Positions 1 through 64,000 of a stretch of 64,000 nucleotides of DNA are shown piece after piece. The DNA is taken from contig NZ_AZUN01000001.1 of assembly GCF_000527095.1 (NCBI RefSeq), forward strand, positions 934,772 through 998,771, given 5' to 3'. How positions within the stretch are numbered: the first letter of the stretch is position 1; every line of letters starts with the position of its first letter. Source of the stretch: Methylomicrobium lacus LW14 (lineage in GTDB: Bacteria; Pseudomonadota; Gammaproteobacteria; Methylococcales; Methylomonadaceae). The notes below the pieces were generated by a model. It saw only the letters and a program-made list of their open reading frames with translations. It did not search any database and was not told the DNA's origin. Position numbers and translations under genes: made by a program.

Positions 1-100
1 TCATCTGGGGTGAAGTCGGTAAAAACCGGATTATGACCATCAAAACTGGATTTTGTTAGCCAGCCCCACAGGGAAAGCGGTTCAGTCGCTTCAACGCCTT

Positions 101-544
101 TCAATTACCGGGCTTCTTCAACATTTTCTGTACGCCGCCCACATGCATTTCCTCCTGGGCGATCATTCTCCGGGCATACTCTTCCAGCAGGACATGATGG
201 CCGCTGACCAGATCGAGCAGGGTGTTATAGGCCGACAGCGCGAGCATTTCATGATCGAGCGATTCGCGCAGGATGTCGCCGATGTCGTGCCGGTGCGTTT
301 CGAGCAATGGGCCGATGCCGAGCGAAGGATGCGCGTCCAGCAGCGTAATCAACTCGCCCGCTTCGTTCGCGTGCTGCAGTGATTCGGTGGCCTGCGCGCG
401 CATCCAGTCGACGATCGGTATGCGTCCGTAGCCGACCACCATCAAGGCATAATGCGTATAGCGGACGACACCGGCCAATTCGGTTTCCAGAATCTTGTTC
501 AGCACGATGATGACTTCGTCTTTATCGAATCCGTTGTGAGCCAT
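101..544 (-). CDS. bfr: Bacterioferritin-family (ferritin-like) protein
   Basis: Minus-strand ORF 101..643 matches bacterioferritin over the motifs DEVIIVLNKILETELAGVVRY and EEMHVGG. The start is placed at internal ATG 544, which has a GGAGG ribosome-binding site 5 nt upstream. Confidence 0.6.
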   Translation of the reverse strand: MAHNGFDKDEVIIVLNKILETELAGVVRYTHYALMVVGYGRIPIVDWMRAQATESLQHANEAGELITLLDAHPSLGIGPLLETHRHDIGDILRESLDHEMLALSAYNTLLDLVSGHHVLLEEYARRMIAQEEMHVGGVQKMLKKPGN

Positions 545-854
545 GGCAGCCTCCAGAGGCAAAAAGAAGAAAACTTTACTATATCGGGTTTGGCCGAATT
601 TTCCGACTCTGCCCGGTTTGATAGACAAGGAATTCTTTATCATGGTTCGCTATTGGCTCCTGAATCTGTTGGATGTTTTTCCATGATCTTCGTATGGCTC
701 GGAATGCTGCTGAGCCACAACAACGTCTGCGGACAGTTGCCGGCGAATATTTTAGCCGGCATGATGAATTTTTCGCTCAAAACCCCTATCGAAATAGTGG
801 AAGAAGAAAAGAAGAGCCTCAGCGCCAGGGATTTGCTCAGAAGCTGAATCTGAT

Positions 855-1850
855 TTGCCAACCCGTACACGCTGGATGCCTATGAAATCGGCCGACGACT
901 TTATCAAACTCTATAGCAATAATTTGGCGCCGATATTACGCGATCTGGAGCCTGAGCGGAAAGCGTTGCTGCTCTTGTTTTGGACAGGCATCGCGTTGCT
1001 GGCCGCGAGTGCGCCCGGATTCATGCTGCTGTTGCGTTCAGGTCAGCCGGTGTATTTACTGGCGGCCGCGCCGTTTGTGATCGTTGCGGTCTACCCGTTT
1101 TATCGTTTCAAGCAAAAGAAGCTGGCTTATGCTGACGTATTCAAGAATTGCGTGATCCGCGAGTTGGCCGCGTTGATAGACCCGCATTTCAATTATTTTC
1201 CACACCGCCATATCGACGAAGAGGATTACCGGGAGTCCGAGCTCTTCAGGCATCGAATCGACCGTTATCGCGGCGGCGATCTGGTCGAAGGGGCGCTCGG
1301 CGCGACCCATTTTTTCTTCTCCGAACTGATACACGAAGAACAGCACGAATCGACCGATGCGAAGGGGCGCAGACAGACGCGCTGGGAGATCGTCTTCAAG
1401 GGCCTCTTTTTCATCGCCGACTTCAACAAGCATTTTCACGGCAAAACTTACGTGGTGCCCGATGCGCGTGGCAGCTTCTTAGGATTGGGGCAGCTGTTCG
1501 AAAAATGGAGCTTCGGCCGCGGCGACATCGTCGAACTCGAAAACCCCGAGTTTGACGCGCTGTTTACCGTCTACGGTACCGATCAGGTCGAGGCGCGTTA
1601 TATCCTGTCATCGTCGATGATGGACAGCCTGGTCCATTTCAGGAGCAAGGCCGATACCCCGGTTCACCTTTCCTTCATCAACTCGAAAGTGTGCGTGGCG
1701 CTTCCGGTCAACAAGAATCTGTTCGAACCGAAGATTTTTTCGAGCGGCGTGCAGTCCGCCTGTTTGCGGGATTATTTCCGCTACCTCGCGTTGGTTGCGG
1801 GGATCGTTGACGACCTAAATCTGAATCTGAGGATTTGGGGGAAGGTGTAA
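855..1850 (+). CDS. Membrane protein, DUF3137-like; start codon uncertain (855 or 882)
   Basis: A 331-aa ORF with two N-terminal hydrophobic helices and a conserved soluble C-terminal domain of unknown function. Confidence 0.45.
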   Translation: MPTRTRWMPMKSADDFIKLYSNNLAPILRDLEPERKALLLLFWTGIALLAASAPGFMLLLRSGQPVYLLAAAPFVIVAVYPFYRFKQKKLAYADVFKNCVIRELAALIDPHFNYFPHRHIDEEDYRESELFRHRIDRYRGGDLVEGALGATHFFFSELIHEEQHESTDAKGRRQTRWEIVFKGLFFIADFNKHFHGKTYVVPDARGSFLGLGQLFEKWSFGRGDIVELENPEFDALFTVYGTDQVEARYILSSSMMDSLVHFRSKADTPVHLSFINSKVCVALPVNKNLFEPKIFSSGVQSACLRDYFRYLALVAGIVDDLNLNLRIWGKV

Positions 1851-1899
1851 GAATGACCGTTCCCGCGCAGTCTGCGCGAGAACGAGGCAAACGGGGCGA

Positions 1900-3081
1900 T
1901 CAAACCGCGTTTCTGATCCGCTCCAGCGCTTTTTCGAGATTCGCCATGCTGGTCGCGATCGAAATCCGGATATGGCCCGGGGTACCGAAGGCCGAACCCG
2001 GCACCAGCGCAACGCCGGCATGCTCGATCAGATATTCCGAAAATCCCAGATCGTCGTCGATGCCGTCGAGTCGCGCAAGCAGTTTCTCGATATTCGGGAA
2101 CACGTAGAAGGTGCCGTCGGTCTCGATGCAGTCGATGCCGTCGATCTTGTTGAACTCGGCAACCACGTAATCGTGGCGCTTCTTGAATTCGACGCACATG
2201 TCGTTGATGAAACTTTGATCGCCGGTCAGCGCGGCTTCGGCGGCGACCTGCGAGATCGAGGTCGGGTTCGAGGTGCTTTGCGACTGTACGGTGGTCATCG
2301 CCTCGATCAGGTCGGCAGGGCCTGCCGCGTAACCGATACGCCAGCCGGTCATCGAATAGGCCTTCGAGACGCCGTTCATCACGACGGTCCGGTCATACAG
2401 ATCAGGATGTGCGTTCAGGATGTTGGCAAACGTGCCTTGCTTCCAGAGAATATGCTCGTACATGTCATCGGTCGCGATGATGATGTTCGGGTACTCTTTC
2501 AGCACGTCGCCGAGCGCCTTCAGTTCATCGAGCGTGTAGGCGATGCCGGAGGGATTCGACGGGCTGTTGATGAAGATCAGGCGGGTCTTCGGGGTAATAG
2601 CGGCGCGCAATTGTTCCGGGGTAATCTTGAAGCGCTGCGCCTGGGTCGTTTCGATGATGACAGGCACGCCGTCCGCGAGCAGCACCATGTCCGGATAAGA
2701 CACCCAGAACGGGGCAGGGATGATCACTTCGTCGCCCGGATTCAACAGCGCCTGCGTCAGATTGAACGAGCTTTGTTTGCCGCCGCAGGATACCAGAACC
2801 TGTTTCGGCTGGTAGTCGAGACCGTTATCCTTTTTGAACTTCTCGATGATCGCCTTTTTCAAACTCGGAATGCCGTCGACCGCGGTATACTTGGTGAAGC
2901 CTTTCGCCAAGGCCTCTACGGCCGCCGCCTTGATGTGTTCCGGCGTATCGAAGTCGGGTTCGCCCGCGCCGAGTCCGACGATATCCTTGCCGGCCGCGCG
3001 CATTTGTGCGGCCCGGGCTGTAATCGCCAAGGTCGGAGAAGGTTTGACTGCCTGAACTCTATTAGATAGTTTGATGCTCAT
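1900..3081 (-). CDS. PLP-dependent class I aminotransferase (aspartate/aromatic aminotransferase-like)
   Basis: A 393-aa ORF with typical AAT motifs (GLGAGEPDFDTP, SKAYSMTGWRIGY with the PLP-binding lysine, and a C-terminal RISIA). Confidence 0.85.
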   Translation of the reverse strand: MSIKLSNRVQAVKPSPTLAITARAAQMRAAGKDIVGLGAGEPDFDTPEHIKAAAVEALAKGFTKYTAVDGIPSLKKAIIEKFKKDNGLDYQPKQVLVSCGGKQSSFNLTQALLNPGDEVIIPAPFWVSYPDMVLLADGVPVIIETTQAQRFKITPEQLRAAITPKTRLIFINSPSNPSGIAYTLDELKALGDVLKEYPNIIIATDDMYEHILWKQGTFANILNAHPDLYDRTVVMNGVSKAYSMTGWRIGYAAGPADLIEAMTTVQSQSTSNPTSISQVAAEAALTGDQSFINDMCVEFKKRHDYVVAEFNKIDGIDCIETDGTFYVFPNIEKLLARLDGIDDDLGFSEYLIEHAGVALVPGSAFGTPGHIRISIATSMANLEKALERIRNAV

Positions 3082-3169
3082 GTTCCGCCGTGTAAAATCA
3101 ATGTCAAAAATTGCCCCAAATTATACCCTTAATAATCCGTTGCAAAAAACGGTTTTCGAGAAATAGCGA

Positions 3170-5179
<2,010 letters not shown>

Positions 5180-5239
5180 AAACTGCTGAACGGATTGCGC
5201 TATGAAATTTTTCGTGCTTTTCGTGTTTTTCGTGGACCA

Positions 5240-5885
5240 TTAGACCTTAAGAACCACCATCGAAACATCGTCGACAAAGGTGTGGCTGCCGGAAAAGGTT
5301 TGCAGATCCTTCACGATCGCGTTGATGATCTCTTGCGGCGCCTTCGGGCCTTGGGTGGAGAAGAGCCGGGTCAGGCGTTCGGTGCCGAAAAACTCGCCTT
5401 CCGGGTTCTGCGCCTCGGTGATGCCGTCGGTGTAGAGCAGCACCAGGTCGCCGGGCCGCAAAACGGTGCTTTTTTCTTCGAATACGATTTCCTTGGTGAC
5501 TCCGAAGATGATGCCTTCGGCATCTAGTTCATTGCAAACCGTTTCGCCGGCCGGCAACAGCAGCGGGCGGTTATGTCCCGCATTGGCGTAGCTCAGTTGC
5601 CGTGTGGCGGGGTTGTATTTCATGTAGAACATCGTGATGAAAAGCTCGGCCTTGTTCAGGTCGTCATAGAGCAGGGCGTTCAGCACGCGCAGCATGTCGC
5701 CGGTTCCGGCCTCCTTTTCCAGCTTTCCCGACTCGGGGTGGATATGCAGGGTGCGCAAGGCTTCGCAAGGCTTCGGCTTTTAGTGTGCTGCCCTGCGCAA
5801 AAGGCTTCACCAACGCACGGTCGCCCGAAACGGCCTCGCCGGATAATATCCGTTCGGCAATGCCGTATTCTATCAGTGAACCCAT
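5240..5885 (-). pseudogene. Small PP2C/SpoIIE-family serine phosphatase (RsbX/RsbU-like), disrupted by a 10-bp tandem duplication
   Basis: Two overlapping minus-strand ORFs (5240..5758 and 5664..5960) lie in frames offset by +1. Deleting one copy of gcaaggcttc fuses them into a ~212-aa PP2C protein (AERILSGEAVSGD...GDLVLLYTDGITEA). The gene begins directly after the RsbT-like stop. Confidence 0.7.
5755..5774. repeat. Perfect tandem duplication of the 10-mer gcaaggcttc (2 copies)
   Basis: Read directly at 5755-5764 and 5765-5774. It causes the +1 frameshift in the phosphatase gene. Confidence 0.9.
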
Positions 5886-6274
5886 TTGGTTGCCTTGATA
5901 GTCGTGCCCTGGCCGACGCAGGAGGTGATCTCGAACTCGTCCATCAGCCGCTTGGCGCACGGCAGTCCCAGGCCCAACCCTTTTCCGGTCGAGTAGCCGT
6001 CCAGCATCGCGCGTTCGATATCGGCGATGCCAGGGCCACTGTCGCGGGCGCCGATCACAAGGCCTCGAAGCTCTCCTTGCTTGATTTGACTCAAGATGAT
6101 TTCTCCCTGCTGGGCATATTCGACGATATTGCGCGCCAACTCGGAGAGGGCGGTTGCGATCAAGGTCAGGTCGCTGGCAGAAAATCCCAATTCCTTTGCT
6201 AACGCGCGCGCCTGTTGGCGGACCATCACGATGTCGGAGTCGGAGCGGATCGCTATTTGGACGACGTCAGTCAC
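5873..6274 (-). CDS. RsbT-like anti-sigma regulatory factor (Ser/Thr kinase, HATPase_c)
   Basis: The product begins VTDVVQIAIRSDSDIV and carries GHKL ATPase motifs (ELARNIVEYA, DSGPGI, GKGLGLGL). GTG start at 6274 overlaps the upstream STAS gene stop by 8 nt. Confidence 0.75.
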   Translation of the reverse strand: MTDVVQIAIRSDSDIVMVRQQARALAKELGFSASDLTLIATALSELARNIVEYAQQGEIILSQIKQGELRGLVIGARDSGPGIADIERAMLDGYSTGKGLGLGLPCAKRLMDEFEITSCVGQGTTIKATKWVH

Positions 6275-6644
6275 GGCACATCCCCTCCTGCCGTTGACGG
6301 TCCAGGATCGCGAGGGCTTCTTCCAGGTCCAGCGTGGTTTGTACGCCAGACAGCCGTACGTCCAGACCCAACTGCACCATCGCAAACGCGATTTCGGGTC
6401 GAATGCCGACGATGATCGTTTCGGCGCCGCGCAAGCGGATCGCCTGGGCCATGTTGCGCAAGGTTCGCGTCGCGAAGGAATCCATCACATCAAGCAAGGT
6501 TACGTCCAGAATGACGCCACGCGAACGAAATCGTCCAACCTGTTCCACCAAGACCTCTTGAAGCTCCAGCAAATCCGTATCCGACTGTTCGGCCTGAAGG
6601 GAGGCGATCAGATAAGGTCCCTGTTTTAGAATGGGCGTTTTCAT
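6267..6644 (-). CDS. RsbS-like STAS-domain protein (anti-sigma factor antagonist)
   Basis: A 125-aa STAS fold (ILDVTLLDVMDSFATRTL). Its ATG overlaps the upstream gene stop as ATGA. Confidence 0.75.
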   Translation of the reverse strand: MKTPILKQGPYLIASLQAEQSDTDLLELQEVLVEQVGRFRSRGVILDVTLLDVMDSFATRTLRNMAQAIRLRGAETIIVGIRPEIAFAMVQLGLDVRLSGVQTTLDLEEALAILDRQRQEGMCRD

Positions 6645-7612
6645 ACATCAGCTTGATTGGAATGCATCCTTTCAGCGACAGGAACCAGCCGATAGCCGAG
6701 CAATCGTTCCGCCACCTCCAGGCCGCTTTGCAGGTCTACCGTGGTCTTGACATGGCCCAGGTCCACGCCGATAGCGACCAGCGCTTGCGCGATTTGCGGC
6801 GACAAGCCGGTCAGGATCACGGTCGCCCCCATCAACCGGGCTGCGCTGACCGTTTGCAGCAGATGGTTGGCCACTTTGGAATCGACAAGCGGAACGCCGG
6901 TAATATCCACGATCGCGATCTTGGCGCGGGTCGCGCTGATGCTTTCCAGCAACTGCTCGGTCAACTGGTGGGCGCGATACGATTCGAGCGCGCCGACGAC
7001 CGGCAATATCAATAGGCGCTCGCGGACCTGCAGCACCGGAGTCGGAAGCTCGCGCATGGCGACCTGCTGTTTGCCTATCAGCTGTTCCCGGCAGTTGATG
7101 TAGGTGTCGATCGCGAGGCCGATGTCCAGAAAAGCCACTTTCAACAACGAGATAAATGTCCTGAGCGCTTTTCCCGGTTCGCTTTTGTACGCATCGAAAA
7201 GGTGATCGGCGACGGTTCTTAAATAGAAATTGTACATCCCCAGGTAAGCTTTGACCGGCAGGCCGATGCGCTCGTGCACCGCGCCGATTTTAAGGCGGTC
7301 TTCGATATATGCCTTGTCGTAATTGCCTTGATTCAGCCTGGAAAAATAAATCTTCTGGGCGCGTTTGACGCGATCGAGGAGTTCGGGGGACTGAAAAAAT
7401 ACCCGGGTTTCCTCGAAGGCGAGCAGATGTTTGTAAAAAGCCTCGATGACCGGGTCCGCGTAGGCCTGAGCGACTGGATCGATGCTCACCAGCTCCCGGG
7501 TATCCTCATCGCCTAATTCCAGAAACGCTCTGCGCTTGTCGATTTCCTTTTCGGTTATGCCGATTTCCTCCATGAGCGACTTTTTTGAATCCTGATGCGT
7601 GGGTTCGGTCAT
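6641..7612 (-). CDS. RsbR-like stressosome sensor: N-terminal globin-coupled sensor domain + C-terminal STAS
   Basis: The N-terminus (MEEIGITEKEIDKRRAFLELGDEDTRELVSIDPVAQAYADPVIEAFYKHLL) is protoglobin/HemAT-like and the C-terminus is STAS (LLILPVVGALESYRAHQLTE...AIVDITGV). Start chosen at ATG 7612, which has a GGAGGA site upstream. Confidence 0.7.
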   Translation of the reverse strand: MTEPTHQDSKKSLMEEIGITEKEIDKRRAFLELGDEDTRELVSIDPVAQAYADPVIEAFYKHLLAFEETRVFFQSPELLDRVKRAQKIYFSRLNQGNYDKAYIEDRLKIGAVHERIGLPVKAYLGMYNFYLRTVADHLFDAYKSEPGKALRTFISLLKVAFLDIGLAIDTYINCREQLIGKQQVAMRELPTPVLQVRERLLILPVVGALESYRAHQLTEQLLESISATRAKIAIVDITGVPLVDSKVANHLLQTVSAARLMGATVILTGLSPQIAQALVAIGVDLGHVKTTVDLQSGLEVAERLLGYRLVPVAERMHSNQADV

Positions 7613-7786
7613 TTGGGTTTCCTCCGGCTCTTGATGCAAACCTTGGGCTTGCATAAGGGCAATGATGGGAAGGACGCTTATCATCCTGTAATTAAGAATG
7701 TTATGATGAGTCTGGGTTCCCTGATCCTGCTGGTCACTCTGACCGATCCGCAAAATTATCATGACCGATTGCACCGAGTTAAACCG

Positions 7787-8716
7787 ATGAGAATAGTCGT
7801 TGCGTTGGGTGGAAATGCGCTACTGCGCCGAGGCGAAGCGCTGACATCAGAAAATCAGCGCCGCAATATTCAAATTGCCGCCGCCGCGTTGGCGCCATTG
7901 GCTAGCGATCATCAGATCATCATCACGCACGGCAATGGCCCTCAGGTCGGGCTGTTGGCATTGCAAAGCGCGGCCTATAAGTCTGACGAAAGCTATCCCT
8001 TGGATATTCTCGACGCCGAAACCGAAGGCATGATCGGTTATCTGATCGAGCAGGAATTGGGTAATTATTTGCCGCCAGAACGGCTCTGTGCAACCTTGCT
8101 AACGCAAATCGAAGTGGACCCGCACGATCCGGCTTTTGATTCACCCACCAAGCCGATCGGCCCCGTTTACTCCAAAACCGTCGCGGAACAACTCGCTAAT
8201 CAACACCGCTGGCGCATCGCGAAGGATGGCGAATATTATCGGCGCGTGGTGCCGTCGCCCAGGCCGCGAAGGATCGTAGAGATCGAGGTGATTAAGTCAC
8301 TGATCATACGTAATGTGGTGGTGATTTGTGCGGGAGGCGGCGGCATTCCGGTTGTGAAAGACGTAGATGGCCACTGGCGCGGCGTTGAAGCGGTGATCGA
8401 CAAGGATCTGGCCGGGGCTCTGCTGGCGATCGAGTTAGGCGCCGACCATTTCATGATGCTGACCGATGTCGATGCGGTGTACCAGAATTGGGGAATGCCA
8501 GAAGCCCGCGCGGTTCGCTGCATATCGCCCGGAGCGATTCGGGAAATGGCCTTTGCCGAAGGCTCGATGGCTCCGAAAATGCTGGCCGCTTGCGAATTTG
8601 TCGAGAAAACCGGCCGCATTGCCGGCATCGGACAGCTCAAGGATGTGGCCGATATTCTCGCGGGAACCGCCGGCACGACGATCGCGCCGGATGCGGATAT
8701 CGGCTGGTGGGATTGA
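7787..8716 (+). CDS. arcC: Carbamate kinase
   Basis: MRIVVALGGNALL at the N-terminus, an amino-acid kinase fold, and C-terminal GTxI motifs. The long ORF starts at 7595 but the homologous start is 7787. Confidence 0.85.
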   Translation: MRIVVALGGNALLRRGEALTSENQRRNIQIAAAALAPLASDHQIIITHGNGPQVGLLALQSAAYKSDESYPLDILDAETEGMIGYLIEQELGNYLPPERLCATLLTQIEVDPHDPAFDSPTKPIGPVYSKTVAEQLANQHRWRIAKDGEYYRRVVPSPRPRRIVEIEVIKSLIIRNVVVICAGGGGIPVVKDVDGHWRGVEAVIDKDLAGALLAIELGADHFMMLTDVDAVYQNWGMPEARAVRCISPGAIREMAFAEGSMAPKMLAACEFVEKTGRIAGIGQLKDVADILAGTAGTTIAPDADIGWWD

Positions 8717-8737
8717 TCAGAGGGTTTCCTTGCGCGT

Positions 8738-10087
8738 TCAATCCGAAAGCAAATTCTGCTCTTGCAGAAATGCTTCCACCAGCCCGCTCAACAACGGCTT
8801 GCCGATTTCGGCGAATTCGTAACTCGCGCGCACGACCGGCTTGTTGATCTCTATCAGTGCGCCAAGGTCGCACGGCGTCGCGGTCACGACCACATCGGCC
8901 TCGGCCGAATTGATCGTCTCTTGCAAGGCGCGGAGTTGTGCCGGATGATAGCCGACAGCCGGCAGCACCTTGCCGATATGCGGATAGTGGCGGTAAACTT
9001 CGGCGATCTCGCCTGCCGCAAAATCGCGCGGATCGACAATCTCCGCCGCCTCGGCTTCCAATGCTGCAACATAGCCCGCGCCATAGGCCATGTCGCCATG
9101 TGTGACGGTCGGGCCGTCCTCGACCACGAGCACGCGTTTGCCGCGCACCCGCTCGGGATCGGACAGTTGCACGATGGATGCGCCGCGCACGACCTGTGCG
9201 CAGGGATTCGTTTGCCGCACGCTGTCTTCCACGCGCTGCACATCGGCTGGCGCGGCCGAATTGACCTTGCCGATCAGGACGATGTCGGCCATCCTAAGAA
9301 CCGTCTCGCCCGGATGATGCGAGGTTTCGTGGCCCGGCCGCAACGGATCGACCAATACGATGTTCAGATCGGGACGGATGAACGAAAAATCGTTGTTGCC
9401 GCCGTCCCAGACAATGATGTCGGCTTCCCGTTCGGCGCGCGCGACGATCTTGGCATAATCGATGCCTGCAAACACCACATTGCCGATCGCCAGATGCGGT
9501 TCGTATTCCTCGCGTTCCTCGACCGTGCAGCCGGCCGCATCCAGATCGGCGTTCGCAGCGAAACGCTGCACGGCCTGTTTTTCCAGATCGCCGTAAGGCA
9601 TCGGATGCCGGATCACCGCGACTTTCAGGCCGTGCGCCTTCAACAGTTTGGACAGCCAGCGCGCCGTTTGCGATTTGCCGCAGCCGGTGCGCACAGCGCA
9701 GCAGGCGATCACCGGTACGGAAGCCTGGAGCATCGTTCGCTTCGGACCCAGCAGGATGAAATCGGCGCCTTGGGCGAGTGCGATCGAAGCCGTGTGCATC
9801 ACCCGGCTATGCGGCACGTCGCTGTACGAGAAAATGGCCTGGTCGATACACTGCGTTTGGCACAAGGCGGCGAGCTCCGCTTCGTCGACGATAGGGATGC
9901 CCTCGGGATAAAGCTGTCCTGCCAGTGAGGCCGGATAGCGGCGGCCCGCGATGTCCGGAATCTGCGCGGCGGTGAAGGCGACGACTTCGCTGTCCTGATC
10001 GTCCCGATACACGACATTGAAATTATGAAAATCGCGCCCGGCGGCGCCCATGATCACGACTTTGGTGCGTTGTTTCGTAACGGACAT
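8738..10087 (-). CDS. P-loop protein resembling cyclic 2,3-diphosphoglycerate synthetase / predicted GTPase family
   Basis: A 449-aa ORF with an N-terminal Rossmann-like KVVIMGAAGRDFHNFN and a central P-loop GCGKSQ. The family assignment is from memory only. Confidence 0.35.
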   Translation of the reverse strand: MSVTKQRTKVVIMGAAGRDFHNFNVVYRDDQDSEVVAFTAAQIPDIAGRRYPASLAGQLYPEGIPIVDEAELAALCQTQCIDQAIFSYSDVPHSRVMHTASIALAQGADFILLGPKRTMLQASVPVIACCAVRTGCGKSQTARWLSKLLKAHGLKVAVIRHPMPYGDLEKQAVQRFAANADLDAAGCTVEEREEYEPHLAIGNVVFAGIDYAKIVARAEREADIIVWDGGNNDFSFIRPDLNIVLVDPLRPGHETSHHPGETVLRMADIVLIGKVNSAAPADVQRVEDSVRQTNPCAQVVRGASIVQLSDPERVRGKRVLVVEDGPTVTHGDMAYGAGYVAALEAEAAEIVDPRDFAAGEIAEVYRHYPHIGKVLPAVGYHPAQLRALQETINSAEADVVVTATPCDLGALIEINKPVVRASYEFAEIGKPLLSGLVEAFLQEQNLLSD

Positions 10088-10284
10088 AGAAAGTTCATCC
10101 TGACAGGGTGATCAGAGAATCCAGTATGGCAAAGCGTTCTTCTTATTATAATGACGGATAGTTCAGGCAAAAATTTATTTACGAGCGCTATTTTTATTGG
10201 GGATGTCCCTATTTGCACAATCCGTTGTCAGATTATTCGAAGGCTGCCAATCAGCCTAAAGTCGATAGGGTAAATGGAGTGGGT

Positions 10285-10674
10285 ATGAAAGCAGCAATCA
10301 AGCGGTTCGATCCGAGCCAAGAGTTCTATACCGCCGAAAAATGCTTCATCATCGAAGTGTCCAATGCGCCGGATGATCCAGAGGTGTCGATAGCGAGGGC
10401 GCGCGTGGCGCCCGGAGTGACGACGCACTGGCACCGCGTCAAAGAGACCGCGGAGCGCTATGTGATTCTTGAAGGCAAGGGCCTTGTCGAGGTCGGCAGT
10501 CTTGCGCCTCAGGATGTCGGGCCCGGCGATGTCGTGCTGATTCCGCCGTCATATCGCCAGCGGATCACCAACATCGGGCCGGGCGATTTAATCTTTCTCG
10601 CCATTTGTAGCCCGCGCTTCAGGAACGAAGCTTACGAAGATATCGACGAGGATCAGGATTTTTTGCGGGTGTGA
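10285..10674 (+). CDS. Cupin-domain protein
   Basis: Contains a cupin beta-barrel motif (GVTTHWHRVKETAERYVILEGKG...GDVVLIPPSYRQRI). A GGAG ribosome-binding site lies before ATG 10285. Confidence 0.6.
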   Translation: MKAAIKRFDPSQEFYTAEKCFIIEVSNAPDDPEVSIARARVAPGVTTHWHRVKETAERYVILEGKGLVEVGSLAPQDVGPGDVVLIPPSYRQRITNIGPGDLIFLAICSPRFRNEAYEDIDEDQDFLRV

Positions 10675-11201
10675 CTATAAAGGTTGTTGAAGAGCCGGAT
10701 GACAACCGAAATCAGCGTCTGGGCTGTCTTGATTGCCGGCACCCGAACCGGGTTTTCCGAAGCGAAATCATCGATCGCGGCGTTCACAAAATTGACCAGC
10801 CCCATTTGCCCGGTTTCATCGAGCGAACGCTGCCGCAGGCGATCTTGAAGTTTTTCCTTGATCTTCTCGTCCATGAATTTATCCGCAAGCAACGATTGTA
10901 GCTCAGCATCCAGCAGCATCGCTTGCTTTTCAAGAAAGTCGAAGTCCAGGTCTTTGTGCGAGGGCAGGGGGCCGAAGGCCTTCCGATAGATGCAAATCAC
11001 GTCGAAGCAAAGGTCCATGAACAGATGCGACATGTCCTGGTTTTGCTCGGCGATGATGGCCGGAAAAATGCCGAAGAGGGTTTGCGCCAAAGCGGTTTGA
11101 TCAAGCTGGAATTGCTCAATAATCTTCCGGCCGGCGTTCTCGTCGAGGCTTCTGGCATATTCAATTGCCTGATATAGCTCGCGGTCTGTAAGTTCGTGCA
11201 T
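10653..11201 (-). CDS. Hypothetical protein (182 aa)
   Basis: ORF only. It is convergent with the cupin gene, overlapping it by 22 nt. No family recognised. Confidence 0.4.
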   Translation of the reverse strand: MHELTDRELYQAIEYARSLDENAGRKIIEQFQLDQTALAQTLFGIFPAIIAEQNQDMSHLFMDLCFDVICIYRKAFGPLPSHKDLDFDFLEKQAMLLDAELQSLLADKFMDEKIKEKLQDRLRQRSLDETGQMGLVNFVNAAIDDFASENPVRVPAIKTAQTLISVVIRLFNNLYSHTRKKS

Positions 11202-11799
11202 GATTGCCTTTGTCGTATGAAATGAAAGGATAATATAACCTGAGTTCGGTTTAAGCGTTTACGACAAAAGTCAGTAAATCAGTGTTCCTCAAATTAAGCG
11301 CAGGCTTTTTTTCTTGGTACGAGTAAGCGACTAAGCACGCCACGATATTCGCCAAGTAATAACCATAAAACCAGCCAGTCTCAACATATCGTCCCAATGT
11401 GGTGTGATTTTCTTCAAACTGAGATGATACATTGATAGAGAATTGAGTAGACATTCTCTGGTCTACCCAGGATAGCCGGTTGCGCTTGAGCGCCGTTACG
11501 TCTCCACGAATCAGTAGTTCTAGTTTTCGCATGAGCGAACTGGTCCAAACTAAGATTCATTTTTTTCAACCTGGACATTAGCCTAAAGTCCAATAGTGCG
11601 ATCTGCATGCTCTGGAATATAGTGACACTCTGGAAAATGGAATAGAATCGTTGCAGAACAATGATGGATGGCCCCCCTAAAAATAACAAAACCCCTTAAT
11701 TGAGCCAAAAAACGTAACAGCGGAATTGAATTGTGTCGAGTTCTAGATGACAGTAACTGAGCCGCGGCTTGGGAATTTTCTTAACCATACGGAAGAACA

Positions 11800-14166
11800 A
11801 TGAAAAAAAATCTTATCGTGATTGTCACTTTAATGACTTTGTTTTTGGTCACTTTCGAAGTCTCCGCAGCCAAAAACGAAGCCAAGCAAAAGGAAGGCAT
11901 CGATCGGACCGTATTGCCGATTGCGGAACCCGAAACCAGACCGATTTCCGAACTCGATGTTCGCAACGCCAAAGCGCCCCCGCGTTTCGAAGTGAAGGCG
12001 CCGAAGGGTGCGCCGAATGTGCTGCTGGTGCTGCTCGACGACCTGGGCTTTGCCGGTACCAGCACTTTCGGCGGACCGGTGAACACCCCCTCCTTCGAGC
12101 AAATTGCCAACGAGGGTTTGCGTTATAACAACTTTCACACCAACGCACTTTGTTCGCCGACCCGCGCCGCCATCAAGAGTGGTCGTAACCACCATGTCAA
12201 CAACATGGGCGGCATCATCGAGATGGGTACTCAGTTTCCCGGCAACACCGGCCAGATTCCCAACAGCGTCGCACCGGTCGCCGAAATGTTGCGCCTCAAC
12301 GGTTATGCGACCGCGGCATTCGGTAAATGGCATGAAACGGCCGCCTGGGAAGCCAGCATGGCGGGGCCGTTTGATCGCTGGCCGACCCGGCAGGGCTTCG
12401 ACAAGTTTTACGGATTTCTGGGCGGCGAAACCAACCAGTGGGCACCGTTCATCTATGACGGCACCAAGCAGGTCGAATTGCCAAACAACCCCAACTACCA
12501 TTTCATGACCGACATGACCGATCAGGCCGTATCCTGGATCAAGTATCAAAAGGCCCTGACGCCCGACAGACCGTTTTTTACCTATTTCGCGCCAGGTGCC
12601 GTGCATGCGCCGCATCACGTGCCCAAGGACTGGATAGCGGGCTGGCAGGGTAAGTTCGATCAGGGTTGGGACAAACTGCGCGAGGAAATTTTGGCTCGGC
12701 AAATCCAACGTGGCGTAGTGCCAGCGGGCACCCAGCTGGCGCCTAGACCGGAGGCGATTCCAGCCTGGGATACGCTGTCGGCCGACGAAAAACGCTTGTA
12801 TGCGCGGCAGATGGAGGTATTTGCCGGTTTTATCGATATGACCGACCATGAAATCGGCCGGTTGATCAAGGCCATCGAAGACATTGGCCAACTCGATAAC
12901 ACCCTGGTGCTGTTCGTCTACGGTGACAACGGTACCAGCGCCGAAGGCGGTCGCAACGGCATGTTCAACGAATACACCTACTTCAATGGGGTTCCGGAAC
13001 AGGTCGCCGACATGCTCAAGCATCTGGATCAGTGGGGCGGACCGGAAACCTATCCGCACATGGCCGCTGGCTGGGCCGTGGCGCTGGATACGCCGTATCA
13101 ATGGACCAAACAGGTGGCATCCGATCACGGCGGCACCAAGGTCGGCATGGCGGTACGCTGGCCGAAAGGCATCAAGGCCAAGGGCGAGCAACGCACGCAA
13201 TTTCACCATGTCATCGACATCGCACCAACCATTCTGGAAGCCGCCGGCCTGCCGGAGCCTAAAATAGTCAACGGCGTCAAACAGCGGCCGATAGATGGTG
13301 TCAGCATGCTTTACAGCTTCGACGATGCCAAAGCCAAAGAGCGCCATACCACCCAGTACTTCGAGATCATGGGAAACCGGGCCATCTATCATGAAGGTTG
13401 GTTTGCCCGCACCATACACCGGGCACCCTGGGAGAAACAAGTACGCCGTCCGTTGGCGGACGATATTTGGGAGTTGTACGACACCCGCACTGACTTTAGC
13501 CTGACACACGATCTGGCGGCGCAGAATCCCAAGAAACTCACGGAACTGCAAGCCTTGTTCTTGAAAGAGGCCAAGAAAAACAACGTGCTGCCGATCGACG
13601 ATCGGACTCTTGAACGCATCAATGCGGATCTGGTGAATCGTCCCGACTTGATGGCGGGCCGCACCTCGCTGACCCTGGCCGAAGGCATGACCGGCATGAG
13701 CGAAAACGTGTTCATCAACGTCAAGAACAAGTCCAAAACCATCACCGCCGAGCTGGATATTCCGGAGGGTGGCGCCAATGGCGTGGTGCTGGCTCAAGGA
13801 GGCCGTTTTGGCGGCTGGTGCTTGTATCTGAAGGACGGTAAACCGGCTTACACCTATAACTATCTCAATCAGAACCAATACACCATCAGTTCAGCGGAAG
13901 CCTTGCCGAAAGGCAAAAGCAAACTGGTATTCGAGTTCGCCTACGATGGTGGTGGCTTGGGTAAGGGCGGTAACGGCACCTTGTCCGTCGATGGCCGCAA
14001 ACTGGCCGAAGGCCGTATCGATAAAACCCAGCCGATGGCCTTCTCCGCCGACGAAACCGCGGATGTGGGCATCGATGACGCCACGCCGGTGGTAGCCGGA
14101 ATCGGCCTGGGCGCTCAGACCCGCTTTACCGGCAAGATAGAGAAAGTGACGATCGAGGTGAAATAA
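11800..14166 (+). CDS. Arylsulfatase (formylglycine-dependent sulfatase family), secreted
   Basis: A signal peptide, then the sulfatase signature LCSPTRAAIKSGRNHH (C-x-P-x-R), LLVLLDDLGF and GKWH. A larger C-terminal domain is typical of long arylsulfatases. Confidence 0.85.
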   Translation: MKKNLIVIVTLMTLFLVTFEVSAAKNEAKQKEGIDRTVLPIAEPETRPISELDVRNAKAPPRFEVKAPKGAPNVLLVLLDDLGFAGTSTFGGPVNTPSFEQIANEGLRYNNFHTNALCSPTRAAIKSGRNHHVNNMGGIIEMGTQFPGNTGQIPNSVAPVAEMLRLNGYATAAFGKWHETAAWEASMAGPFDRWPTRQGFDKFYGFLGGETNQWAPFIYDGTKQVELPNNPNYHFMTDMTDQAVSWIKYQKALTPDRPFFTYFAPGAVHAPHHVPKDWIAGWQGKFDQGWDKLREEILARQIQRGVVPAGTQLAPRPEAIPAWDTLSADEKRLYARQMEVFAGFIDMTDHEIGRLIKAIEDIGQLDNTLVLFVYGDNGTSAEGGRNGMFNEYTYFNGVPEQVADMLKHLDQWGGPETYPHMAAGWAVALDTPYQWTKQVASDHGGTKVGMAVRWPKGIKAKGEQRTQFHHVIDIAPTILEAAGLPEPKIVNGVKQRPIDGVSMLYSFDDAKAKERHTTQYFEIMGNRAIYHEGWFARTIHRAPWEKQVRRPLADDIWELYDTRTDFSLTHDLAAQNPKKLTELQALFLKEAKKNNVLPIDDRTLERINADLVNRPDLMAGRTSLTLAEGMTGMSENVFINVKNKSKTITAELDIPEGGANGVVLAQGGRFGGWCLYLKDGKPAYTYNYLNQNQYTISSAEALPKGKSKLVFEFAYDGGGLGKGGNGTLSVDGRKLAEGRIDKTQPMAFSADETADVGIDDATPVVAGIGLGAQTRFTGKIEKVTIEVK

Positions 14167-14242
14167 GGTTGGGCCAAAATTACCTCTGGAATGACACATG
14201 GCATGTAGGGCGAATTCATTCGCCCCAACAAAGGAAAGCAGC

Positions 14243-14308
14243 TTGTGGGAGCGACGCCTACGTCGCGAATTGGAGTCTTTAGTCGCGACGTAGGCGTCGC
14301 TCCCACAA
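14243..14308. terminator. Perfect 26-bp inverted repeat (hairpin with 14-nt loop) downstream of the sulfatase gene
   Basis: ttgtgggagcgacgcctacgtcgcga (14243-14268) is the exact reverse complement of 14283-14308. There is no long T tract, so it may act bidirectionally or be a REP-like element. Confidence 0.45.
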
Positions 14309-14374
14309 CTTTCACACTAACTTGTTGGATTAGGTGTATCGGTGCGCGCCTGCTGCTAAACTATTGAATGACTC

Positions 14375-15907
14375 ATGGAGCTTAATCTGATGATGCAAAA
14401 AACCAAACTAGCCACGGCAATTGCTGTGATGTGCGGACTGTCGGCGGGACCTGCGCTTGCCAAGCCGACCAAGCCAGCGCACTACAAGATGACCACGGAA
14501 ATTCCGGCCGGCATTGCGATGCCGGATCAGGTTGACACGCGTTTGGGCACGCTCAAATTTTTTGATGGTTTTCCGGACGATGCCAGCGTCGAAAAGCTGT
14601 ATGATAACCTGGATTTCCAGCGCGCGGTGCAGGCCTACCTGCTGGCCTTGCCGGCCGTCAGTCAGTTTGCCAATCGCAATGAGATACTCAAGTTGGGGCC
14701 GGCCAACACGACGGTGCCGATTTTCGAGAATCGCATGGATTCGAAGTCTTTATTTCTGACCCCCAATACCGAAACGCCGTACAGCTGGATGTGGCTGGAT
14801 CTGAAGGATGGCCCGATCGTACTGGAGGCGCCGCCGAAGGTGCTGGGTGCACTCAACGACATGTGGTTTCGCTGGGTAGTCGACATTGGCCTTACCGGGC
14901 CGGATAAGGGCACAGGCGGCAAGTATCTGATTTTGCCGCCTGGCTATAGCGGTGAGGTCCCAGAGGGCTATATCGTCGTCAAGTCGCCCACCTTCAGTTT
15001 GTGGTCGCCATGGCGCAGTTTCGTGGTCGATGGCGATCCCAAGCCGGGCGTGGATCTGGTGAAACAGCATACCCGGGTTTATCGTCTGGCCGATGCGGCC
15101 AATCCCCCGCAGATGAACTTTGTCAATGTCTCCGGCAAGGATTTCAGCACGGTCGCCCCGGCGGATTACCAATTTTGGGAATATCTGAACCAGGTGGTGC
15201 AGCAAGAACCCAGCGAATCGCTCGATCCCGTCACGCTGGGCTACTACGCATCCATCGGTATTCAAAAAGGCAAGCCCTTTGCGCCGGACGCGCGCATGAA
15301 AAAAATCCTCACCGAAGCGGCTACCGTCGGCGACGCTACTGCCCGCGCCACTGCATTCAGGATGCGGCAGCAGGAAGCCTTTTATTACGAAGGCAGTTCC
15401 TGGCAACTCCCCTTCGTCGGTGGATACCAGTTTGAGACGCAACCTGGGGTACGCAACCTGGACGGCTACATTTTATACTACTTCATGGCCACCGGCGTCA
15501 CGCCCGCGATGGAGTCGAAGATGGTCGGCCAAGGTTCGCAATACGCCTGGACCGCCAAGGATGCCAAAGGCAAGCCGCTCGATGGCGGCAAGCACTATAA
15601 ATTACACCTGCCGCCGAATATTCCGATCAAAAACTTCTGGTCGGTGATTTTGTACGACAATCAGACCCGCTCCATGCTGCAGACCGATCAGCAGTTCCCC
15701 AGTATCAGCAGCCAGAACACGGATCTGGTGGTCAACGCCGACGGCTCGGTAGACATCTACTTCGGCCCCAAGGCGCCGCCCGGCAAAGTCAACTGGTTGC
15801 AAACCATTCCCGGCAAGGGCTGGAACACGATTCTGCGCCTGTACAGTCCGCTCGAGCCCTGGTTCGACAAGAGCTGGCGTCCGGGCGAGATTGAGCTGGT
15901 TAAGTAG
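14375..15907 (+). CDS. Secreted DUF1254/DUF1214-family protein
   Basis: A signal peptide and a two-domain architecture of the kind often found next to sulfatases. Confidence 0.55.
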   Translation: MELNLMMQKTKLATAIAVMCGLSAGPALAKPTKPAHYKMTTEIPAGIAMPDQVDTRLGTLKFFDGFPDDASVEKLYDNLDFQRAVQAYLLALPAVSQFANRNEILKLGPANTTVPIFENRMDSKSLFLTPNTETPYSWMWLDLKDGPIVLEAPPKVLGALNDMWFRWVVDIGLTGPDKGTGGKYLILPPGYSGEVPEGYIVVKSPTFSLWSPWRSFVVDGDPKPGVDLVKQHTRVYRLADAANPPQMNFVNVSGKDFSTVAPADYQFWEYLNQVVQQEPSESLDPVTLGYYASIGIQKGKPFAPDARMKKILTEAATVGDATARATAFRMRQQEAFYYEGSSWQLPFVGGYQFETQPGVRNLDGYILYYFMATGVTPAMESKMVGQGSQYAWTAKDAKGKPLDGGKHYKLHLPPNIPIKNFWSVILYDNQTRSMLQTDQQFPSISSQNTDLVVNADGSVDIYFGPKAPPGKVNWLQTIPGKGWNTILRLYSPLEPWFDKSWRPGEIELVK

Positions 15908-15997
15908 CACACCTGGAAAAACCAAGCCGCGCCAACCAGCGAAGGCGAACTGCTGCTTTGGCGAGAATAGCTATTTCTAGACAATTGAGGAAATGTA

Positions 15998-17443
15998 ATG
16001 ATGAAGAGCATTAGTCTTTCAATGAATGTTGAACAGAATATTAGGATCAAAAGAGCGGCATTGAGTCTACTTGGCTCGGTTTTATTGATGGGTTTAGCCT
16101 CAAGCGCAAATGCACTCGGTCCCGTTGAAGTCCCGGAATCCTGGGGTGGAGATTTGGCCTCACGTCAGCGTTTAACCGGCGATTGGGGCGGCGTCAGGGA
16201 TGAGATGGGCAAGAAAGGCGTGGTGTTGGACGCCAATATGGTGTTGCTGCCGGGCGGTATCGTAACCGGGGGCAGTGATATCGACGCCGAATTTTGGGGA
16301 AACGTCGATTACTCATTAAATCTGGATACCGATAAAATGGGGCTGTGGCCGGGCGGCTTCTTCAAGTTTGAAGGTGTTTCCAGCTTTGGAAATACCTTGC
16401 AAAACCAGTCCGGCGCTTTTATACCCATTAATGTGGCTTCGCTGTATCCCAGCTTCAACGAGGCAAGCAGCGGTCTGATGCAGGCGTCGTACACGCAGTT
16501 TTTGAGCCACCAGTTCGGCGTCATGATGGGGAAATTGAACCTGTTCGATTTTACCCCGGCCGAGTTCTACGGCGACTATCGCACCCAGTTCATGAATACG
16601 GGGCTGAACTTGTCCCTGGCCTATGCCATGGTGCCGATGTCTGCCTATGGCGGCGGCGTTGTTATCCTGCCGACGAAAGACATAACACTGATGGCTCTGG
16701 CGTTGGATGCCAGCGGCACACCGACGGAAAATGATATCAGCAAGGCTTTCGATGACGGGGTCACGCTTGTCAGTGCAGCTAAGTTCAATACCAAGCTGTT
16801 TGGGCTGGTCGGCCATCAGAGCGTGGGTGGCGTTTGGAGCGATAAGCCACGTTTCTCGCTTGTGCAAGACCCTGACAACTTCCGCCGCGCGCTTTTGAAT
16901 GAGAGTTATCCCATCCTCGGCAACCCTGGCCCAGTCCTGGAGCGGATTATCAAAAAATTTTTTCCGGAAGCGCTGATTCCGATCGAGCCCCCTAATCGCA
17001 AGAACAGCACCTGGTCGGTCATCTACAGCTTCGATCAATATTTCTGGCAGCCCGACGGCGATCCTAAGCGCGGGATCGGTGTTTTCTTCAGTTTTGGCGC
17101 CACTGACGGCAACCCCAACCCCATTCAATACAGCTATATGATGGGGATTGGCGGAAAAGGCGTATTCTCCGGGCGACCGCACGACACTTTTGGCATCGGC
17201 TGGGCGCGCACGCAGTTTAGTGATCAGTTTGTGCCGTTGCTGCGTGAAAGACTGGGTCTGGGACTGGATCATGAAGATGCCATCGAGTTGTACTACACTG
17301 CGGCGGTCACACCTTGGTTGAATGTGAGCCCCAATCTTCAGGTCATCAATTCCGGCCTAAATAAAGCACTCAATAAAAATGACCAGTTGCAGGATACGGA
17401 CACAGCCGTTGAGGTCAGCCTGCGCATGAATATCCTATTTTGA
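15998..17443 (+). CDS. OprB-family carbohydrate-selective porin-like outer-membrane protein
   Basis: A signal peptide ending ANA, then LTGDWGGVRDEMGKKGV, which is typical of OprB-like porins. The C-terminus ends in F. Confidence 0.55.
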   Translation: MMKSISLSMNVEQNIRIKRAALSLLGSVLLMGLASSANALGPVEVPESWGGDLASRQRLTGDWGGVRDEMGKKGVVLDANMVLLPGGIVTGGSDIDAEFWGNVDYSLNLDTDKMGLWPGGFFKFEGVSSFGNTLQNQSGAFIPINVASLYPSFNEASSGLMQASYTQFLSHQFGVMMGKLNLFDFTPAEFYGDYRTQFMNTGLNLSLAYAMVPMSAYGGGVVILPTKDITLMALALDASGTPTENDISKAFDDGVTLVSAAKFNTKLFGLVGHQSVGGVWSDKPRFSLVQDPDNFRRALLNESYPILGNPGPVLERIIKKFFPEALIPIEPPNRKNSTWSVIYSFDQYFWQPDGDPKRGIGVFFSFGATDGNPNPIQYSYMMGIGGKGVFSGRPHDTFGIGWARTQFSDQFVPLLRERLGLGLDHEDAIELYYTAAVTPWLNVSPNLQVINSGLNKALNKNDQLQDTDTAVEVSLRMNILF

Positions 17444-17573
17444 GCCTCTCACAGATACTTATCAGAGGGGGCAACAGCGTTTTGAATCATTTTTTAACTT
17501 CACAAGCGCCATCGGCATGCACTCATTTTTGAACCCATGCCGATAGGACTCTGCATCAAACTCTCCTATCCCG

Positions 17574-19955
17574 ATGCCTCGACTTTTTCCAGCCGTTGCC
17601 AGCAAAAGCAAAACCTATTACCTCTTACTGCTGATATTGGTCCTGCTGGGATGTTTGGCGGGAGGTATTTACTGGGTCACTAACCCGCCGATCACCGAGA
17701 ATCTATCGGTTTCTCCCGCGAAGAAACCCTCGCCTAACCTGCCTGATGCCCAAAAAAGCTATGTCGGCGCTGGCGAATGCCGGCAGTGTCATCAGGCCGA
17801 ATTCGAAGCCTGGAAAGGTTCGCATCATGCGTTGGCGATGCAGGAAGCCAACGATCAAAGCGTGCTTGGCAACTTCAACAGCGTGAAATTCAAATACCAC
17901 GGCGTGGAGTCGACCTTCTTCAAACAAGACGGTAAATTCACGGTGCATACCGAAGGACCGGACGGGAAATTGACCGATTATCCGATTGTTTATACCTTCG
18001 GCGTGACACCGTTACAGCAATACTTGATCGCATTCCCAGGCGGGCGCTTTCAAGCGCTGAGTATCGCCTGGGACAGTCGCCCCAAAGCCGAGGGCGGACA
18101 GCGTTGGTTTGATCTTTATCCGGATGAAAAGATCGACCCTAAAGACCCATTGCATTGGACGGGCCGTTATCAGAACTGGAACATGCAATGCGCCGAATGC
18201 CATTCGACGAATCTCAAGAAAGGCTACGATGCGGCAAGCGATACTTATAAAACCACGTTCAGCGAGATCAACGTCGCCTGCGAGTCATGTCACGGCCCTG
18301 CCTCCCTGCATGTCGAGTGGGCCAGACAAGCCCGGCCGCCTTATGCCGATGCCGACAAAGGTTTGTCGATCAGCCTGCAAAGCCACTGGCAGGATGCCTG
18401 GACGTTTCAGGATGGCGCGGCCAGGTTTGCGCAGCGTAACCAATCAGCGAGCGCGTCCCTGATGAACTCCTGTTGGGCCTGTCATGCCCGGCGCTCGACG
18501 TTGGTCGAAAACAGTTCGCCCGGTCTGCCGCTGGAAGACACCCATCGACCGTCCTTGTTGACCCCACCCACCTATCATGCCGATGGTCAGCAACGCGACG
18601 AGGATTACACCTGGGGCTCGTTCCGGCAGAGCAAGATGTTTCAGAACGGCGTAACCTGCATGGATTGTCATGAGCCGCATGCGCTCAAACTGCGCGCCGA
18701 AGGCAATGCCCTGTGCACGCGCTGCCACAACGCTGAAGCCTTCGATACCGAACAACATCATTTTCATCCGCGAAATTCCAAAGGCGCAGAGTGCGTCAAC
18801 TGTCACGCGCCCGAACAGAATTACATGGTGATCGATGGCCGGCATGATCACAGCTTCCGGCTGCCGCGTCCGGATTTATCTCCACCATTGGGCAGCCCCA
18901 ATGCCTGCACTCAATGTCATCAAAACCGCAAGCCGGAATGGGCCGCCGCTGCGATGGATAGTTGGTACGGCAAGCGCTGGCGAGATCGCCCGCATTACGG
19001 CACCGTGCTTCATGATGGCGCGGCACAAGGCATCAAATCCTTGCCGGCGCTAATCGAGCTGGCGCAAGACGCCAGTCAGCCGGCCCTTGTTCGGGCGACC
19101 GCGATCAAGCTCAGCGAGCCGCTGATGAATCCGGAACTGTTACTCACCGCCAGCAAATGGTTGAAGGATGCCGATCCATCGGTACGCACGGCGGCGCTCG
19201 GTCTCTACGAAGCCATTGATCCAGGGAGTCGGGTTTCGGCCGCAGCGCCGCTGCTCAACGATCCGGTGCGTGGCGTGCGTATCGAGGCAGCGCGCATCCT
19301 GGCTGATGTGCCGGAGAGTCAGTTTCCTTCCGATCAGATCAACGACCGAGCCTGCGCCCTGCAGGAATACCAAAACTATCTGACCTTGAATGCCGATTGG
19401 CCAGCGGAAAACGTCAATCAAGGCAATCTTCTGCTGCGGCAAGGTCAGTCCGATGCGGCCATCGCCGCTTATCAACGTGCCTTGCAACTCGATCCTCTGT
19501 TTGCCGGCGCCTACGTCAATCTCGCCGATGCTTATCGCGAATTAGGACAAGACAACGCAGGAGAAAAATACTTGCGGCAAGGTCTGGCGCTGTTGCCGCG
19601 CGCCGCCGATTTGCATCATGCCTTGGGCTTGCTGTTGGTGCGTAAACTCGATCAATCCGCCGCATTAGTTGAATTTGCCGAAGCCGCCAGACTCGCCCCG
19701 GAAAACGCCCGTTACGCCTACGTGTATGCCGTTGCCCTGCACTCGGCGGGCAAATCGAAGCAGGCCCTGGCCATATTGAAGGCTGCTGACAAACGCCATT
19801 CATTCAATCCGGATATTTTGAACGCCCTGATTTCGCTGCATCTGGAAGCGGGAGATCACAAAGCGGCGCTGGCGTATGCCCGAAAAGCCGCCGAGGTTTT
19901 GCCGGAAAACCCGCAACTGCGGACGCTAATCGAGCAGTTGACGACAGCAAAATGA
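17574..19955 (+). CDS. Multihaem c-type cytochrome (8 CxxCH) fused to C-terminal HEAT/TPR repeats
   Basis: Eight haem-binding motifs: CRQCH, CAECH, CESCH, CWACH, CMDCH, CTRCH, CVNCH and CTQCH. An N-terminal transmembrane anchor and a TPR-like C-terminal half (AIAAYQRALQLDP...) are also present. Confidence 0.75.
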   Translation: MPRLFPAVASKSKTYYLLLLILVLLGCLAGGIYWVTNPPITENLSVSPAKKPSPNLPDAQKSYVGAGECRQCHQAEFEAWKGSHHALAMQEANDQSVLGNFNSVKFKYHGVESTFFKQDGKFTVHTEGPDGKLTDYPIVYTFGVTPLQQYLIAFPGGRFQALSIAWDSRPKAEGGQRWFDLYPDEKIDPKDPLHWTGRYQNWNMQCAECHSTNLKKGYDAASDTYKTTFSEINVACESCHGPASLHVEWARQARPPYADADKGLSISLQSHWQDAWTFQDGAARFAQRNQSASASLMNSCWACHARRSTLVENSSPGLPLEDTHRPSLLTPPTYHADGQQRDEDYTWGSFRQSKMFQNGVTCMDCHEPHALKLRAEGNALCTRCHNAEAFDTEQHHFHPRNSKGAECVNCHAPEQNYMVIDGRHDHSFRLPRPDLSPPLGSPNACTQCHQNRKPEWAAAAMDSWYGKRWRDRPHYGTVLHDGAAQGIKSLPALIELAQDASQPALVRATAIKLSEPLMNPELLLTASKWLKDADPSVRTAALGLYEAIDPGSRVSAAAPLLNDPVRGVRIEAARILADVPESQFPSDQINDRACALQEYQNYLTLNADWPAENVNQGNLLLRQGQSDAAIAAYQRALQLDPLFAGAYVNLADAYRELGQDNAGEKYLRQGLALLPRAADLHHALGLLLVRKLDQSAALVEFAEAARLAPENARYAYVYAVALHSAGKSKQALAILKAADKRHSFNPDILNALISLHLEAGDHKAALAYARKAAEVLPENPQLRTLIEQLTTAK

Positions 19956-20171
19956 CCCTTTTTCTACTGAAGCTTCATGCTATTAAAACAATTACTATGG
20001 CTTGGTATGGTAGACGTTGATCATTCAGAAAGTTTGTACATTAGCCAGGCACCGCGTAAAATCGCAGGTTGCCCCGCCCCGCCTGTAGCATGCAAAGGAT
20101 TATGCTCTTCGAGGAACTACGAGGATGTACCATGAGCGTTCCTGAATGCAATCCCCTATCCAGCTCGAATT

Positions 20172-21839
20172 ATGAATACGACGACTACCGAAAAAAACGT
20201 TTCGCCTAGCAAAGCGCCGCCGAAAATGCCAGGTGCATTGCCGCTTTTAGGGCACATGCTCGCATTCGGTAAAAATCCTTTCGACTACATGATGACACTC
20301 CGTAAGACGCTGGGAGAGATCGGTGAATTCCGTATGTTTCATCAAAAAATGGTGCTGATGACCGGCCCTGAAGCGAATGAAGCTTTTTTCCGCGCGCCCG
20401 ACGCTCAGCTGGATCAAAGCCAGGCGTATAAAATCATGACGCCTATTTTTGGCAAAGGCGTGGTTTTTGATGCGCCCCCGCATAAAAAAGACCAGCAGCT
20501 TAAAATGCTGATGCCGGTATTGCGCGATAAGCCGATGCGCGGTTACGCGCAAGTGATCGTCCGGGAAGTTGAGCAAATGATTGCCGACTGGGGCGATGCC
20601 GGCGAAATCGATTTGCTTGAGCTCATGAAAGAACTGACTATTTATACGTCCAGCCACTGTCTGCTCGGCGATGAGTTCCGTTACGAACTGAATGAAGAAT
20701 TCGCGAAAATTTATCACGATCTTGAAAAAGGCGTGAACCCTCTGGCTTTTGTTTTTCCCTACCTGCCATTGCCGGTCTTTCGCCGCCGCGATAAAGCCCG
20801 CGCCAGGCTGCAAGAATTAGTCACCGGCATCATTGCCAAAAGGGCGCAGAAACCGGAAAAGAGTGAGGATGCGTTTCAATTATTGATCGATGCCCGCTAT
20901 GACGACGGCAGCCGCTTATCTGCCCATGAAATAACCGGCATGCTGATCGGTACGATTTTCGCAGGCCATCACACCACCGCAGGGACGGCCGCCTGGACCT
21001 TGCTGGAATTGGCGCGCCGGCCCGAACAGATGCAGCGCGTGTTGAATGAACTGGATACACACTTCGGCGTCGATGGCGAAGTCACCTTTCAATCGTTACG
21101 CGAAACGCCGCTGCTCGAAAATGTGATCAAAGAAGTCTTGCGTCTGCATCCGCCGTTGATCTTTTTAATCCGTAAAGTGATGCAGGATTTTCACTTCAAA
21201 GGCTATACGGTCAAGGCCGGAAAATACGTTTGCGCCTCGCCGCGCGTATCGCATCGCCTCGCGGATGTTTTCCCGGACCCGGAAAAATTCGATCCTGAGC
21301 GCTATTCGGAAGCACGCCAGGAAGACGCCAAGCCTTTCAGCTGGATTGCCTTTGGCGGCGGTAAACATAAATGTTCAGGCAACGCTTTTGCGATGCTGCA
21401 ACTCAAAGCCATTTTCAGCATTTTGTTGCGCCGCTATACCTTTGAACTGATCGACGACAAGGACGCTTATCAGGATGATTTCACCCAGATGGTGGTGCAA
21501 CCCGTATCACCCTGTCGTGTTCGTTACATCAAACGCTTGGCCGTTAAAGAAGCCGCTGCCGAGTCGGCGAGAAATGCCGCGCAAGCCGGCGCGCATACTG
21601 GCCCTGGCTTTCAAATTAAAATCGACAGGGAGCTTTGCCAAGGCCACGCAACCTGCATGACTGAAGCGCCTGAACTCTTTCACGTAGACGATGCGGGCAA
21701 CGTGACCGTTTTACAAGATAATCCGCCTTTAGATTTACTGACGAAAGCCCGGCAAGCCGAAAAATATTGCCCAAGCAAGGCAATTAAAATTGAACTGAAT
21801 CAGAACCCAAAAGAGTCGAAGAATGGCCTCATATCCTAG
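20172..21839 (+). CDS. cyp51: Sterol 14-alpha-demethylase (CYP51) fused to a C-terminal ferredoxin domain
   Basis: P450 motifs AGHHTTAG (I-helix), ETLR/EVLRLHPP and the haem-thiolate loop FGGGKHKCSGNAFA. A C-terminal ~60-aa ferredoxin (CQGHATC...CP) matches the CYP51-ferredoxin fusion described in Methylococcus capsulatus. Confidence 0.85.
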   Translation: MNTTTTEKNVSPSKAPPKMPGALPLLGHMLAFGKNPFDYMMTLRKTLGEIGEFRMFHQKMVLMTGPEANEAFFRAPDAQLDQSQAYKIMTPIFGKGVVFDAPPHKKDQQLKMLMPVLRDKPMRGYAQVIVREVEQMIADWGDAGEIDLLELMKELTIYTSSHCLLGDEFRYELNEEFAKIYHDLEKGVNPLAFVFPYLPLPVFRRRDKARARLQELVTGIIAKRAQKPEKSEDAFQLLIDARYDDGSRLSAHEITGMLIGTIFAGHHTTAGTAAWTLLELARRPEQMQRVLNELDTHFGVDGEVTFQSLRETPLLENVIKEVLRLHPPLIFLIRKVMQDFHFKGYTVKAGKYVCASPRVSHRLADVFPDPEKFDPERYSEARQEDAKPFSWIAFGGGKHKCSGNAFAMLQLKAIFSILLRRYTFELIDDKDAYQDDFTQMVVQPVSPCRVRYIKRLAVKEAAAESARNAAQAGAHTGPGFQIKIDRELCQGHATCMTEAPELFHVDDAGNVTVLQDNPPLDLLTKARQAEKYCPSKAIKIELNQNPKESKNGLIS

Positions 21840-22425
21840 AGCAGAATTGGAAGAAATGGTTGAACGTTGGCTGCAGGCGAATCGTGACGCTGAAAAAGAA
21901 GGCAACTGGCCTAAATATTTGGGGGCGATGTATACCGATGACGCAGAATATCGCTGGAATATCGGACCCAATGAAGAATTTGTCGCGCGCAGCCGCAAGG
22001 AGATAGAAGAATGGGCTTTAGGTGTGCAAATGGAAGGCTTCGAACAATGGCGCTATCCGTACCACCGCATTTTAATCGATGAAAAACAGGGGGAGGTGAT
22101 TGGCTTGTGGCGCCAGGTGTCGCCTGCGCTAAGAGAGGATGGCACACATTATGAAGTCGCAGGCATTGGCGGCTCGTGGTTTCGTTACGGCGGCAATTAT
22201 AAATGGGAGTGGCAACGTGATTTTTTTGATTTAGGCAATGTGAAAGCCCTGTTTTTTGAATTGGCCGCCGACGGCAAACTCGACCCGGCCGTCAAAAGAA
22301 AAATAGGCAAATTGGCTAAAGGTCAGTTACTGCCCGGCCATCAGCGTTTGCGCAAACCGCCCGGATTATTCAAAAAACTGAAAGGGTTGTTGGCCATGGT
22401 ACGTATTGCCCTGTTTAATCAATGA
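21823..22425 (+). CDS. NTF2/SnoaL-like (ketosteroid-isomerase fold) protein within the sterol operon
   Basis: A 200-aa ORF overlapping the cyp51 stop by 17 nt. The N-terminus (ELEEMVERWLQANRDAEKEGNW...AEYRW) is NTF2-like. The C-terminal tail is basic and amphipathic. Confidence 0.5.
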   Translation: MASYPRAELEEMVERWLQANRDAEKEGNWPKYLGAMYTDDAEYRWNIGPNEEFVARSRKEIEEWALGVQMEGFEQWRYPYHRILIDEKQGEVIGLWRQVSPALREDGTHYEVAGIGGSWFRYGGNYKWEWQRDFFDLGNVKALFFELAADGKLDPAVKRKIGKLAKGQLLPGHQRLRKPPGLFKKLKGLLAMVRIALFNQ

Positions 22426-22504
22426 TTCCGAAACGCATGATACGCTTCTAACAAAGGATCGCATCTGTTGCTCAACACCGCTAAAAGGCACATCATAATA
22501 ATCT

Positions 22505-24748
22505 ATGCTGCATGTAAAACCCGCTTGGAAAAACTGGCAACTGCTCACAGAAAAGGGCCGGCACATTTGGGCATTCAAGTCCGGTTCGAACCCTATCGAT
22601 ACGCATCTACAAAATGCCGATGCCATCTCGGATGAAGAAATAGCACAATTTGCCGAAGATTTTCAGTTCGACAAATTCAATAACCCAAATTCTGCCGATA
22701 AGGTCTACCGGCACGCAGCGATTAACGCGAAGTTCCAGGAGTTTACCGGACAAATCCCGCAAGCAGAAAACCCCGAAGAGCAAACAGTCATCGAGGCGCT
22801 GATCAAGGGCATCAATTACTTTTCCACGCTTCAAAGTGAGGATGGTCATTGGCCGGGTGATTACGGCGGCCCGTTATTTCTGTTGCCAGGCCTGCTGATC
22901 GCTTCCTATCTTGCCGAGACGCCGTTTCCCAAAGCGCACCGGGAAATGATGAAGCTGTATTTATTCAATCATCAAAATAAGGATGCCGGCTGGGGCATGC
23001 ATATTGAAGGCGAATCGACCATGTTCGGTACCGTGATGCAATATGTGTCATTGCGCCTTCTGGGAGTGGATAAAAATCATCAGCAACTGGTCGAAGCCAG
23101 AAATTGGATCAAAAGTCATGGCGGCGCAACCGGCATTCCTTCTTGGGGGAAGTTTTATCTGGCTGTTTTGAATCTGTATGACTGGCAAGGTTTTAACAGC
23201 CTGTTTCCGGAAATGTGGTTATTTCCGAAGTGGCTGCCGGTGCATCCCTGGCGCTATTGGTGCCACACGCGCATGGTTTACCTGCCGATGGCCTATTGCT
23301 ATGCGCAGCGGATTAAGGCGCCCGAAAATGAACTGATTTTGTCGTTAAGAGAGGAAATTTATAACGAAGATTTCGCCGCTATTGATTGGCCGAAGCAGCG
23401 CAATGCGGTGTGCGAAAAAGATTGCTATACCACGCCGTCTCCGGTGCTGAAGTGGATGAACTTTTTTACCAATAACTATGAGAAATTCAAATGCTCTTGG
23501 TTGAGAAAAAAGTCTATAGACTATATTTTAAAGTATCTCCATGCGGAAGATCAGCAAACCCACTACATCAACATAGGCCCCGTCAATCAAGCGATTAATT
23601 CGATTTGTATGTGGCATGCTTGCGGCAAGGATTCCGAGCCATTTAAACGGCATGTGGCGCGCTGGTATGATTATTTATGGGTTGCCGAAGACGGCATGAA
23701 AATGAGTGGCTACAACGGTTCGCAGCTTTGGGATACCGCTTTTGCAACCCGCGCTATGCTGGAGAGTGACCTCGGCAAATTGTTTCCGGCGACGATTGCA
23801 AAAAGTTATCGCTTTATCGAACTCTCGCAAATCCAAAGCGAGCACTCGACGCATGCCGAGTTTTTCCGGCATCCGATGATCGGCAGTTGGCCCTTTTCAA
23901 CCGCCGAAAACGGCTGGCCGGTTGCGGATTGCACGGCGGAAGGCTTAAGCGCCGCGTTAGCCGTTCATCATTCTGGCCTGATCAGACCGACGATCGATGC
24001 GACGCGTATTAAAAAGGCCGTTGATGTTATACTCTCTTACCAGAACGATGATGGCGGCTGGGCAACCTATGAATTGACGCGCGCGCCCAAGTGGCTGGAA
24101 AAGCTCAATCCTTCTGAAGTGTTTGCCGACATCATGATCGATTATTCCTGGACCGAATGTACGGCGGCCTGTGTGATTTCGTTACTCGAAATTCAGGAAA
24201 CTGATCCCGCTTATAGAAGCAACGAAATTCGCCAAGCGATCAGCGCAGGACTCAATTTTATCCTTAAACAACAAAAGCCCGACGGTTCTTGGTATGGCGG
24301 CTGGGCGGTGTGTTTTACCTATGCGACTTGGTTCGGCGTGGAAGCGCTCAGCAAGGCCAAGGGTAAGGGATACTATGACGATGCGGCCTTAGCGGCCAGC
24401 ATCAGCAAAGCCTGCGCCTTTTTAGTCGGTAAACAAAAAGCGGATGGCGGCTGGGGAGAAACGTTTAAATCCTGTTCAACCTTGGTTTACACCGAGGCCG
24501 AGACATCTCAAGTGGTTAATACCGCATGGGCGTTGCTGGCGCTGATGGCCGCTGAGTTTGGCGAAAAGGAAGTGATCGAAGCAGGCATCCAGGTATTGTT
24601 GAGTAGACAAAGCCGCATCGGCGATTGGCCGCAGGAAAGCATTTCCGGCGTTTTTAACTATAACTGCATGATCACCTATGCCAATTACAGGAATGCTTTT
24701 CCTATCTGGGCGTTGAACCGATACTACAGACGGACTATTCAGGGATGA
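22505..24748 (+). CDS. Oxidosqualene cyclase (lanosterol/cycloartenol synthase-type triterpene cyclase)
   Basis: QW repeats and the catalytic VADCTAEG (the DCTAE motif of oxidosqualene cyclases, not the DxDDTA motif of squalene-hopene cyclases). 747 aa. Confidence 0.85.
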   Translation: MLHVKPAWKNWQLLTEKGRHIWAFKSGSNPIDTHLQNADAISDEEIAQFAEDFQFDKFNNPNSADKVYRHAAINAKFQEFTGQIPQAENPEEQTVIEALIKGINYFSTLQSEDGHWPGDYGGPLFLLPGLLIASYLAETPFPKAHREMMKLYLFNHQNKDAGWGMHIEGESTMFGTVMQYVSLRLLGVDKNHQQLVEARNWIKSHGGATGIPSWGKFYLAVLNLYDWQGFNSLFPEMWLFPKWLPVHPWRYWCHTRMVYLPMAYCYAQRIKAPENELILSLREEIYNEDFAAIDWPKQRNAVCEKDCYTTPSPVLKWMNFFTNNYEKFKCSWLRKKSIDYILKYLHAEDQQTHYINIGPVNQAINSICMWHACGKDSEPFKRHVARWYDYLWVAEDGMKMSGYNGSQLWDTAFATRAMLESDLGKLFPATIAKSYRFIELSQIQSEHSTHAEFFRHPMIGSWPFSTAENGWPVADCTAEGLSAALAVHHSGLIRPTIDATRIKKAVDVILSYQNDDGGWATYELTRAPKWLEKLNPSEVFADIMIDYSWTECTAACVISLLEIQETDPAYRSNEIRQAISAGLNFILKQQKPDGSWYGGWAVCFTYATWFGVEALSKAKGKGYYDDAALAASISKACAFLVGKQKADGGWGETFKSCSTLVYTEAETSQVVNTAWALLALMAAEFGEKEVIEAGIQVLLSRQSRIGDWPQESISGVFNYNCMITYANYRNAFPIWALNRYYRRTIQG

Positions 24749-26109
24749 CCAATGAAGCAGCGCAGTTTAAAGCACTCGTATCCAGGGGGCTTAGTATGAA
24801 ACCAGAGTTTGACATCTGCATTATCGGCGCCGGCATGGCGGGTGCCACCATTGCCGCTTATCTCGCACCCAAAGGCATCAAGATCGCGTTAATCGATCAG
24901 TGCTTTAAGGAAAAAAAGCGCATCGTCGGTGAATTGCTGCAACCCGGAGCGGTGCAGTCGCTTATGCAAATGGGGCTCGGGCAGTGTCTGGAGGGTTTTG
25001 ATGCGCAGCCGGTTGAAGGTTATTCGCTGCTGAAAGGTGATGAAAAAATAACCGTTCCCTATCCGGATCACTTTAAAGGGACGGGTTTGCATAATGGCCG
25101 GTTGTTGCAGCGGATTAGAGCCTCGGCTCTGCAAAATGCATCGGTTAAACAAATAGACGGCAAGGCATTGCAACTGCTGGAAAATGAGCGGCAGGAAATA
25201 ATCGGCGTGAGTTATAGGGAGTCACTCACGTCCGAGATAAAGACCATTCATGCGCCCTTAACCATTACCAGCGACGGGTTCTTTTCAAATTTTAGAGAGC
25301 ATCTCAGCAATAATGAAAAAACCGTGACGTCTTACTTTATCGGGTTGATTTTAAAAGATTGTGAAATGCCTTTTCCGAAGCATGGCCATGTGTTTTTATC
25401 GGGACCGACGCCGTTCATTTGCTATCCCATTTCGAGCTTTGAAGTCAGGATTTTAATCGATTTTCCGGGTGGACAACTCCCCAGAAAATCGCTTCTGCAA
25501 GCGCATTTGGATGCGAACGTTACGCCTTATATTCCCGAAGGGATGCGCAGCAGCTATGAGCAGGCCTTGCAGGAAGAGGGATTTAAAGTCATGCCCAATC
25601 ATTATATGGCGGCTAAACCGATCATCAGGAAAGGCGCGGTGATGTTGGGCGATGCGCTGAATATGCGCCACCCGTTAACCGGCGGCGGATTGACTGCGGT
25701 ATTCTCGGATATACAGATATTGAGCGCCTATTTATTAGCGATGCCTGATTTCAATAATACCGATTTGATTCATCAAAAAATCGAAGCTTATTACAGGGAC
25801 AGGAAGAAGGCCAATGCTAATCTTAATATTCTTGCGAACGCGCTATATGGGGTGATGTCGAATGACTTGCTTAAAACGGCTGTTTTCAAATACCTTCAGC
25901 GCGGCGGCGCCAACGCGCAGGAATCGATTGCTATCCTGGCCGGCTTAAACAAACATCATTTCTCTTTGATTAAACAGTTCTTTTCGGTGGCGGTGTTCGG
26001 CGCCTACGACGTGGTGCGAGAAAGTAGTGCGAACCTTCCCAAGGCCATAAAAATCCTCTCGGATGCGTTCACCATCATCAAGCCCTTGGCTAAAAATGAG
26101 CTTTGGTAG
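24745..26109 (+). CDS. Squalene monooxygenase (squalene epoxidase), FAD-dependent
   Basis: FAD-binding DICIIGAGMAGA, a squalene epoxidase-like core, and a GD motif. An ATGA overlap with the cyclase stop suggests translational coupling. Confidence 0.8.
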   Translation: MTNEAAQFKALVSRGLSMKPEFDICIIGAGMAGATIAAYLAPKGIKIALIDQCFKEKKRIVGELLQPGAVQSLMQMGLGQCLEGFDAQPVEGYSLLKGDEKITVPYPDHFKGTGLHNGRLLQRIRASALQNASVKQIDGKALQLLENERQEIIGVSYRESLTSEIKTIHAPLTITSDGFFSNFREHLSNNEKTVTSYFIGLILKDCEMPFPKHGHVFLSGPTPFICYPISSFEVRILIDFPGGQLPRKSLLQAHLDANVTPYIPEGMRSSYEQALQEEGFKVMPNHYMAAKPIIRKGAVMLGDALNMRHPLTGGGLTAVFSDIQILSAYLLAMPDFNNTDLIHQKIEAYYRDRKKANANLNILANALYGVMSNDLLKTAVFKYLQRGGANAQESIAILAGLNKHHFSLIKQFFSVAVFGAYDVVRESSANLPKAIKILSDAFTIIKPLAKNELW

Positions 26110-26126
26110 CTGACAACGCCGGTTAT

Positions 26127-26774
26127 TCAAGTTTGATAGTCATTTCGCCCCGGCGCTTTTGACATAATTCCCGCGCGTTCGGCCAGGCGTACCAGATCGG
26201 CCAATGAACGGGCCTTGAGTTTCGTCATTAGATGAGCGCGGTGGACCTTGATCGTTTTTTCGACCGTACCGAGGTCGGCGGCGATTTGCTTGTTGAGCTT
26301 GCCGGCAACAACGTGTTCCATGACTTCCCGCTCGCGCGGAGTCAGCGTCGCGAGTTTCTGATGGATTTCACCCCATTCGGCGCGAGCCTGCTGGCTCATA
26401 AGGTCCTTTTCGAAGGCGGCATGGATGGCGGCGGCCAAGTCTTGGCCGTTCACGGGTTTGGTCAGGAAATCGACGGCGCCCTGTTTCATCGCCTGGACAC
26501 TCACCGGAATATCGCCGCGCCCGGTCAGAAAAATGACCGGTAATTCGATGCCTCGAGCGGCAAGTTCCTTTTGCAACTCGAGTCCATTGAGATCGGGCAT
26601 CGAAAAATCAAGCACCAGACAGCCGTGGGTTCCCGGTTCGTATTGTTCAAGAAACTGATACGGCGTACCGAATGTCATCACTTTCAATTCCATCGCGCGC
26701 AGTAGCAGCGCCAGAGCTTTCAATACGGAAGGGTCGTCGTCGACCATAAACACGATCGGAGCGGGCTCGTTCAT
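26127..26774 (-). CDS. Response regulator, FixJ/NarL (LuxR-type HTH) family
   Basis: A REC domain (VDDDPSVL...DFSMPDLNG) plus a LuxR HTH (LTPREREVMEHVVAGKLNKQIA). Its start overlaps the kinase stop. Confidence 0.85.
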   Translation of the reverse strand: MNEPAPIVFMVDDDPSVLKALALLLRAMELKVMTFGTPYQFLEQYEPGTHGCLVLDFSMPDLNGLELQKELAARGIELPVIFLTGRGDIPVSVQAMKQGAVDFLTKPVNGQDLAAAIHAAFEKDLMSQQARAEWGEIHQKLATLTPREREVMEHVVAGKLNKQIAADLGTVEKTIKVHRAHLMTKLKARSLADLVRLAERAGIMSKAPGRNDYQT

Positions 26775-28630
26775 GCGTTCTCTCCAGAATATAAAGGCAG
26801 CGTCAGATGAAAGACCGCGCCTCTGTCGTTTTTGTTGGTGGCCCAGAGTTGCCCGCCGTGGGCGGTGATGATGGTCCGGCAAATAGGAAGTCCCAAGCCC
26901 ATGCCATGCAATTTGGTCGTGAAGAACGGTTCAAAGATATTTTCCAAATTTTCAGTGGGAATTCCCGGACCTTGATCGACGACGGATACCTGGGCGCTAT
27001 TATTGCAGGTTAATTGGGTGCGGACAAATAGTCGGCGTTGGCCTGCTACTGTGTACGACATCGCTTCACAGGCATTCATGATCAGGTTTAGCAACACTTG
27101 CTGGAGCTGCACGCGATCGCCTATGACGGCAGTAAGTTGCTGATCGAGGTCAACGCTCACTGCAATATTGTTATTCACCAAATCGCTGTGTAGGAGTTTC
27201 AGGACATCGCGTACTACCTTATTCAGATCGACCGGCAGGTGTTCTATCTCGCACCTCTTGAGCAGTAGGCGCAAGCGGTGGATGATATCGCCGGCGCGCC
27301 TGTTCTCGGCGACTATGTCGTTCAAAATGTCACGAACCTCGGCAAGATCAACGACGTCGCGAGAGAGGAAACGCTGGACGGCCTGGGCATTGCTGAGAAT
27401 GGCCGTTAGCGGCTGGTTCAATTCATGCGCCAGCGAACCGGATAGCTCGCCTAGCAGGGTCACTCGCGAAAGGTGCGTTAGCTCATTGCGTTGCTGTTGC
27501 ACCTCCAGTTCCGCGTGTTTGCGCCGGGTAATATCGATCGAAACACCGAGCATTCGCAGCGGTTGATTATCATCGCTGAATTCGATGCGGCCGCGGGAGT
27601 GAAACCAGTGAATCTGGCCATCCGGCATCTTAAGGCGGTATTCGCTCTCAAAATTGCCGTTCCCCATCATTGATTTTTCCACTGCCAACCTGACTTGCTC
27701 GCGATCCTCGTCATAAATGATGCTCAATAAGCTGCCGAAACTGATTTTCTGTGGCTCGGAGATGCCGTACAAGGTAAGCGTTTTATCCGTGCTCCAAATG
27801 TGATCATGCACGATGTCCCACTCCCACAGCCTCAGTTCCGCGGCGCTCGCCGCCAGTCTCATGCGTTGTTTGCTAATGCGCAATTCGGCTTCTCTGGCCT
27901 GCAACCGTTGAGAGAGTTGTGCCGAGTGCAACATATCGCAGCTCAGCTCATAAGACATGGCGAGAAGAATCGGCATGAAGGAAAGGCCGCCTATATAGGG
28001 CGAGTCGATAATTCCGGCGTTCACCAGCGCGGTATGGCCGACCGCTGTGAGCAGGAAAATGGTGATGCTGGCGCTGAAAATGACGGCGCGGCGGTGGCCC
28101 GTGTCCGTCCCTCCGCGCCACATGGTGAATGCCGCATCCACCACAAAAGCCGCGAGAACCAGGGCGCTGAGCGGGCCGACGAAATACCAGGGATTGAGCA
28201 AGCCCAGAGGGAGGGAGACCGTTTCATCGCCCCAAACCGTGATCTGTTTGAGGCCGGTGATTTCGTCGAAAAACAGGTTCTGTCCGGTGGTTAAACTCAG
28301 GGTTAGCGCCAGCACGCGCAGAACGACCACCGTCCAGGCCAGCCAGGCGCGGCCGGCATCGAAATAACAGCGTACGAAGCACACAATCGCCACCCAAAGC
28401 ACCAGAATGGGAAGATGGCTCCAGCGTAGAATGAACGCCATTTGTTCAATGGAAGTCGTGCGCATGGCCATCAATTCCATGCCGGTGATGACGGCGGCAG
28501 CGACGGCGGCGACAGCGAAAGAAAAATTCGCCCACGGCTTGATGCCCTTAGCCCATAAGAATAGGTGCAGCAGTGCAAAGGTCAGGGAAGTCGACGCCAG
28601 CATGGACCATAGCACTGTAATCCAGCTCAT
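26771..28630 (-). CDS. Membrane sensor histidine kinase (multi-TM N-terminal sensor, PAS, HisKA, HATPase)
   Basis: About seven transmembrane helices, a PAS domain (WEWDIVHD...), the H-box SLAHELNQPLTAI, and the HATPase G-boxes. Confidence 0.85.
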   Translation of the reverse strand: MSWITVLWSMLASTSLTFALLHLFLWAKGIKPWANFSFAVAAVAAAVITGMELMAMRTTSIEQMAFILRWSHLPILVLWVAIVCFVRCYFDAGRAWLAWTVVVLRVLALTLSLTTGQNLFFDEITGLKQITVWGDETVSLPLGLLNPWYFVGPLSALVLAAFVVDAAFTMWRGGTDTGHRRAVIFSASITIFLLTAVGHTALVNAGIIDSPYIGGLSFMPILLAMSYELSCDMLHSAQLSQRLQAREAELRISKQRMRLAASAAELRLWEWDIVHDHIWSTDKTLTLYGISEPQKISFGSLLSIIYDEDREQVRLAVEKSMMGNGNFESEYRLKMPDGQIHWFHSRGRIEFSDDNQPLRMLGVSIDITRRKHAELEVQQQRNELTHLSRVTLLGELSGSLAHELNQPLTAILSNAQAVQRFLSRDVVDLAEVRDILNDIVAENRRAGDIIHRLRLLLKRCEIEHLPVDLNKVVRDVLKLLHSDLVNNNIAVSVDLDQQLTAVIGDRVQLQQVLLNLIMNACEAMSYTVAGQRRLFVRTQLTCNNSAQVSVVDQGPGIPTENLENIFEPFFTTKLHGMGLGLPICRTIITAHGGQLWATNKNDRGAVFHLTLPLYSGENA

Positions 28631-29071
28631 CGAAAGACCGCCGAATTGAAGTTCATTCCGGTGACCGGATGCCTAAGCGAGGCAATTAGGAGCGGAAATG
28701 CCATCCAGATTATCCAATGGGTGAATGAACACATTTTTTGCAATGAAAGCATCATGCCGAAACACGGAGCCTGAGAAGGACGTGTTCTGTTGTGTCCATT
28801 GAACAATTAGTTCGACCAGGAACTTTGTGTTTCGATTCAAATAAACTAAGCCTAAAGTCCAATAGCCGCGAATTGTAATCGCAAGTAATATACCATGAAA
28901 AAAATGCGTAATTCAATTTTAATAAACCATGAGAGCATGAGTTAGTCGTGCTGCATGTTCAGTATAGACGTAGAGATTGAGAAATGGTTGAACCGATCTT
29001 TGTCATTTTTTTCAAGCTGGTAAGAACTGTTTTCCGGAGATCTTGCATCTCGATAAGCATCAATTAACACA

Positions 29072-30076
29072 ATGAATCGTATGGGGAAGTGGATCAAGAC
29101 GATATTGATGGGATTGACCCTGTTAGGAACCACCCTATGGGGAGCCTTTGCCGTCTATTTTGGCGATTCCGGCAACGGCATTGCCCAGACTGCCGTAGCA
29201 TTAGTGTTTTTATTGTGCGGGTTGGCGACGTTGATCTGTTTGGGATTTCCGCATTGGCGCCCGCGAGTATTACCGGCTTATGCGATTCTGTTCGGGTCCA
29301 TTCTGACGTGGTGGGTTTTGATTCGCCCTTCCAATGAACGCTTATGGCAACCGGATGTCGCCAAGTTGGCCTATGCCACTTTCAATGGCGACAAAATCAC
29401 GGTGCATAATATCCGCAATTTTGCCTACCGGAGCGAGTTTGATTATCAGCCTGCCTATTACACCAAAACTTATGACTTGAACAGGCTGGAGGGTATGGAC
29501 CTGATTGCGGTTTATTGGATGGGCCCCGCCATTGCGCATACGATTCTGAGTTTCTGTTTCGGCGGCAATGAACATCTGGCCGTTTCGATCGAAGCGCGTA
29601 AAGAGCAGAATGAAGGTTATTCGACGATCAAAGGTTTTTTCCGTCAGTTTGAATTGATCTACATCGTGGCCGATGAACGCGATGTGATACGCCTGCGTAC
29701 CAACTATCGTAAGGACCCTCCGGAGCAGGTTTATCTTTATCGATTACAGGGGCCGCTTGAAAACGCCAGGCGCCTGTTTCTGGAGTATATGAGAAAGATC
29801 AATGCGTTGAATGTCGAGCCGGAATTCTACAATACCTTGCTGGATAATTGCACCACGGTGATCTGGCTTAATACAAGGATCAATCCGGAACACCTGCCGT
29901 TTTCCTGGAAAATTCTGCTGAGCGGTTACCTGCCGGAATACCTGTACGAATTCCATAGGCTCGATTCACGCATTCCTTTTTCCGAATTACAGCAGCGGGC
30001 CCATATCAATAGCCGGGCTCAGGCTGCCGATCTGGCGTCTGATTTTTCAACGCGTATCCGTGTGCCTATAAGGTAA
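29072..30076 (+). CDS. DUF4105 (Lnb N-terminal domain) membrane protein
   Basis: Three N-terminal transmembrane helices and a conserved periplasmic domain (VHNIRNFAYRSEFDY...). Confidence 0.5.
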   Translation: MNRMGKWIKTILMGLTLLGTTLWGAFAVYFGDSGNGIAQTAVALVFLLCGLATLICLGFPHWRPRVLPAYAILFGSILTWWVLIRPSNERLWQPDVAKLAYATFNGDKITVHNIRNFAYRSEFDYQPAYYTKTYDLNRLEGMDLIAVYWMGPAIAHTILSFCFGGNEHLAVSIEARKEQNEGYSTIKGFFRQFELIYIVADERDVIRLRTNYRKDPPEQVYLYRLQGPLENARRLFLEYMRKINALNVEPEFYNTLLDNCTTVIWLNTRINPEHLPFSWKILLSGYLPEYLYEFHRLDSRIPFSELQQRAHINSRAQAADLASDFSTRIRVPIR

Positions 30077-30110
30077 TTCTCTTTTATAAAATACCGGGGA
30101 TAACTATATC

Positions 30111-31412
30111 ATGAATATTTTTACTCAATGCTGCACGATCAAAACCGGATGCTTACTGTCATCTCTGTCAATAGCCGTTTTATTATCAGGGTGCGCCGGC
30201 ATTGGTAAAGGCGTGACCGAAGCCATTCTGGAAAAAACCGAACAGGAAGATACCCGAGTGTGCCAGGTTTGGGGAAAACCTTTTGCCGGCATCGATGTGA
30301 ATCTGGTCAAGAGTAAAGGTAAAACCAAGATGCTGTTTGTGCATGGCGTCGGCGATCACATTCCAGGTTATACCACAGAATTCCTGGAGAAATTGGCCAA
30401 AGCGTTAAACTTGAGTGTGCGTTCGGAAAGCCAGAAAAATATTGAACTGGCTGCGCCTTTGGTTCCTGGCAAGAAGCTTGGCAATTTGCGTATCGCTCAT
30501 CTTTTGAACGAAGAAAACGGCAAAGAGCTGACGTTTTATGAGCTCACCTGGTCCGAAATTACCCGGCAAGAAAAAGCGTTGCTTGACTTCGATAATTCCG
30601 GAGAATATGACTTCCGGCGGGCCAGGGTCAACAGCATGCTGAAAAGGTTCAGCAATGATACCGGCCCAGATCCGATTATTTACTTGGGGCAAAGCAGAGA
30701 GGCGATTCTGGCGGCCTACGCGCAGTCATTTTGCTGGATGGCTAGCCGCGATTGGGAAGAGCTTCCCAGCAGCGGAGAACATGTTTGTTTGGGCCTGGAT
30801 GATTCCGCCATTGACCATATCGCGAATGATGATTATGTGGTGATCTCTCATAGCCTGGGCAGTCGTATCGTGATTGACGGCATGCAGCGCATTGCGCATC
30901 TTCTGGCCAATCAATCAAAATATGCCACGGCAACTATAAAAGTGGCGGCCACGGAAAAATCCATGGCGGCGCTCCAGAACAAGCGCATTCCCATTTTCAT
31001 GTTGTCCAACCAGCTGCCGATGCTGCAAATGGGCCGGGAGCTTCCGGAAGTGGCTGGACAGCAAGCCAGTTATTGTGATCCTAAAGGCACTAATTATCAC
31101 AAGCGTATGGTCAGCGAAACGTCGCTCATCGCCTTCAGCGATCCCAATGACCTGTTAAGTTACGGCATACCTCCCGGCTATAGCGACAAATATCTGGATT
31201 CGAGATTATGCGCCAGTATCACCAATGTGAATATCAATGTCGCCAAAGTGATGGATGCCTTTGGCCTCACCGATGTCGCCAATCCCCTGGAAGCGCATGT
31301 GGGCTACGGTCAGGATGATCGGGTGATTGCGCTGATTGCCCATGGCATTGGCAATCAGCAAACATCACCGCTGATTAAGCAGCGCTGTGAATTTACCAAA
31401 ACGGTTAAATGA
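30111..31412 (+). CDS. Lipoprotein, alpha/beta-hydrolase-like
   Basis: A lipobox (LLSGCAG), a VHGVGDH oxyanion-like segment, and the nucleophile elbow ISHSLGS. Confidence 0.5.
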   Translation: MNIFTQCCTIKTGCLLSSLSIAVLLSGCAGIGKGVTEAILEKTEQEDTRVCQVWGKPFAGIDVNLVKSKGKTKMLFVHGVGDHIPGYTTEFLEKLAKALNLSVRSESQKNIELAAPLVPGKKLGNLRIAHLLNEENGKELTFYELTWSEITRQEKALLDFDNSGEYDFRRARVNSMLKRFSNDTGPDPIIYLGQSREAILAAYAQSFCWMASRDWEELPSSGEHVCLGLDDSAIDHIANDDYVVISHSLGSRIVIDGMQRIAHLLANQSKYATATIKVAATEKSMAALQNKRIPIFMLSNQLPMLQMGRELPEVAGQQASYCDPKGTNYHKRMVSETSLIAFSDPNDLLSYGIPPGYSDKYLDSRLCASITNVNINVAKVMDAFGLTDVANPLEAHVGYGQDDRVIALIAHGIGNQQTSPLIKQRCEFTKTVK

Positions 31413-31502
31413 ACGACTGAAACCGGCGGGGTGCGAGGCAAGGCTGCGGTGCAGCCTCGCCGATGCGAGACGGCTGTTCAACGCTGACGAATGCCATTTT
31501 TG

Positions 31503-32498
31503 TTAAAATGCATCCAGAATCGCCTGCTTTTTTGCCGCATAGTCTTCAGCCGAGATTAATTCGGCGTCGAGCATATTTTTCAGTTGCGCGAGCTTTTCGA
31601 CGGGGCCGGCGGCTGCATTGTTGCTGTTCATCGCCTGCGCGATGTTTTGGCCGAAGCTGATGCCGGCGCCCAGTCCCATGCCCATTCCCGCGCCGCCGCC
31701 TTCGTTCCTTGCCGCTTCGCGCAGCGCTTCGAGCTGCTGAATCTTCGCATAATCCAGTCCGACTTCCTTGGCGGCTTGCGCCTCGGCGGTCATGTCGGCG
31801 ATCCGGTTGATGCGTCTTGAGGTATCCTCATCGAAATCGGTGCCTTCTATCCGAAAATCGGTGATTTGGAAACCGAGTTCGGCGAACAGAGTAGTCAATT
31901 TTTCGCGGACTCCAGCCGCGATTTCTTCCCGGTTCGCGTCGATATCAACATAGCCGAAGCGGCTGGTCGCCAAAAAATCGCCCAGCGGTTGGCCGAGCCG
32001 CGCGCCGATCACCTGTCTCAAGTCGTCAATCAAAAAACTGTTTTGGCTGCCGACCACATTCACAAAAAAGTTGCCGGGCTCGTGGATCCGGTAACTATAA
32101 TTACCGAACGCTTTCAGGCCGACCGGAAATTTATAGAGCGGGTCCAGGTATTTGATGACCGATGTGGTCCCCCATTTTTGGTCGAGGATCACGGTCTTTC
32201 GGAAAAAATAGATCCCGACCTTATGCTCGCTCTCGAAAAACTGCATGAATTTGCTGATCGTGGTCCAAAACGGGATGTTGTCGGTTTTCAGATCGACCAG
32301 GCCTTCGTCTTCGTAAACGGCCTGCACCTTGCCTTGATAGACGAAGATGCAGCCCTGCCCGGGACCTACGATCAGCTTGGAGGCATTTTTGATTTCGTCG
32401 CCGTTATCGGTCCATTGCTCGAACAGCGCATTTGGACTAGGATTTTCCCATTCGATGACCGAACGCAGTTGGCGTTTTAAACCGTCAAAAAGTGCCAT
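31503..32498 (-). CDS. SPFH/band-7 domain protein with Gly/Met-rich linker and SHOCT-like C-terminus
   Basis: An SPFH core followed by a C-terminal LAQLKNMLDAELISAEDYAAKKQAIL, which is a SHOCT-like motif. Confidence 0.65.
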   Translation of the reverse strand: MALFDGLKRQLRSVIEWENPSPNALFEQWTDNGDEIKNASKLIVGPGQGCIFVYQGKVQAVYEDEGLVDLKTDNIPFWTTISKFMQFFESEHKVGIYFFRKTVILDQKWGTTSVIKYLDPLYKFPVGLKAFGNYSYRIHEPGNFFVNVVGSQNSFLIDDLRQVIGARLGQPLGDFLATSRFGYVDIDANREEIAAGVREKLTTLFAELGFQITDFRIEGTDFDEDTSRRINRIADMTAEAQAAKEVGLDYAKIQQLEALREAARNEGGGAGMGMGLGAGISFGQNIAQAMNSNNAAAGPVEKLAQLKNMLDAELISAEDYAAKKQAILDAF

Positions 32499-32562
32499 GG
32501 TGTTGCTCCGTGTTGCTGGGATGAGGGATTGTAATGATTATATATGATGGCTGGACCGGCTT

Positions 32563-33186
32563 ATGAGAAAAAAATCGACGACTGAATTTCAAACACGGCT
32601 ATGGGAAGCCGTTAATGCGATCGAGCAGGATTCACGGGTGGAAGTGGTGGTGGTCATTCGACCGCGCTCGGAGCATTACCGCGACATTGCGTTGCTCTGG
32701 GGCATTGTCGCCGCGTGGCTCAGTTTTACTTATCTGATGTTTGCGCCCGAACTGTTCGAGGACTGGCTGATTTACGATGCGCCGCTGTTCGCGTTTGTGG
32801 TCGGCTATTTGATCGCGAATATCCCATGCTTGACACGGCTCAGCATACCGCAAGCGCGACTTCGAAGGAATGTTGAAATCATCGCGAGAGCCTTGTTTCA
32901 AAAGGGCGGCATTCAGCACACGCGGGCCAAAACCGGGGTTTTGATCTACTGTTCATGGCTCGAAAAAATGGTTTACATCCTGCCCGACCGAGGCGCCGAA
33001 ATGGCGTTGCCCGCGGAGGAGTGGCAGACCTTACGCGCCGGCTTGCAATCCGTTTTTTCAGGCGGCGAGCCGCGAGAAAGGCTGCTCGAGCAATTGCATC
33101 AAGCTCGCCCGCTTTTCAATCGCTATCTGCCTCCTGTCGCGCGCGACATGAATGAACTGCCGGACAACGTGGAAATCGACTTATGA
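32563..33186 (+). CDS. Hypothetical membrane protein (2 TM)
   Basis: ORF only. Its stop overlaps the next start as ATGA. Confidence 0.4.
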   Translation: MRKKSTTEFQTRLWEAVNAIEQDSRVEVVVVIRPRSEHYRDIALLWGIVAAWLSFTYLMFAPELFEDWLIYDAPLFAFVVGYLIANIPCLTRLSIPQARLRRNVEIIARALFQKGGIQHTRAKTGVLIYCSWLEKMVYILPDRGAEMALPAEEWQTLRAGLQSVFSGGEPRERLLEQLHQARPLFNRYLPPVARDMNELPDNVEIDL

Positions 33187-34697
33187 GGGCGTTCATTCTG
33201 CTTTTGGCATTATCGATCGTCAGTCTATCGTGGTTGAATTCGGCGGAGGCGAGACCCGGCGGCGGGCATTCGAGTTCCGGGCACCACTCGTCTTCATCGC
33301 ACAGTTCATCGTCACATGGTTCGTTTTCGCACGGCTCTTACTCATCGCACGGTTCCTCTTCGCATAGTTCCCGTCCGATGAGCAATGAGGAACTGGTGAT
33401 TTTTCTGATCATCGTGATTGTCTTCATCCTCATTAAAATGATGGAAAAAAGGCGAAATGCGGACTCGTCGCTGGCCTCGATGCCGACGCCGGTCATCCGC
33501 GCCAGACGGCAGGATCAAGTCAAACAGCAGTTGGCGCTGCTCAAACAAAGCGATCCGAATTTTTCAGGCATCTTGTTCCTGGATTTCGTGCATTCGTTGT
33601 ACAGCAAGTTCTACAGCTATTCCACGCATCCCGAATTTCGCTACCTGAGCCCGTTTCTGGGTGCCGATCTGCAACGGCATTTCGATCGGGCCGGACCGTG
33701 GACGATCACCGAGGTCGTGATCAACGGCATCAAGTGGCAGGAGATCAATACCGAAGATCCTAACGGCGAGACGATTTGTCTGGTGATCGATGCGAATTAC
33801 ACCCTGGACCTGCGAGGCAAACGGACCCGTTACGCGGTCACCGAACGTTGGCAGTTCAAACGCAAGAAAGGCCTGCGTTCTCCGGAACCGGAGAAGATGC
33901 AATCGCTCTGTTGTCCGCACTGCGGCGCGCCGGCGCAATTCACCGATGCCGGCTTATGCGAATACTGCGCCCGGGTGATTCATCAAGGCGACAGGCAGTG
34001 GTATTTGGCCCGGCGCGCGGTGCTGGAGACCACAGCGCTTGCCGCCGCCGATGCCGTCTCTTACGCGGAAGAGCAGGGCACCCATCTGGAGACAATCAAA
34101 CAGGCCGACTTGCCCGAGCAAATGCTGCGCTTTCAGCAACAGCATGGCCTATCGGACTGGGAGGATTTTTGGCGGCCGTTTGTGGACGATGTCGTGAGGG
34201 CTTATTTCATCTCCATTTACAGTGCCTGGAGTCATCGCGATTGGCAGGGGGCGCGGCATTTGTTGTCGGACAGGCTTTTTGAAGCCAATTTATTCTGGCA
34301 GCAATTGTATGCCGAACAAAATTGGTTCAACCGCCTGGACGATTTAAATATCGGGCTGGCCGAAGTGGTAAAAATCGAGCTCGACCCGTTTTACGAGGCA
34401 ATCACGGTACGGATATTTGCATCCTGCTACGACTACACCGAGGACGCCGGCGGAAAATTGATCGGCGGTTCCAAACGTTCTCTGCGCCGTTACAGCGAAT
34501 ACTGGACCTTCGTGCGCCGCATCGGCGCCGAAAAAAGCAGCGCGCCTTATAGCATCAACCAATGTCCGCAATGCGGCGCGCCCGCCGATAATATCGGTCA
34601 AACCGCGGTCTGCGGCTATTGCGGCGCCAAAATCAGCACCGGCGAGTTTTCTTGGGTGTTATTTTTGATGATGCAGGATGAGGCTTATGAGGGATAA
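33183..34697 (+). CDS. Tim44-like domain protein with His/Ser-rich low-complexity N-terminus and two zinc-ribbon motifs
   Basis: A signal peptide, a ~40-aa H/S-rich tract (GGGHSSSGHHSSSSHSSSSHGSFSHGSYSSHGSSSHSS), a transmembrane helix, and two repeated modules each carrying a CPxCGAP...CxYC ribbon. Confidence 0.5.
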   Translation: MRAFILLLALSIVSLSWLNSAEARPGGGHSSSGHHSSSSHSSSSHGSFSHGSYSSHGSSSHSSRPMSNEELVIFLIIVIVFILIKMMEKRRNADSSLASMPTPVIRARRQDQVKQQLALLKQSDPNFSGILFLDFVHSLYSKFYSYSTHPEFRYLSPFLGADLQRHFDRAGPWTITEVVINGIKWQEINTEDPNGETICLVIDANYTLDLRGKRTRYAVTERWQFKRKKGLRSPEPEKMQSLCCPHCGAPAQFTDAGLCEYCARVIHQGDRQWYLARRAVLETTALAAADAVSYAEEQGTHLETIKQADLPEQMLRFQQQHGLSDWEDFWRPFVDDVVRAYFISIYSAWSHRDWQGARHLLSDRLFEANLFWQQLYAEQNWFNRLDDLNIGLAEVVKIELDPFYEAITVRIFASCYDYTEDAGGKLIGGSKRSLRRYSEYWTFVRRIGAEKSSAPYSINQCPQCGAPADNIGQTAVCGYCGAKISTGEFSWVLFLMMQDEAYEG

Positions 34698-35183
34698 GCC
34701 GGCGAGGCTTTCTCTGCCCCGAGCAGCCGCTTAGCGCATCCGTTTCCCATAGGCGCGCGTTGGGTTTTAGCGAGTCCTATTATGTTTGCAACCGCACTGA
34801 AGAATGCTATGGCTTAGGCTTATGTGACTTCGATACCGCCATTCGGTATGCCTACTGCCCAGTTCAATCGCTATTCAATGTTAAGATATAAATAACTGAT
34901 TATTATCGGTGTTTTTGATAAGGCATAATGGCTTTTCTTCAGGTTTTTGACTAGATCTTATTGTAGATAGGCAGGAGGCGCTCTCACCCTAACAAATTTT
35001 ATTTGGAGTTTTTGAGTTCTAGATTCGCAGTCTTATGGTAATATTAAGAAAAATATTTCTGTAGATGGCCGCAGTTCTCCAGGCCGATGCAGAATCCGCC
35101 GACAGGATCAAGACCGCGAAGAAAAAATGAGATCGTGCGATGGATTTTTTTCAGCGCCCTGAAAGTTGAATTCGGGAGTGATC

Positions 35184-37802
35184 ATGCAGACAGAATTCAA
35201 AATAGAACAGAATGCCTTATTTTTAAGCGCACTTTCGCCGCCTTTATTGAGATACGGCGCGTCGGTGTTATTGGTCGTGATTGCCGCTTTTGCGACAAAA
35301 TATATTCAAGTAATCGGCGAGGAAGGCAGGGGCTTTTTGTTTTTGCTCGCTGTTTTTTACGCGACGTTGCTATTCGGCCGCGCTCCAGGTTATTGCGCTG
35401 CGATCGTATCGCTGCTTGCCCTCAATGCTCCAATGTTATTTCCGGGCGAGGATTACAGGCTTCATGACGTCTTTCTATTAAACGTCGGATTAGTTGCAGC
35501 GTCGGGTATCCTCATTTATGCCACGGCCTCTCATCGCAAGCTTACTCTGGCGCTGTGGGAAAGCCGAAAGGACTTGAATCACGCCCAGGCTATCGGACAA
35601 ATCGGCAGTTGGGTTCTAAATGTGCAAAAAAACGAATTGCACTGGTCAGAACAGAATTTTCTGATATTCGGTATTCCCAAAGGAACGCCGCTGACCTACC
35701 AGACTTTTCTTTCCTGCGTCCATCCTGAAGACAGGGAATACGTTGACCGGATGTGGCGGGCAGGTCTGCGTGGAGAGCCTTACGATATCGAACACAGGGT
35801 GATCGTGGAGGAAAAGATCAAATGGCTGCGCGCCAGGGCCGAGCTGCAAGTCGACGGCAATGGAAAGCCGTTGAGCTGGTTCGGAACCGCGCAGGATATT
35901 ACCGAGCGCAAGCAGGCTGAAACCGCGCTGGCGGCCAGCGAGGAAAGGCTTTTGCTGATTCTGCGCAGCGCCGAGCTGGGCTCCTGGCATTGGAACGTGC
36001 AAACAGGGGCGGCCGATTTCAATGATCTATGGGCTTCGATGCTGGGCTGCCGGCCCGAGCAAATCGAACCGCATATCAGTGCTTGGGAAAAACGCGTCCA
36101 CCCTGACGATTTGCCGCAAGTTAAGGCGGCTCTTGCCAATCATCTGAGGGGGCAGACCCCGCTTTATCGGAGCGAACATCGCCTACAGAAGAAAAATGGA
36201 GAATGGATCTGGGTATTGAATTGCGGCCAGGTTTATCAACGCGACAGCCAAGGCGAACCGCTGATGGCGGCGGGAGTGAATATCGATATCTCCAACTGTA
36301 AAAAAACCGAGGCGGAACGGCAAAAATTCGTCATGCTGGCCAACAACAGCAAGGAGTTTATCGGCATGTGCGATATGAATTTAATGCCCTTTTATATGAA
36401 TCCTGCCGGCATGCAAATGGTTGGGCTCGACAGCCTTGAGCAAGCCTTGCAAATCCCCGCTCAGCAATTCTTTTTTCCGGAAGACCAAGATTACATTTCG
36501 GAACATTTTTTGCCCAGGGTGATCCGCGAGGGCAGTGCCGAAATGGAAATCCGTCTGCGCCATTTCAAAAGCGGGGCCGCCTTATGGGTGATCCACAATG
36601 TGTTCCATATTAAAGATACCCAAGGCGCGCCGATAGGACTTGCCACCGTGAGCCGCGACATCACGGCGCGAAAAGTAGCTGAAAATGCGCATCGCAAAAT
36701 CTCTCAGCACCTTAAGCTAGCCGTTGAAGCCGCCGCCGCCGCGCTTTGGGATCACGATCTGAGCACTGGCACTGTGTATTTCTCGCTTGAATGGAAACGG
36801 CAAATCGGCTACTTGCCTGACGAGTTGTCGAATCACTGGGAGGAATGGGAGACGCGTTTGCATCCCGACGATAGGGAACGCGTCCTGACCATGACCCGTG
36901 ACTGTTTTGAAGAACGGCTGCCGACTTATGAGCTGGAATATCGCCTGCGGCACAAGAACGGATCGTATCGCTGGATCCATACGCGGGGAGCGTTGTTATA
37001 TGACGCCAAAGGCCAGCCTTGCCGGTTACTGGGGTTGAATCTGGATATCACCTGCTATAAAAAAGCCGTGGAACTTAACGAACGGCGCAACAAAATGGAT
37101 GAAGCAACCCGGCATCAAATCGCCATTCAGACGGCCGCCGCGTTCGTTCACGAAGTTAATCAGCCGCTTATGGCTGTTGCATCCTATACCGACATTGCGC
37201 TGCATTTGGTGGAGGAGGTTGGCAACCCGAGTCCTGAGAAACTCGCCCATGTGCTGAATAAAAGTTCTGAGCAAGTAGAGCGTGCCGGCCAGATCATACG
37301 GCAGTTAATGAATATGCTGCAAAAGGATGAAATAACCAGCGAGCCAGTGGTTCTCGATGACGTGGTTCATGAAGCCTGCGACCTCATCAGGGCCGAATCT
37401 AATCTGGGCGATTTCAACATCGAGCTGTGTCTCGCTCCCCAGCTGCCTCCGGTCCAGGCCAACACGCTGCAAGTCGAAAAAGTGTTCGTTAACTTATTGC
37501 GCAATGGCCTGGACGCCATGCAAGGCGCCGGCATGACTTCCGGTACGCTGACGATAACGACCGGTGTTGCCGATGACAATAAGACCATGGCGCGAGTCAC
37601 GGTACATGACAGCGGCAAAGGCGTCGATCCGGATAAACTGAGTGTTATTTTTCAACCTTTTGTTTCAACCAAATCCAAAGGATTGGGGATGGGGCTCGCG
37701 ATTAGCCGAGCCTTGATCGAGGCGCATGGAGGAAAGCTATGGGCGGAACAAAGCAACGATTCCGGTTTGTTTTTTCACATTAACTTACCTTTTGAGCCAT
37801 GA
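35184..37802 (+). CDS. Sensor histidine kinase with N-terminal TM domain and four PAS domains (FixL-like)
   Basis: A GGGAG ribosome-binding site 5 nt before ATG 35184. Repeated PAS modules, the H-box HEVNQPLMAV, and a HATPase domain (GLGMGLAISRALIEAHGGKLW). Confidence 0.85.
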   Translation: MQTEFKIEQNALFLSALSPPLLRYGASVLLVVIAAFATKYIQVIGEEGRGFLFLLAVFYATLLFGRAPGYCAAIVSLLALNAPMLFPGEDYRLHDVFLLNVGLVAASGILIYATASHRKLTLALWESRKDLNHAQAIGQIGSWVLNVQKNELHWSEQNFLIFGIPKGTPLTYQTFLSCVHPEDREYVDRMWRAGLRGEPYDIEHRVIVEEKIKWLRARAELQVDGNGKPLSWFGTAQDITERKQAETALAASEERLLLILRSAELGSWHWNVQTGAADFNDLWASMLGCRPEQIEPHISAWEKRVHPDDLPQVKAALANHLRGQTPLYRSEHRLQKKNGEWIWVLNCGQVYQRDSQGEPLMAAGVNIDISNCKKTEAERQKFVMLANNSKEFIGMCDMNLMPFYMNPAGMQMVGLDSLEQALQIPAQQFFFPEDQDYISEHFLPRVIREGSAEMEIRLRHFKSGAALWVIHNVFHIKDTQGAPIGLATVSRDITARKVAENAHRKISQHLKLAVEAAAAALWDHDLSTGTVYFSLEWKRQIGYLPDELSNHWEEWETRLHPDDRERVLTMTRDCFEERLPTYELEYRLRHKNGSYRWIHTRGALLYDAKGQPCRLLGLNLDITCYKKAVELNERRNKMDEATRHQIAIQTAAAFVHEVNQPLMAVASYTDIALHLVEEVGNPSPEKLAHVLNKSSEQVERAGQIIRQLMNMLQKDEITSEPVVLDDVVHEACDLIRAESNLGDFNIELCLAPQLPPVQANTLQVEKVFVNLLRNGLDAMQGAGMTSGTLTITTGVADDNKTMARVTVHDSGKGVDPDKLSVIFQPFVSTKSKGLGMGLAISRALIEAHGGKLWAEQSNDSGLFFHINLPFEP

Positions 37803-38491
37803 ACAATCAACCCAACGTTTTATTGATCGACGACGATCCGTCGGTACGGGAAAGCTTAACTTTACTGATGGAGACTATCGGCTTTCCTATTCAAACTTAT
37901 GAGAGTGCCGAAGCTTTCCTAAAGCAGTATTCCCCTGGAAAACCGGGGTGTTTGATCCTTGATGTCAACATGCCGGGAATGAACGGGCCGGAGCTACAAG
38001 TCGAACTCGCCCGGCGAAAAATACAGTTGCCAATCATATTTCTGACGGGATATGGCGATATTCCGATGACGGTTCAGACGATCAAAGCCGGAGCGGTCGA
38101 TTTTATGATCAAGCCGATCAAAGGTAGACTACTGATCGAGCGCATTAGATCTATCTTTCAGCAAGATTCGCTCAAGCGCGCCGAGGTAAATCCAAATTCT
38201 CCACTTTGTGTTCGAATTTACGATTTGACTCCACGGGAGAGGGAAGTGATGTCAATGGTTGTGGCAGGTTTTACCAATAAGGAAATAGCCCGACAATTGA
38301 GTATCAGCCACCGTACCGTCGAAATTCACCGCGCGCGGGTAATGGAAAAGACCGGCGCCGGCAATCTGCTTGAGCTTGCACAGCTCTGCGAGCAGAGCAA
38401 GTTGCCTTCCGATAGGGCGATTCCCGTGGTAGGCGGCCAGAAAATCCAGACCGGAAACATAAATCTCGACGTTAAAGCCATCCAACGATAA
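37799..38491 (+). CDS. Response regulator, FixJ/NarL family
   Basis: A REC domain plus a LuxR HTH (LTPREREVMSMVVAGFTNKEIARQLSIS). ATGA overlap with the kinase stop. Confidence 0.85.
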   Translation: MNNQPNVLLIDDDPSVRESLTLLMETIGFPIQTYESAEAFLKQYSPGKPGCLILDVNMPGMNGPELQVELARRKIQLPIIFLTGYGDIPMTVQTIKAGAVDFMIKPIKGRLLIERIRSIFQQDSLKRAEVNPNSPLCVRIYDLTPREREVMSMVVAGFTNKEIARQLSISHRTVEIHRARVMEKTGAGNLLELAQLCEQSKLPSDRAIPVVGGQKIQTGNINLDVKAIQR

Positions 38492-38708
38492 CGAAGTACT
38501 GAGGGCGTCAAGCACGGCCTCGTCATCGTCAACCAAAAATATGGAGGCTTGGTTGGTCGTTGCCTTTCATCTAACCGTCGGCAGTAACCGAAAAAATGAT
38601 GATACCGGCATTGCTTCGCCAGCGCCACTGGAAACGAATCAACGAGCCATAAATTTTCTTAATGCTTCGGATTTTGTCAATAATACCAAAAAGATAGAGC
38701 GTAACCCG

Positions 38709-41402
38709 CTACACGGGGGGGACGTCACTCCCAACACCAAAACCGGCGATATCATATCCGTGACAACGCATGACCAGATTGGCCAGCAGTCCGGTCCAGC
38801 CGGTTTGATGCGCGGCGCCGAGCCCCTGGCCGTTGTCGCCGTGAAAATATTCAAAGAACAACAGATGTTCGCGCCAGTCGGGATCGGACTGCCAGGGGCT
38901 ATCGGCCGCAAAGGCCGGCAGGCGGCCGTCGGCATCGGGGCGGTAAAGATTGGCCATCCGGCGGGACAAGCAGCCGACGATTTCGCTCAGGGTCAACGCC
39001 TTGTCGCCGAGTCCTGGCGCAGAAACGGTATAAGCGTCGCCGAGAAAACGGTGGAATTTTTCCAGCGCCAGGATCAGCGTGTAATTGGTCGGCAGCCAGA
39101 TCGGGCCGCGCCAGTTCGAATTGCCGCCGAATAAGCCGGAATTCGACTCGCCCGGCACGTACTCGATCATGGCCTGACCGATGCCCGGCAAAACGCCCAA
39201 ATCGCGGTGCTCGGCATGGACGCGGCTGACGCTCCTGATTCCGTAAGGCGAGAGAAACTCCTGTTCGTCGAACAGGCGGCGAATGATCGCCGGCAGCATG
39301 GTGTGATCGACCAGCGACAAAAGGTGTTCGCCGCGGCCGTTTTTACGCGCGGGGCATGCGCAAATGGCATTTCCGTGGAACACGCCGCCGCTATGCTGGT
39401 TGAGCAAGGCGCGGAATCGAGGGACGTTCTTCAACAAGCGATTGTCGATGATTTCGCAGGCGAATAGAGGAATCAGTCCGACCCAGGAATAGACGTTCAC
39501 GCGATGGTGCTTGCCGTTGGGCTCCACCAGCAAATCCTTGAAAAAACCGTCCTCCGGATCCCAAAGCGAAACCCCGGTTCCGGCATGGCCGGCGAGGGTG
39601 TTGGCGATATTCAGAAACTGCGTATAAATCTGTATGGCCGCATTTTCATAATCGGGATCTTCGGTCGCCAACTCCAGCGCCATCACGGTCATGTTCAGCG
39701 CAAACATGGCCATCCAGCCCGTCGCATCCGACTGTTTCAGTTTATAGCCTTCCGGTAAGCGCCCGGAGCGGTCGAACACCGAAATGTTGTCGAGCCCCAA
39801 AAAACCGCCTTCGAATACGTTCAGGCCGTCGCGATCCTTGCTGGTGATCCACCAGGCATAATTCATCAACAGTTTGTGAAAAACGCGCTGCAGAAAATTG
39901 CGGTCGCCATGGCCGCGCTGTTGCCGTTCCATCCTGAAAACCTGCAACGCGCCCAAGGCATGCACGGGCGGATTCACGTCGCTGAAGGACCATTCGCAAG
40001 CCGGAATCTGGCCGCTCGGATGAAAATAGGTTTCTTTCAGCAAGACTTCGATTTGATGCTTGGCAAAATCGGAGTCGATCGAGCAAAACGCGATGCAGTG
40101 AAAGGCCAGATCCCAGGCCGCAAACCAGGGATATTCCCACGCATCCGGCATCGAGATCACCTCGGCGGCCCGAAGATGTTTCCAGCGCGCGTTCCGTCCG
40201 GCCTTGCGGATTTCCGGAGGCGGCAATTGATCGCCTTGCAGCCAGCGCAGCACGTCATAATGAAAAAACTGTTTGGACCAGATCATGCCGGCCATGGCCT
40301 GACGAAAAATTCGAAGATCGCCGGCGTCGGCATTCGGCAGCAGATCGGCATAAAATCGATCGGCTTCCAGTCGGCGTTGTGCAAGAACGGTATCGAAATC
40401 GGCGAAAGGATCGGCCTCGTCCTGTGCGGTCAGCACCATTTCGATGATCTGCTCGCCGCCGCCCGGAACGGTCAGCACATACCATGCGGCGCATTTGGTG
40501 CCCGTTTGTTTGGGATTGACCGCGGCGATGTCCTGATCTATCACCCAGCGGTGAAAGCCGTCCTTGACGTGGGGCAGGGCATTCGGAACCCCCCAAAGGA
40601 GGGCGCTGTTGCTTTCATTTTCAGTAAATAACAGTTCCGCGCCTTGCCTGCCATGGAGACGGTAGTGATCAAGCTCCGGATGAGAGGTTTGGATAGCCCA
40701 TCCGCATCGGCTCCCGTTTTCTCTTTTCAGCACGGGTTTATCGCTATGCTCGCCGCTCCAGTTCCAGGTATTGCGAAACCATAGCGTCGGCAAAATATGA
40801 ACAGTGGTCTGATCGGGCCCCCGGTTGCAAACCGATATGCGGATATGGATTTTATTCGTGGAGGCTTTGGCATACTCGATGCCAATATCACAGTAACGCT
40901 TGTCGGCGAAGACGCCGGTATCCAACAGATTGTAAGGCGGCTGATCGCGTCCGCGCTTTGCGTTTTCCTCCACCAGGCGGATATAGGGGAAAGCGGCTTG
41001 CGGATATTTGTAGAGATATTTCAGGTAGCTGTGACTCGGAGTCGCATCGTCATAAAAGTAATATTCCTTGACGTCTTCGCCATGGTTACCCTCGTTGCCG
41101 GTCAGGCCGAAAAGGCGTTCTTTTAGAATCGGGTCCTTGCCGTTCCATAAGGCCAAGGCAAAACACAGGCGTTGTTTTTCATCCGAAATGCCGCCCAGGC
41201 CGTCTTCGTTCCAGCGGTAAACGCGGGAGCGCGCCTGCTCATGCGAAAAATGTTCCCAGGCGCGTCCGTCCGGGCTGTAGTCTTCGCGCACCGTGCCCCA
41301 GGCCCGTTCGGATAGATAAGGCCCCCACAAGCGCCAGTTTTCTTTGTGTTGGCGTTGATTCTCAAGCCGTTGTTGTTCGGCATTGGTTTTATCGTCAATC
41401 AT
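38709..41402 (-). CDS. GH63-like glycoside hydrolase (mannosyl-oligosaccharide glucosidase/MGH1-like, (alpha/alpha)6 barrel)
   Basis: A ~897-aa ORF whose architecture and conserved acidic residues resemble GH63/YgjK-like enzymes. Start chosen at MIDDKTN (41402). Confidence 0.55.
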   Translation of the reverse strand: MIDDKTNAEQQRLENQRQHKENWRLWGPYLSERAWGTVREDYSPDGRAWEHFSHEQARSRVYRWNEDGLGGISDEKQRLCFALALWNGKDPILKERLFGLTGNEGNHGEDVKEYYFYDDATPSHSYLKYLYKYPQAAFPYIRLVEENAKRGRDQPPYNLLDTGVFADKRYCDIGIEYAKASTNKIHIRISVCNRGPDQTTVHILPTLWFRNTWNWSGEHSDKPVLKRENGSRCGWAIQTSHPELDHYRLHGRQGAELLFTENESNSALLWGVPNALPHVKDGFHRWVIDQDIAAVNPKQTGTKCAAWYVLTVPGGGEQIIEMVLTAQDEADPFADFDTVLAQRRLEADRFYADLLPNADAGDLRIFRQAMAGMIWSKQFFHYDVLRWLQGDQLPPPEIRKAGRNARWKHLRAAEVISMPDAWEYPWFAAWDLAFHCIAFCSIDSDFAKHQIEVLLKETYFHPSGQIPACEWSFSDVNPPVHALGALQVFRMERQQRGHGDRNFLQRVFHKLLMNYAWWITSKDRDGLNVFEGGFLGLDNISVFDRSGRLPEGYKLKQSDATGWMAMFALNMTVMALELATEDPDYENAAIQIYTQFLNIANTLAGHAGTGVSLWDPEDGFFKDLLVEPNGKHHRVNVYSWVGLIPLFACEIIDNRLLKNVPRFRALLNQHSGGVFHGNAICACPARKNGRGEHLLSLVDHTMLPAIIRRLFDEQEFLSPYGIRSVSRVHAEHRDLGVLPGIGQAMIEYVPGESNSGLFGGNSNWRGPIWLPTNYTLILALEKFHRFLGDAYTVSAPGLGDKALTLSEIVGCLSRRMANLYRPDADGRLPAFAADSPWQSDPDWREHLLFFEYFHGDNGQGLGAAHQTGWTGLLANLVMRCHGYDIAGFGVGSDVPPV

Positions 41403-41618
41403 GCTAACTCTCCTTTTATCTATTATCAAATAATAGAGTCTTATTAAACACATGAGCACCATGCCCATATTCCTCGAATACGCCACCAGGATTATCCCAT
41501 GACAAATTTTCAACGCCATGGTTCATGACGCCATCATCATGGGTCCGGCAATATCCGTAACCGGAGCGTGAAACGTGATCGAAGATGAGGGATATTATTT
41601 TGTTCTTGCATGACAGGA

Positions 41619-41654
41619 TGCCCACTTGAAAAGCTAACGGATTAACCCTATTGT
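41619..41654 (+). promoter_or_regulatory. Sigma-32 (RpoH)-type heat-shock promoter upstream of hsp20
   Basis: CCCACTTGAAA at 41621-41631 (-35, consensus CTTGAA), a 14-nt spacer, and CCCTATTGT at 41646-41654 (-10, consensus CCCCATNT). It lies ~75 nt upstream of the hsp20 ATG. Confidence 0.45.
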
Positions 41655-41728
41655 AAGGGCATGAAACCGGACATCCGGTTTATCATCGACAAGATCAATT
41701 TGATTAATTAATTAACGAGGAGAATACG

Positions 41729-42163
41729 ATGGCCTACCATTACCAACCCTGGAGTTTGTTAAATCAATTGCAACGTGAGCTTGAGCGCGCGCATGAGGGC
41801 GGCGCAGGCGAGGGTTCTATCGCGACCGCCGAATGGACGCCTGCGGTCGACATCAAAGAAGACAATGAAAAATTCGTGCTCTATGCAGATATTCCGGGCG
41901 TCAAACCGGAAGACATCGACATTAGCATGGAAAACGGCGTGTTGACGATCAAGGGCGAAAAAAAGAACGAAACCCAGTCCGAACAGGAAGGTTATAAGCG
42001 CGTCGAGCGGATCTACGGCTCGTTCTACCGCCGTTTCAGCCTACCCGATACCGCCAATGCCGAAGCGATCAGTGCTAAATCGAAAAACGGCGTATTGGAG
42101 ATTGTGATTCCGAAGCGTGAAGCAGTCAAGCCAAAGAAAATCAGTGTTGAAGCTATTGAGTGA
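41729..42163 (+). CDS. Small heat-shock protein (Hsp20/IbpA family)
   Basis: An alpha-crystallin domain (AVDIKEDNEKFVLYADIPGVKPEDIDISMENGVLTIKGEK...GVLEIVIPK). Confidence 0.9.
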   Translation: MAYHYQPWSLLNQLQRELERAHEGGAGEGSIATAEWTPAVDIKEDNEKFVLYADIPGVKPEDIDISMENGVLTIKGEKKNETQSEQEGYKRVERIYGSFYRRFSLPDTANAEAISAKSKNGVLEIVIPKREAVKPKKISVEAIE

Positions 42164-43400
42164 TGCAACGGGCAAGCCAATTTTTTCTGGCTTAATCGGC
42201 TTGCCTCTTTAGGATGGTTAGATAGGCTTCGTGAGGGTACAAAGCCTATCTTAACGCATTTTCCGAGCATTAAAGACCCTAGGGTTAACCGGCAAAAGAA
42301 GCATCAACTGCAAGATATATTCTTTATCAGCCTCTGCGCAGTGATTTGCGGAGCGGATAACTGGGTTGCGATTGAAGAATTTGGCTTAGCCAAAGAGGAC
42401 TGGTTCACTGAATTGCTGGGATTAGAGCATGGCATCCCTTCGCACGACACCTTCGGTGAAGTGTATGCGGCCATTGATACCGACCAGTTTAGCGACTGCT
42501 TTTCCCGTTGGGTATCTGATTTAGCCCGTCTCACCGACGGGGAAGTCATTGCGATCGACGGCAAGTGCTTAAGGCGGAGCGTGGACAAAGCCTCAAAAAA
42601 AGCCGCGATCTATATGGTCAGCGCATGGGCGCAACAAAATAACCTGGTTTTAGGGCAGGTCAAAGTCGATGACAAATCGAATGAAATTACGGCCATTCCG
42701 AAGTTATTGTCACGGCTGGATATAGCGGGGGCCGTGGTGACTATCGATGCGATGGGGTGCCAAAAGAAGATAGCCGAGCAGATTAAACAGCAAGGTGGTG
42801 ACTATGTGTTGAGCCTGAAAGGCAACCAGGGTACTCTGCATGAGGATGTCCTTACCTTTTTTACCTCGTCGTTATCGCCGGCAGTCGCCTCTGTCAGTTA
42901 TGACGGCGAGCATGGCCGAATCGAAACGCGCTCGCTTCGAGCAACCGCCGACATTGCTTGGCTGCAAGAGCGGCATGGCTGGAAAGGCTTGCAAAGTATT
43001 ATCGCCGTCACGGCCAAAAGAGAAATCGATAACAAAGTAACCGAGGAAACGCGCTATTTTATCAGCAGTCTGGATGCCCATGATCCGAAGCGATTGGAGC
43101 GTGCGGTGCGAGCACACTGGGCGATTGAAAATAATCTTCATTGGGTGCTTGATATCGCCTTTGATGAGGACAGCAATCGAACGCGGAAAGGACATAGTGC
43201 GGCGAACTTGGCGGTGATCCGGCATATTGCCCTGAACCTGACCAAAGCTGAAAAAACGTCTAAGGTGGGAGTGAAAATCAAGCGCTTAAAGGCCGGATGG
43301 GATAACGATTATTTACTCTGTGTCATCGGGATGATTTAAGCGCGATTACCCTGCAGATTATCAGAATTCGCTCAGCGCCTACGCTGCGGCGGGATCGGCG
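42164..43400 (+). mobile_element. ISAs1-family insertion sequence (approximate bounds), transposase ORF 42341..43339
   Basis: The product has H-repeat/ISAs1 hallmarks (ICGADNWVAIEEFG, DGKCLRRS, HWAIENNLHWVLDIAFDEDSNRTRKG). The conserved N-terminal HFPSIKDPR...DIFFISLCAV segment is in frame upstream of the first ATG, with no ATG between 42164 and 42341. Terminal inverted repeats were not confidently identified. Confidence 0.65.
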
Positions 43401-43403
43401 CCT

Positions 43404-45005
43404 CTATTTAAGCCTGAAATTGAAATTGGCCTTGTGCTGCGTGCCGTCGTTGAGTTGCAACAGCAACTCGCGGCAGCTGTTCGCCCAGGCCTTATCGGTT
43501 TTCCACACGTAGGTGTACTGGCCGCTGGTCGCATCGTAAGTCAGGCTGCTGACGCCGACCGCCACGGTAGTCTCGATGCTGTCGACGGCTGCTGCGGCGT
43601 CGCAGGCGATCGGCTGCGATTTCGGAAATCCGGGCGCGAAGATCGCCAGGCCCTGATTGCCGTTCAGGCTGAACTTGACCGGTATCGCCGCCCCGGGCTT
43701 AACCTTGTTGAATACCGGCGGGTTGTCGACCGGCGCGAAGAAGCCTACAAACGGATAGGTCGCGACCTGCACGGCGAACACACCTTCGCTGCCGTCGGCG
43801 AAGTGCGCGGTGAAGGCGAGATGGATGCCGCTGAGGCCGTCGCGCCCGAAACGCAGATCGGTGACGGTCTTGCCCGCGAGCCTGTCGCCGGCCGCGATCA
43901 CCTTGCTCAACGTGCTGGCGAGATAAATGCCTTTCTGGCCGGTGCCCCCCAGCCCCAGGAAGGCGGTGTGCTCGCTGCTGACCGAGACGGCATTGAAGCC
44001 GGTGAAGCTGCCGGTGCCGCCGGGGATCAGGGTGGCCAGGTCGGCGATGCGGACTGGGTCGGATGGAATGGTGCTATTATCATACAGATACACGCCCGCC
44101 TGACCGCTGCCTGCGCCTAAGAAGGCGACGCGGATGGGTTCGTTAGGGATCGCCGCGAGCGCGAGATCGGTGAAGCCGGTGAAGCTGCCGGTGCCGCCGG
44201 GGATCAGGGTGCTCAGGTCGGCGATGCGGATGGGATCACCGGGGATTACGGGCTCACCAGGGATAAAATAAACCCCGAACGATCCGGCGCTGCCCGCTCC
44301 TAAGAAAGCGGCGCCGCCCAAGTCCAGCGCCGGGCTTTGCGGAAAGGCGGTGAACACGCCGCCCGCGCCCGGCACGGCGGCGCCGGTGCTGGAGAGCGTA
44401 GCGGTCGGCAATGGAGGCGAGGCGAATTGCACATTGTCCAGCGTGACCCTATCCACATCCGCCATCGCAATCTCGACCTTCGTGATGTCATTGCCGGACG
44501 AGAGGAAGCCGACGAATTGCCATTCGGTCGGATGCGGATATACCAGTTCAAACGTGCCCAGGACTTGATTCGACGCCCCGTAAACCGTGACGGTGTTGCC
44601 CGCGAACTGGGCGTCGTTGTACCAGAAACCCATGCCCGTTTGCGGGCTGGCGAAGCCGATGCTGACGCCGCCGCCCTCGCCCAGCGCCAGGTTGTCGACG
44701 CTCAGCACGTTAGGCAGGCTAAGGGGGCCTGCCTCGGCTGCCGCCAGAGGCGTGCCGCCATTGAACGGCGAAAAACCGACGCCGGGGTACTGGCTTGTCA
44801 CCGCCGTGCCATCGGCCAGATTGTCGAAGTCAATCAGCGTCGGGTTCGCGACCGAACTCCGCCAAGTAGCTTCGGAGGTGTAAGTCGTGAGCGCCGGCAA
44901 CGTGGCTGCGTACGCGGCAGCCGGGACGCAAACAATGAAAGCCGAAATCACGGAGGCGATCAACGGCCGCAAGAATTGCTTAGGACTTTGTTCGTTGTTC
45001 ATCAT
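43404..45005 (-). CDS. Secreted repeat protein (signal peptide; internal 59-aa repeats; C-terminal beta-rich domain)
   Basis: A 533-aa ORF with an N-terminal signal ending AYAA. A near-identical DNA repeat at 43995-44054 and 44172-44230 encodes PIRIADL(S/A)TLIPGGTGSFTGF. Confidence 0.5.
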   Translation of the reverse strand: MMNNEQSPKQFLRPLIASVISAFIVCVPAAAYAATLPALTTYTSEATWRSSVANPTLIDFDNLADGTAVTSQYPGVGFSPFNGGTPLAAAEAGPLSLPNVLSVDNLALGEGGGVSIGFASPQTGMGFWYNDAQFAGNTVTVYGASNQVLGTFELVYPHPTEWQFVGFLSSGNDITKVEIAMADVDRVTLDNVQFASPPLPTATLSSTGAAVPGAGGVFTAFPQSPALDLGGAAFLGAGSAGSFGVYFIPGEPVIPGDPIRIADLSTLIPGGTGSFTGFTDLALAAIPNEPIRVAFLGAGSGQAGVYLYDNSTIPSDPVRIADLATLIPGGTGSFTGFNAVSVSSEHTAFLGLGGTGQKGIYLASTLSKVIAAGDRLAGKTVTDLRFGRDGLSGIHLAFTAHFADGSEGVFAVQVATYPFVGFFAPVDNPPVFNKVKPGAAIPVKFSLNGNQGLAIFAPGFPKSQPIACDAAAAVDSIETTVAVGVSSLTYDATSGQYTYVWKTDKAWANSCRELLLQLNDGTQHKANFNFRLK

Positions 45006-45438
45006 GGTCGTGCTCCTTGGATTGCCTGTGGCTTAACGCAAGCCCGAGAACCGCACGGGGGCTTGTGGACTGTTCATGGTATTGATAGCGCATGATGTGG
45101 CGCCGGCCGCATCATGGATACTCAAGCATATACATCCTTCTTGACCCGTCGATGCATTTATATGGATGCATCACAGTAGAGGGTAGATGTTTTAAAAGTC
45201 CACCGTGCTAACCGTCCCAACGTTAAGACGGCATCGCAAGATAAATGCAGGCCTTGGGCATCATGCCCAGCCTCTGGTACCAATAAAGCCACGATCCATT
45301 CATCAATACGGTGATCCACGCCAGCAATTTACGTTTGAAGTACCGGGCAGACGCCGTTGTTGGCTCTTGGAAAAAATAAGATGAGCGAAGATTTTTTTCG
45401 CTTATGGCAACCCTTTACCTTATGCCGGCATAAATCCG

Positions 45439-46335
45439 CTATTTTCGGTGCTTCGCCAATAACCTATAGAGATCCAGCAAAGGCAAATAAGGCTCGCTTT
45501 CGATGGTAATATTGCGCTTTGCCAGTCGGCACTCTTTCGCGGCAGGTTCATCCGGCAGCAAGGTTTTTGGCGGCAACGGGCGATCCGGCGTGGTCACATA
45601 AAAAATGGGTGTATGGGCGTAACGTTGAATGCGTTTATCTACGCCATCCTGGTTGATGCATAAGTTGACACGTCGATGAATGCTTTCCGGGAAAACCTGG
45701 ACTAAGCATTCATCGTTAATCGCTTGAAATCGCTCTATTTCGTCATAAATGGCGTCATGTTCAGCCAGCGACCGCTGCAACAGTTTATCTAACCGGGCCT
45801 GAACTTGTTCCCGGTCCAGCTTAGTGGTTTTTCGGTACCGATTCCAAAAAAAACCGGCCGACAGCACGGGGTAGGGGAGTGCGGTAAATTTACGGCATGC
45901 TTGCCGACGATTGAAGCGTGGATAACCCAGTCGGGTCATGGCGCGTTTGGATAACCGATCGCCATCGTCATCATCCTCGCTGTCTGACAACTCAAGCTCA
46001 TTTTCGAGCGAATCCATTTTCATTAGCTGTTTATGCAGCAGATCCCGCTGCTCGTTCACTTTTTCAACCGCCATGTAGGTGGCGATCGAGCAGGGTGCCA
46101 GGCCATTATATTGGATCGTGGATCCAGGTTCCTGGCCATCGTCACTGTAAGACCAGTTCAACACGATGCTTTTCAGCATATTCCGAGTTGCGGCATGATC
46201 CCCCTCTACCTGCTGAATCCAGGCCGGATAAGCCGCATCAGCATTCAGGCAGGCTACCAATTCGTCATGCGCATCTTTAAACGTCGTGAAAACGTTGAGT
46301 AATTCGGCTTTCAATTCGGATTCTTTAGACGACAT
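45439..46335 (-). CDS. Tus-like protein (DNA replication terminus site-binding protein family), tentative
   Basis: The C-terminal half resembles E. coli Tus from memory. [25 protein letters not shown] aligns to [37 protein letters not shown] to [21 protein letters not shown] to RLHLYV. The gene has lower GC and sits beside an AT-rich islet. Confidence 0.4.
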   Translation of the reverse strand: [298 protein letters not shown]

Positions 46336-46795
46336 AGCATTCCTCGGGGTGGAAAAAATAAAGTACAGCCCTATTATACTATCATCTGATAATAGATTCT
46401 ATTTATATGTAATCCCTATCAAAGTAACCTCTTTACCAATTCAAAAAAATCATCCTACACACATAACGCATATAGCCGCATCCTTAACTAATTTAGTAGA
46501 TTTTAAAATGTTAAATAGTGGCATTATTTATTTGAAACTATAAGTTCTATTATCATATAATAGATAAAAATAGAAGAGGCCGCCGTGCATTACCTGTATT
46601 TATCAAAGTTCCAACCTTGCTCGCTCTATCCGGACATTCCCTTCAGATTTGGAGGCATTATGATCACACAAATGAGATCTGATATTTCCGAGGCTTTTTT
46701 AAAGCGAGTAGGGCGTGAATTTTTTTTGATGTTCCGCGATCATCAACGTAGCATATAATGCACGCCCCTAAAATACATATCATCCGGAGCCCTTC

Positions 46796-47008
46796 ATGCC
46801 GCCTTGGCTTATCTTTGTCATTCTGCTGGCTCTGATTGGCATGTCATCCAAAAATAAGGACACTCGGCAAGCAGAGAAAAATGCGACTGAAGGATTCCGG
46901 CACAATGCCAGCGCCGCGCAAAAAGCGCGCAAGGACAGGCTTGATCAATGCGGGGATCGTTGCAAGGACATCAAGAATGATTACACGACACCTATCGCTA
47001 ACGAATGA
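46796..47008 (+). CDS. Small membrane protein (70 aa), hypothetical
   Basis: An N-terminal transmembrane helix. Its stop overlaps the downstream lipoprotein start as ATGA. Confidence 0.3.
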   Translation: MPPWLIFVILLALIGMSSKNKDTRQAEKNATEGFRHNASAAQKARKDRLDQCGDRCKDIKNDYTTPIANE

Positions 47009-47907
47009 ATAAACAACCCCTTCTTTGGATTCTGCTGGTCATGGCCTGCACCTTGACCGGTTGCGCGCTTTACGAACCGCAAGAGGGTCTGGAGGACGGC
47101 TTTGATTATCCTGCGCCCGTTCATTCATCGGTCAATCCGGTAACCAGAGCCCATGTGAGCGCGGAAGACTGGATCGCCTGTAGCGTCCAATCGGCGGGAA
47201 GCCTGATGCGTTCCGCAAAAAAACGAGCATTGACCAGCTTTTGGAAAACCGCCTGTGCGAATGGCGACGACTGCGGCTGTATCGACGGTTTGGCAAGCGG
47301 CAGCGGATTTGCGCGCTGGTGTGATTCTGCGACATTGTGCGCGCCGAATGACCACACGTTTTATGGCGCGGCCACCGGCCTGCTGAATAATGGCCTATTT
47401 TCCGCTTATGAAGGCAAAATCCTGGTCACGCTGAATACGAAACGCGGTCTTTTCGACGGCGCAATCAACAGCGACGGCAGTTACGCCGCCGGCATGTTGA
47501 CGCAATTGACCAGCGGCGAAAAATTTTTGGGTTTGCTGGCCGGGGAAGAAGGCCGCTATCAGAGCGGCGTTTTATACAAGGACGGTAAGGTAATCGTCGC
47601 CGATCGATTCGACGGCGCGAAGCCTCTGGGGCGCGTGCTGACGACCGATGCGGACGGCAACTTTGTCGAGAGCGAGTGCGATGCTAAAGGTTGTCATGTG
47701 ATCAACCGAAGTCAAAACGGCCTGATCGCCGACTTATTCAAACTCATGAGTGAAAACAAGGTGCAAGACCTAGCGACGCGGCGCGTTCTCTCCCTGATAG
47801 GCCGGGAAGCGATCCTGATGCACCCGGCTGTCCGCGCGTTTGAAGCATTGAGCATGGCCTCGGATATCGTCAAGCTCGTGCAGAAGCGGAATCCGCAAGC
47901 CCATTAG
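47005..47907 (+). CDS. Lipoprotein, hypothetical (300 aa)
   Basis: A lipobox LTGCAL. No family recognised. Confidence 0.45.
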   Translation: MNKQPLLWILLVMACTLTGCALYEPQEGLEDGFDYPAPVHSSVNPVTRAHVSAEDWIACSVQSAGSLMRSAKKRALTSFWKTACANGDDCGCIDGLASGSGFARWCDSATLCAPNDHTFYGAATGLLNNGLFSAYEGKILVTLNTKRGLFDGAINSDGSYAAGMLTQLTSGEKFLGLLAGEEGRYQSGVLYKDGKVIVADRFDGAKPLGRVLTTDADGNFVESECDAKGCHVINRSQNGLIADLFKLMSENKVQDLATRRVLSLIGREAILMHPAVRAFEALSMASDIVKLVQKRNPQAH

Positions 47908-47945
47908 GATCCCGGCTTTAGCGTAACGCGGTGAACGATGCAAAT

Positions 47946-50081
47946 TCACTCACGCCCATCCTCTGACGCCCCGGCATGGGCTTGACAATCCGCCAGGGAT
48001 TTAGCCGTGGGCTTGCTGCCTTTGATCACCTGCGTAAACACCTTCTGGCCTGACAAACCGTGCGGGTCGGTCACCTTCAGTGTCACGGTGTAAGTTCCCG
48101 GCGCGCAGTAAGCGTGTTCATGGTTCTTTTCGGCCGAGGTGGAACCATCGCCAAAGTCCCACACATAAGACGGCGCATCGCCATCCACGTCGCCGCTGCC
48201 TTCGCTCGAAAACAGGATGGAGAACTTGGATTTCTTCGCTACTTTGCTGCCTGACGCCCAGGCTACCGGAGCGTCATTTACGCCACGGGTATCCAAACCC
48301 AACCAGTAAGCATCGCCAACCTGATGCGTCTTGCAAGCGGCGGATTTCTTTGTTGTCGGCTTGCCTGCAATCGTATGCGTCAGTATGCTTTGTCCCGTCA
48401 GGCCGGTCGTATTCGTCACGAACAATCTGACCCGGTAAGCGCCTGGAGAGCAATAAACATGCTCATGGGTCTTTTGATTCGAGGAAAAACCATCGCCAAA
48501 ATCCCAAAGGTAGGTTAAGGCTGCGTTAGCGGGATCCACCGTGCCGTCGCTTGAGAAACTTAATGTATATTTCGATTTGCCCTTTTGCTTTGACACGGAA
48601 GCCTTGGCCATCGGCGGCGGCACCGCGACATTGCCGGTAAAGAAATATTGGCCGAGACTGCCGTAATCGGAATAGGCGGTCACAAAATTGCCTACCCCTT
48701 CAACGGCTAACAGATAGTGGCCCGGCTGAAGCGATGTGGTGATCGTGGCATCGGTGTCGGTTTGGGAATCACTTTCGGCTAGTTTATTGCCGTTCCAATC
48801 ATACAAGGCAAGCTTGATATCCAGATTGGTTCCGCGCCGATCCGGCGAATAAAACGCTTCCCATGCGGGCGTTGCGATCAGGTTGATCGAGCCGGCCGCA
48901 TCCAACATGAAGTAATCCACATCGTCGCGGGTTCCGATAATGCCCTTGTTATAAGGTATTGTATTATTCGGGTCGGTTTCCGGGTTGGTGGACTGAATGC
49001 TGCCGTCTAAAGCGATAACCAAAGGCGTAATGCCGTCGTGGTCATCAGGGCGATAGCCGAGTTTTTCGGCGATGATGGCCGTGTCGTCCTGGGTTTGCGT
49101 GGCGCCTGGGTAGTCGCCGTTATTCCATTCGGTGACGCTTTTGTTATAGCCCGATCCCATGATGGGCGCCCAGGAAGACGCTCCCCAGCCACTGCCGGCA
49201 TAATAGTCCAGCTGGGAGCCGCCATTCGAGTAACCGTCATGCGCAAGCCCTAAATTGTGTCCCATTTCATGCGAAGCGATCAGCGCGATATTCGTAGGAT
49301 CCAGACCCGTAGCGTTGTAATACACGAATGCGGGCGAATAATAGCTGGCATAATCGCGATTCCCCCAGACATCAAGACTAGACGCGCCGGAAGCTTGCTG
49401 GTATGCCGGCATAGCGACGCCATTACTATCGACGTCGCTCGTAATCAGAATGGTTCCCGTCGTCGGGCCGAACACAGCCGGCTCTTCGGTGGTCACGTCA
49501 ACAGCGAACGGCGCGAAGTCTTCGGCAACTTGGTGCCAAACTTCGGCGATCTGGAGTAATTCCGCCGTACTAAAATGCGCATTGTCGTTATCGGAAGTGA
49601 ACTCCTTGGCCTTTAACACCGTGTTTTTAGGGTAATCGCTATTCCAGGTCGTGCCGACAATATCGCGCCCGTTGAAATCCAGGTAAATCACGTTCTTTGA
49701 GCCAGGCAAGCTATGCAAAGCAAAGACATCAGGCTCGGTCATGGCGATGTTTGCCGATGATGCAGCGCTCGGCCGAGCAACTGCGGAGGTAGTATCCGGC
49801 GCTTCGAATAGATCAGCGTAAAACACATCCCCCTGATCGTTAACGCGAAGATGCGCTAAATCAATTTCGGTAAAGGAGATGTTGTCAAGGTTTCCCAACA
49901 CCCGGTCTCTAACATGATCAGGAAGTCCCGACAGCCTATCCCGAAACCGCCCTGCGGGAAGATCATGAAGCTGGAAATGCGATCCGCGCTTGAAATGCTT
50001 AATCGGCCAGGATTCAGCGGCCAATGGGGTAACGAGAATGGCACCCAAGATGGCAAATAAGGCTGCTTTTTTGCTGTCCAT
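47946..50081 (-). CDS. Secreted zinc metalloprotease (reprolysin/M12B-like HExxHxxGxxHD) with two C-terminal PKD domains
   Basis: A signal peptide, the zinc site HEMGHNLGLAHDGY, and two PKD repeats (WDFGDGS...HEHAYCAPGTYTVTLKVTD and WDFGDGF...HEHVYCSPGAYRVRLFVTN). Confidence 0.7.
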   Translation of the reverse strand: MDSKKAALFAILGAILVTPLAAESWPIKHFKRGSHFQLHDLPAGRFRDRLSGLPDHVRDRVLGNLDNISFTEIDLAHLRVNDQGDVFYADLFEAPDTTSAVARPSAASSANIAMTEPDVFALHSLPGSKNVIYLDFNGRDIVGTTWNSDYPKNTVLKAKEFTSDNDNAHFSTAELLQIAEVWHQVAEDFAPFAVDVTTEEPAVFGPTTGTILITSDVDSNGVAMPAYQQASGASSLDVWGNRDYASYYSPAFVYYNATGLDPTNIALIASHEMGHNLGLAHDGYSNGGSQLDYYAGSGWGASSWAPIMGSGYNKSVTEWNNGDYPGATQTQDDTAIIAEKLGYRPDDHDGITPLVIALDGSIQSTNPETDPNNTIPYNKGIIGTRDDVDYFMLDAAGSINLIATPAWEAFYSPDRRGTNLDIKLALYDWNGNKLAESDSQTDTDATITTSLQPGHYLLAVEGVGNFVTAYSDYGSLGQYFFTGNVAVPPPMAKASVSKQKGKSKYTLSFSSDGTVDPANAALTYLWDFGDGFSSNQKTHEHVYCSPGAYRVRLFVTNTTGLTGQSILTHTIAGKPTTKKSAACKTHQVGDAYWLGLDTRGVNDAPVAWASGSKVAKKSKFSILFSSEGSGDVDGDAPSYVWDFGDGSTSAEKNHEHAYCAPGTYTVTLKVTDPHGLSGQKVFTQVIKGSKPTAKSLADCQAHAGASEDGRE

Positions 50082-50255
50082 AGTGTTTATTGATTTTGAG
50101 AATAACGAGGACCGATATATCGTTGGCTGAGCGGAGTCGAAGCGATTAACTTAATGACAATGATGCGCAGGGTGGAATGCCCAGCGCATTCCACCGAATG
50201 AATCACCTCTCACTGAAGAAAAAGGAAAGCTGTATTGCAAAAAACTATCTAACTT

Positions 50256-51542
50256 TTAGTCTTCTGTTGAAAGCCCGATCAGCAAGCGGATAAATTGCAT
50301 CACATTTTCATTGAATACATCGTTGTGGCCGTCGATGATCTCCTCATCGACCCGGATATTCAGATAAGGATTTTGTGGGGTGGTTTTGTTCAGATGCGTC
50401 AGCACGGTGGAGCCGTATTGCGTGGAACCGCCCGGCGTTTGCGTGCTCCAGATGTTTTTCATGTTGGCATAGCTCGCGACCCGCATGTTCTTTTCCTTGT
50501 CCAAAGGCTTCAAGGTGTGGCTGATCAACGGCAGATAATGACCTACCGTATTGCGGTCGGCTTCGCCTTCATCCAGTGCGAGCGGATGTTTGCAGTCGTT
50601 GCGTTCGATATCGTGATGGGTTTCGAAAAAAGTCGAGAACACGCGGCCCAACGGAAACAGGGTACCGGTGGCGCTGTCGGCTTCCGAAGTCAAAATCGCC
50701 AAACGCGGCACTTGTTCCGGAAAGTAACTGCAACGCGACTGGGCCAGATCATAAAAGGGCGCATAACGCAGCGCTTCGAACGCCGGGTTCAGCAGAACGA
50801 CCAGATCGCCGAAGCCTTTGGCGGTATCGGTAAAGCCTTTGCCTTCCTGGCTGTCGACGAAGCGGCTGGCCAAAATTTGCGAGGTCGCGCTGTACACGAC
50901 CGCGCCGCCGAAGCTGTGGCCGATCACGACCAGGCGGCTTTTGATCGGAGGAATCATCGAATTGCGCACATTCGCGATTTCCTCCAGCTTGACCAAGAGT
51001 TCGCTGACGCCGAGATAGCCGACATCCTGCGCGGTGCTTTTACGGTCCCAGAAGGTCAGATAATTGAACGGCGGTACGTCGAGCGATTCGCCGCGCCAGC
51101 CCACATAGACGCCGACAATTTTGCGGGCAGGGCGCTTCAGTTGCTTGCTGCGCCGGCTTTCGATCGCGCTGAGTTTGGCGAGATTGTCCTTGAAACTTTC
51201 GATATTCGGATCGCCGGGGCGGGCGTTGTGATGCCAGCCGTGCACGAAGACGTTCAACAAAACGCTTTCTTCGGCGGCTTTTTTGTAGAGGGTATCGAGT
51301 AGGGCCTGCATCTGTTTGCGGTCGCGCATCTGGCCCTGATCGTCGATTTCGACGAAGCCCAGCGTGTATTCATTGTCCTTTCCCGTATTGTAAAGATGCA
51401 GCGAGTTTTGCTCGCACGCATTGCCTGGTGAAACGCTACACGGCTCATAAATGCTCCGGTATATCTCATTCGATGCGCAGCCGGTCAGTAAGGCACTTGC
51501 GCACAGCAAGGCCTGCAACGGCATCATTTTTATCAGACTCAT
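50256..51542 (-). CDS. Lipoprotein alpha/beta hydrolase-like (paralogue-like of 30111..31412)
   Basis: A lipobox LLTGCAS, VFVHGWHHN, and the nucleophile elbow VIGHSFGG. Start chosen at ATG 51542 (GGAG 7 nt upstream); the maximal ORF extends to 51797. Confidence 0.5.
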   Translation of the reverse strand: MSLIKMMPLQALLCASALLTGCASNEIYRSIYEPCSVSPGNACEQNSLHLYNTGKDNEYTLGFVEIDDQGQMRDRKQMQALLDTLYKKAAEESVLLNVFVHGWHHNARPGDPNIESFKDNLAKLSAIESRRSKQLKRPARKIVGVYVGWRGESLDVPPFNYLTFWDRKSTAQDVGYLGVSELLVKLEEIANVRNSMIPPIKSRLVVIGHSFGGAVVYSATSQILASRFVDSQEGKGFTDTAKGFGDLVVLLNPAFEALRYAPFYDLAQSRCSYFPEQVPRLAILTSEADSATGTLFPLGRVFSTFFETHHDIERNDCKHPLALDEGEADRNTVGHYLPLISHTLKPLDKEKNMRVASYANMKNIWSTQTPGGSTQYGSTVLTHLNKTTPQNPYLNIRVDEEIIDGHNDVFNENVMQFIRLLIGLSTED

Positions 51543-51680
51543 GAGCATCTCCGGGGAATTAGAAAAGGACTTTTGCGAAGCAAAGAGTCTAACAGCCGTA
51601 ATTATCTCGGTCAATATGCGTTCAGCATCGTCTTGACCGCATCGGCCAGCAAGCCTAAATGTAGCGGCCCGATAACATAA

Positions 51681-52512
51681 ATCACAGGACCCGATTACAT
51701 CCGTTTTTCGGGACCACTTTAGCTGATAATATCCGTGCGCTCTGGCCCACATTAAATGAGAATGAGCCCTGATTAATTGAGAACAGCCCGATAACATCGG
51801 CCAGGAACCACATTAACCGAGAACGGCTACCGCTTTGCTGCTAATGTGTTATGCCTTACAGTAATACGCCGGCAGCCAGCAATTGATCGTGGAGTTCTTG
51901 GGTTCGTTCAGGCGGTAATTGACCGCTCAGGAACGAGCGGATTTCCTTGGGTTTGGCGGTGAGTATGTCGGTCAACAACCTGACGTTGTAACCGTTACGC
52001 GTCAGACGTGCTTCCAACCCATCCAGGTCAGGCGCCAAAATATCTTGAATGGTATCGGCGTCGACCGGTTTTTGTCCGACTCGGAAGGCCTCCTCAATCA
52101 CAGGACCCGATTACATCCGTTTTTCGGGACCACTTTAGCTGATAATATCCGTGCGCTCTGGCCCACATTAAATGAGAATGAGCCCTGATTAATTGAGAAC
52201 AGCCCGATAACATCGGCCAGGAACCACATTAACCGAGAACGGCTACCGCTTTGCTGCTAATGTGTTATGCCTTACAGTAATACGCCGGCAGCCAGCAATT
52301 GATCGTGGAGTTCTTGGGTTCGTTCAGGCGGTAATTGACCGCTCAGGAACGAGCGGATTTCCTTGGGTTTGGCGGTGAGTATGTCGGTCAACAACCTGAC
52401 GTTGTAACCGTTACGCGTCAGACGTGCTTCCAACCCATCCAGGTCAGGCGCCAAAATATCTTGAATGGTATCGGCGTCGACCGGTTTTTGTCCGACTCGG
52501 AAGGCCTCCTCG
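51681..52512. repeat. Tandem duplication, 2 x 416 bp (transposon left-end repeat + 3' 240 bp of tniB)
   Basis: 51681-52096 is repeated at 52097-52512. This creates a second copy of the terminal repeat (52076-52256) and a tniB 3' fragment (ORF 51856..52101). Confidence 0.85.
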
Positions 52513-53297
52513 AAAGCGCGCGTCAAATAAAGCTCAAACTGTAACGGTGTCGTCAATTTCTCGCAGAGTAATGTCACGGCAGCATCGGTGATTAAAGTAT
52601 CCAGCTGGGTTTCTGCTGCCGTGACTTGATCGAGCAACCAGTACACGTACTTTTTCTTGTCGTGCCCGAAGCTGTTCAGTTCGAAAAACGTCGTTCGTGC
52701 GCCAATTTCTTCCATTGACGGGCGCAGCAAGTCGTTCTTGAGCTTTGGGTGCCCGGCCAACACCACGGACAGGGTCCCTTTGCCGCTCCGCACGATTTCC
52801 ATCAAGCGTTTTAGGGCAATCAGGGTCTTGCTCGGCAGCTGGTGAGCGTCATCAATGAACAAGGCGACCGGTTTTTTCCTTTTGCGAATCAACTCGCGCA
52901 ACGCCCGTTCTCGGAGCCCAACCGACTTAGGCAGGGGGTCATCCTTATCGATGGCCAGATCGCTGAATAATGTCTGTACCAGCGTTGCGGGTGTGACTTG
53001 GCTAACATCCAAAGCTAAGGAATTGGCAGTCAAGATGGCTTTATCTTGTTCCAGTAAGTCCTGGATTTTTTGCAGCATCGCCGTCTTACCGGTACCGACC
53101 ATGCCGGCCAGTACGATGAGCTTGCTGTCCTTGATGGCCAGCTTGAGTTCGGTGACGACTTGTTGTAATTGGGTCGTTTCGAAATAGGCGACCTGGCTAA
53201 GCGAACTCATTTCCCGGATGAGGCCATAGTGGTTTCTAATGTCACTCAGCATGAGGCGGGTTCTCCGATACATGTTCGACAGGTTCGATACAGGCAC
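52272..53297 (-). CDS. TniB/ExeA-like AAA+ ATPase (transposition helper); start uncertain (53297/53252/53210)
   Basis: Walker A (GMVGTGKTAML), Walker B (VALFIDDAHQL), and ExeA/TniB-like overall layout. Confidence 0.75.
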   Translation of the reverse strand: MPVSNLSNMYRRTRLMLSDIRNHYGLIREMSSLSQVAYFETTQLQQVVTELKLAIKDSKLIVLAGMVGTGKTAMLQKIQDLLEQDKAILTANSLALDVSQVTPATLVQTLFSDLAIDKDDPLPKSVGLRERALRELIRKRKKPVALFIDDAHQLPSKTLIALKRLMEIVRSGKGTLSVVLAGHPKLKNDLLRPSMEEIGARTTFFELNSFGHDKKKYVYWLLDQVTAAETQLDTLITDAAVTLLCEKLTTPLQFELYLTRAFEEAFRVGQKPVDADTIQDILAPDLDGLEARLTRNGYNVRLLTDILTAKPKEIRSFLSGQLPPERTQELHDQLLAAGVLL

Positions 53298-55118
53298 GGA
53301 CCCGTGCCAGCACTTCCCGCTTGTTCAGCGTGGACTGAACAAGCGCATTGATCCGAGCGAGCTGATCGGCAGACAATTTCGCCAGTGGCAGCCCCAAAAA
53401 TTCCGAAATGGCGCGTTTCGCCGCCAGTATGCTCGGGTAAGCCAACTGGTTGAATGGATCGGGATCGGCAAACGCTTGCGCGGGTAAGCCGTCGGGCCGA
53501 ATGAATGCCGCGACGTCGGGCCGATTTTCCAGGGCGGCACGCGGCAATTCGAGTTGAGCGGCCAATGTCTCGATGCGATCCGCACGCGTCTGCGTGGCTG
53601 ATTTCTTGAAAGCGCGGTAGCGATTCAAGGGGATGGGACCGCCGACCGGCAAGTAAGGACCGAAGCGTTTTTCACCGTGCTCGACAAACAATTCCTGGTC
53701 GAACAGCCCCCACCACAGCACCACCTCCTCACCGGCTAGGTCAGCATCGACCTCATACGGTATGCCGTCCACCGTGACGCGCGCATCGATCGCCACCTTG
53801 CGCCGTTCCGGTTCGCGGGCAAAGGTGCAAAAACGTTCCCAACTGCACATCGCCCGAATGCCGCCGGCGGGCAGGTTCTGCAACCAATCTTCGGCACGCG
53901 AATGCGGCTCAGAGCGATGATCCATTGCGTTGTAGCGAACCAGGAAGTTCTGTAACCAGGCATTCGCTTCCATTTCATCGCGCGGTTTCTGGAAGTGATA
54001 CAAGGTTTCATGGAGCTCTTTCACGGTGCGGAATGGGCGCTCGACTTTGCCCTTGGAACGGGCCGTGGTACGACGGCCGTCCTTGCCGGCCGGCAGGTGG
54101 GTGCGCAACTTGATGCCAAGGTAACGCATCACGCGCTGAAATACCTGGCTACGTGCCACAGGTCCGTTATCAGTGTATATCATCAGCGGGATACCTTGTA
54201 ACGGAGCGTCAGGCGAGGATTTCGCGGCCATGGCGTTGAATAGAAAACGTAAGGCGGTGACGACATCCTCGCCGTAGACGCAGTGGTACTCCTGGTAAGC
54301 CACCCCGCTGCGATCATCGACGACGGAAAACAGCATCAGGGTGGGCGCCTTCATATCCGGACGAATCCATGACGGAGCCTCGACTTCCTTGATATCATCA
54401 GCGGGATACCTTGTAACGGAGCGTCAGGCGAGGATTTCGCGGCCATGGCGTTGAATAGAAAACGTAAGGCGGTGACGACATCCTCGCCGTAGACGCAGTG
54501 GTACTCCTGGTAAGCCACCCCGCTGCGATCATCGACGACGGAAAACAGCATCAGGGTGGGCGCCTTCATATCCGGACGAATCCATGACGGAGCCTCGACT
54601 TCCTTGAGGTCCGATGGCGAAAGGTCGAATTGCCAGCAATCGTTGCTGTGCTCCGCCTGGAAGCGCACCGCAGGCGGTGGTCGCCCTAGGGTCGTGCGGT
54701 CGTAACCCCATTGTTTGAGATAGCGATTCACCGTGGTCTTGTTGAGTGTGCCGGCAGCGGCTTGAACATGGCCAGCGGGGGTATCGATCCCGAACGTCTC
54801 GATCAGCCGGATCGATTCGGCGGTCGAAAGGTGTCTGCTTTTCTTGTTTGATGTTCGCACTTTTATCGCGGCGATCAATTCGCAGTAGTGCTCTAACTGC
54901 TCTGCAGGCAGTACGCGCGGCACTCCCCGATCAGCGCGGCGCAAAGCCTTTGGCCGGCATCGCTCGGCCAGCGCCCCGTACAAGGTGGGCTCAGAAACAC
55001 CAAACGTCTGCGCGGTTTCCGCCACGACCAGGCGGCGTTCGTGACTGCGAGTCGGCAGTAATGCCAGCCGCCGTGCCAGATCGATCAAGGTCTCAGAGGG
55101 AATGATCTTTCTAGTCAC
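53242..55118 (-). pseudogene. TniA/Mu-like DDE transposase (rve integrase core + Mu transposase C-terminal domain) split by a 215-bp tandem duplication
   Basis: ORFs 54351..55118 (N-terminal HTH plus DDE core with WQFDLSP) and 53242..54354 (C-terminal domain) share the duplicated peptide MKAPTLMLFSVVDDRSGVAYQEYHCVYGEDVV...GIPLMI. The 215-bp duplication is not a multiple of 3, so it frameshifts the gene. Confidence 0.75.
54179..54608. repeat. Tandem duplication, 2 x 215 bp inside tniA
   Basis: atcatcagcgggataccttgtaacgg...gagcctcgacttccttga occurs at 54179 and again at 54394. Confidence 0.85.
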
Positions 55119-55133
55119 AGCACAATCTCGACG

Positions 55134-55727
55134 CTACCGAACCGCTCTCGATACGCCGAGGGGTACGCCGCGATGGCGCAGATAGGCGTATAAAGTGCTC
55201 TTGGAAATATGCAGATGCTCGGCAATTTGCTGGGCGCTGAGCTTGCCTTCACGGTACAGTGTTTCGGCGGCGCAAGCGGTGGATAGGGCTTTCTGCGGCA
55301 AGCCTTTCGGGCGTCCGCCGATGCGTCCACGTGCGCGGGCGGCGGAAAGACCGGCTTGCGTGCGCTCGCGAATCACATCGCGTTCAAATTCGGCCAAGGA
55401 AGCGAAAAGATTAAACACCAGACGTCCTTGCGGCGTTGTGGTGTCGATTGGATCATTGAGGCTCTTGATGCCGACATCCCGCTGTAACAGCAGATTGACG
55501 GTCTCAACCAGATGCTTGAGCGAACGCCCCAGACGATCCAGTTTCCAAACCACCACGATGTCACCCGGTCGCACCTCTTCGAGTAGCTTGGCCAATATCG
55601 GCCGCTCGGTCGCCGCGCCGCTGATGACTTCCGTGTAAACCTTGGCGCAGCCCACCTCCTTTAGCGCATCGACCTGAAGCGCTACGGTCTGATCGCGGGT
55701 GCTGACGCGGGCGTAACCAATATTCAT
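55134..55727 (-). CDS. Serine recombinase (resolvase/invertase, TniR/BinL-like)
   Basis: MNIGYARVSTRDQ carries the catalytic Ser. A resolvase N-terminal domain is followed by a C-terminal HTH (LSAQQIAEHLHISKSTLYAYL). Confidence 0.9.
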   Translation of the reverse strand: MNIGYARVSTRDQTVALQVDALKEVGCAKVYTEVISGAATERPILAKLLEEVRPGDIVVVWKLDRLGRSLKHLVETVNLLLQRDVGIKSLNDPIDTTTPQGRLVFNLFASLAEFERDVIRERTQAGLSAARARGRIGGRPKGLPQKALSTACAAETLYREGKLSAQQIAEHLHISKSTLYAYLRHRGVPLGVSRAVR

Positions 55728-55737
55728 GGGAATCTTT

Positions 55738-55806
55738 TGTCGTATGCGTATCGTCCATTATACTCATCACCCAAAAGTAAATGATCGTTTTGTCGAACGC
55801 TGACAG
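55738..55806. promoter_or_regulatory. Candidate res-like recombination site upstream of the resolvase gene
   Basis: TGTCGTATGCGTATCGTCCA at 55738-55757 and the inverted half-sites TGTCGAACGCTGACA at 55791-55805 resemble TGTC...GACA resolvase binding half-sites. Confidence 0.25.
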
Positions 55807-55809
55807 TAG

Positions 55810-58800
55810 CTAATTAGTCAAGTCGAGCAAGATTTGCAGGTCTTTGCCATTAATCCGTTCATCCCGATACAGGTCCGCATCCGGATTGAATTTCGGGTCG
55901 CCGACTTTACTGCCCAGGGCATTTTTTAACAACGCGATGTCAAGATCATCAACCAGGCTATCGCCATTGAGATCCCCGCGTATTTTAGGCGGAACGAATC
56001 CTTCAAACTCGCTGGCCTTGTAAGCATAAGTCGTGGCTAGATCGAAGCTGACCAAGTTGCTGCCGCTGGGGCCAGCTATCAATAAATCTTTTACGAAGTA
56101 AGGACCGTCTTGACCATTAGTACCGATTCTGCTGCCGTCAAAGACAAAGCTTATCTGGGCATCGCCGGCACTTAAATCCAGTTGATGCGTATAAAAACCG
56201 ATTTCCGTACCTGTTGAATCGACTAAGCGGGCGCTCCAAACGTAGGTGCCGCTCGTTTTCAGTTTTACCCCTACCTCAACTTGTAGTTGGTTGAACAAGC
56301 CGTCTCCATCGGTGTCGACCCCTCGATTGCTCGAAGAGCCCGTCAGCACGATGGCTGGAACAGTCGCTTGATTGGGGTCAAACTCGGTATACGAATAGCT
56401 TTTAGTCTCTTGCGGAAGCTGAAGCCTGTCAATTACTTTGTGAGTTTCAGGATCCTTAAGGACAACTTCCGCCCGGTATGGGCCGTCAATTTGACGTTTG
56501 AAAATATAAGCTCCGTCAAAATCAAAACTCAATTGCCGAATCCCAGGTGTTACCGTGATTGATTGTGAAATACTTGATGTATGGTAGGTTCCCGAGGTGC
56601 TCGTCAGTTCGAGCTGACTTTCCAACAGATAAGTCGCTGCTTGGGAAAAACTGGCATCAACGGTGACATTAAGGAGGTCGAACAGCCCATTGCCATTGTT
56701 ATCAACCCCTTTATCGGCAACGGAACCGTCCACCAGTTCAAACACGGAGGCGAAGTTTTGAAACTGATAAGGCTGGGTGACAAATTTGAAACCTACCGCA
56801 TAGCGATTGCCTTCGCCGCTGCTTTCTTCAAGCGACAACCCTCCATCATATGGTCCATTCAGGCCGGACCGACGCAACGGTAAACCGGGAAACACAAAAC
56901 TATACTGCGTCTGCCCGGCCGTAAGCATGACATCGTCGGCATAAGCGTTACTTATTGAGGGCTTGCCATCTTTATACAAAGACCCTGCAAAACGGTAATT
57001 ACCACTTGCGCGAACAATGAGATCCATCGTCACACGGAGACCCTCTAACATCCCATCACCATTCTCATCTACCCCCTCATCGTGCGCTCCGGTAATGTAT
57101 GCGAGAAGCTCTCCGAAAGTTTGATGATCATAATTTGGCGTTTGCAGACTTTTTGTGTTCGTTTCGCCTAAGACTGAGAGATTGAGGTCGTAGGGACCGT
57201 CTTGACCGGAACGGAAGATTTCTTCACCCGAGAACATCAGCGTTACCGTTTGCTTTCCGGATTCGGCTATCAAGGTTTTCGTGCAGTCAGCTGAAGAATG
57301 ATACTGGCCGCTGGTAATTAACTGGCCGTTTTTCCTTAATTCGCACCCTATGGTATAGGAACCCGCCTGGGTAATCTCGACATCGACATCGACAGCAAGG
57401 GCCTCATAGATGCCGTCGTTTTCAGTATCTATCAGGCGATAATTTGCGGTATCCGGGAATTGGAGCCCGCCTACGGTTGCCTCTGCATTCGCGATTAGTG
57501 CAGAAGTGGAGAGGGGAGCCGGTGGCAACAAATAACTATAATTATCCCAATCAGCTCCTGGAGATGCCGGTGCTTGGCCTGGCAATTGATAAATTTTCGC
57601 GCCTTCAACGGTAACCAAGTAAGGCCCGTTGGCATCCGCCAGCGTCTCTCCGGTTTGGTTAAAAGCAACAAACTCATTCTTTGTAGAATAAATCTTGTTG
57701 AAGGTAGCGTCATAGAAATTATTGTTATATCGGCGTAAGCTGTGATCTAAGAATCTATATCGGTCATAAACGGTACCTTCGAATGCTTTAGCATTCCCCC
57801 TGAAGAGAGGGTCGATTGATTGCTGCCCCAGAACTGTTAAAAAGCCTTTTTCTAGCGAGCCTCTTTGTATTTCCCTGTACATTCCGTCCACCCCCAGTGT
57901 TTTCGACATTGCGCTAAATACATCGCTGAACAGGTAGCAATCGGCCTGCGTGCAGGTGATCGGATCATTGACCATTCCGCTCCAGTCACGGCATTGAGGA
58001 TACGTTGAGTACTGCCAGTTGGCTCCGCCAAAGCTATAAACGCCCTGAAGTACCGCAGCATGTATCGCGGCCTCGTCCGATTTTCCGGCAGCCCACGCGG
58101 TCGCTTTTTCGTACCAGGCACGGCGAGGCGGATTAACGTTATCATTTGGGCTGGCTTTGGTCGCAAACAGTTTTCGACTGGCACCGAGGGTTTCCTGATG
58201 ATTATTTTTATTGTCATTTACTGTATAAGTGAAATTCACCAGATAACTGCCTATTTTATCCGGCACAGCCACTGGAAAATCACCCTCAAAACCTGACCAT
58301 GTCTTGGAGTCACTGCCACCCCCGCTAATGGTCCATTCGACTGATACTTCGGGCGGGTCGATGCTGTTCTCGGGGCAAGTCTTGATTTTAGCTTTCAAAT
58401 TGGGGCTGCCACCCCCGGTAAAACCCGAGAAAGGATATTCGTCGATGGCTTCTGTCGTAGTTGTCACGGTGCATGTTTGATCAAACTCTTGCTCATAAAT
58501 AACATCAATCGTTTCCTCGCCGGTATTTTGTCGAACTTTATTACCACCTTCGCCGACCGACATCTTAAGAGCCAATTTTGGGCGGATAGGGATGTGCATC
58601 GCCACCCAGTCGATGGCTGTACACCAGCTTCCGCTACTTAACGTATCGACATTGATTTGAATTTTGTTGGTAACTGGCGTTACGCTAGAGCCATTACCCG
58701 GCCGCTGAGGAAATTTCACTTTTCGAATGTCGATAGTGAAATCATTTAGTTTCCAAATATTATTATCTCCTGTCAGAAAACCTACACTTTCACCGTTGAA

Positions 58801-59259
58801 CAGTACTTCGTCTTTTTCCGCTGGCGGACCGCCAGTAACATCGACATCATAAGCAGGCATCTTAACTGCGACTTTCGCAGGAATGATACCAGCAGTAATA
58901 AACGCTGACGGGTCGATCAAATAGCCGTCAGCATCGACATCGCCGACAAATTTGTCGATAACGACTTCAATAACTAAAGGATGACCTGCGTCTGTATTAA
59001 AGGTACATCCCGTATCCAGTCCATTGCCATTGTCGGCAATGAAAACATCGCTTGTTGGCGGATCAAAAGGGGAAGTTCGATTGGCCGTGGCAGCCGAAAG
59101 TGCTGTACTGGGCGCGGGGCTGTCGCTTCGAACGTCTCTCGTTTCTTGCGCCTCGCATATTGAAAAAGTTGGTAATACCAGCACGATGGATGCAACCAGC
59201 AGCCATATCTTTATCACGTACTGTTTCAGGGTAGACGAGGAGTTTCTACACATTTTCAT
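55810..59259 (-). CDS. Large secreted protein (1149 aa) with C-terminal dockerin-like calcium-binding repeat pair; transposon cargo
   Basis: A signal peptide, then a long beta-rich region of unknown function. The C-terminus GDLNGDSLVDDLDIALLKNAL...DLYRDERINGKDLQILLD matches the duplicated dockerin type I segment pattern. GC is lower than the flanking DNA. Confidence 0.6.
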   Translation of the reverse strand: MKMCRNSSSTLKQYVIKIWLLVASIVLVLPTFSICEAQETRDVRSDSPAPSTALSAATANRTSPFDPPTSDVFIADNGNGLDTGCTFNTDAGHPLVIEVVIDKFVGDVDADGYLIDPSAFITAGIIPAKVAVKMPAYDVDVTGGPPAEKDEVLFNGESVGFLTGDNNIWKLNDFTIDIRKVKFPQRPGNGSSVTPVTNKIQINVDTLSSGSWCTAIDWVAMHIPIRPKLALKMSVGEGGNKVRQNTGEETIDVIYEQEFDQTCTVTTTTEAIDEYPFSGFTGGGSPNLKAKIKTCPENSIDPPEVSVEWTISGGGSDSKTWSGFEGDFPVAVPDKIGSYLVNFTYTVNDNKNNHQETLGASRKLFATKASPNDNVNPPRRAWYEKATAWAAGKSDEAAIHAAVLQGVYSFGGANWQYSTYPQCRDWSGMVNDPITCTQADCYLFSDVFSAMSKTLGVDGMYREIQRGSLEKGFLTVLGQQSIDPLFRGNAKAFEGTVYDRYRFLDHSLRRYNNNFYDATFNKIYSTKNEFVAFNQTGETLADANGPYLVTVEGAKIYQLPGQAPASPGADWDNYSYLLPPAPLSTSALIANAEATVGGLQFPDTANYRLIDTENDGIYEALAVDVDVEITQAGSYTIGCELRKNGQLITSGQYHSSADCTKTLIAESGKQTVTLMFSGEEIFRSGQDGPYDLNLSVLGETNTKSLQTPNYDHQTFGELLAYITGAHDEGVDENGDGMLEGLRVTMDLIVRASGNYRFAGSLYKDGKPSISNAYADDVMLTAGQTQYSFVFPGLPLRRSGLNGPYDGGLSLEESSGEGNRYAVGFKFVTQPYQFQNFASVFELVDGSVADKGVDNNGNGLFDLLNVTVDASFSQAATYLLESQLELTSTSGTYHTSSISQSITVTPGIRQLSFDFDGAYIFKRQIDGPYRAEVVLKDPETHKVIDRLQLPQETKSYSYTEFDPNQATVPAIVLTGSSSNRGVDTDGDGLFNQLQVEVGVKLKTSGTYVWSARLVDSTGTEIGFYTHQLDLSAGDAQISFVFDGSRIGTNGQDGPYFVKDLLIAGPSGSNLVSFDLATTYAYKASEFEGFVPPKIRGDLNGDSLVDDLDIALLKNALGSKVGDPKFNPDADLYRDERINGKDLQILLDLTN

Positions 59260-59708
59260 GCAATGCGCCTGTAAAATGAAGGGGAAAGTATTGTCAATTT
59301 TTGGGGTTTGAGGCGCAATGGAATGGAAAATTTAGCTAGCTTATTAGCTGATGCGCTTTTGCGATAACATAAGAGAGTGGCGGAAATTTGTCAAACGGCG
59401 TTGAAAACTTTCTGGCGCGGTAGGGCGGGTAGAGCGGAGCGTTCTTCAAATTTTCGAAGAGTATGGAAACCTACCGCAAAGTTTTGAACGAAGAGGCTAC
59501 GATTGTAATGTCTACCAACAGCGATCTTTTCGAATTGCTCAAGCGGATCGAACAGAAAAGGTCATAGTAATGGATCTGTAAAGCCAAGGGTGCGCTGCGC
59601 GCACCCTTGGCTTGGCGATCAGCAGCAAATCTCCGCCTTGAAACCCGCCGCGCCGCCCGGCACCGCCAAGCTCAACGGCCTCGATCCTTCGGCCTGATTA
59701 AAAGCCCC

Positions 59709-59963
59709 CTAGAGCATTTTCATATAGGGTAAAGGTGCAATGCTGTTAAGTTAAGCCGTCATCTCGGCAGGGATTGCCGAGATCCACGACTGCACGGACG
59801 CAGGAGGTAGGGCAAGGCAGGAGCAATTGCCGAGAGTACATGGAAGTATTAAAGCCTGCCATCCTTGGCAGTTTAATTCCGGCACTCCCTGCCGGAATGA
59901 CGAACCCTGGCTTAACTTAGCGGCATTATTCAAGACCGTACATCCGAAACGAAAATGCTCTAG
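59709..59963. repeat. Nested inverted-repeat element (possible MITE or structured ncRNA) in the transposon's non-coding right arm
   Basis: Outer perfect 13-bp inverted repeat ctagagcattttc (59709-59721) / gaaaatgctctag (59951-59963). Inner 16-bp imperfect inverted repeat at 59743-59757 / 59908-59923. Internal perfect hairpins: atctcggca-gggat-tgccgagat, ctgcca-tcct-tggcag and ccggca-ctccc-tgccgg. Confidence 0.4.
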
Positions 59964-60358
59964 AAAAACTGCCTGCCTGACCTAACAGCCGCATCGACGA
60001 ATTACCGCCCTTTCGTTGCTCGGATTAAATCATAGCCTTGGCAGCCTGACTATGTGAAAGGGCTGGGCGCTTACACTCAGTCATTTCTTTCTATACATCC
60101 TATACACCGATTGCCCGCTTGGGGTCGGGTATAGTCAATCGTTTGACAGCATGAGACGGGTTGGTACGCATTATTTGCACTATGTTCATTCTCAGTTAAT
60201 CTGGTTCCTAACCGATGTTATCGGGCTGTTCTCAATGAATCTGGGCTCATTCTCGTTTAATGTGGGCCGGAGCGCATGGATATTATCAGCTAAAGTGGTC
60301 CCGAAAAACGGATGTAATCGGGTCCTGTGATTTATGTTATCGGGCCGCTACAGTTAGC

Positions 60359-61810
60359 CTATCTCATCGAAATGGCTATCGACTGAATGCAATCGATTAG
60401 GTGTCCGGGAAGAATGCCGAACCAGACCAGCAGCAGGCTTAAGGCGGCGAGTGTTACGGTAGACAGCCATTTGCGGGATTTTTTGGGGGGTTCAGACATC
60501 ACCTCTTCACTATTCATCGACATCGCGACAATGATCCTAACGTAGTAGTAGAGCCCAAGGCCGCTGCCGATGATGACACTAGCCAGCAAGACCCACAGTC
60601 GGGCATCGGCGCCGCTGGTGAAAACATAGAATTTACCGATAAATCCGGCGGTCAGGGGAATGCCTGCCAGCGATAACAACATCAGCGTAAACGTTCCGGC
60701 CAACCACGGACGCCGCCAAAACAGACCGCGCAAGATTGCGACATCACCGGCCTCTTGTTGCGGCGTGGACAGCACCGAAACGACTCCGAAGGCACCGATC
60801 GTGGTAATGAAATAGGCAACCAGATAAAAAGCGGCCGATTCGACAACTAGTGGCCTCGCAATGCTTGCGCCGGCAATCAAGGCTACCAAGAGATAGCCCA
60901 TGTGGGCGATCGACGAATAGGCTAACAAGCGCTTGATATTCTTTTGCAGCAATGCCAGCATATTGCCGACCAAAATAGACAGCATCGCGATGAAACTGAA
61001 CACGGTCAGCAAAGGAACGTAACGGTAGCTGCCGGTGGTCACCAATAAACGTAAGAGCAGAACGAAAACAGCACCCTTCGAGACGGTCGCGATAAACGCA
61101 GTCACCGGCGCCGGAGCGCCTTCGTAGACATCCGGTGTCCACAAATGAAACGGGGCCAACGATAGCTTGAAACCGAGCCCTGCCGCGATCAGAATAACGC
61201 CGCTCAGAATCACGGAATTTAGGGGAAGGTGGGCATCGATGAAGCCTTCAATGCCGATGAAATCAAGCTCGCCGCTTTCGGCATAGAGCAAGGCAATGCC
61301 CATTAGCAGAAAGGCCGAAGACACGCCGGACAATACCAGGTATTTGATTGCCGCCTCGAGCGGGCGAGTCCGATTGACCGGATAGCCGATCAGCGTGAAC
61401 AGTGAAATACTCAGTATTTCAAGACCTAAAAACAAGGCGGCGAAATGACTGCTGGCGGCCAGCACCGACCCGCCTAAGAGCGCGGTTAACAATAGCAACG
61501 GAAGTTCTTCGTTTTCTGCATCGTATTGCTTGAAATAATCATGGCACAGGCCCAGCACCGCGAGGCCTGCCAGTAACAACAAGGCGACAAAGAACAACGC
61601 GTAATGGTCTATGTTCAGCAATGGAATCGCCTGGATCGAAGATTTATGCCAGGCAGGGCCAATCAAGAGCAGGGACAACACGATGCCAAAGCCGGCGATA
61701 CCGTTGACCAGCGCGAAATTCCGTCTGACCGCGATCACGAGCATGAGGGTGATGGCCGTGACGATCATCGCAATGAAAGGTGCAAGAACGATTAGCGAAT
61801 CAAGGTCCAT
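60359..61810 (-). CDS. nuoN: NADH-quinone oxidoreductase subunit N
   Basis: A 483-aa polytopic membrane protein with NuoN/ND2-like helices. It is the last gene of the nuoLMN run, and its stop lies 6 bp from the transposon terminus. Confidence 0.85.
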   Translation of the reverse strand: MDLDSLIVLAPFIAMIVTAITLMLVIAVRRNFALVNGIAGFGIVLSLLLIGPAWHKSSIQAIPLLNIDHYALFFVALLLLAGLAVLGLCHDYFKQYDAENEELPLLLLTALLGGSVLAASSHFAALFLGLEILSISLFTLIGYPVNRTRPLEAAIKYLVLSGVSSAFLLMGIALLYAESGELDFIGIEGFIDAHLPLNSVILSGVILIAAGLGFKLSLAPFHLWTPDVYEGAPAPVTAFIATVSKGAVFVLLLRLLVTTGSYRYVPLLTVFSFIAMLSILVGNMLALLQKNIKRLLAYSSIAHMGYLLVALIAGASIARPLVVESAAFYLVAYFITTIGAFGVVSVLSTPQQEAGDVAILRGLFWRRPWLAGTFTLMLLSLAGIPLTAGFIGKFYVFTSGADARLWVLLASVIIGSGLGLYYYVRIIVAMSMNSEEVMSEPPKKSRKWLSTVTLAALSLLLVWFGILPGHLIDCIQSIAISMR

Positions 61811-63306
61811 GAGGGTTCCTTTGCATTCATGTTTTGAATCACTTGTTGCAGCGCCGGCGCCGAAATATCCAATACGGTCTGGGGATGTAGGCCAAGCCAG
61901 ACCGAGGCCAGTATCAGCACACCCAGCGATGACAGTTCAAGGATGCCGCAATCGGTCAAAATCGGCCGCTTTTGCAAGGGGCCGTGACACGCTTTCTGGA
62001 TAATGATCAGCGCATAGACCGGCGCCAGGATTAACGCAAGGGCGGCCACGGAGGTGACTATCGGATTCACTTTAAAGGCGCCCAGAAGCACCAGAAATTC
62101 GCCGATGAAATTCCCAAGGCCTGGAAGCCCCAGCGTGGCCATCACAAAGAACAGCATGAACGCCGACAGTCGCGGTACGGCCTGCCACATACCGCTCATA
62201 TCTCCAAATTCCCGGCTATGCAGGCGTTTTTGCAGGAAACCCGCGATCATGAATAAGGCTCCAGCGCTCAGGCCGTGCGCGAGCATCGTGACGACCGCCC
62301 CCTGCATCGCCAGCAGGTTCCAGGAAAATAACCCCAGCAGGATGAACCCCATGTGACTGACGCTGGTATAGGCGACCAGCCGTTTGATATCGGACTGAGC
62401 ATAAGCCATCATTGCGGCATAAAGCACACTCACGGCACCCAGCGTCATCGCGATCGGGGCAAAGCGATGCGCCGCATCCGGGAACAGCGGGATCACGAAA
62501 CGCAACAGGCCGTAGGCGCCGGTCTTCAGCAAGACACCGGCCAGGATGATGCTGCCGCCGGTGGGGGCCTGCGTATGCGCGTCCGGCAGCCAGGTATGGA
62601 ATGGCACGGCGGGTAGCTTGACCGTAAAGGCGATCAGAAAGCCGAGCATCAGCCAATCGGCAAGCTTGGGTTCGAGCGGGACATTCAGCAAGGCGAAATA
62701 ATCGAACGAAAAGGCGCCACTACGCTGATAATTGACCAGCACCAGCACGATGATCGCGAGCAGCATCAAGAGGCTGCTGACTTGCGTGAAGATTACAAAT
62801 TTGATTGCCGCGTAAGTCCGGTTTTCATGCCCCCAGATGCTGATCAGAAAATACATCGGGATAATCATCACTTCCCAGAACAAAAAGAACAGGAAGAGAT
62901 CGACCGCCAGAAACACCCCGACGGTGCCAGCCAGGCAGGCTAGTAGGTTGAAGTAGTAGAATCCTGTCCGCTTGCCGATTTCGGTCCAGGAACAGCAGAC
63001 CGCCATCCATCCGAGCAGAACTGTCAGCGCTATCAAAAGCAGACTGAGGCCATCGGCGGCCAAATGGAAACCGATGCCGAAGCGCAGAATCCAGGGCAGG
63101 TCGAGTTCGGTCAGCCATGCCGCCGGCCTGCCCGGAAGCGGGATTTCCGCGGCGTGGTTGCCGGTCAATTGAGAGGCGGCCAGCCATGCTTCCAAGGCGA
63201 GTGTAACAATGGCGGTCCAGCGCGGCGCATTCGCATGCCAGCGCGCCGAAATCCAGGCGGCGAGCCCGCCTACAAACAGAACGGCGATCAATGAGGGCAA
63301 GATCAT
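61792..63306 (-). CDS. nuoM: NADH-quinone oxidoreductase subunit M
   Basis: FFLFWEVMIIPMYFLI and other NuoM/ND4 signatures. Start at ATG 63306, immediately after the nuoL stop. Confidence 0.9.
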   Translation of the reverse strand: MILPSLIAVLFVGGLAAWISARWHANAPRWTAIVTLALEAWLAASQLTGNHAAEIPLPGRPAAWLTELDLPWILRFGIGFHLAADGLSLLLIALTVLLGWMAVCCSWTEIGKRTGFYYFNLLACLAGTVGVFLAVDLFLFFLFWEVMIIPMYFLISIWGHENRTYAAIKFVIFTQVSSLLMLLAIIVLVLVNYQRSGAFSFDYFALLNVPLEPKLADWLMLGFLIAFTVKLPAVPFHTWLPDAHTQAPTGGSIILAGVLLKTGAYGLLRFVIPLFPDAAHRFAPIAMTLGAVSVLYAAMMAYAQSDIKRLVAYTSVSHMGFILLGLFSWNLLAMQGAVVTMLAHGLSAGALFMIAGFLQKRLHSREFGDMSGMWQAVPRLSAFMLFFVMATLGLPGLGNFIGEFLVLLGAFKVNPIVTSVAALALILAPVYALIIIQKACHGPLQKRPILTDCGILELSSLGVLILASVWLGLHPQTVLDISAPALQQVIQNMNAKEPSWTLIR

Positions 63307-64000
63307 GACAGCAGTCCTATCGCGATCACGACGACCGTACCGAATGCCATCGACGAAGCATACCAACGGATACGTCCGGTTTGCGTGGCGCTGGTCAGGC
63401 GGTGCAATTGTCGGCTCAGCCAGGCAATGCCGAGGTACAACTTGTCGACCGCATCGTTTTTATTCAGGGCAGCGAGGGTTTTAAAAGGCCTGATCAGCAC
63501 GGCGCCGTAAATCGCATCGAGGCCCCAGCCGGTCAAAAATAAGCGATTTAACAGCCTGGCCCCAGGTAAATTAACAAAATTGGCTGCCGAAAACGTGCCG
63601 GTCAGATAGAACAGTCCCGCGATCGCGACCCCGAGAATCGGCGCCGCCAGGGTTATGATCGAAACGAGCGTAGCGTTTTGCCCGGGATTTTGTTCGCTCA
63701 AGGCCGGAAATACCGTATCCAGCGGGATTTGCAGCAATCCCCCACACAGCGCCAAAACGCTCAGCAGTACGAGAGGAATAGTCATACGTCCGCCGATTTT
63801 CTTTTCGATCTCCCGCGTTGGCTTGCCGAAAAACACCACAAACACCAGACGAAAGCTGTAGATGCCGGTGATCAACGCGCCCAGGCAGCCAGCCCCCCAC
63901 AGGATGTGGGAGGTTTCGTAGGCGGCCAGTAAAATTTCGTGCTTGCTGTAAAATCCAGAAGTAAAAGGCAGCGCGGTCAGCGCGGCACTGCCGATCATAA
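63303..64000 (-). CDS. nuoL: NADH-quinone oxidoreductase subunit L (3' portion; 5' end beyond window)
   Basis: FTSGFYSKHEILLAAYE plus C-terminal NuoL helices. The ORF is open at the window edge. Confidence 0.85.
   Translation of the reverse strand, partial: MIGSAALTALPFTSGFYSKHEILLAAYETSHILWGAGCLGALITGIYSFRLVFVVFFGKPTREIEKKIGGRMTIPLVLLSVLALCGGLLQIPLDTVFPALSEQNPGQNATLVSIITLAAPILGVAIAGLFYLTGTFSAANFVNLPGARLLNRLFLTGWGLDAIYGAVLIRPFKTLAALNKNDAVDKLYLGIAWLSRQLHRLTSATQTGRIRWYASSMAFGTVVVIAIGLLS

Follow-up and report, generated by a model that had tools for sequence, protein, structure and literature searches.

A globin-coupled stressosome module in Methylomicrobium lacus is very probably degenerate, its phosphatase genes lost by a deletion of about 1.6 kb

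Does Methylomicrobium lacus carry a complete oxygen-sensing stressosome? The locus that raises this question lies in a window of 64,000 nucleotides, the whole stretch of DNA that we analyzed, and it would otherwise pass for a compact oxygen-sensing stressosome of four genes, PP2C included; RefSeq annotates a PP2C phosphatase there. Four open reading frames follow one another on the minus strand, and Pfam HMMs run on them give domain matches far beyond chance. The original prediction of an RsbR-RsbS-RsbT module of the stressosome type is borne out by the Protoglobin, STAS and HATPase_c_2 matches, and by the best PDB match, which is the RsbR of Vibrio vulnificus. It is at the fourth reading frame that our reading departs from it. 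The locus is very probably a degenerate globin-coupled stressosome module, in which a deletion of ~1.6 kb has destroyed the phosphatase genes. We class it as an ordinary, decaying representative of an already known stressosome family, and the intact form has been described before in Methylomicrobium. The value of the analysis is mainly corrective.

The first gene, rsbR (6641..7612, minus strand), encodes a globin-coupled RsbR of 323 aa, with an N-terminal sensor globin (Protoglobin, 2e-35) and a C-terminal STAS domain (1.6e-13). The PF11563 match runs over residues 21-173 and profile positions 2-154 of 158, in keeping with a sensor-globin fold. In the alignment with HemAT, the proximal histidine that a haem sensor calls for is kept: His113 (F8) aligns with HemAT His123, and Tyr60 (B10) with HemAT Tyr70, which are reportedly the proximal and the distal residue of HemAT (Zhang & Phillips 2003). 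The same residue roles are given by Jia et al. 2016 (PMC4976288). From the conserved Tyr60 and His113 we predict a haem-type sensor; the Y/H pair is found in 38 of 62 RsbR homologues. In the STAS half, Thr238 lies in the DITG motif (VDITGVP), is invariant (62/62 homologues) and is the counterpart of BsRsbRA Thr171, the conserved phospho-acceptor position. The second site, equivalent to BsRsbR Thr205 and VvRsbR Thr233, is Ala277 here, and the homologues have T (27), A (25) or S (10). Against the PDB, the best match is chain 7o0i_B of the V. vulnificus stressosome (E = 2.5e-44 over residues 46-308), and the Vibrio-type likeness that had been proposed is real to that extent; the STAS half aligns with the RsbR structures of both Listeria and Vibrio. 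The ATG and the GGAGG ribosome-binding site of rsbR are kept in 8/8 relatives. No record matched the 323-aa RsbR exactly.

The second gene, rsbS (6267..6644, minus strand), encodes a single-STAS scaffold protein of 125 aa (STAS, 1.3e-10). The phospho-site motif Asp55-Ser56-Phe57 is present, each residue being conserved in at least 90% of 75 homologues, and we take Ser56 to be the counterpart of BsRsbS Ser59. An exact look-up with RsbS found the identical protein on metagenome contigs, with the same gene order. The third gene, rsbT (5873..6274, minus strand, GTG start), encodes a GHKL-type serine/threonine switch kinase of 133 aa (HATPase_c_2, 4.9e-13), full length and collinear with B. subtilis RsbT. 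Its sole departure from the consensus shared by at least 90% of 75 aligned homologues, B. subtilis RsbT among them, is position 106 in the GLGLGLPG box, a Cys here and a Gly in 74/75. NCBIfam gave sub-threshold matches only (YtvA_fam, SpoIIAB, RsbW). The start of rsbS overlaps the stop of rsbR (ATGA, 6644..6641) and rsbT overlaps rsbS by 8 nt (GTGACTGA). The overlaps, taken in the original prediction as signs of translational coupling, are real at these two junctions and at a third, where a frame derived from rsbX opens within the end of rsbT; the PP2C reading frame has no such overlap.

The fourth reading frame (5758..5240, minus strand, 172 aa) is WP_024297360.1, which RefSeq names PP2C family phosphatase. 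It matches SpoIIE with an E-value of 1.4e-39, covering only positions 36-191 of the 192-position profile, and it has a TTG start 115 nt past the rsbT stop, in a different frame and without a ribosome-binding site. Because the profile is covered in part and the start is distant and in another frame, this reading frame is incomplete as a gene and not translationally coupled to rsbT. The C-terminal metal-binding motifs of a PP2C domain, TDG and DD, are present as YTDGITE and VDDVSMV (D150/G151 and D202/D203 in the numbering of the chimera described below), and these positions vary little or not at all among 70 homologues; the GD of motif I and the DxxGHG of motif II are absent. What does overlap rsbT, by 13 nt, is an ATG at 5885 that opens a short rsbX-derived frame. 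This stub (codons 1-32, MGSLIEYGIAERILSGEAVSGDRALVKPFAQG; 5790..5885, minus strand) matches the N-terminal end of the 206-aa RsbX in the relatives L001, L002, L003, L005 and L089, and it is all that is left of an RsbX that has 205-206 aa in relatives.

The relatives show where the two pieces come from. In L001, L002, L003, L005 and L007 (RsbR identity 74-84%), the stub frame matches right after rsbT and the 172-aa frame matches ~1.6 kb further on. L001 shares the flanking genes of the window, carbamate kinase upstream and uvrB/aspC downstream, and after its rsbT come a 206-aa SpoIIE-type RsbX and then a 538-aa protein with RsbU_N, PAS and SpoIIE domains. This output phosphatase has 537-538 aa in the nearest relatives, and the remnant in M. 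lacus (residues 359-537; 5240..5789, minus strand) shares 86% identity with residues 363-537 of the L001 protein. With the chimera as query in a word-indexed protein search, no intact allele exceeded 76% identity. L089 came from a scan of metagenomes for the segment of the L001 protein that is deleted in M. lacus; it has 94.5% DNA identity to the window and both phosphatase genes intact, and it gives the breakpoints to the base. The original prediction had left the output partner missing and had suggested a survey of the genomic neighborhood in related genomes; that survey places an RsbU_N-PAS-PP2C gene exactly at the site of the deletion. The same site is where the partner belongs in the family at large, because the gene after rsbT/rsbX carries RsbU_N in 55 of 64 related loci; in nearly every case the partner is RsbU_N-tagged and comes right behind rsbX, and rsbX itself, a small single-domain PP2C of 200-225 aa, directly follows rsbT in 53 of 75 related loci. 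It had been correctly stated that no sigma-B or GGDEF gene adjoins the operon. M. lacus has no obvious output at this locus because the output gene is deleted. A second STAS, RsbT-like, RsbX-like or SpoIIE gene was not found in the 64-kb window either.

The deletion junction lies at 5789..5792 (minus strand), with 1,595 bp missing relative to L089 and L001 and a 2-nt GC microhomology at 5791..5790. In L089 the left breakpoint reads ...CAGGGC|GTG and the right one ...ACACGC|AGCACA; the window reads ...CAGGGCAGCACA, and blastn aligns window positions 7387..5790 to positions 1..1598 of L089. The reading frame is kept across the fusion, from rsbX codon 32 to output-gene codon 359, and the lost span goes from rsbX codon 33 to output codon 358. 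With residues 1-358 of the output protein went the RsbU_N and PAS domains, together with the motifs GGDYFD and DVSGH (PP2C motifs I and II), which are the consensus in 70 homologues and lie in a segment that aligns with the PP2C domains of Rv1364c and RssB. An in-frame fusion regains only the SGD of RsbX, not a DxxGHG. At 15 nt beyond the junction there is a 10-bp tandem duplication (GAAGCCTTGC twice; 5755..5775, minus strand) that shifts the frame, and the rsbX-derived frame then reaches a stop at 5664, for a product of 73 aa.

How are the two mutations distributed? The deletion is found in 8/8 metagenome contigs with 98-99.8% identity to the window. The window, L082, L083, L084, L086, L087 and L088 have the extra 10 bp; L081, L085, L089 and L001 lack them. 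The gene called on the deletion-bearing contigs has 211 aa in two of them (an in-frame chimera, with no duplication) and 172 aa in the other six; a protein database lists proteins of both lengths, from dozens of contigs. The G106C change of RsbT, a SNP at 5959, is common to the duplication-bearing contigs, and L081 and L085 keep the Gly. We considered phase variation by the 10-bp repeat but rejected it: duplicated and unduplicated alleles lie on different SNP haplotypes, which suggests one mutational event.

We propose the following history. The ancestral layout would have been rsbR-rsbS-rsbT-rsbX followed by the RsbU_N-PAS-PP2C output gene. The intact form of the nearest relatives would function as in Vibrio and Bacillus: haem-RsbR and RsbS would build a core that holds the kinase RsbT; free RsbT would activate the PAS-PP2C phosphatase by docking on its RsbU_N domain; the activated phosphatase would act on a phospho-STAS substrate encoded at an unlinked site; and RsbX would strip the phosphate from RsbR and RsbS, which resets the system. 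In Methylomicrobium (Methylosarcina) lacus, a single 1,595-bp microhomology-mediated deletion would have brought codon 32 of rsbX into one reading frame with codon 359 of the output gene. Very little would have been left of RsbX, and the output PP2C would have lost the domain on which RsbT docks, its PAS domain and its first two metal-binding motifs. The 10-bp tandem duplication would have come later and broken the fused frame. The sequence shows that the genes for sensor, scaffold and kinase are full length and that neither RsbX nor the output PP2C can be made. The module appears to be decaying, and neither reset nor signaling by the normal route would be possible any longer. The 'small PP2C phosphatase' put forward as a functional fourth gene is best read as what is left, at the 3' end, of a 537-aa RsbU_N-PAS-PP2C gene, fused to rsbX codons 1-32 and frameshifted; the 172-aa frame would be a remnant and not a phosphatase because the deletion removed the rest of the output gene and the duplication broke the frame.

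The closest published counterparts are of four kinds. In Vibrio (V. brasiliensis RsbR/S/T, Jia et al. 2016, PMC4976288; V. vulnificus, Heinz et al. 2022, PMC9237108, PDB 7o0i), the oxygen-sensing stressosome has, as in M. lacus, a globin-STAS RsbR of the haem-sensor type with proximal His and distal Tyr kept, followed in the same order by overlapping genes for RsbS and RsbT. Unlike M. lacus, it keeps rsbX, and its downstream module is of the two-component/c-di-GMP type; in the M. lacus lineage the downstream module is RsbU_N-PAS-PP2C, and in M. lacus itself both the output gene and rsbX are destroyed. A globin-coupled rsbRSTX with a PP2C-type downstream module is listed for Methylomicrobium by Heinz et al. 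2022 (PMC9237108, Fig. 3). This published module is the intact form seen in L001, L002, L003, L005 and L089; the M. lacus locus is orthologous to it and has the same neighboring genes, but the published form retains the 1,595 bp and lacks the frameshifting 10-bp duplication.

The sigma-B stressosome of Bacillus subtilis and Listeria (RsbRA-RsbS-RsbT-RsbU-RsbV-RsbW-SigB-RsbX) shares with M. lacus the STAS core, the RsbT kinase with its motifs (N-box SELARNI, DxGPGI, GLGxGLPG) and the logic of an RsbT-to-RsbU_N partner, and Listeria RsbR (7b0u) matches the STAS half of M. lacus RsbR at 4e-27. On the other hand, Bacillus RsbR has a non-haem globin, neither M. lacus nor its relatives have an adjacent rsbV, rsbW or sigB, and in the proteobacterial modules rsbX comes directly after rsbT, which is not the Bacillus/Listeria order. 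The globin-coupled sensors HemAT-Bs (1OR4), AfGcHK (5OHE) and GsGCS (2W31) align with the M. lacus sensor globin over ~150 residues (E ~1e-11 to 1e-12), with the motifs FY (B10) and HxRIGL (F8) in common; their output is an MCP, histidine kinase or transmembrane domain, whereas that of M. lacus RsbR is a stressosome-building STAS domain. A ~1.8 MDa pseudo-icosahedral RsbR:RsbS core sequestering RsbT is predicted for M. lacus only through homology to 7o0i, 7b0u and 6qcm.

Could the three full-length genes still do something? RsbR, RsbS and RsbT might remain a working oxygen sensor that signals through an RsbU_N protein encoded elsewhere, or by direct phosphorylation, with another PP2C in place of RsbX. 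The three genes are intact and under purifying selection over most of the deletion-bearing clade (dN/dS ~0.15), and many downstream partners lack RsbU_N and are possibly phosphorylated directly by RsbT (Heinz et al. 2022, PMC9237108). But no alternative partner lies in the window, which covers only 64 kb of the genome, RsbT has the G106C change at a nearly invariant glycine, the reading frame of rsbR is already lost in one strain (L085, which has a +1 frameshift in rsbR, and SGD>SGG), and the dN/dS of rsbRST is raised to 0.50 on the window branch vs. 0.12-0.16 on the other branches (p = 0.07). We consider a re-routed sensor unlikely. The purifying selection on full-length rsbR, rsbS and rsbT over most of this clade is unexpected for a long-useless module, and as an observation it counts against decay.

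A second possibility is that selection has retained the remnant, either as the 211-aa RsbX(1-32)::PP2C(359-537) chimera or as the C-terminal half-PP2C alone, in a non-catalytic role such as a pseudo-phosphatase that binds a phospho-STAS partner. If true, this would explain why the two deletion-bearing haplotypes differ in the PP2C remnant by 12 synonymous changes and 1 non-synonymous one (binomial 4e-7 to 3e-5 against neutrality), and the deletion would have created a new small protein. Just 1 of 179 C-terminal positions varies among seven protein alleles, and AF2 gives pLDDT >90 for residues 60-211 of the chimera. This confident part is the C-terminal two-thirds of the PP2C fold, with the N-terminal 50 residues unplaced, and the confidence mirrors an alignment of intact homologues rather than the stability of a half domain. 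Nor can the synonymous excess be taken at face value: we down-weight it because the junction sits in a 217-bp SNP-free island with ~4% divergence on both flanks (P 0.02 to 1e-4) and because L085 is a visible recombinant of the two haplotypes, such that the old differences may predate the deletion or come from intact alleles. The commonest allele is frameshifted. For the rsbX stub we used protein-level variants and not dN/dS; the private changes in its 32 codons (S3L, I13T and the one-codon deletion delta-L14) are solely non-synonymous or indel, and its pLDDT is 37-64. Retention of the remnant by selection thus looks distinctly improbable.

Much the same evidence bears on the complete four-gene operon, in which the small PP2C, as a feedback phosphatase of the RsbX type or as the output, would be coupled to RsbT in translation. 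The very strong SpoIIE match, the RefSeq name and the small single-domain RsbX of the 53 related loci all speak for it. The partial profile cover without GD and DxxGHG, the TTG start in another frame, the true rsbX start that persists as a 32-codon stub, and the orthology of the frame to the C-terminus of the 537-aa output gene, with no detectable match to RsbX, all speak against it; the comparison with L089 and L001 refutes it, and we give it hardly any credence. Finally, mis-assembly can yield short tandem duplications, but nothing specific points to a sequencing or assembly artefact, and there is next to no chance of one, because all eight near-identical contigs, from independent JGI and Logan assemblies, carry the deletion along with the window and six of them carry the duplication, always on the same SNP haplotype.

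As a degenerate module, the locus would be a natural knockout of two phosphatases at once, the one for reset (rsbX) and the one for output, and a functional oxygen-sensing stressosome should not be assumed where M. lacus is used as a model. Within the same samples, closely related Methylomicrobium strains differ in having the intact (L089) or the deleted allele, which is a natural experiment; comparing them could test what the haem stressosome does physiologically for methanotrophs that live at oxic-anoxic interfaces.

As for the surroundings, neither the Rfam nor the tRNA scan of the whole window gave a hit, and the scan for promoters and terminators found no terminator after the PP2C remnant. 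The region upstream of rsbR (7613..7786, minus strand) is shared with the divergent carbamate kinase gene and holds the GGAGG ribosome-binding site (7625..7621); a consensus scan finds one weak sigma-70-like match in it, at 7782..7755, as a candidate promoter only.

Four consecutive minus-strand open reading frames lie between uvrB (3170..5179, plus strand) and a carbamate-kinase-like gene (about 7787..8716, plus strand). They are rsbR (7612..6641, 323 aa; Pfam Protoglobin 2e-35 over residues 21-173, and STAS 1.6e-13), rsbS (6644..6267, 125 aa; STAS 1.3e-10), rsbT (6274..5873, 133 aa, GTG start; HATPase_c_2 4.9e-13), and a 172-aa ORF with a TTG start (5758..5240) that matches Pfam SpoIIE (1.4e-39) at profile positions 36-191 of 192 only. 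NCBIfam reports only sub-threshold matches for the four, of the expected kind (a YtvA-family STAS half, SpoIIAB and RsbW). The minus-strand order globin-STAS, STAS and HATPase kinase in the original prediction is borne out by these ORFs and their Pfam matches, and the RsbR/RsbS/RsbT module it proposed stands; the small PP2C phosphatase that it placed fourth does not. The system is of a known kind, already described in intact form for the genus; the copy in the window is broken. What is new is only the break itself, a precise natural deletion that fuses rsbX to the output phosphatase gene, and its annotation as a PP2C phosphatase.

The overlapping junctions that had been proposed as a sign of translational coupling hold for the first three genes. 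The rsbR stop and the rsbS start share an ATGA, the rsbS and rsbT genes have 8 nt in common (GTGACTGA), and the rsbR start codon and its GGAGG ribosome-binding site are kept in eight relatives. They do not hold for the 172-aa ORF, which begins 115 nt past rsbT and has no ribosome-binding site. Instead, a different frame (MGSLIEYGIAERILSGEAVSGDRALVKPFAQGSTLKAEALRS..., stop at 5664) opens with the ATG at 5885 and overlaps the end of rsbT by 13 nt, stop codon included, and this mismatch of frames is the first hint that the fourth "gene" had been misread. Scans of the whole window (1-64000) report no tRNA genes or Rfam families at threshold.

By sequence comparison, RsbR, RsbS and RsbT appear to be the canonical stressosome sensor, scaffold and kinase. 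The best solved relative of RsbR is the Vibrio vulnificus stressosome RsbR (7o0i_B, E=2.5e-44, residues 46-308), followed by Listeria and Bacillus RsbR and RsbS chains, and its globin half alone resembles the globin-coupled sensors AfGcHK, GsGCS and HemAT (about 1e-11 to 1e-12). The proximal His that the original prediction singled out for checking is present: His113 (GAVHERIGLP) aligns with HemAT His123, as does the distal Tyr60 (EAFYKHL) with HemAT Tyr70. This distal Tyr and proximal His are the criterion that divides haem-type from non-haem RsbR proteins (Jia et al. 2016, PMC4976288). Thr238 (VDITGVP), which corresponds to Thr171 of B. subtilis RsbRA, does not vary among 62 homologues; the second site (Thr205 equivalent) is Ala277, where homologues have T (27), A (25) or S (10). 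RsbS retains the Asp-Ser-Phe phospho-site motif, and RsbT aligns collinearly with its B. subtilis counterpart. The sole departure of RsbT from the >=90% consensus is Cys106 (GLGLGLPG), a Gly in 74/75 homologues including B. subtilis RsbT. The change (window 5959) falls in the ATP-lid box.

As a side observation, 21 of the 62 full-length globin-RsbR homologues have Phe at distal B10 and Tyr at proximal F8, not Tyr/His. They belong to a more distant set (40-48% identity; L040-L061, with RsbR matches near 8001-8900 in each locus) from Bradyrhizobium, Paludibacterium, Polyangiaceae, Caulobacterales and alphaproteobacterial MAGs, and the co-variation of these two residues is suggestive of a subfamily that is non-haem or Tyr-ligated.

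The nature of the fourth ORF emerges from comparison with intact relatives. An RsbR-query scan of species-representative genomes gave 80 loci, the closest from Methylomicrobium and other Methylococcales (74-84% identity). In five of these (L001, L002, L003, L005 and L007), the short frame opened at 5885 has its match directly 3' of rsbT, and that of the 172-aa ORF lies about 1.6 kb farther downstream. L001 shares the flanks of the window (carbamate kinase upstream, uvrB and an aminotransferase downstream), and after rsbT it encodes a 206-aa SpoIIE-type protein, RsbX (Pfam 3e-13), and a 538-aa output protein that combines a sub-cutoff Pfam match to RsbU_N (2e-4) with a coiled coil, PAS (6e-27) and SpoIIE (9e-47). 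By blastn, window 6000..5791 corresponds to L001 9613..9822, and 5764..5242 to 11434..11956. A metagenome scan using the part of the L001 protein absent from the window retrieved L089, whose DNA is 94.5% identical to that of the window across rsbR-rsbT and uvrB and in which rsbX (206 aa) and a 537-aa output gene are both intact. Against L089, the left breakpoint falls between CAGGGC and GTG and the right one between ACACGC and AGCACA, and the window reads ...CAGGGCAGCACA, a deletion of 1,595 bp with a 2-nt GC microhomology at 5791..5790. Across the junction the reading frame is kept, passing from codon 32 of rsbX to codon 359 of the output gene. The deletion removes residues 33-206 of RsbX, including the DGLGHG motif, and from the output gene it removes RsbU_N, PAS and the first part of PP2C with GGDYFD and DVSGH, which are consensus in 70 homologues and align with the Rv1364c and RssB PP2C domains. 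In PPM phosphatases such motifs provide Asp ligands to the binuclear metal centre. In addition, GAAGCCTTGC occurs twice in the window (5774..5755), 15 nt past the junction, and once in L089, L001 and two close metagenome contigs (L081 and L085); this duplication shifts the frame and so creates the separate 172-aa ORF. On these alignments, ORF 5758..5240 reads as the 3' deletion remnant of the output gene, and its RefSeq entry (WP_024297360.1, 'PP2C family protein-serine/threonine phosphatase') as a mis-annotated fragment that would be better labelled a pseudogene or remnant. Between uvrB and its PP2C gene, L089 also has two minus-strand genes (L089:3769-6028) that are in neither the window nor L001; by eye, one encodes a 175-aa protein with a signal-peptide-like N-terminal hydrophobic stretch, the other a 552-aa amidohydrolase/adenine-deaminase-like protein.

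The output partner that the original prediction had proposed seeking in related genomes does turn up there. A gene of 200-225 aa, with the size and position of rsbX, comes next after rsbT in 53/75 related loci, and RsbU_N is found in 55 of the 64 genes that come after rsbX or rsbT, fused to HisKA/HATPase_c (41-42), GGDEF/EAL (11) or SpoIIE (6). This modular picture is already published: eleven downstream architectures are described for globin-coupled rsbRSTX modules, with Methylomicrobium a named example of PP2C-type output (Heinz et al. 2022, PMC9237108). Our literature search found no paper on a stressosome in M. lacus. RsbT of V. brasiliensis stays at basal activity when RsbR is in the Fe(II)-O2 state and is active when the Fe(II) form is unliganded (Jia et al. 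2016, PMC4976288). By homology, in the intact ancestor RsbT would be sequestered by haem-RsbR and RsbS; upon deoxygenation it would become active, phosphorylate RsbS Ser56 and RsbR Thr238, and be released to bind the RsbU_N of the PAS-PP2C protein, activating it toward an unlinked phospho-STAS substrate, and RsbX would reset the core. The window retains rsbR, rsbS and rsbT at full length, and its reading frames allow neither phosphatase to be made. Core dephosphorylation would then not be possible without RsbX, and RsbT would have no adjacent target without the RsbU_N-PP2C protein. The main uncertainty is that another partner or reset phosphatase may be encoded elsewhere in the genome; within the 64 kb in view, tblastn (E<=0.1) reports no second STAS, RsbT-like, RsbX-like or SpoIIE gene. 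From those 64 kb, we infer that the module is non-functional or orphaned and gathering further lesions.

Both lesions, the deletion and the duplication, are real and polymorphic. An exact RsbS look-up gave eight metagenome contigs, from JGI and Logan, that match the window at 98.0-99.8% identity and have its gene order. The deletion is in all eight, and the duplication with its 172-aa gene call in six; L081 and L085, without it, encode an in-frame 211-aa chimera of the rsbX stub and the remnant. In L085, rsbR is further disrupted by a +1 insertion (window 7189, L085:3044) that parts globin from STAS, leaving a 184-aa STAS-only gene call, and the stub has an SGD-to-SGG change; this is an independent decay of the same operon.

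Could the remnant still be under selection? Between the two deletion-bearing haplotypes it shows 12 synonymous differences and 1 non-synonymous, a ratio far from neutral (4e-7 to 3e-5). In its protein cluster (two 172-aa, four 211-aa and one 210-aa form) only N115K varies among the 179 PP2C-derived residues, versus S3L, I13T, delta-L14 and D22G among the 32 from rsbX (Fisher p=0.002). However, the junction lies within a 217-bp SNP-free stretch with flanks about 4% diverged (P 0.02 to 1e-4), L085 is a hybrid with a left flank from one haplotype and a right flank from the second, and neighbouring genes switch between dS=0 and dS=0.10, which together point to frequent recombination at the locus and weaken the inference of selection. 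Most likely, the old differences in the remnant predate the deletion or were brought in from intact alleles. In the stub, every recent private change is either non-synonymous or an indel. An AF2 model of the 211-aa chimera has pLDDT >90 for residues 60-211 and 37-64 for residues 1-50, and gives no support to the stub completing the PP2C fold. The rsbR/rsbS/rsbT genes show a dN/dS of 0.50 on the window branch (6 N : 4 S), against 0.12-0.16 on the stem, L089 and L081 branches (Fisher p=0.07), which weakly suggests relaxed constraint in the lineage bearing the frameshift and RsbT G106C.

G106C is common to the duplication-bearing contigs and is not found in L081, L085 or L089. The duplication shares a single SNP haplotype with G106C, and alleles that lack the duplication belong to a different one; the duplication is thus a single event, and this separation rules out a phase switch. 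At 7787-10087, the carbamate-kinase-like gene is identical in the window and L081 (dS=0), and the adjacent gene for a 449-aa P-loop protein (8738..10087; weak LpxK/CobW matches) has dS=0.10 and dN/dS 0.13-0.26, an abrupt mosaic that points to frequent recombination among these strains.

Follow-up and report, generated by a model that had tools for sequence, protein, structure and literature searches.

A highly diverged Tus-superfamily gene resident in methanotroph chromosomes and the palindromes that accompany it

The window analysed here, a stretch of 64,000 nucleotides (64 kb), had been attributed in an earlier note to a Methylococcales-type genome. A Methylococcales methanotroph host was confirmed, with Methylomicrobium lacus and Ca. 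M. oryzae as the closest named relatives. The open reading frame at the centre of that note was also confirmed and is called the tus-like gene below. Its neighbours in the window encode a GH63 hydrolase, an Hsp20 protein, a PKD protease and hypothetical proteins. The locus contains the following features.

41420..41436, third palindrome copy, CTATTATCAAATAATAG, in the divergent intergenic region between the GH63-hydrolase and Hsp20 genes, 4.0 kb past the tus-like stop codon
42341-43339, ISAs1-type transposase with DDE_Tnp_1 and DDE_Tnp_1_assoc domains
45384..45402, minus strand, terminator-like hairpin with a T-run, 37 nt past the tus-like stop codon
45439..46335, minus strand, tus-like coding sequence, 298 aa with an ATG start, "hypothetical" in the annotation of relatives
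46336..46795, divergent intergenic region, GC about 0.36, holding both upstream palindromes and both putative promoters
46379..46395, proximal palindrome, CTATTATCAGATGATAG (gene-strand reading), 60 bp upstream of the ATG, proposed autoregulatory operator
46547..46563, distal upstream palindrome, CTATTATCATATAATAG, 228 bp upstream of the tus-like ATG

The product of the gene belongs to the Tus (replication terminus site-binding) superfamily and is highly diverged. It is about 15% identical to Escherichia coli Tus, and the earlier note had aligned the two by eye. BLASTP paired residues 146-191 of the window protein with Tus 155-201, the WN..L.R(D/E)(E/Q)V.A.L(E/D)K segment of that alignment, and a profile alignment paired an 11-residue stretch of the window protein with a 13-letter stretch of Tus. 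The proposed terminal L..LY motif is plausible and was not aligned by the profile. The suggested search against PF05472 gave a match for the window protein alone that was colinear (protein 145-267, profile 146-274) and, at 15.9 bits (E 0.0069), below the gathering cut-off of 22. An NCBIfam search with the protein gave no match, and Tus was not found when the PDB was searched by phmmer or with a profile of the 15-sequence family. Among the profile routes to the PDB, only a wider profile of 149 relatives, with the window protein first, reached Tus. It matched the E. coli Tus chains with an E value of 1.4e-13 over profile positions 8-268 and Tus 5-289. PF05472 was matched by 11 of the 15 family members and by 100 of the 149 superfamily representatives (best E 2.5e-24), and one bridge sequence, P0095, was matched by both the family profile (5.5e-18) and E. 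coli Tus (5e-17). In all, 440 clusters of the superfamily were found at 50% identity.

The structural comparison pointed the same way. The top Foldseek match was Tus (E 1e-10, TM 0.62), with the next match at E 0.15, and Tus was singled out by very large margins in two independent structure comparisons. The window protein has the two alpha+beta domains and the joining inter-domain beta-strands of the Tus fold. These results demonstrate a full-length Tus fold and profile-level homology. The low identity, the sub-threshold Pfam score and the missing NCBIfam and direct PDB sequence matches would fit a protein of an unrelated family that resembles Tus spuriously. However, we consider this extremely improbable, because the structure comparisons pick Tus by wide margins and because the profile and the intermediate sequences link the two proteins colinearly from end to end with high significance.

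Chromosomes of methanotrophs in the Methylomonadaceae carry the tus-like gene as a resident: those of Methylomicrobium and Methylobacter and, with a more distant form, that of Methylomarinum. Orthologue identity broadly follows genus (82-91%, 56-59% and about 30%, respectively). The close family was found in at least five species, the genome collection having been scanned by two peptide patterns only. The gene is under strong purifying selection (dN/dS 0.05-0.10), and the low GC content ascribed to it proved marginal (0.50 against 0.53-0.54 in the flanks). A nearby ISAs1 element had been read as a possible sign of horizontal acquisition. The element is present; it lies 2.1 kb from the tus-like gene, with a 533-aa gene between them. 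Four other contigs (L009, L010, L011 and L013) encode an identical protein in the order tus-like gene, 532-aa gene, Hsp20 and GH63, with no IS; the 532-aa gene is split into 161 and 352 aa in L011, and contigs L012 and L014 end before the IS point. These contigs do not support a link of the gene to the element, or recent horizontal acquisition of the gene; the ISAs1 insertion is specific to the strain and has no relation to the gene. Recent horizontal acquisition is further disfavoured by the divergence of orthologues broadly by genus and by the low dN/dS. The neighbourhood varies among Methylomicrobium species, but in three lineages the gene is linked to a recJ block, a recurrence suggestive of old chromosomal residence.

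Relatives of the gene also occur on plasmids. By tblastn, the window protein matched Methylophaga and Halomonas plasmid genes with 24-27% identity over 81-93% of the query, and the "mobile" tus genes of R1-type plasmids, Pseudoalteromonas chrII and Methylophaga/Halomonas megaplasmids belong to the same superfamily. Like the window gene, the Methylophaga plasmid copies have a conserved motif just upstream, but theirs lacks symmetry and is present as two inverted copies. Mobile tus genes lie near replication initiators, whereas the window gene lies on a chromosome and has neither rep nor par genes in its vicinity. We considered whether the gene is what is left of a replication-control module from a plasmid or chromid that integrated, comparable to the origin-proximal tus of Pseudoalteromonas chrII and R1-type plasmids, and has little present function in the chromosome. 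Tus-annotated relatives are carried by large plasmids of Methylophaga and Halomonas, in one case at 3.8 kb from RepB, and many tus genes are classed as "mobile" by Galli et al. (PMC6549158). Moreover, the context differs among Methylomicrobium species, leaving site-gene-site as the conserved unit, transposons are frequent nearby, and the L024 homologue lies within an island of small ORFs. Such an origin is nevertheless quite unlikely, because no replication initiator, partition or integrase gene adjoins the gene at any Methylomicrobium or Methylobacter locus, and because of the genus-level divergence under purifying selection, the recurrent recJ linkage, a gene GC near that of the flanks and the absence of phage relatives. 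A phage origin was rejected, as tblastn gave no match. The partition module suggested earlier was not borne out either, since no ParA/ParB-type Pfam family was present among the neighbours at any locus examined.

The region upstream of the gene is AT-rich, as first described: its GC content at 46200-46800 is 0.355-0.365, whereas the surroundings have about 0.53. The earlier note had reported two repeated motifs there; both exist, but the second lies at 46547-46563 and not at 46556-46573. They are copies of one 17-19-bp palindrome, the site beside the tus-like gene being the 19-bp TCTATTATC-W-GATAATAGA. A third copy, absent from that note, was found at 41420-41436; 18 bp separate its end from the ATG at 41402 that probably starts GH63. 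The three copies compare with 0.22 expected, none of 100 shuffles reached three, and no other copy was found in the rest of the 64-kb window. In the contigs without the IS the third copy lies 2.9 kb past the tus-like stop codon, the same copy being found in L009 at 13827.

Across nine loci (211 kb scanned) we found 15 copies of the palindrome, every one in the interval from -431 to +4003 relative to a tus-like gene. Upstream of the ATG, the proximal copy is found at a distance of 43-60 bp in the window, L001/L015, L002, L003, L005, L006 and L019 and of 87 bp in L008, and its position is kept in the Methylomicrobium, Methylobacter and L006 orthologues despite unrelated neighbours. In the window, L002 and L003, palindromes flank the gene on either side. 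There is a weak asymmetry, with a G at -12 on one side in 10 of the 15 copies, always on the same side in gene orientation. The tus-like gene of Methylomarinum has a different, perfect 16-2-16 (34-bp) palindrome that ends 8 bp before the ATG, with a second copy 840 bp upstream. The layout is the same and the palindrome is different; therefore, the site co-varies with the Tus-like protein. No partner gene is co-conserved beside the tus-like gene across the loci compared, which leaves its product as the sole constant candidate binder of the palindromes. An RNA hairpin or terminator was rejected as an explanation of the palindromes, which fold at -4 to -5 kcal/mol (z -0.8 to -1.8).

Both upstream copies overlap promoter-like elements. 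The proximal palindrome takes up precisely the 17 bp that separate a -35-like TAGAAT (46401-46396) from a -10 TATAAT (46378-46373). This geometry was read directly from the sequence; a consensus promoter scan missed the promoter because the -35 matches at 3/6 positions. On the plus strand, a strong promoter-like site, TTGAAA-18-TATAAT (46532-46561), faces the divergent 70-aa and 300-aa genes, and the distal palindrome overlaps its -10. The suggestion that the motifs could be operators is very probably correct, judging from the fixed distance to the ATG across genera and the overlap with promoter elements. No Rfam family matched the 46336-46795 region, and an origin-like function was rejected because no cluster of DnaA boxes was present.

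On balance, we favour, with moderate confidence, an autoregulated, chromosome-resident DNA-binding protein of the Tus superfamily with flanking cognate-like palindromes that is probably not a classical polar fork trap. The protein would bind the palindromes through its conserved inter-domain strands, GFFWNRYRK and PESIHxRVN..., and occupation of the proximal palindrome, filling the -35/-10 spacer, would repress its own promoter, as Tus does on TerB at E. coli tus. The Tus-like protein thus probably represses its own gene. At the other copies, bound protein would insulate or repress promoters in the neighbourhood, and these copies may also block the passage of helicases or RNA polymerase locally. 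Autoregulation of Tus through TerB in its own promoter has been described (PMC8707476). Counted against this model were the pI of 6.0 of the window protein, the M. lacus locus, with one upstream palindrome copy only, and the distant homologues L023 and L024, where a clean equivalent palindrome was not found. The acidic loop of the window protein accounts for its pI, compared with 9.6 for Tus and 9.1-9.6 for the Methylobacter orthologues.

A palindrome is unexpected for a Tus fold, because E. coli Tus binds an asymmetric site as a monomer. Dimeric regulators of the helix-turn-helix or ribbon-helix-helix type typically have palindromic sites, and those seen here might be operators of another regulator, with the Tus-like protein binding different DNA. 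The 41420 copy, in the promoter region of the unrelated GH63 and Hsp20 genes, would suit this explanation, and the GATAAT hexamers in the half-sites loosely recall Fur boxes. However, no other gene is co-conserved with the palindromes, all 15 copies in 211 kb adjoin a tus-like gene, and the motif differs where the Tus-like protein diverges, in Methylomarinum; another regulator is therefore unlikely. A Fur box itself was rejected: by eye, 6-7 of 19 positions match GATAATGATAATCATTATC in the best registers, the hexamers are arranged R-x-F and not F-F-x-R, and there are no iron-related neighbours.

The Tus-Ter system is the textbook bacterial replication fork trap, and the earlier note had proposed an orphan fork trap. 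That note had found no canonical Ter core upstream, and the E. coli-type 16-mer consensus had no match at up to three mismatches in the window. Two bare GTTGTAAC octamers were rejected as Ter, as their count is at chance level and they lie inside an unrelated duplication. The gene-adjacent sites are 19-bp palindromes and lack the asymmetric core of the GTTGTAAC type, in which the G-C at position 6 is conserved. A Ter site inside the tus promoter does have a likely counterpart in the candidate palindrome 43-60 bp upstream of the ATG. No canonical dif was found within -46/+18 kb of the tus-like gene at up to three mismatches, nor was any found in the window or the scanned loci L001-L008 and L022. 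An 8-mismatch dif-like match at 60163-60190 was rejected, because the dif of Methylococcus capsulatus is fully canonical and the match abuts the inverted repeat of a transposon-like element. The cumulative GC skew of the window flattens from about 46 kb, and five of six KOPS-like octamers point rightwards. These data are suggestive of a terminus, but other loci show no flip: there is no consistent change at the tus-like gene, and the sign is the same on both sides in most loci, including those with strong skew (L006, -0.08/-0.11; L007, +0.14/+0.12). In the complete genomes of M. lacus (CP169217.1, 4.367 Mb) and Methylomarinum (CP157743.1, 4.444 Mb) the gene is located at 0.305 and 2.867 Mb, respectively, and in both the local skew sign contradicts a record start at oriC.

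In a genuine chromosomal fork trap, Ter-like sites of the terminus region would arrest forks with polarity, and the gene-adjacent palindrome would be the autoregulatory member only, as in the type I traps of Edwardsiella and Dickeya. Fork arrest at Ter is the only known biochemical function of the Tus family (PMC10331603), and a tus-repressing Ter beside the gene is the type I pattern (PMC8707476). The sites flanking the gene on both sides in three loci, the one-sided G, which could give polarity, and the skew and KOPS signals of the window are also in line with a trap. However, the core site is two-fold symmetric, there is no nearby canonical dif although that of M. capsulatus is fully canonical, the skew keeps its sign across the gene, the neighbourhood is not constant between Methylomicrobium species and the rest of the window holds no further sites. 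The cytosine-lock pocket of E. coli Tus is formed by I79, F140, H144 and G149. These residues are not conserved in the profile alignment, where they pair with Y63, R131, R135 and R140, in a register that is uncertain at about 15% identity. A genuine fork trap is thus improbable; a classical polar terminus trap is unsupported, and for an orphan trap the evidence leans negative. We infer that the system is not a classical polar trap because the sites are symmetric and clustered at the gene with no nearby dif or skew switch, and the Tus-like protein may not function as a classical replication fork trap.

Compared with E. coli Tus-TerB (PDB 1ECR, 2I06 and 4XR0; PF05472), the methanotroph system differs in the low identity of its protein and its acidic loop, in a palindromic site without similarity to GTTGTAAC-type Ter, and in sites that cluster at the gene instead of being spread over the terminus. 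The type I traps of Edwardsiella tarda and Dickeya paradisiaca (Toft et al. 2021, PMC8707476) are likewise minimal, with very few sites. In both systems one site lies beside tus, as its repressor there and putatively here, and another across the gene. However, the type I Ter pair is asymmetric, oppositely oriented and at least 18 kb apart, bracketing a GC-skew switch opposite oriC (PMC8707476), whereas the sites here are symmetric and 1.3-5 kb apart, and no skew switch was seen. RTP-Ter of Bacillus subtilis offers a functional analogy only, in that a terminator protein recognises sites of inverted-repeat character; RTP is an unrelated winged-helix dimer, and no sequence or fold relationship to the window protein was found.

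In the literature, Tus-Ter is limited to few groups of gammaproteobacteria and was domesticated from plasmids in recent times (PMC6549158, PMC10331603). The underlying distribution survey used PF05472 at Pfam thresholds. The methanotroph Tus-like clade scores below these thresholds. If the protein acts only in autoregulation or repression of neighbours, the result amounts to a modest improvement in annotation, with "Tus-superfamily DNA-binding protein" in place of "hypothetical protein". A resident, strongly conserved clade with the Tus fold in methanotrophs widens the known distribution of Tus, and its palindromic cognate-like sites provide a natural test of which features of Tus, among them monomeric asymmetric binding, the cytosine lock and terminus placement, are ancestral and which arose as specialisations in enterobacteria. 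With one protein and one to three sites, the system is simple and testable.

It is also conceivable, although rather doubtful, that the methanotroph Tus lineage recognises two-fold symmetric DNA (19 bp, or the perfect 34-bp palindrome in Methylomarinum). If so, binding might involve two back-to-back monomers or either orientation of the protein, and the sites would form non-polar (bidirectional) barriers bracketing a short chromosomal segment. Tus would then act in a way that may have gone unrecognised so far, or the polar Tus-Ter lock of E. coli could have evolved from this state, and the Tus superfamily would be far wider and more diverse than the current picture of "Enterobacterales, Aeromonadales, Pseudoalteromonas".

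The 298-aa product of the tus-like gene is almost certainly a homologue of E. coli Tus, and both its fold and its profile matches place it in the Tus superfamily. The gene and its immediate surroundings are as follows:

45439-46335, minus strand: tus-like ORF, 298 aa
45384-45402: terminator-like hairpin, downstream of the tus-like ORF
42341-43339: ISAs1-type transposase, between the 533-aa gene and the Hsp20 gene

The Tus motifs that the earlier note had picked out by eye proved genuine, as BLASTP paired residues 146-191 of the window protein with residues 155-201 of Tus (the Tus sequence used is identical to PDB 1ECR across residues 1-309). The proposed PF05472 HMM check gave a colinear match that nevertheless stayed below threshold (E 0.0069, 15.9 bits, cut-off 22), and NCBIfam and a direct PDB sequence search returned zero matches. 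The close family comprises 19 clusters at 90% identity, with named members only from Methylomicrobium (91% identity to the window protein in M. lacus, 82% in Ca. M. oryzae), all annotated as 'hypothetical protein'; 11 of the 15 aligned members matched PF05472 individually (best E 2e-6). Structure prediction, also proposed earlier, pointed the same way: the AlphaFold2 model built from the family alignment (pLDDT 76.5, pTM 0.67) had E. coli Tus as its sole PDB match (Foldseek against 1ECR and 4XR0-2, E 1e-10, probability 1.00, TM 0.62; next-best E 0.15). When 1.84 billion representatives were searched exhaustively with a profile, 440 clusters passed E<=1e-3 and 179 passed E<=1e-10; almost every one is close to 300 aa in length and aligned end to end. 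One match, the superfamily representative P0095, was also reached directly by E. coli Tus (E 5e-17). PF05472 was matched by 100 of 149 aligned superfamily representatives, and the joint profile of these 149 sequences, headed by the window protein, matched the Tus PDB chains over almost the whole length (E 1.4e-13). With a dN/dS of 0.05-0.10 among the Methylomicrobium orthologues, the gene is functional.

Only two columns, N94 and R148, are invariant in the superfamily, and in the profile alignment they correspond to Tus N118 and R157. GFFWNRYRK, a strand invariant within the family, is matched to RFGWANKHI of Tus, and the segment that opens with PESIHxRVN and ends in an 11-letter stretch aligns with later Tus strands. 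In Tus, the residues I79, F140, H144 and G149 make up the cytosine-lock pocket. Their counterparts in the alignment are Y63, R131, R135 and R140, in a register that is uncertain at about 15% identity, and the pocket is therefore apparently unconserved. Residues 114-124 form an acidic loop of low model confidence. The pI is 6.0 for the window protein, 9.1-9.6 for the Methylobacter orthologues and 9.57 for E. coli Tus.

The AT-rich region reported upstream of the gene was borne out, the 460-bp intergenic region having a GC content of about 0.36 compared with about 0.53 around it; the gene itself (0.50) is near the flank values. Neither an Rfam match nor a DnaA-box cluster was found in this region. 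Aligned across four Methylomicrobium species, the sequence upstream of the gene retained a single invariant block, TCTATTATC.GAT.ATA, the core of which is an 8-1-8 palindrome, CTATTATC-N-GATAATAG. The copies in the window, each with at most one mismatch, are:

46379-46395: proximal palindrome
46547-46563: distal upstream palindrome
41420-41436: third palindrome, at +4003 of the tus-like gene

Even at three mismatches these three copies compare with 0.22 expected, and three were reached in 0 of 100 shuffles. Nine loci totalling 211 kb were scanned; they come from Methylomicrobium and Methylobacter, from L006 (a gammaproteobacterium with IcmW) and from two homologues at greater distance. The scan yielded 15 copies with at most two mismatches, all between -431 and +4003 of the tus-like gene, with the consensus TCTATTATC-W-GATAATAGA. 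Every such locus has one palindrome 43-60 bp 5' of the ATG (87 bp in L008), despite differing neighbour genes. Additional upstream copies lie at -228 in the window, -171 in L003, -431 in L006 and -118 in L019, and copies past the stop codon at +195 in L002, +127 in L003 and +4003 in the window. Asymmetry was hinted at by two features only: position +1 is G in 13 of the 15 sites, against 8 of 15 with C at -1, and 10 of the 15 have a G at -12, which keeps to one side with respect to the orientation of the gene. The proximal palindrome is, from sequence, the exact 17-bp spacer between TAGAAT (46401-46396) and TATAAT (46378-46373), and the distal one overlaps the -10 of a strong divergent promoter-like site. 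Folding indicated poor RNA hairpin potential for the window palindromes. The third copy lies between the divergent Hsp20 gene (41729-42163, plus) and a gene for a GH63/MGH1-like glycoside hydrolase (38709-41402, minus), its end 18 bp from the probable start of the latter. This position hints that the tus-like product may regulate these neighbours too.

The family's nearest outgroups are also methanotrophs, Methylomarinum sp. Ch1-1 and Methylobacter marinus. The Ch1-1 homologue, automatically named 'DNA replication terminus site-binding protein' in UniRef and 'hypothetical' at NCBI, has 30% identity and a different, perfect 16-2-16 palindrome, GCATTAAAATAGTATA-AA-TATACTATTTTAATGC, which ends 8 bp before the ATG and has its 22-nt core repeated 840 bp upstream. 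Two Methylophaga megaplasmids (L020, NZ_CP143310.1; L021, NZ_CP095734.1) encode Tus-annotated homologues (24-27% identity to the window protein) with a distinct conserved asymmetric motif, approximately TGTGTTATAWTATG, just upstream of the gene; it forms an inverted pair with a second copy about 300 bp away. These motifs may be plasmid Ter-like sites. One of the plasmid homologues lies 3.8 kb from a RepB initiator. No clean equivalent of the palindrome was found in two further lineages, L023 and L024. At the sequence level, then, the site co-varies with the Tus-like protein. No gene other than the tus-like gene was co-conserved with the palindromes. Most simply, then, each Tus-like protein would bind the site beside its own gene and, once bound, repress its own promoter. 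Such proposed own-site binding and own-promoter repression follows the autoregulatory pattern established for E. coli Tus with TerB and for type I traps (PMC8707476; PMC10331603). We give this full explanation a slightly better than even chance.

The earlier note had associated the gene with the ISAs1 element, a link that did not hold. A protein identical to that of the window is encoded on 21 metagenome contigs, and four of these (L009-L011 and L013) show the order tus-like gene, 532-aa gene (in L011 two pieces of 161 and 352 aa), Hsp20 and GH63 without ISAs1; the element is therefore a recent strain-specific insertion. The 533-aa ORF of the window (43404-45005, minus) has an unusually high GC content (0.61-0.68), no Pfam domain and an N-terminus resembling, by eye, a signal peptide; its length is not constant among contigs that are otherwise the same (532 aa, 474 aa, or two parts of 161 and 352 aa). 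A kdsB-aminotransferase-hom-thrC-recJ-ppiD-like-bolA block adjoins or lies near the tus-like gene in Methylomarinum (L022, CP157743.1) and a Methylobacter MAG (L005), and recJ alone in L006. The recurrent kdsB-hom-thrC-recJ linkage suggests that this neighbourhood is possibly the ancestral chromosomal location, and the gene is probably an old resident. A mobile or plasmid-derived history is less likely but keeps some weight, since the neighbourhood varies between Methylomicrobium species and transposons are common nearby. In L024 (1-2800 and 10001-10930), a homologue with 46% identity to the Methylomarinum protein is located in an island rich in small ORFs, and its neighbours Prok-E2, JAB and ThiF form a cluster of the ubiquitin-like conjugation or defence type. 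This points to mobile-element surroundings for some members of the superfamily. In the window, an element of about 8.7 kb (51652-60360) has 172-nt inverted repeats (51652-51823 and 60189-60360, 94% complementary), a perfect 300-nt duplication (51680-51979/52096-52395, 416-bp spacing) and a perfect tandem 215-nt pair (54177-54606). As genes for a Tn3 transposase and resolvase are found here in related contigs, the element is probably a Tn3-family transposon or remnant.

A genuine terminus trap appears unlikely. We found no positive evidence for a fork trap at the gene, and, extending the earlier failure to find a canonical Ter upstream, no E. coli-type Ter anywhere in the window. The window also lacks dif; a dif-like 28-mer (60163-60190, GGTACGCATTATTTGCACTATGTTCATT, 8 mismatches to E. 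coli dif) that abuts the right inverted repeat of the 51652-60360 element was judged not to be dif because that of Methylococcus capsulatus is fully canonical. In most loci, those with strong skew included, GC skew does not change sign across the gene, and the skew plateau past about 46 kb in the window and a KOPS-like bias are suggestive at most. Along the complete-genome record the gene is found at 7% in M. lacus and at 64.5% in Methylomarinum, positions not convertible to terminus distance since in both the local skew sign is opposite to that of a record starting at oriC. Asymmetric Ter sites, the lock pocket and terminus placement define the Tus-Ter fork trap, and none of the three is clearly present in the methanotroph clade. 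A classical polar trap is disfavoured by its symmetric predicted sites clustered around the gene and by its lock pocket, which seems not to be conserved. The protein might still have barrier activity at these sites. By a modest margin over even odds, we regard the methanotroph protein as a resident DNA binder of Tus fold that controls its own gene and has palindromic sites adjoining it.

Among 185,579 species representatives the close family was present in at least 5, each of them a Methylomicrobium or a Methylobacter; this is a lower bound because the scan used just two peptide patterns. Homologues at 41-52% identity come from genomes of a Legionellales-type intracellular look, with IcmW or many ankyrin-repeat genes (L006 7464-7946; L007 8772-9818, 12742-13599, 18960-19634); the close family therefore reaches beyond methanotrophs. 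Resident tus is known from most Enterobacterales, Pseudoalteromonas chrII and most Aeromonadales, and occurrences elsewhere are treated as 'mobile', in a survey based on PF05472 matches in UniProt (PMC6549158; PMC10331603). Our literature search found no paper on Tus-like proteins in methanotrophs. As the methanotroph clade is sub-threshold in Pfam, PF05472-based surveys would have missed it, and it lies outside the published distribution of tus.

Follow-up and report, generated by a model that had tools for sequence, protein, structure and literature searches.

Tn552 and other transposons with a helper ATPase

The closest known element to the one described here is Tn552, the beta-lactamase transposon of Staphylococcus aureus, and not Tn5053. 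The genes of Tn552 lie on one strand between long inverted repeats, in the order cargo, res, serine resolvase (BinL, 197 aa), DDE transposase (p480, 480 aa) and AAA_22 ATPase (p271), and the element has neither TniQ nor TnsA. Its ends are about 110-120 nt long; on plasmid pMW2 they have TGT tips and ATGAGAA-type repeats, and the target duplication, of 6-7 bp in this transposon, is one of 7 bp (TAATTGT). Members of the Tn5053/Tn402 family (TniA, TniB, TniQ, TniR) follow the same replicative logic of a DDE transposase, an AAA+ ATPase and a serine resolvase, with TGT tips and subterminal repeat arrays, but their terminal repeats are 25 bp, the duplication is 5 bp, the resolvase gene comes last, and they hunt for res sites as targets.

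Insertion sequences of the IS481 family are about 1 kb long, with one gene, short repeats and TGT ends, and Stibitz reportedly gave the duplication made by IS481, in 1998, as NCTAGN. In Tn7 and type V-K CAST elements (TnsB/TnsC), Mu (MuA/MuB) and IS21 (IstA/IstB), the transposase is paired with an AAA+ target-DNA ATPase. Tn6049 of Cupriavidus metallidurans, a 3.5-kb element with a transposase and a "gspA" ExeA-like ATPase, resembles the present family, as far as its description goes, in joining a transposase to an ExeA/GspA-like AAA_22 ATPase, in its many copies per genome and in its TGT tips, and differs by the same description in having 12-bp repeats (TGTGCATAAGCA) and 4-bp direct repeats (PMC2864759, PMC4739549).

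A Tn552-like element beside nuoN

In the 64-kb window (the whole stretch of Methylomicrobium lacus DNA that was analysed), paired inverted repeats delimit an 8-kb transposon at 51660-60352, between a gene for a 428-aa lipoprotein and nuoN. It is an ordinary, partly decayed member of a widespread and poorly named transposon family, and is with good confidence explained as a copy of a replicative, Tn552-like transposon that has captured a dockerin-bearing cargo gene.

The left terminal repeat (51660..51824, plus strand) is proximal to the ATPase gene and the right one (60188..60352, minus strand) to the cargo. Both begin TGTAGCGGCC, and they align over 165 nt with 155 identical positions (93.9%), which confirms the repeats of about 165 bp and 90% identity that an earlier note had read from the sequence. 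The window has just two copies of the 21-mer TGTAGCGGCCCGATAACATAA, one per tip, against a chance expectation of 0.01. Each end holds three exact copies of CCCGATWACAT (offsets 8, 30 and 127) and four of a related site, CCAC(A/T)TTAnnnGA(G/T)AA (offsets 51, 85, 106 and 145), all in direct orientation and with a common YYGAKAAY core, for a total of about seven transposase-binding-type repeats per end. The earlier description of at least six CC(C/A)GAT(A/T)ACAT-like copies per end stands as to a multi-site layout, but not as to a single motif. The 165-nt ends are longer than those of Tn552, although the long, repeat-bearing ends of Tn552 itself mean that length is not the unusual trait it had been taken for.

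Between the repeats, four genes follow one another on one strand: that of a secreted protein (1149 aa), the cargo, is followed by res, and then come a serine resolvase gene, a DDE transposase gene and an AAA_22 ATPase gene. Pfam searches returned Resolvase (E 1.9e-46), AAA_22 (5.9e-16), a weak rve match (7.8e-4) and a C-terminal Dockerin_1 (3e-8). Neither the ORF list nor Pfam revealed a TniQ or TnsA ORF between the element ends, and neither gene was found in any relative examined. The earlier reading is borne out on these points: the transposon is discrete, its ends are multi-site, and it has a DDE transposase (of the Mu/TnsB class), a serine resolvase and an AAA+ ATPase as helper.

The earlier note had allowed that the "ends" might be dispersed repeats with no relation to the genes between them. 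In favor of this are short elements (1.7-1.9 kb) that have these ends but no transposition genes (L137, L118), and the frequent breaking of contigs at the repeat (L093). These short forms are, however, cargo-only, and one of them (L118) has a perfect 6-bp duplication; within the window the tip sequence is present only at the two ends; and across phyla the three-gene module lies between these same tips, as seen in Ralstonia, in Nostoc, on pSLT and in several contigs from metagenomes. This association of ends and genes refutes the dispersed-repeat explanation, the probability of which is close to nil.

Transposase, helper ATPase and resolvase

The transposase gene (53242..55118, minus strand) is split in this copy into ORFs at 54351-55118 (255 aa) and 53242-54354 (370 aa). 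Dropping one copy of a 215-bp tandem duplication, described below, restores a 553-aa protein, longer than p480, with a catalytic triad (D165, D245, E288) that is invariant throughout the family alignment. The protein falls below the Pfam thresholds for rve and Mu-transpos_C, and the lack of a Mu-transpos_C match is a further difference from p480. Comparison by hhalign of a 16-sequence family profile with Tn552 p480 (a reference rebuilt from pMW2) gave a probability of 98.1% (E 7.5e-14) over 229 columns of the catalytic core, and the two cores are homologous; with TniA the probability was 47% (E 2e-4). The PHROG collection places the transposase with Mu-type transposases (E 1.4e-35).

The gene of the helper ATPase (326 aa; 52272..53252, minus strand), a protein probably of the p271/MuB/TnsC type, overlaps the transposase gene at the 3' end of the latter. 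AAA_22 is the only Pfam match both of this protein and of p271 (3.9e-20), and both genes directly follow that of the transposase; sequence comparison, however, does not establish that these ATPases are homologous (hhalign 2%, E 0.025). A match to PHROG 296, "DNA transposition protein" (E 4.5e-16), was also found, and a single-sequence structure model of the ATPase (pLDDT 45) was too poor for use. The serine resolvase (55134..55727, minus strand) has 197 aa, as does BinL, to which it is 49% identical.

It is against this background that the TniA/TniB label of the earlier note has to be judged. The protein classes are those of Tn5053/Tn402, the resolvase is 46% identical to TniR of Tn402, and the ATPase profile aligns weakly with TniB across the Walker motifs (E 8.4e-4). 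The ATPase has, however, no match to Pfam TniB (PF05621) at E 0.01 or better, where TniB of R751 as a control scores 3.7e-78; the transposase profile favors p480 over TniA; TniQ is missing between the ends; the resolvase gene is first of the three, with all genes in one direction; and target duplications in the family are of 6 bp around a central TA rather than of 5 bp, with no preference for res sites. Membership of the Tn5053/Tn402 family is thus largely refuted and very improbable, and the labels TniA and TniB are not supported.

The NCBI pipeline (PGAP) names most relatives "IS481 family transposase", and an IS481-family insertion sequence with passenger genes must be weighed accordingly. 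IS481 is the best NCBIfam model for the transposase (E 2.4e-21), the ends begin with TGT, and the 6-bp, TA-centred target resembles the NCTAGN duplication given above. The match nevertheless reaches only 76.5 bits against a cut-off of 224, and since p480 (103.8 bits) and TniA of Tn402 (45.9 bits) give the same sub-threshold match, it is generic to the group. Moreover, the 553-aa protein is predicted to share with TnsB and MuA a further beta-barrel and a helical region at the C terminus, the ends of 165 nt carry about seven sites, and the ATPase and resolvase are partners in one operon conserved across phyla. An IS481 element with passengers is therefore unlikely.

No more probable is a Tn7-like element (TnsB plus TnsC) that has lost TnsA and TniQ, an idea that differs from a Tn552-like assignment mainly in naming, Tn552 being in the same superfamily. 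An AlphaFold2 model of the transposase (pLDDT 73) has as its best Foldseek match TnsB of ShCAST, of type V-K (E 1e-14), followed by IS21 IstA, Tn7 TnsB and MuA. The modelled fold and domain order (helix-turn-helix domains, RNase H core, beta-barrel and C-terminal tail) are those of Tn7, CAST, Mu and IS21 transposases, the ATPase is AAA_22 as in TnsC, and multi-site ends with TGT tips are found in such elements (PMC11406308; PMC8649781). Sequence identity to these proteins is only 13-20%, however, and a search of PDB sequences with the family profile found no TnsB or MuA, as opposed to the direct match with p480; TnsA and TniQ are missing from the examined relatives as well, and in place of these or a CRISPR module there is a resolvase.

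Target choice and the wider family

In metagenome DNA, 115 stretches carry the terminal 19-mer of the family. Of 93 unique flanks, 91 have TA at -4/-3, against a background of 4%, so that the target can be written NNTANN, a strictly TA-centred hexamer that sets this family apart from Tn552; position -5 is most often C and position -2 most often G, and 17 of the 93 contain CTAG. Perfect 6-bp duplications flank L118 (CATAGC) and L216 (CCTAAC). Among complete metagenome copies, four of six distinct ones have unequal flanks, and therefore either flank shuffling is frequent or the duplication rule is looser than the two clean cases suggest.

The combination of genes and ends had been thought undescribed; it has, however, the architecture of Tn552, in a family that is common. 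There are 1988 protein clusters at 50% identity and 897 matching plasmid records; 624 of the records span 80% or more of the query, and the weakest matches are to remnants or to distant DDE genes. Proteobacteria and Cyanobacteria serve as hosts, another difference from Tn552. Members lie on Salmonella pSLT beside spvR, on Nostoc plasmids, and in Ralstonia and Pseudomonas, and the resolvase-DDE-ATPase operon is kept in Ralstonia, Methylomonas, pSLT and Nostoc, the last of which has four identical 5132-bp copies with ends exactly TGT and ACA. In other members the cargo always lies between an end and res, and is varied rather than bla: a PIN toxin-antitoxin pair (L002), carbonic anhydrase (pSLT) or an RHS toxin (L216). 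IS630 also occurs as cargo, and L150 is a cargo-free form of 3949 bp. A cargo other than resistance genes is thus no special trait of the present copy. The short cargo-only elements are the usual non-autonomous derivatives; the flanks of one of them, L137, differ.

By analogy with Tn552, Mu and Tn7, the Mu/TnsB-class DDE transposase would bind the direct repeats of each end and cleave at the TGT/ACA tips, and the AAA+ ATPase would aid target capture. Strand transfer into an NNTANN hexamer would then give the 6-bp duplication. Because there is no TnsA-like nuclease, a cointegrate should form, which the serine resolvase would be expected to resolve at res, just upstream of its own gene, with the cargo lying between res and the resolvase-side repeat.

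It is possible, though on balance doubtful, that the family is a large and formally undescribed lineage, in which an IS481-like core (TGT tips and the strict 6-bp target) is combined with a helper ATPase of the Tn552/Tn7/Mu type, multi-site ends and a resolvase. If so, it would bridge, in evolution, the gap from insertion sequences with one gene to heteromeric transposons, its nature concealed by the name "IS481 family transposase", and would have moved very varied cargo (surface proteins, RHS toxins, toxin-antitoxin pairs, and a segment beside spv on the Salmonella virulence plasmid) across Proteobacteria and Cyanobacteria. The common names "IS481 family transposase", "ExeA or AAA family ATPase" and "recombinase" in any case mask a Tn552-like, cargo-carrying transposon. 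Clear end sequences (TGTAGCGGCC), a strict NNTANN target and duplications of 6 bp make it possible to delimit these elements and what they carry automatically, for example the one beside spvR on Salmonella virulence plasmids.

Insertion site, tandem duplications and decay of res

The element tip at 60352 is 6 nt from the nuoN stop codon (60359-60361), as had been claimed. nuoN (60359..61810, minus strand), the last gene of the nuo operon, is an intact host gene co-oriented with all element genes, and on the other side the host gene for the predicted lipoprotein (50256..51542, minus strand; lipobox LLTGC) lies outside the element. In a related strain (L099) the site is empty, and nuoN is directly followed by the same lipoprotein gene. 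There is no sign that this position is a dedicated target, as the earlier interest in the 3' end of the nuo operon had implied; the element simply uses a TA-centred hexamer. A target duplication is absent from the M. lacus copy: the left flanking hexamer, CCTAAA (51654..51659), reads TTTAGG in nuoN orientation and fits NNTANN, and the right one, GTTAGC (60353..60358), between the tip and the nuoN stop, reads GCTAAC.

Two perfect tandem duplications inside the element had been overlooked in the earlier note. One is of 416 bp in two copies (51680..52511; 51680-52095 equals 52096-52511), with no microhomology found at its junction; within its first copy the 3' part of the ATPase gene is present again (51856-52095), and the duplication creates a second left repeat without a tip (52096-52239). 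The other, of 215 bp in two copies (54177..54606; 54177-54391 equals 54392-54606), lies inside the transposase gene, where it shifts the reading frame by +2 between the codons of the first two catalytic Asp residues and splits the gene into its two ORFs, so that in the window not all four element genes are intact. In near-identical metagenome contigs (L085, L086 and L094; 99.9%) both duplications are absent from the same locus, which encodes the intact 553-aa transposase.

Relatives have a conserved palindrome upstream of the resolvase gene. In the truncated res region of this copy (55728..55809, minus strand), only the left arm of a site-I-like palindrome is left (GTTCGACAAAACGA, 55785-55798), and about 85 nt present in relatives are missing, as seen in an alignment and in the sequence of a variant allele (L084). 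Identity to that allele is 99.9% until it drops, precisely at the res palindrome, to 93%, with a BLAST break at 55779-55782. The copy is probably no longer autonomous, because the 215-bp duplication frameshifts its transposase gene in the window sequence, because res is without the right half of its crossover palindrome, and because the two flanks do not form a duplication.

The unequal flanks appear best accounted for by a history in two steps, in which a cargo-bearing element would have inserted at GCTAAC beside nuoN and a second, 93%-related element at TTTAGG, after which recombination at or near res would have fused the two. This is one of several possible rearrangement paths, and by itself it leaves the missing 85 nt of res unexplained.

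Cargo and non-coding spacer

The large secreted protein of the earlier note is confirmed: the cargo gene (55810..59259, minus strand) encodes 1149 aa with a signal peptide and a C-terminal type I dockerin, and its core of about 1000 aa matched no Pfam family. The product is 100% identical to a M. lacus protein, and homologues elsewhere are ordinary chromosomal genes. The consequence for the host genome is small, one decayed copy having placed the gene of a secreted dockerin protein behind the nuo operon; with all element genes co-oriented with nuo, read-through transcription from the operon may occur.

Between the cargo gene and the right repeat lies a non-coding spacer (59260..60187) that gave no match in Rfam. 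It contains a promoter-like site on the minus strand (59366-59394), a 35-aa ORF on the plus strand (59463-59570), a 15-bp perfect palindrome (59581-59613) and a 255-nt MITE-like hairpin (59709-59963) with terminal repeats CTAGAGCATTTTC.

A Tn552-type transposon downstream of nuoN

The element that follows nuoN in Methylomicrobium lacus LW14 is a transposon of the Tn552 type, not of the Tn5053 type. Its ends are inverted repeats of 165 nt each (51660-51824 and 60188-60352) that are identical at 155 of 165 positions, and its right tip lies 6 nt from the nuoN stop codon; both the repeats and their distance from nuoN had been recognized correctly in an earlier note on this DNA. The 21-mer TGTAGCGGCCCGATAACATAA is present in the 64-kb window at the two tips only, against a chance expectation of 0.01. 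Within each end are three exact CCCGAT(A/T)ACAT sites (offsets 8, 30 and 127) and four CCAC(A/T)TTAnnnGA(G/T)AA sites (offsets 51, 85, 106 and 145), all as direct repeats, and because the two kinds share a YYGAKAAY core, each end can be counted as having about seven sites. Reading along the minus strand from the right end, a 930-nt spacer is followed by the cargo ORF (1149 aa, 55810-59259), a serine resolvase (197 aa; Pfam 1.9e-46), a DDE transposase and an AAA_22 ATPase (Pfam 5.9e-16), all encoded on that strand. The earlier note listed these four genes, and the resolvase, ATPase and 1149-aa ORF are present, but the transposase is split into ORFs of 255 and 370 aa by a 215-bp duplication.

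Tn552, as taken from plasmid pMW2, has the same plan, with blaR1, blaI, binL (197 aa), p480 and p271 in that order on one strand; a 7-bp duplication flanks its long repeats, which start with TGTCAC and include ATGAGAA repeats. In profile comparisons (hhalign) the transposase gives 98.1% with Tn552 p480 (E 7.5e-14) versus 47% with TniA (E 2e-4) of Tn402, the latter element being taken from R751. Resolvase identity is 49% to BinL of Tn552 and 46% to TniR of Tn402. The ATPase profile has no significant match to either p271 or TniB; on Pfam it hits AAA_22 only, as does p271, whereas TniB belongs to PF05621. The original interpretation was therefore right in kind, but the TniA/TniB (Tn5053) label falls on the p480 and TniA comparison and on the absence of TniQ from the element. 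Reviews group Tn7, Tn5090, Tn5053 and Tn552 by their subterminal arrays of transposase sites, and see replicative transposition as linked to the loss of TnsA together with the acquisition of a resolvase (PMC8649781, PMC11406308); the term "Tn552-like" has been applied in passing to a Pseudomonas putida island (PMC3894933).

Residues D165, D245 and E288 of the transposase are invariant in an alignment of 16 sequences. The AlphaFold2 model (pLDDT 73) has helix-turn-helix domains, an RNase H core, a beta-barrel and C-terminal helices, and its best matches among solved structures are ShCAST TnsB (E 1e-14), IS21 IstA, Tn7 TnsB, retroviral integrases and MuA. Against PHROGs, the transposase falls in a Mu-type transposase family (1.4e-35) and the ATPase matches "DNA transposition protein" (4.5e-16); a sequence-profile search of the PDB returned weak integrase matches only for the former and generic P-loop matches only for the latter. 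The best NCBIfam model for the transposase is IS481, at 76.5 bits versus a cut-off of 224. Tn552 p480 and Tn402 TniA yield the same kind of sub-threshold match, so the "IS481" label is a nearest-model effect.

The tips themselves are set at TGT and ACA by the exact ends, TGTAGCGAAC...GTTCGCTACA, of four identical 5132-bp copies in Nostoc flagelliforme. A 5-bp duplication, AGCCT (51652-51656 and 60356-60360), which would place the element ends three bases outside TGT, was considered; it was rejected because these Nostoc copies and six metagenome copies stop exactly at TGT and ACA. The retention of TTT as flank in a variant allele of the locus (contig L084) is further evidence against the AGCCT reading.

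An Rfam search of the element gave no match. The spacer, upstream of the cargo gene, holds a 255-nt nested-hairpin, MITE-like element (59709-59963) with terminal repeats CTAGAGCATTTTC...GAAAATGCTCTAG, for which no second copy was found in the window or in fetched loci outside the nuoN locus. Metagenome contig L092 stops within a few dozen bases of the hairpin centre, and its final ~115 nt are unlike the window. On the opposite strand, a 35-aa ORF (59463-59570, plus strand; METYRKVLNEEATIVMSTNSDLFELLKRIEQKRS) that is also called as a gene in metagenome contigs is followed by a perfect 15-bp palindrome (59581-59613).

Insertion site and target

A Methylomicrobium lacus protein matches the cargo protein at 100% identity, and relatives of NuoN are from Methylococcales throughout. 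A NuoN scan of genome contigs recovered relatives of at most 50% identity, and a metagenome scan for the exact empty-site junction had no match; the empty site was located through a NuoN homologue of 86% identity on contig L099 of the same metagenome, which bears out the earlier proposal to look for it in relatives. On L099, ~107 nt separate the nuoN stop from the gene for the same 428-aa lipoprotein that stands to the left of the window element, with no transposon between them, and the element is thus an insertion into a short intergenic region. In a relative of 83% NuoN identity (L097), nuoN is followed by another gene, for a GH63-like glycoside hydrolase. The host genes left of the element (47946-50081 and 50256-51542) encode a 711-aa PKD-domain protein and the 428-aa lipoprotein, so that the secreted cargo now lies beside other envelope or secreted proteins.

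The gene nuoN is not a dedicated target. A metagenome scan with the terminal 19-mer recovered 115 stretches with 93 unique flanks, and TA occupies positions -4/-3 in 91 of these (background 4%); position -5 is most often C and position -2 most often G. The flanks of the window copy, in nuoN orientation, are GCTAAC and TTTAGG, both of which fit NNTANN. A target-site duplication, also raised in the earlier note, does occur in the family, as perfect 6-bp repeats around complete copies of 1880 bp (CATAGC, L118) and 10,311 bp (CCTAAC, L216), but the flanks of the window copy are unequal. Unequal flanks that still fit NNTANN are found at four other distinct complete copies.

Tandem duplications

Two perfect tandem duplications, overlooked in the earlier note, interrupt the element: one of 416 bp (51680-52095 = 52096-52511) and one of 215 bp (54177-54391 = 54392-54606). 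Through the 416-bp duplication the element gains a second left repeat, minus its 20-nt tip, and the final 80 codons of the ATPase gene occur twice; the 215-bp one puts the transposase gene out of frame between the codons for its first two catalytic aspartates. When one copy of each is deleted, the transposase is again 553 aa long and can be aligned over its full length with homologues of 550-553 aa (65-95% identity). Neither junction has microhomology, and in the 64 kb such perfect duplications are confined to the transposon. Both are absent from the element in metagenome contigs L085, L086 and L094, which encode an identical NuoN and are 99.9% identical in DNA. The duplications are either real recent events or artefacts of sequencing or assembly.

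A family member in Ralstonia solanacearum (L001, 6734-11929) has a 191-nt repeat pair and an extra short end-like sequence (10619-10669) directly 3' of its ATPase gene, with a GTP cyclohydrolase I gene between this sequence and the outer repeat. The nested ends recall the duplicated left end of the window element.

The res region and a variant allele

About 190 nt upstream of the resolvase gene are conserved in relatives (L002, L083, L001 and L084), and this putative res region opens with a palindrome, GTTCGACAAAACGATCGTTTTGTCGAAC, resembling a resolvase crossover site in form. The window (55728-55809) and L085 retain the left arm of the palindrome alone; 85 nt are gone, with ATTT at the join. 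A promoter scan did not support a sigma-70 promoter in the region.

Four contigs (L084, L087, L089 and L090) carry a variant allele of the nuoN locus. From the nuoN junction through the right repeat and spacer to the cargo gene, the allele is 99.9% identical to the window; next come a complete res, the initial 170 nt of a resolvase gene (only 93% identity), Tn3-family transposon remnants (tnpR/tnpA), 59 unrelated nt, and the left host flank, which restarts exactly at 51659, where the tip had been. These segments thus stand in place of the transposition genes and left repeat; in L084 the variant locus is at 16030-19735. Some contigs with the variant allele have a frameshift in the cargo gene (1073 + 81 aa).

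The change in identity between window and variant allele falls at the res palindrome. We infer that recombination at or near res may have joined the element with the cargo to another, related one that had inserted at TTTAGG. Such a fusion would account for the unequal flanks and the common outer junctions, but not for the 85 nt missing from res. The window copy is probably immobile.

Cargo and family members

The 1149-aa cargo protein carries a signal peptide and, at residues 1095-1144, a type I dockerin; its first ~1000 residues match no Pfam family. About 90 homologues of 35-55% identity occur in other gamma-proteobacteria, including other methanotrophs, Competibacteraceae, Parabeggiatoa, Hahella and marine genera such as Rheinheimera and Paraglaciecola; their C-terminal modules differ (dockerin, PKD or DUF11). 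The Methylomonas HYX-M1 homologue is encoded by an ordinary gene of the chromosome, adjoining ureEFG. The earlier note remarked that the cargo does not consist of resistance genes. Other members carry PIN and TacA-TacT toxin-antitoxin pairs, an RHS toxin, carbonic anhydrase or IS630, so non-resistance cargo is normal for the family.

The family is widespread and under-described. The resolvase-transposase-ATPase operon is found again in many hosts, with relatives of the module on a Methylomonas plasmid (91.5% identity), in Ralstonia, Pseudomonas syringae and Klebsiella, on plasmids of Nostoc, Anabaena and Gloeothece, and on Salmonella virulence plasmids beside spvR (56.6% identity). A plasmid collection yielded 897 matching records, the weakest of which are remnants or distant DDE genes, and 624 cover at least 80% of the query; a 50% cluster library holds 1988 related clusters.

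Among individual members, the four Nostoc flagelliforme copies, on plasmids of strain CCNUN1 (L100-L103, positions 1824-6955), have perfect 200-nt inverted repeats and the same IS630 passenger. ACTACC flanks one copy on its left and a copy on a different plasmid on its right, which suggests flank exchange via cointegrates or recombination. The Salmonella Typhimurium plasmid pSTY2-1898 (pSLT type) has a 4.6-kb member (L096, 3168-7785) with ends TGTAGCGGCTCGCAATCG and a carbonic anhydrase gene, ~1.7 kb upstream of spvR with an IS630 in between. This member occurs on hundreds of virulence plasmids of Salmonella, where its genes are annotated as recombinase, IS481 family transposase and ExeA family protein. 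A literature search on rlgA, which we take to be the resolvase-like gene of pSLT, did not find the pSLT element described as a transposon. The closest annotated relative, on a plasmid of Methylomonas sp. EFPC1 (L083, about 2000-10830; transposase 91.5% identical), has a single recognisable tip within 17 kb; merR, chrB and chrA (chromate resistance) lie upstream of that tip and may belong to a large cargo region. Non-autonomous mini-elements with the same ends include one of 1726 bp that carries a TacA-TacT (GNAT) toxin-antitoxin pair alone (L137, 6886-8611; also L141 and L157) and the 1880-bp copy in L118 (412-2291), which encodes a 350-aa protein without a Pfam match. The 10.3-kb member in L216 (128-10438) carries an RHS-repeat toxin in two ORFs together with a DUF6869 protein.
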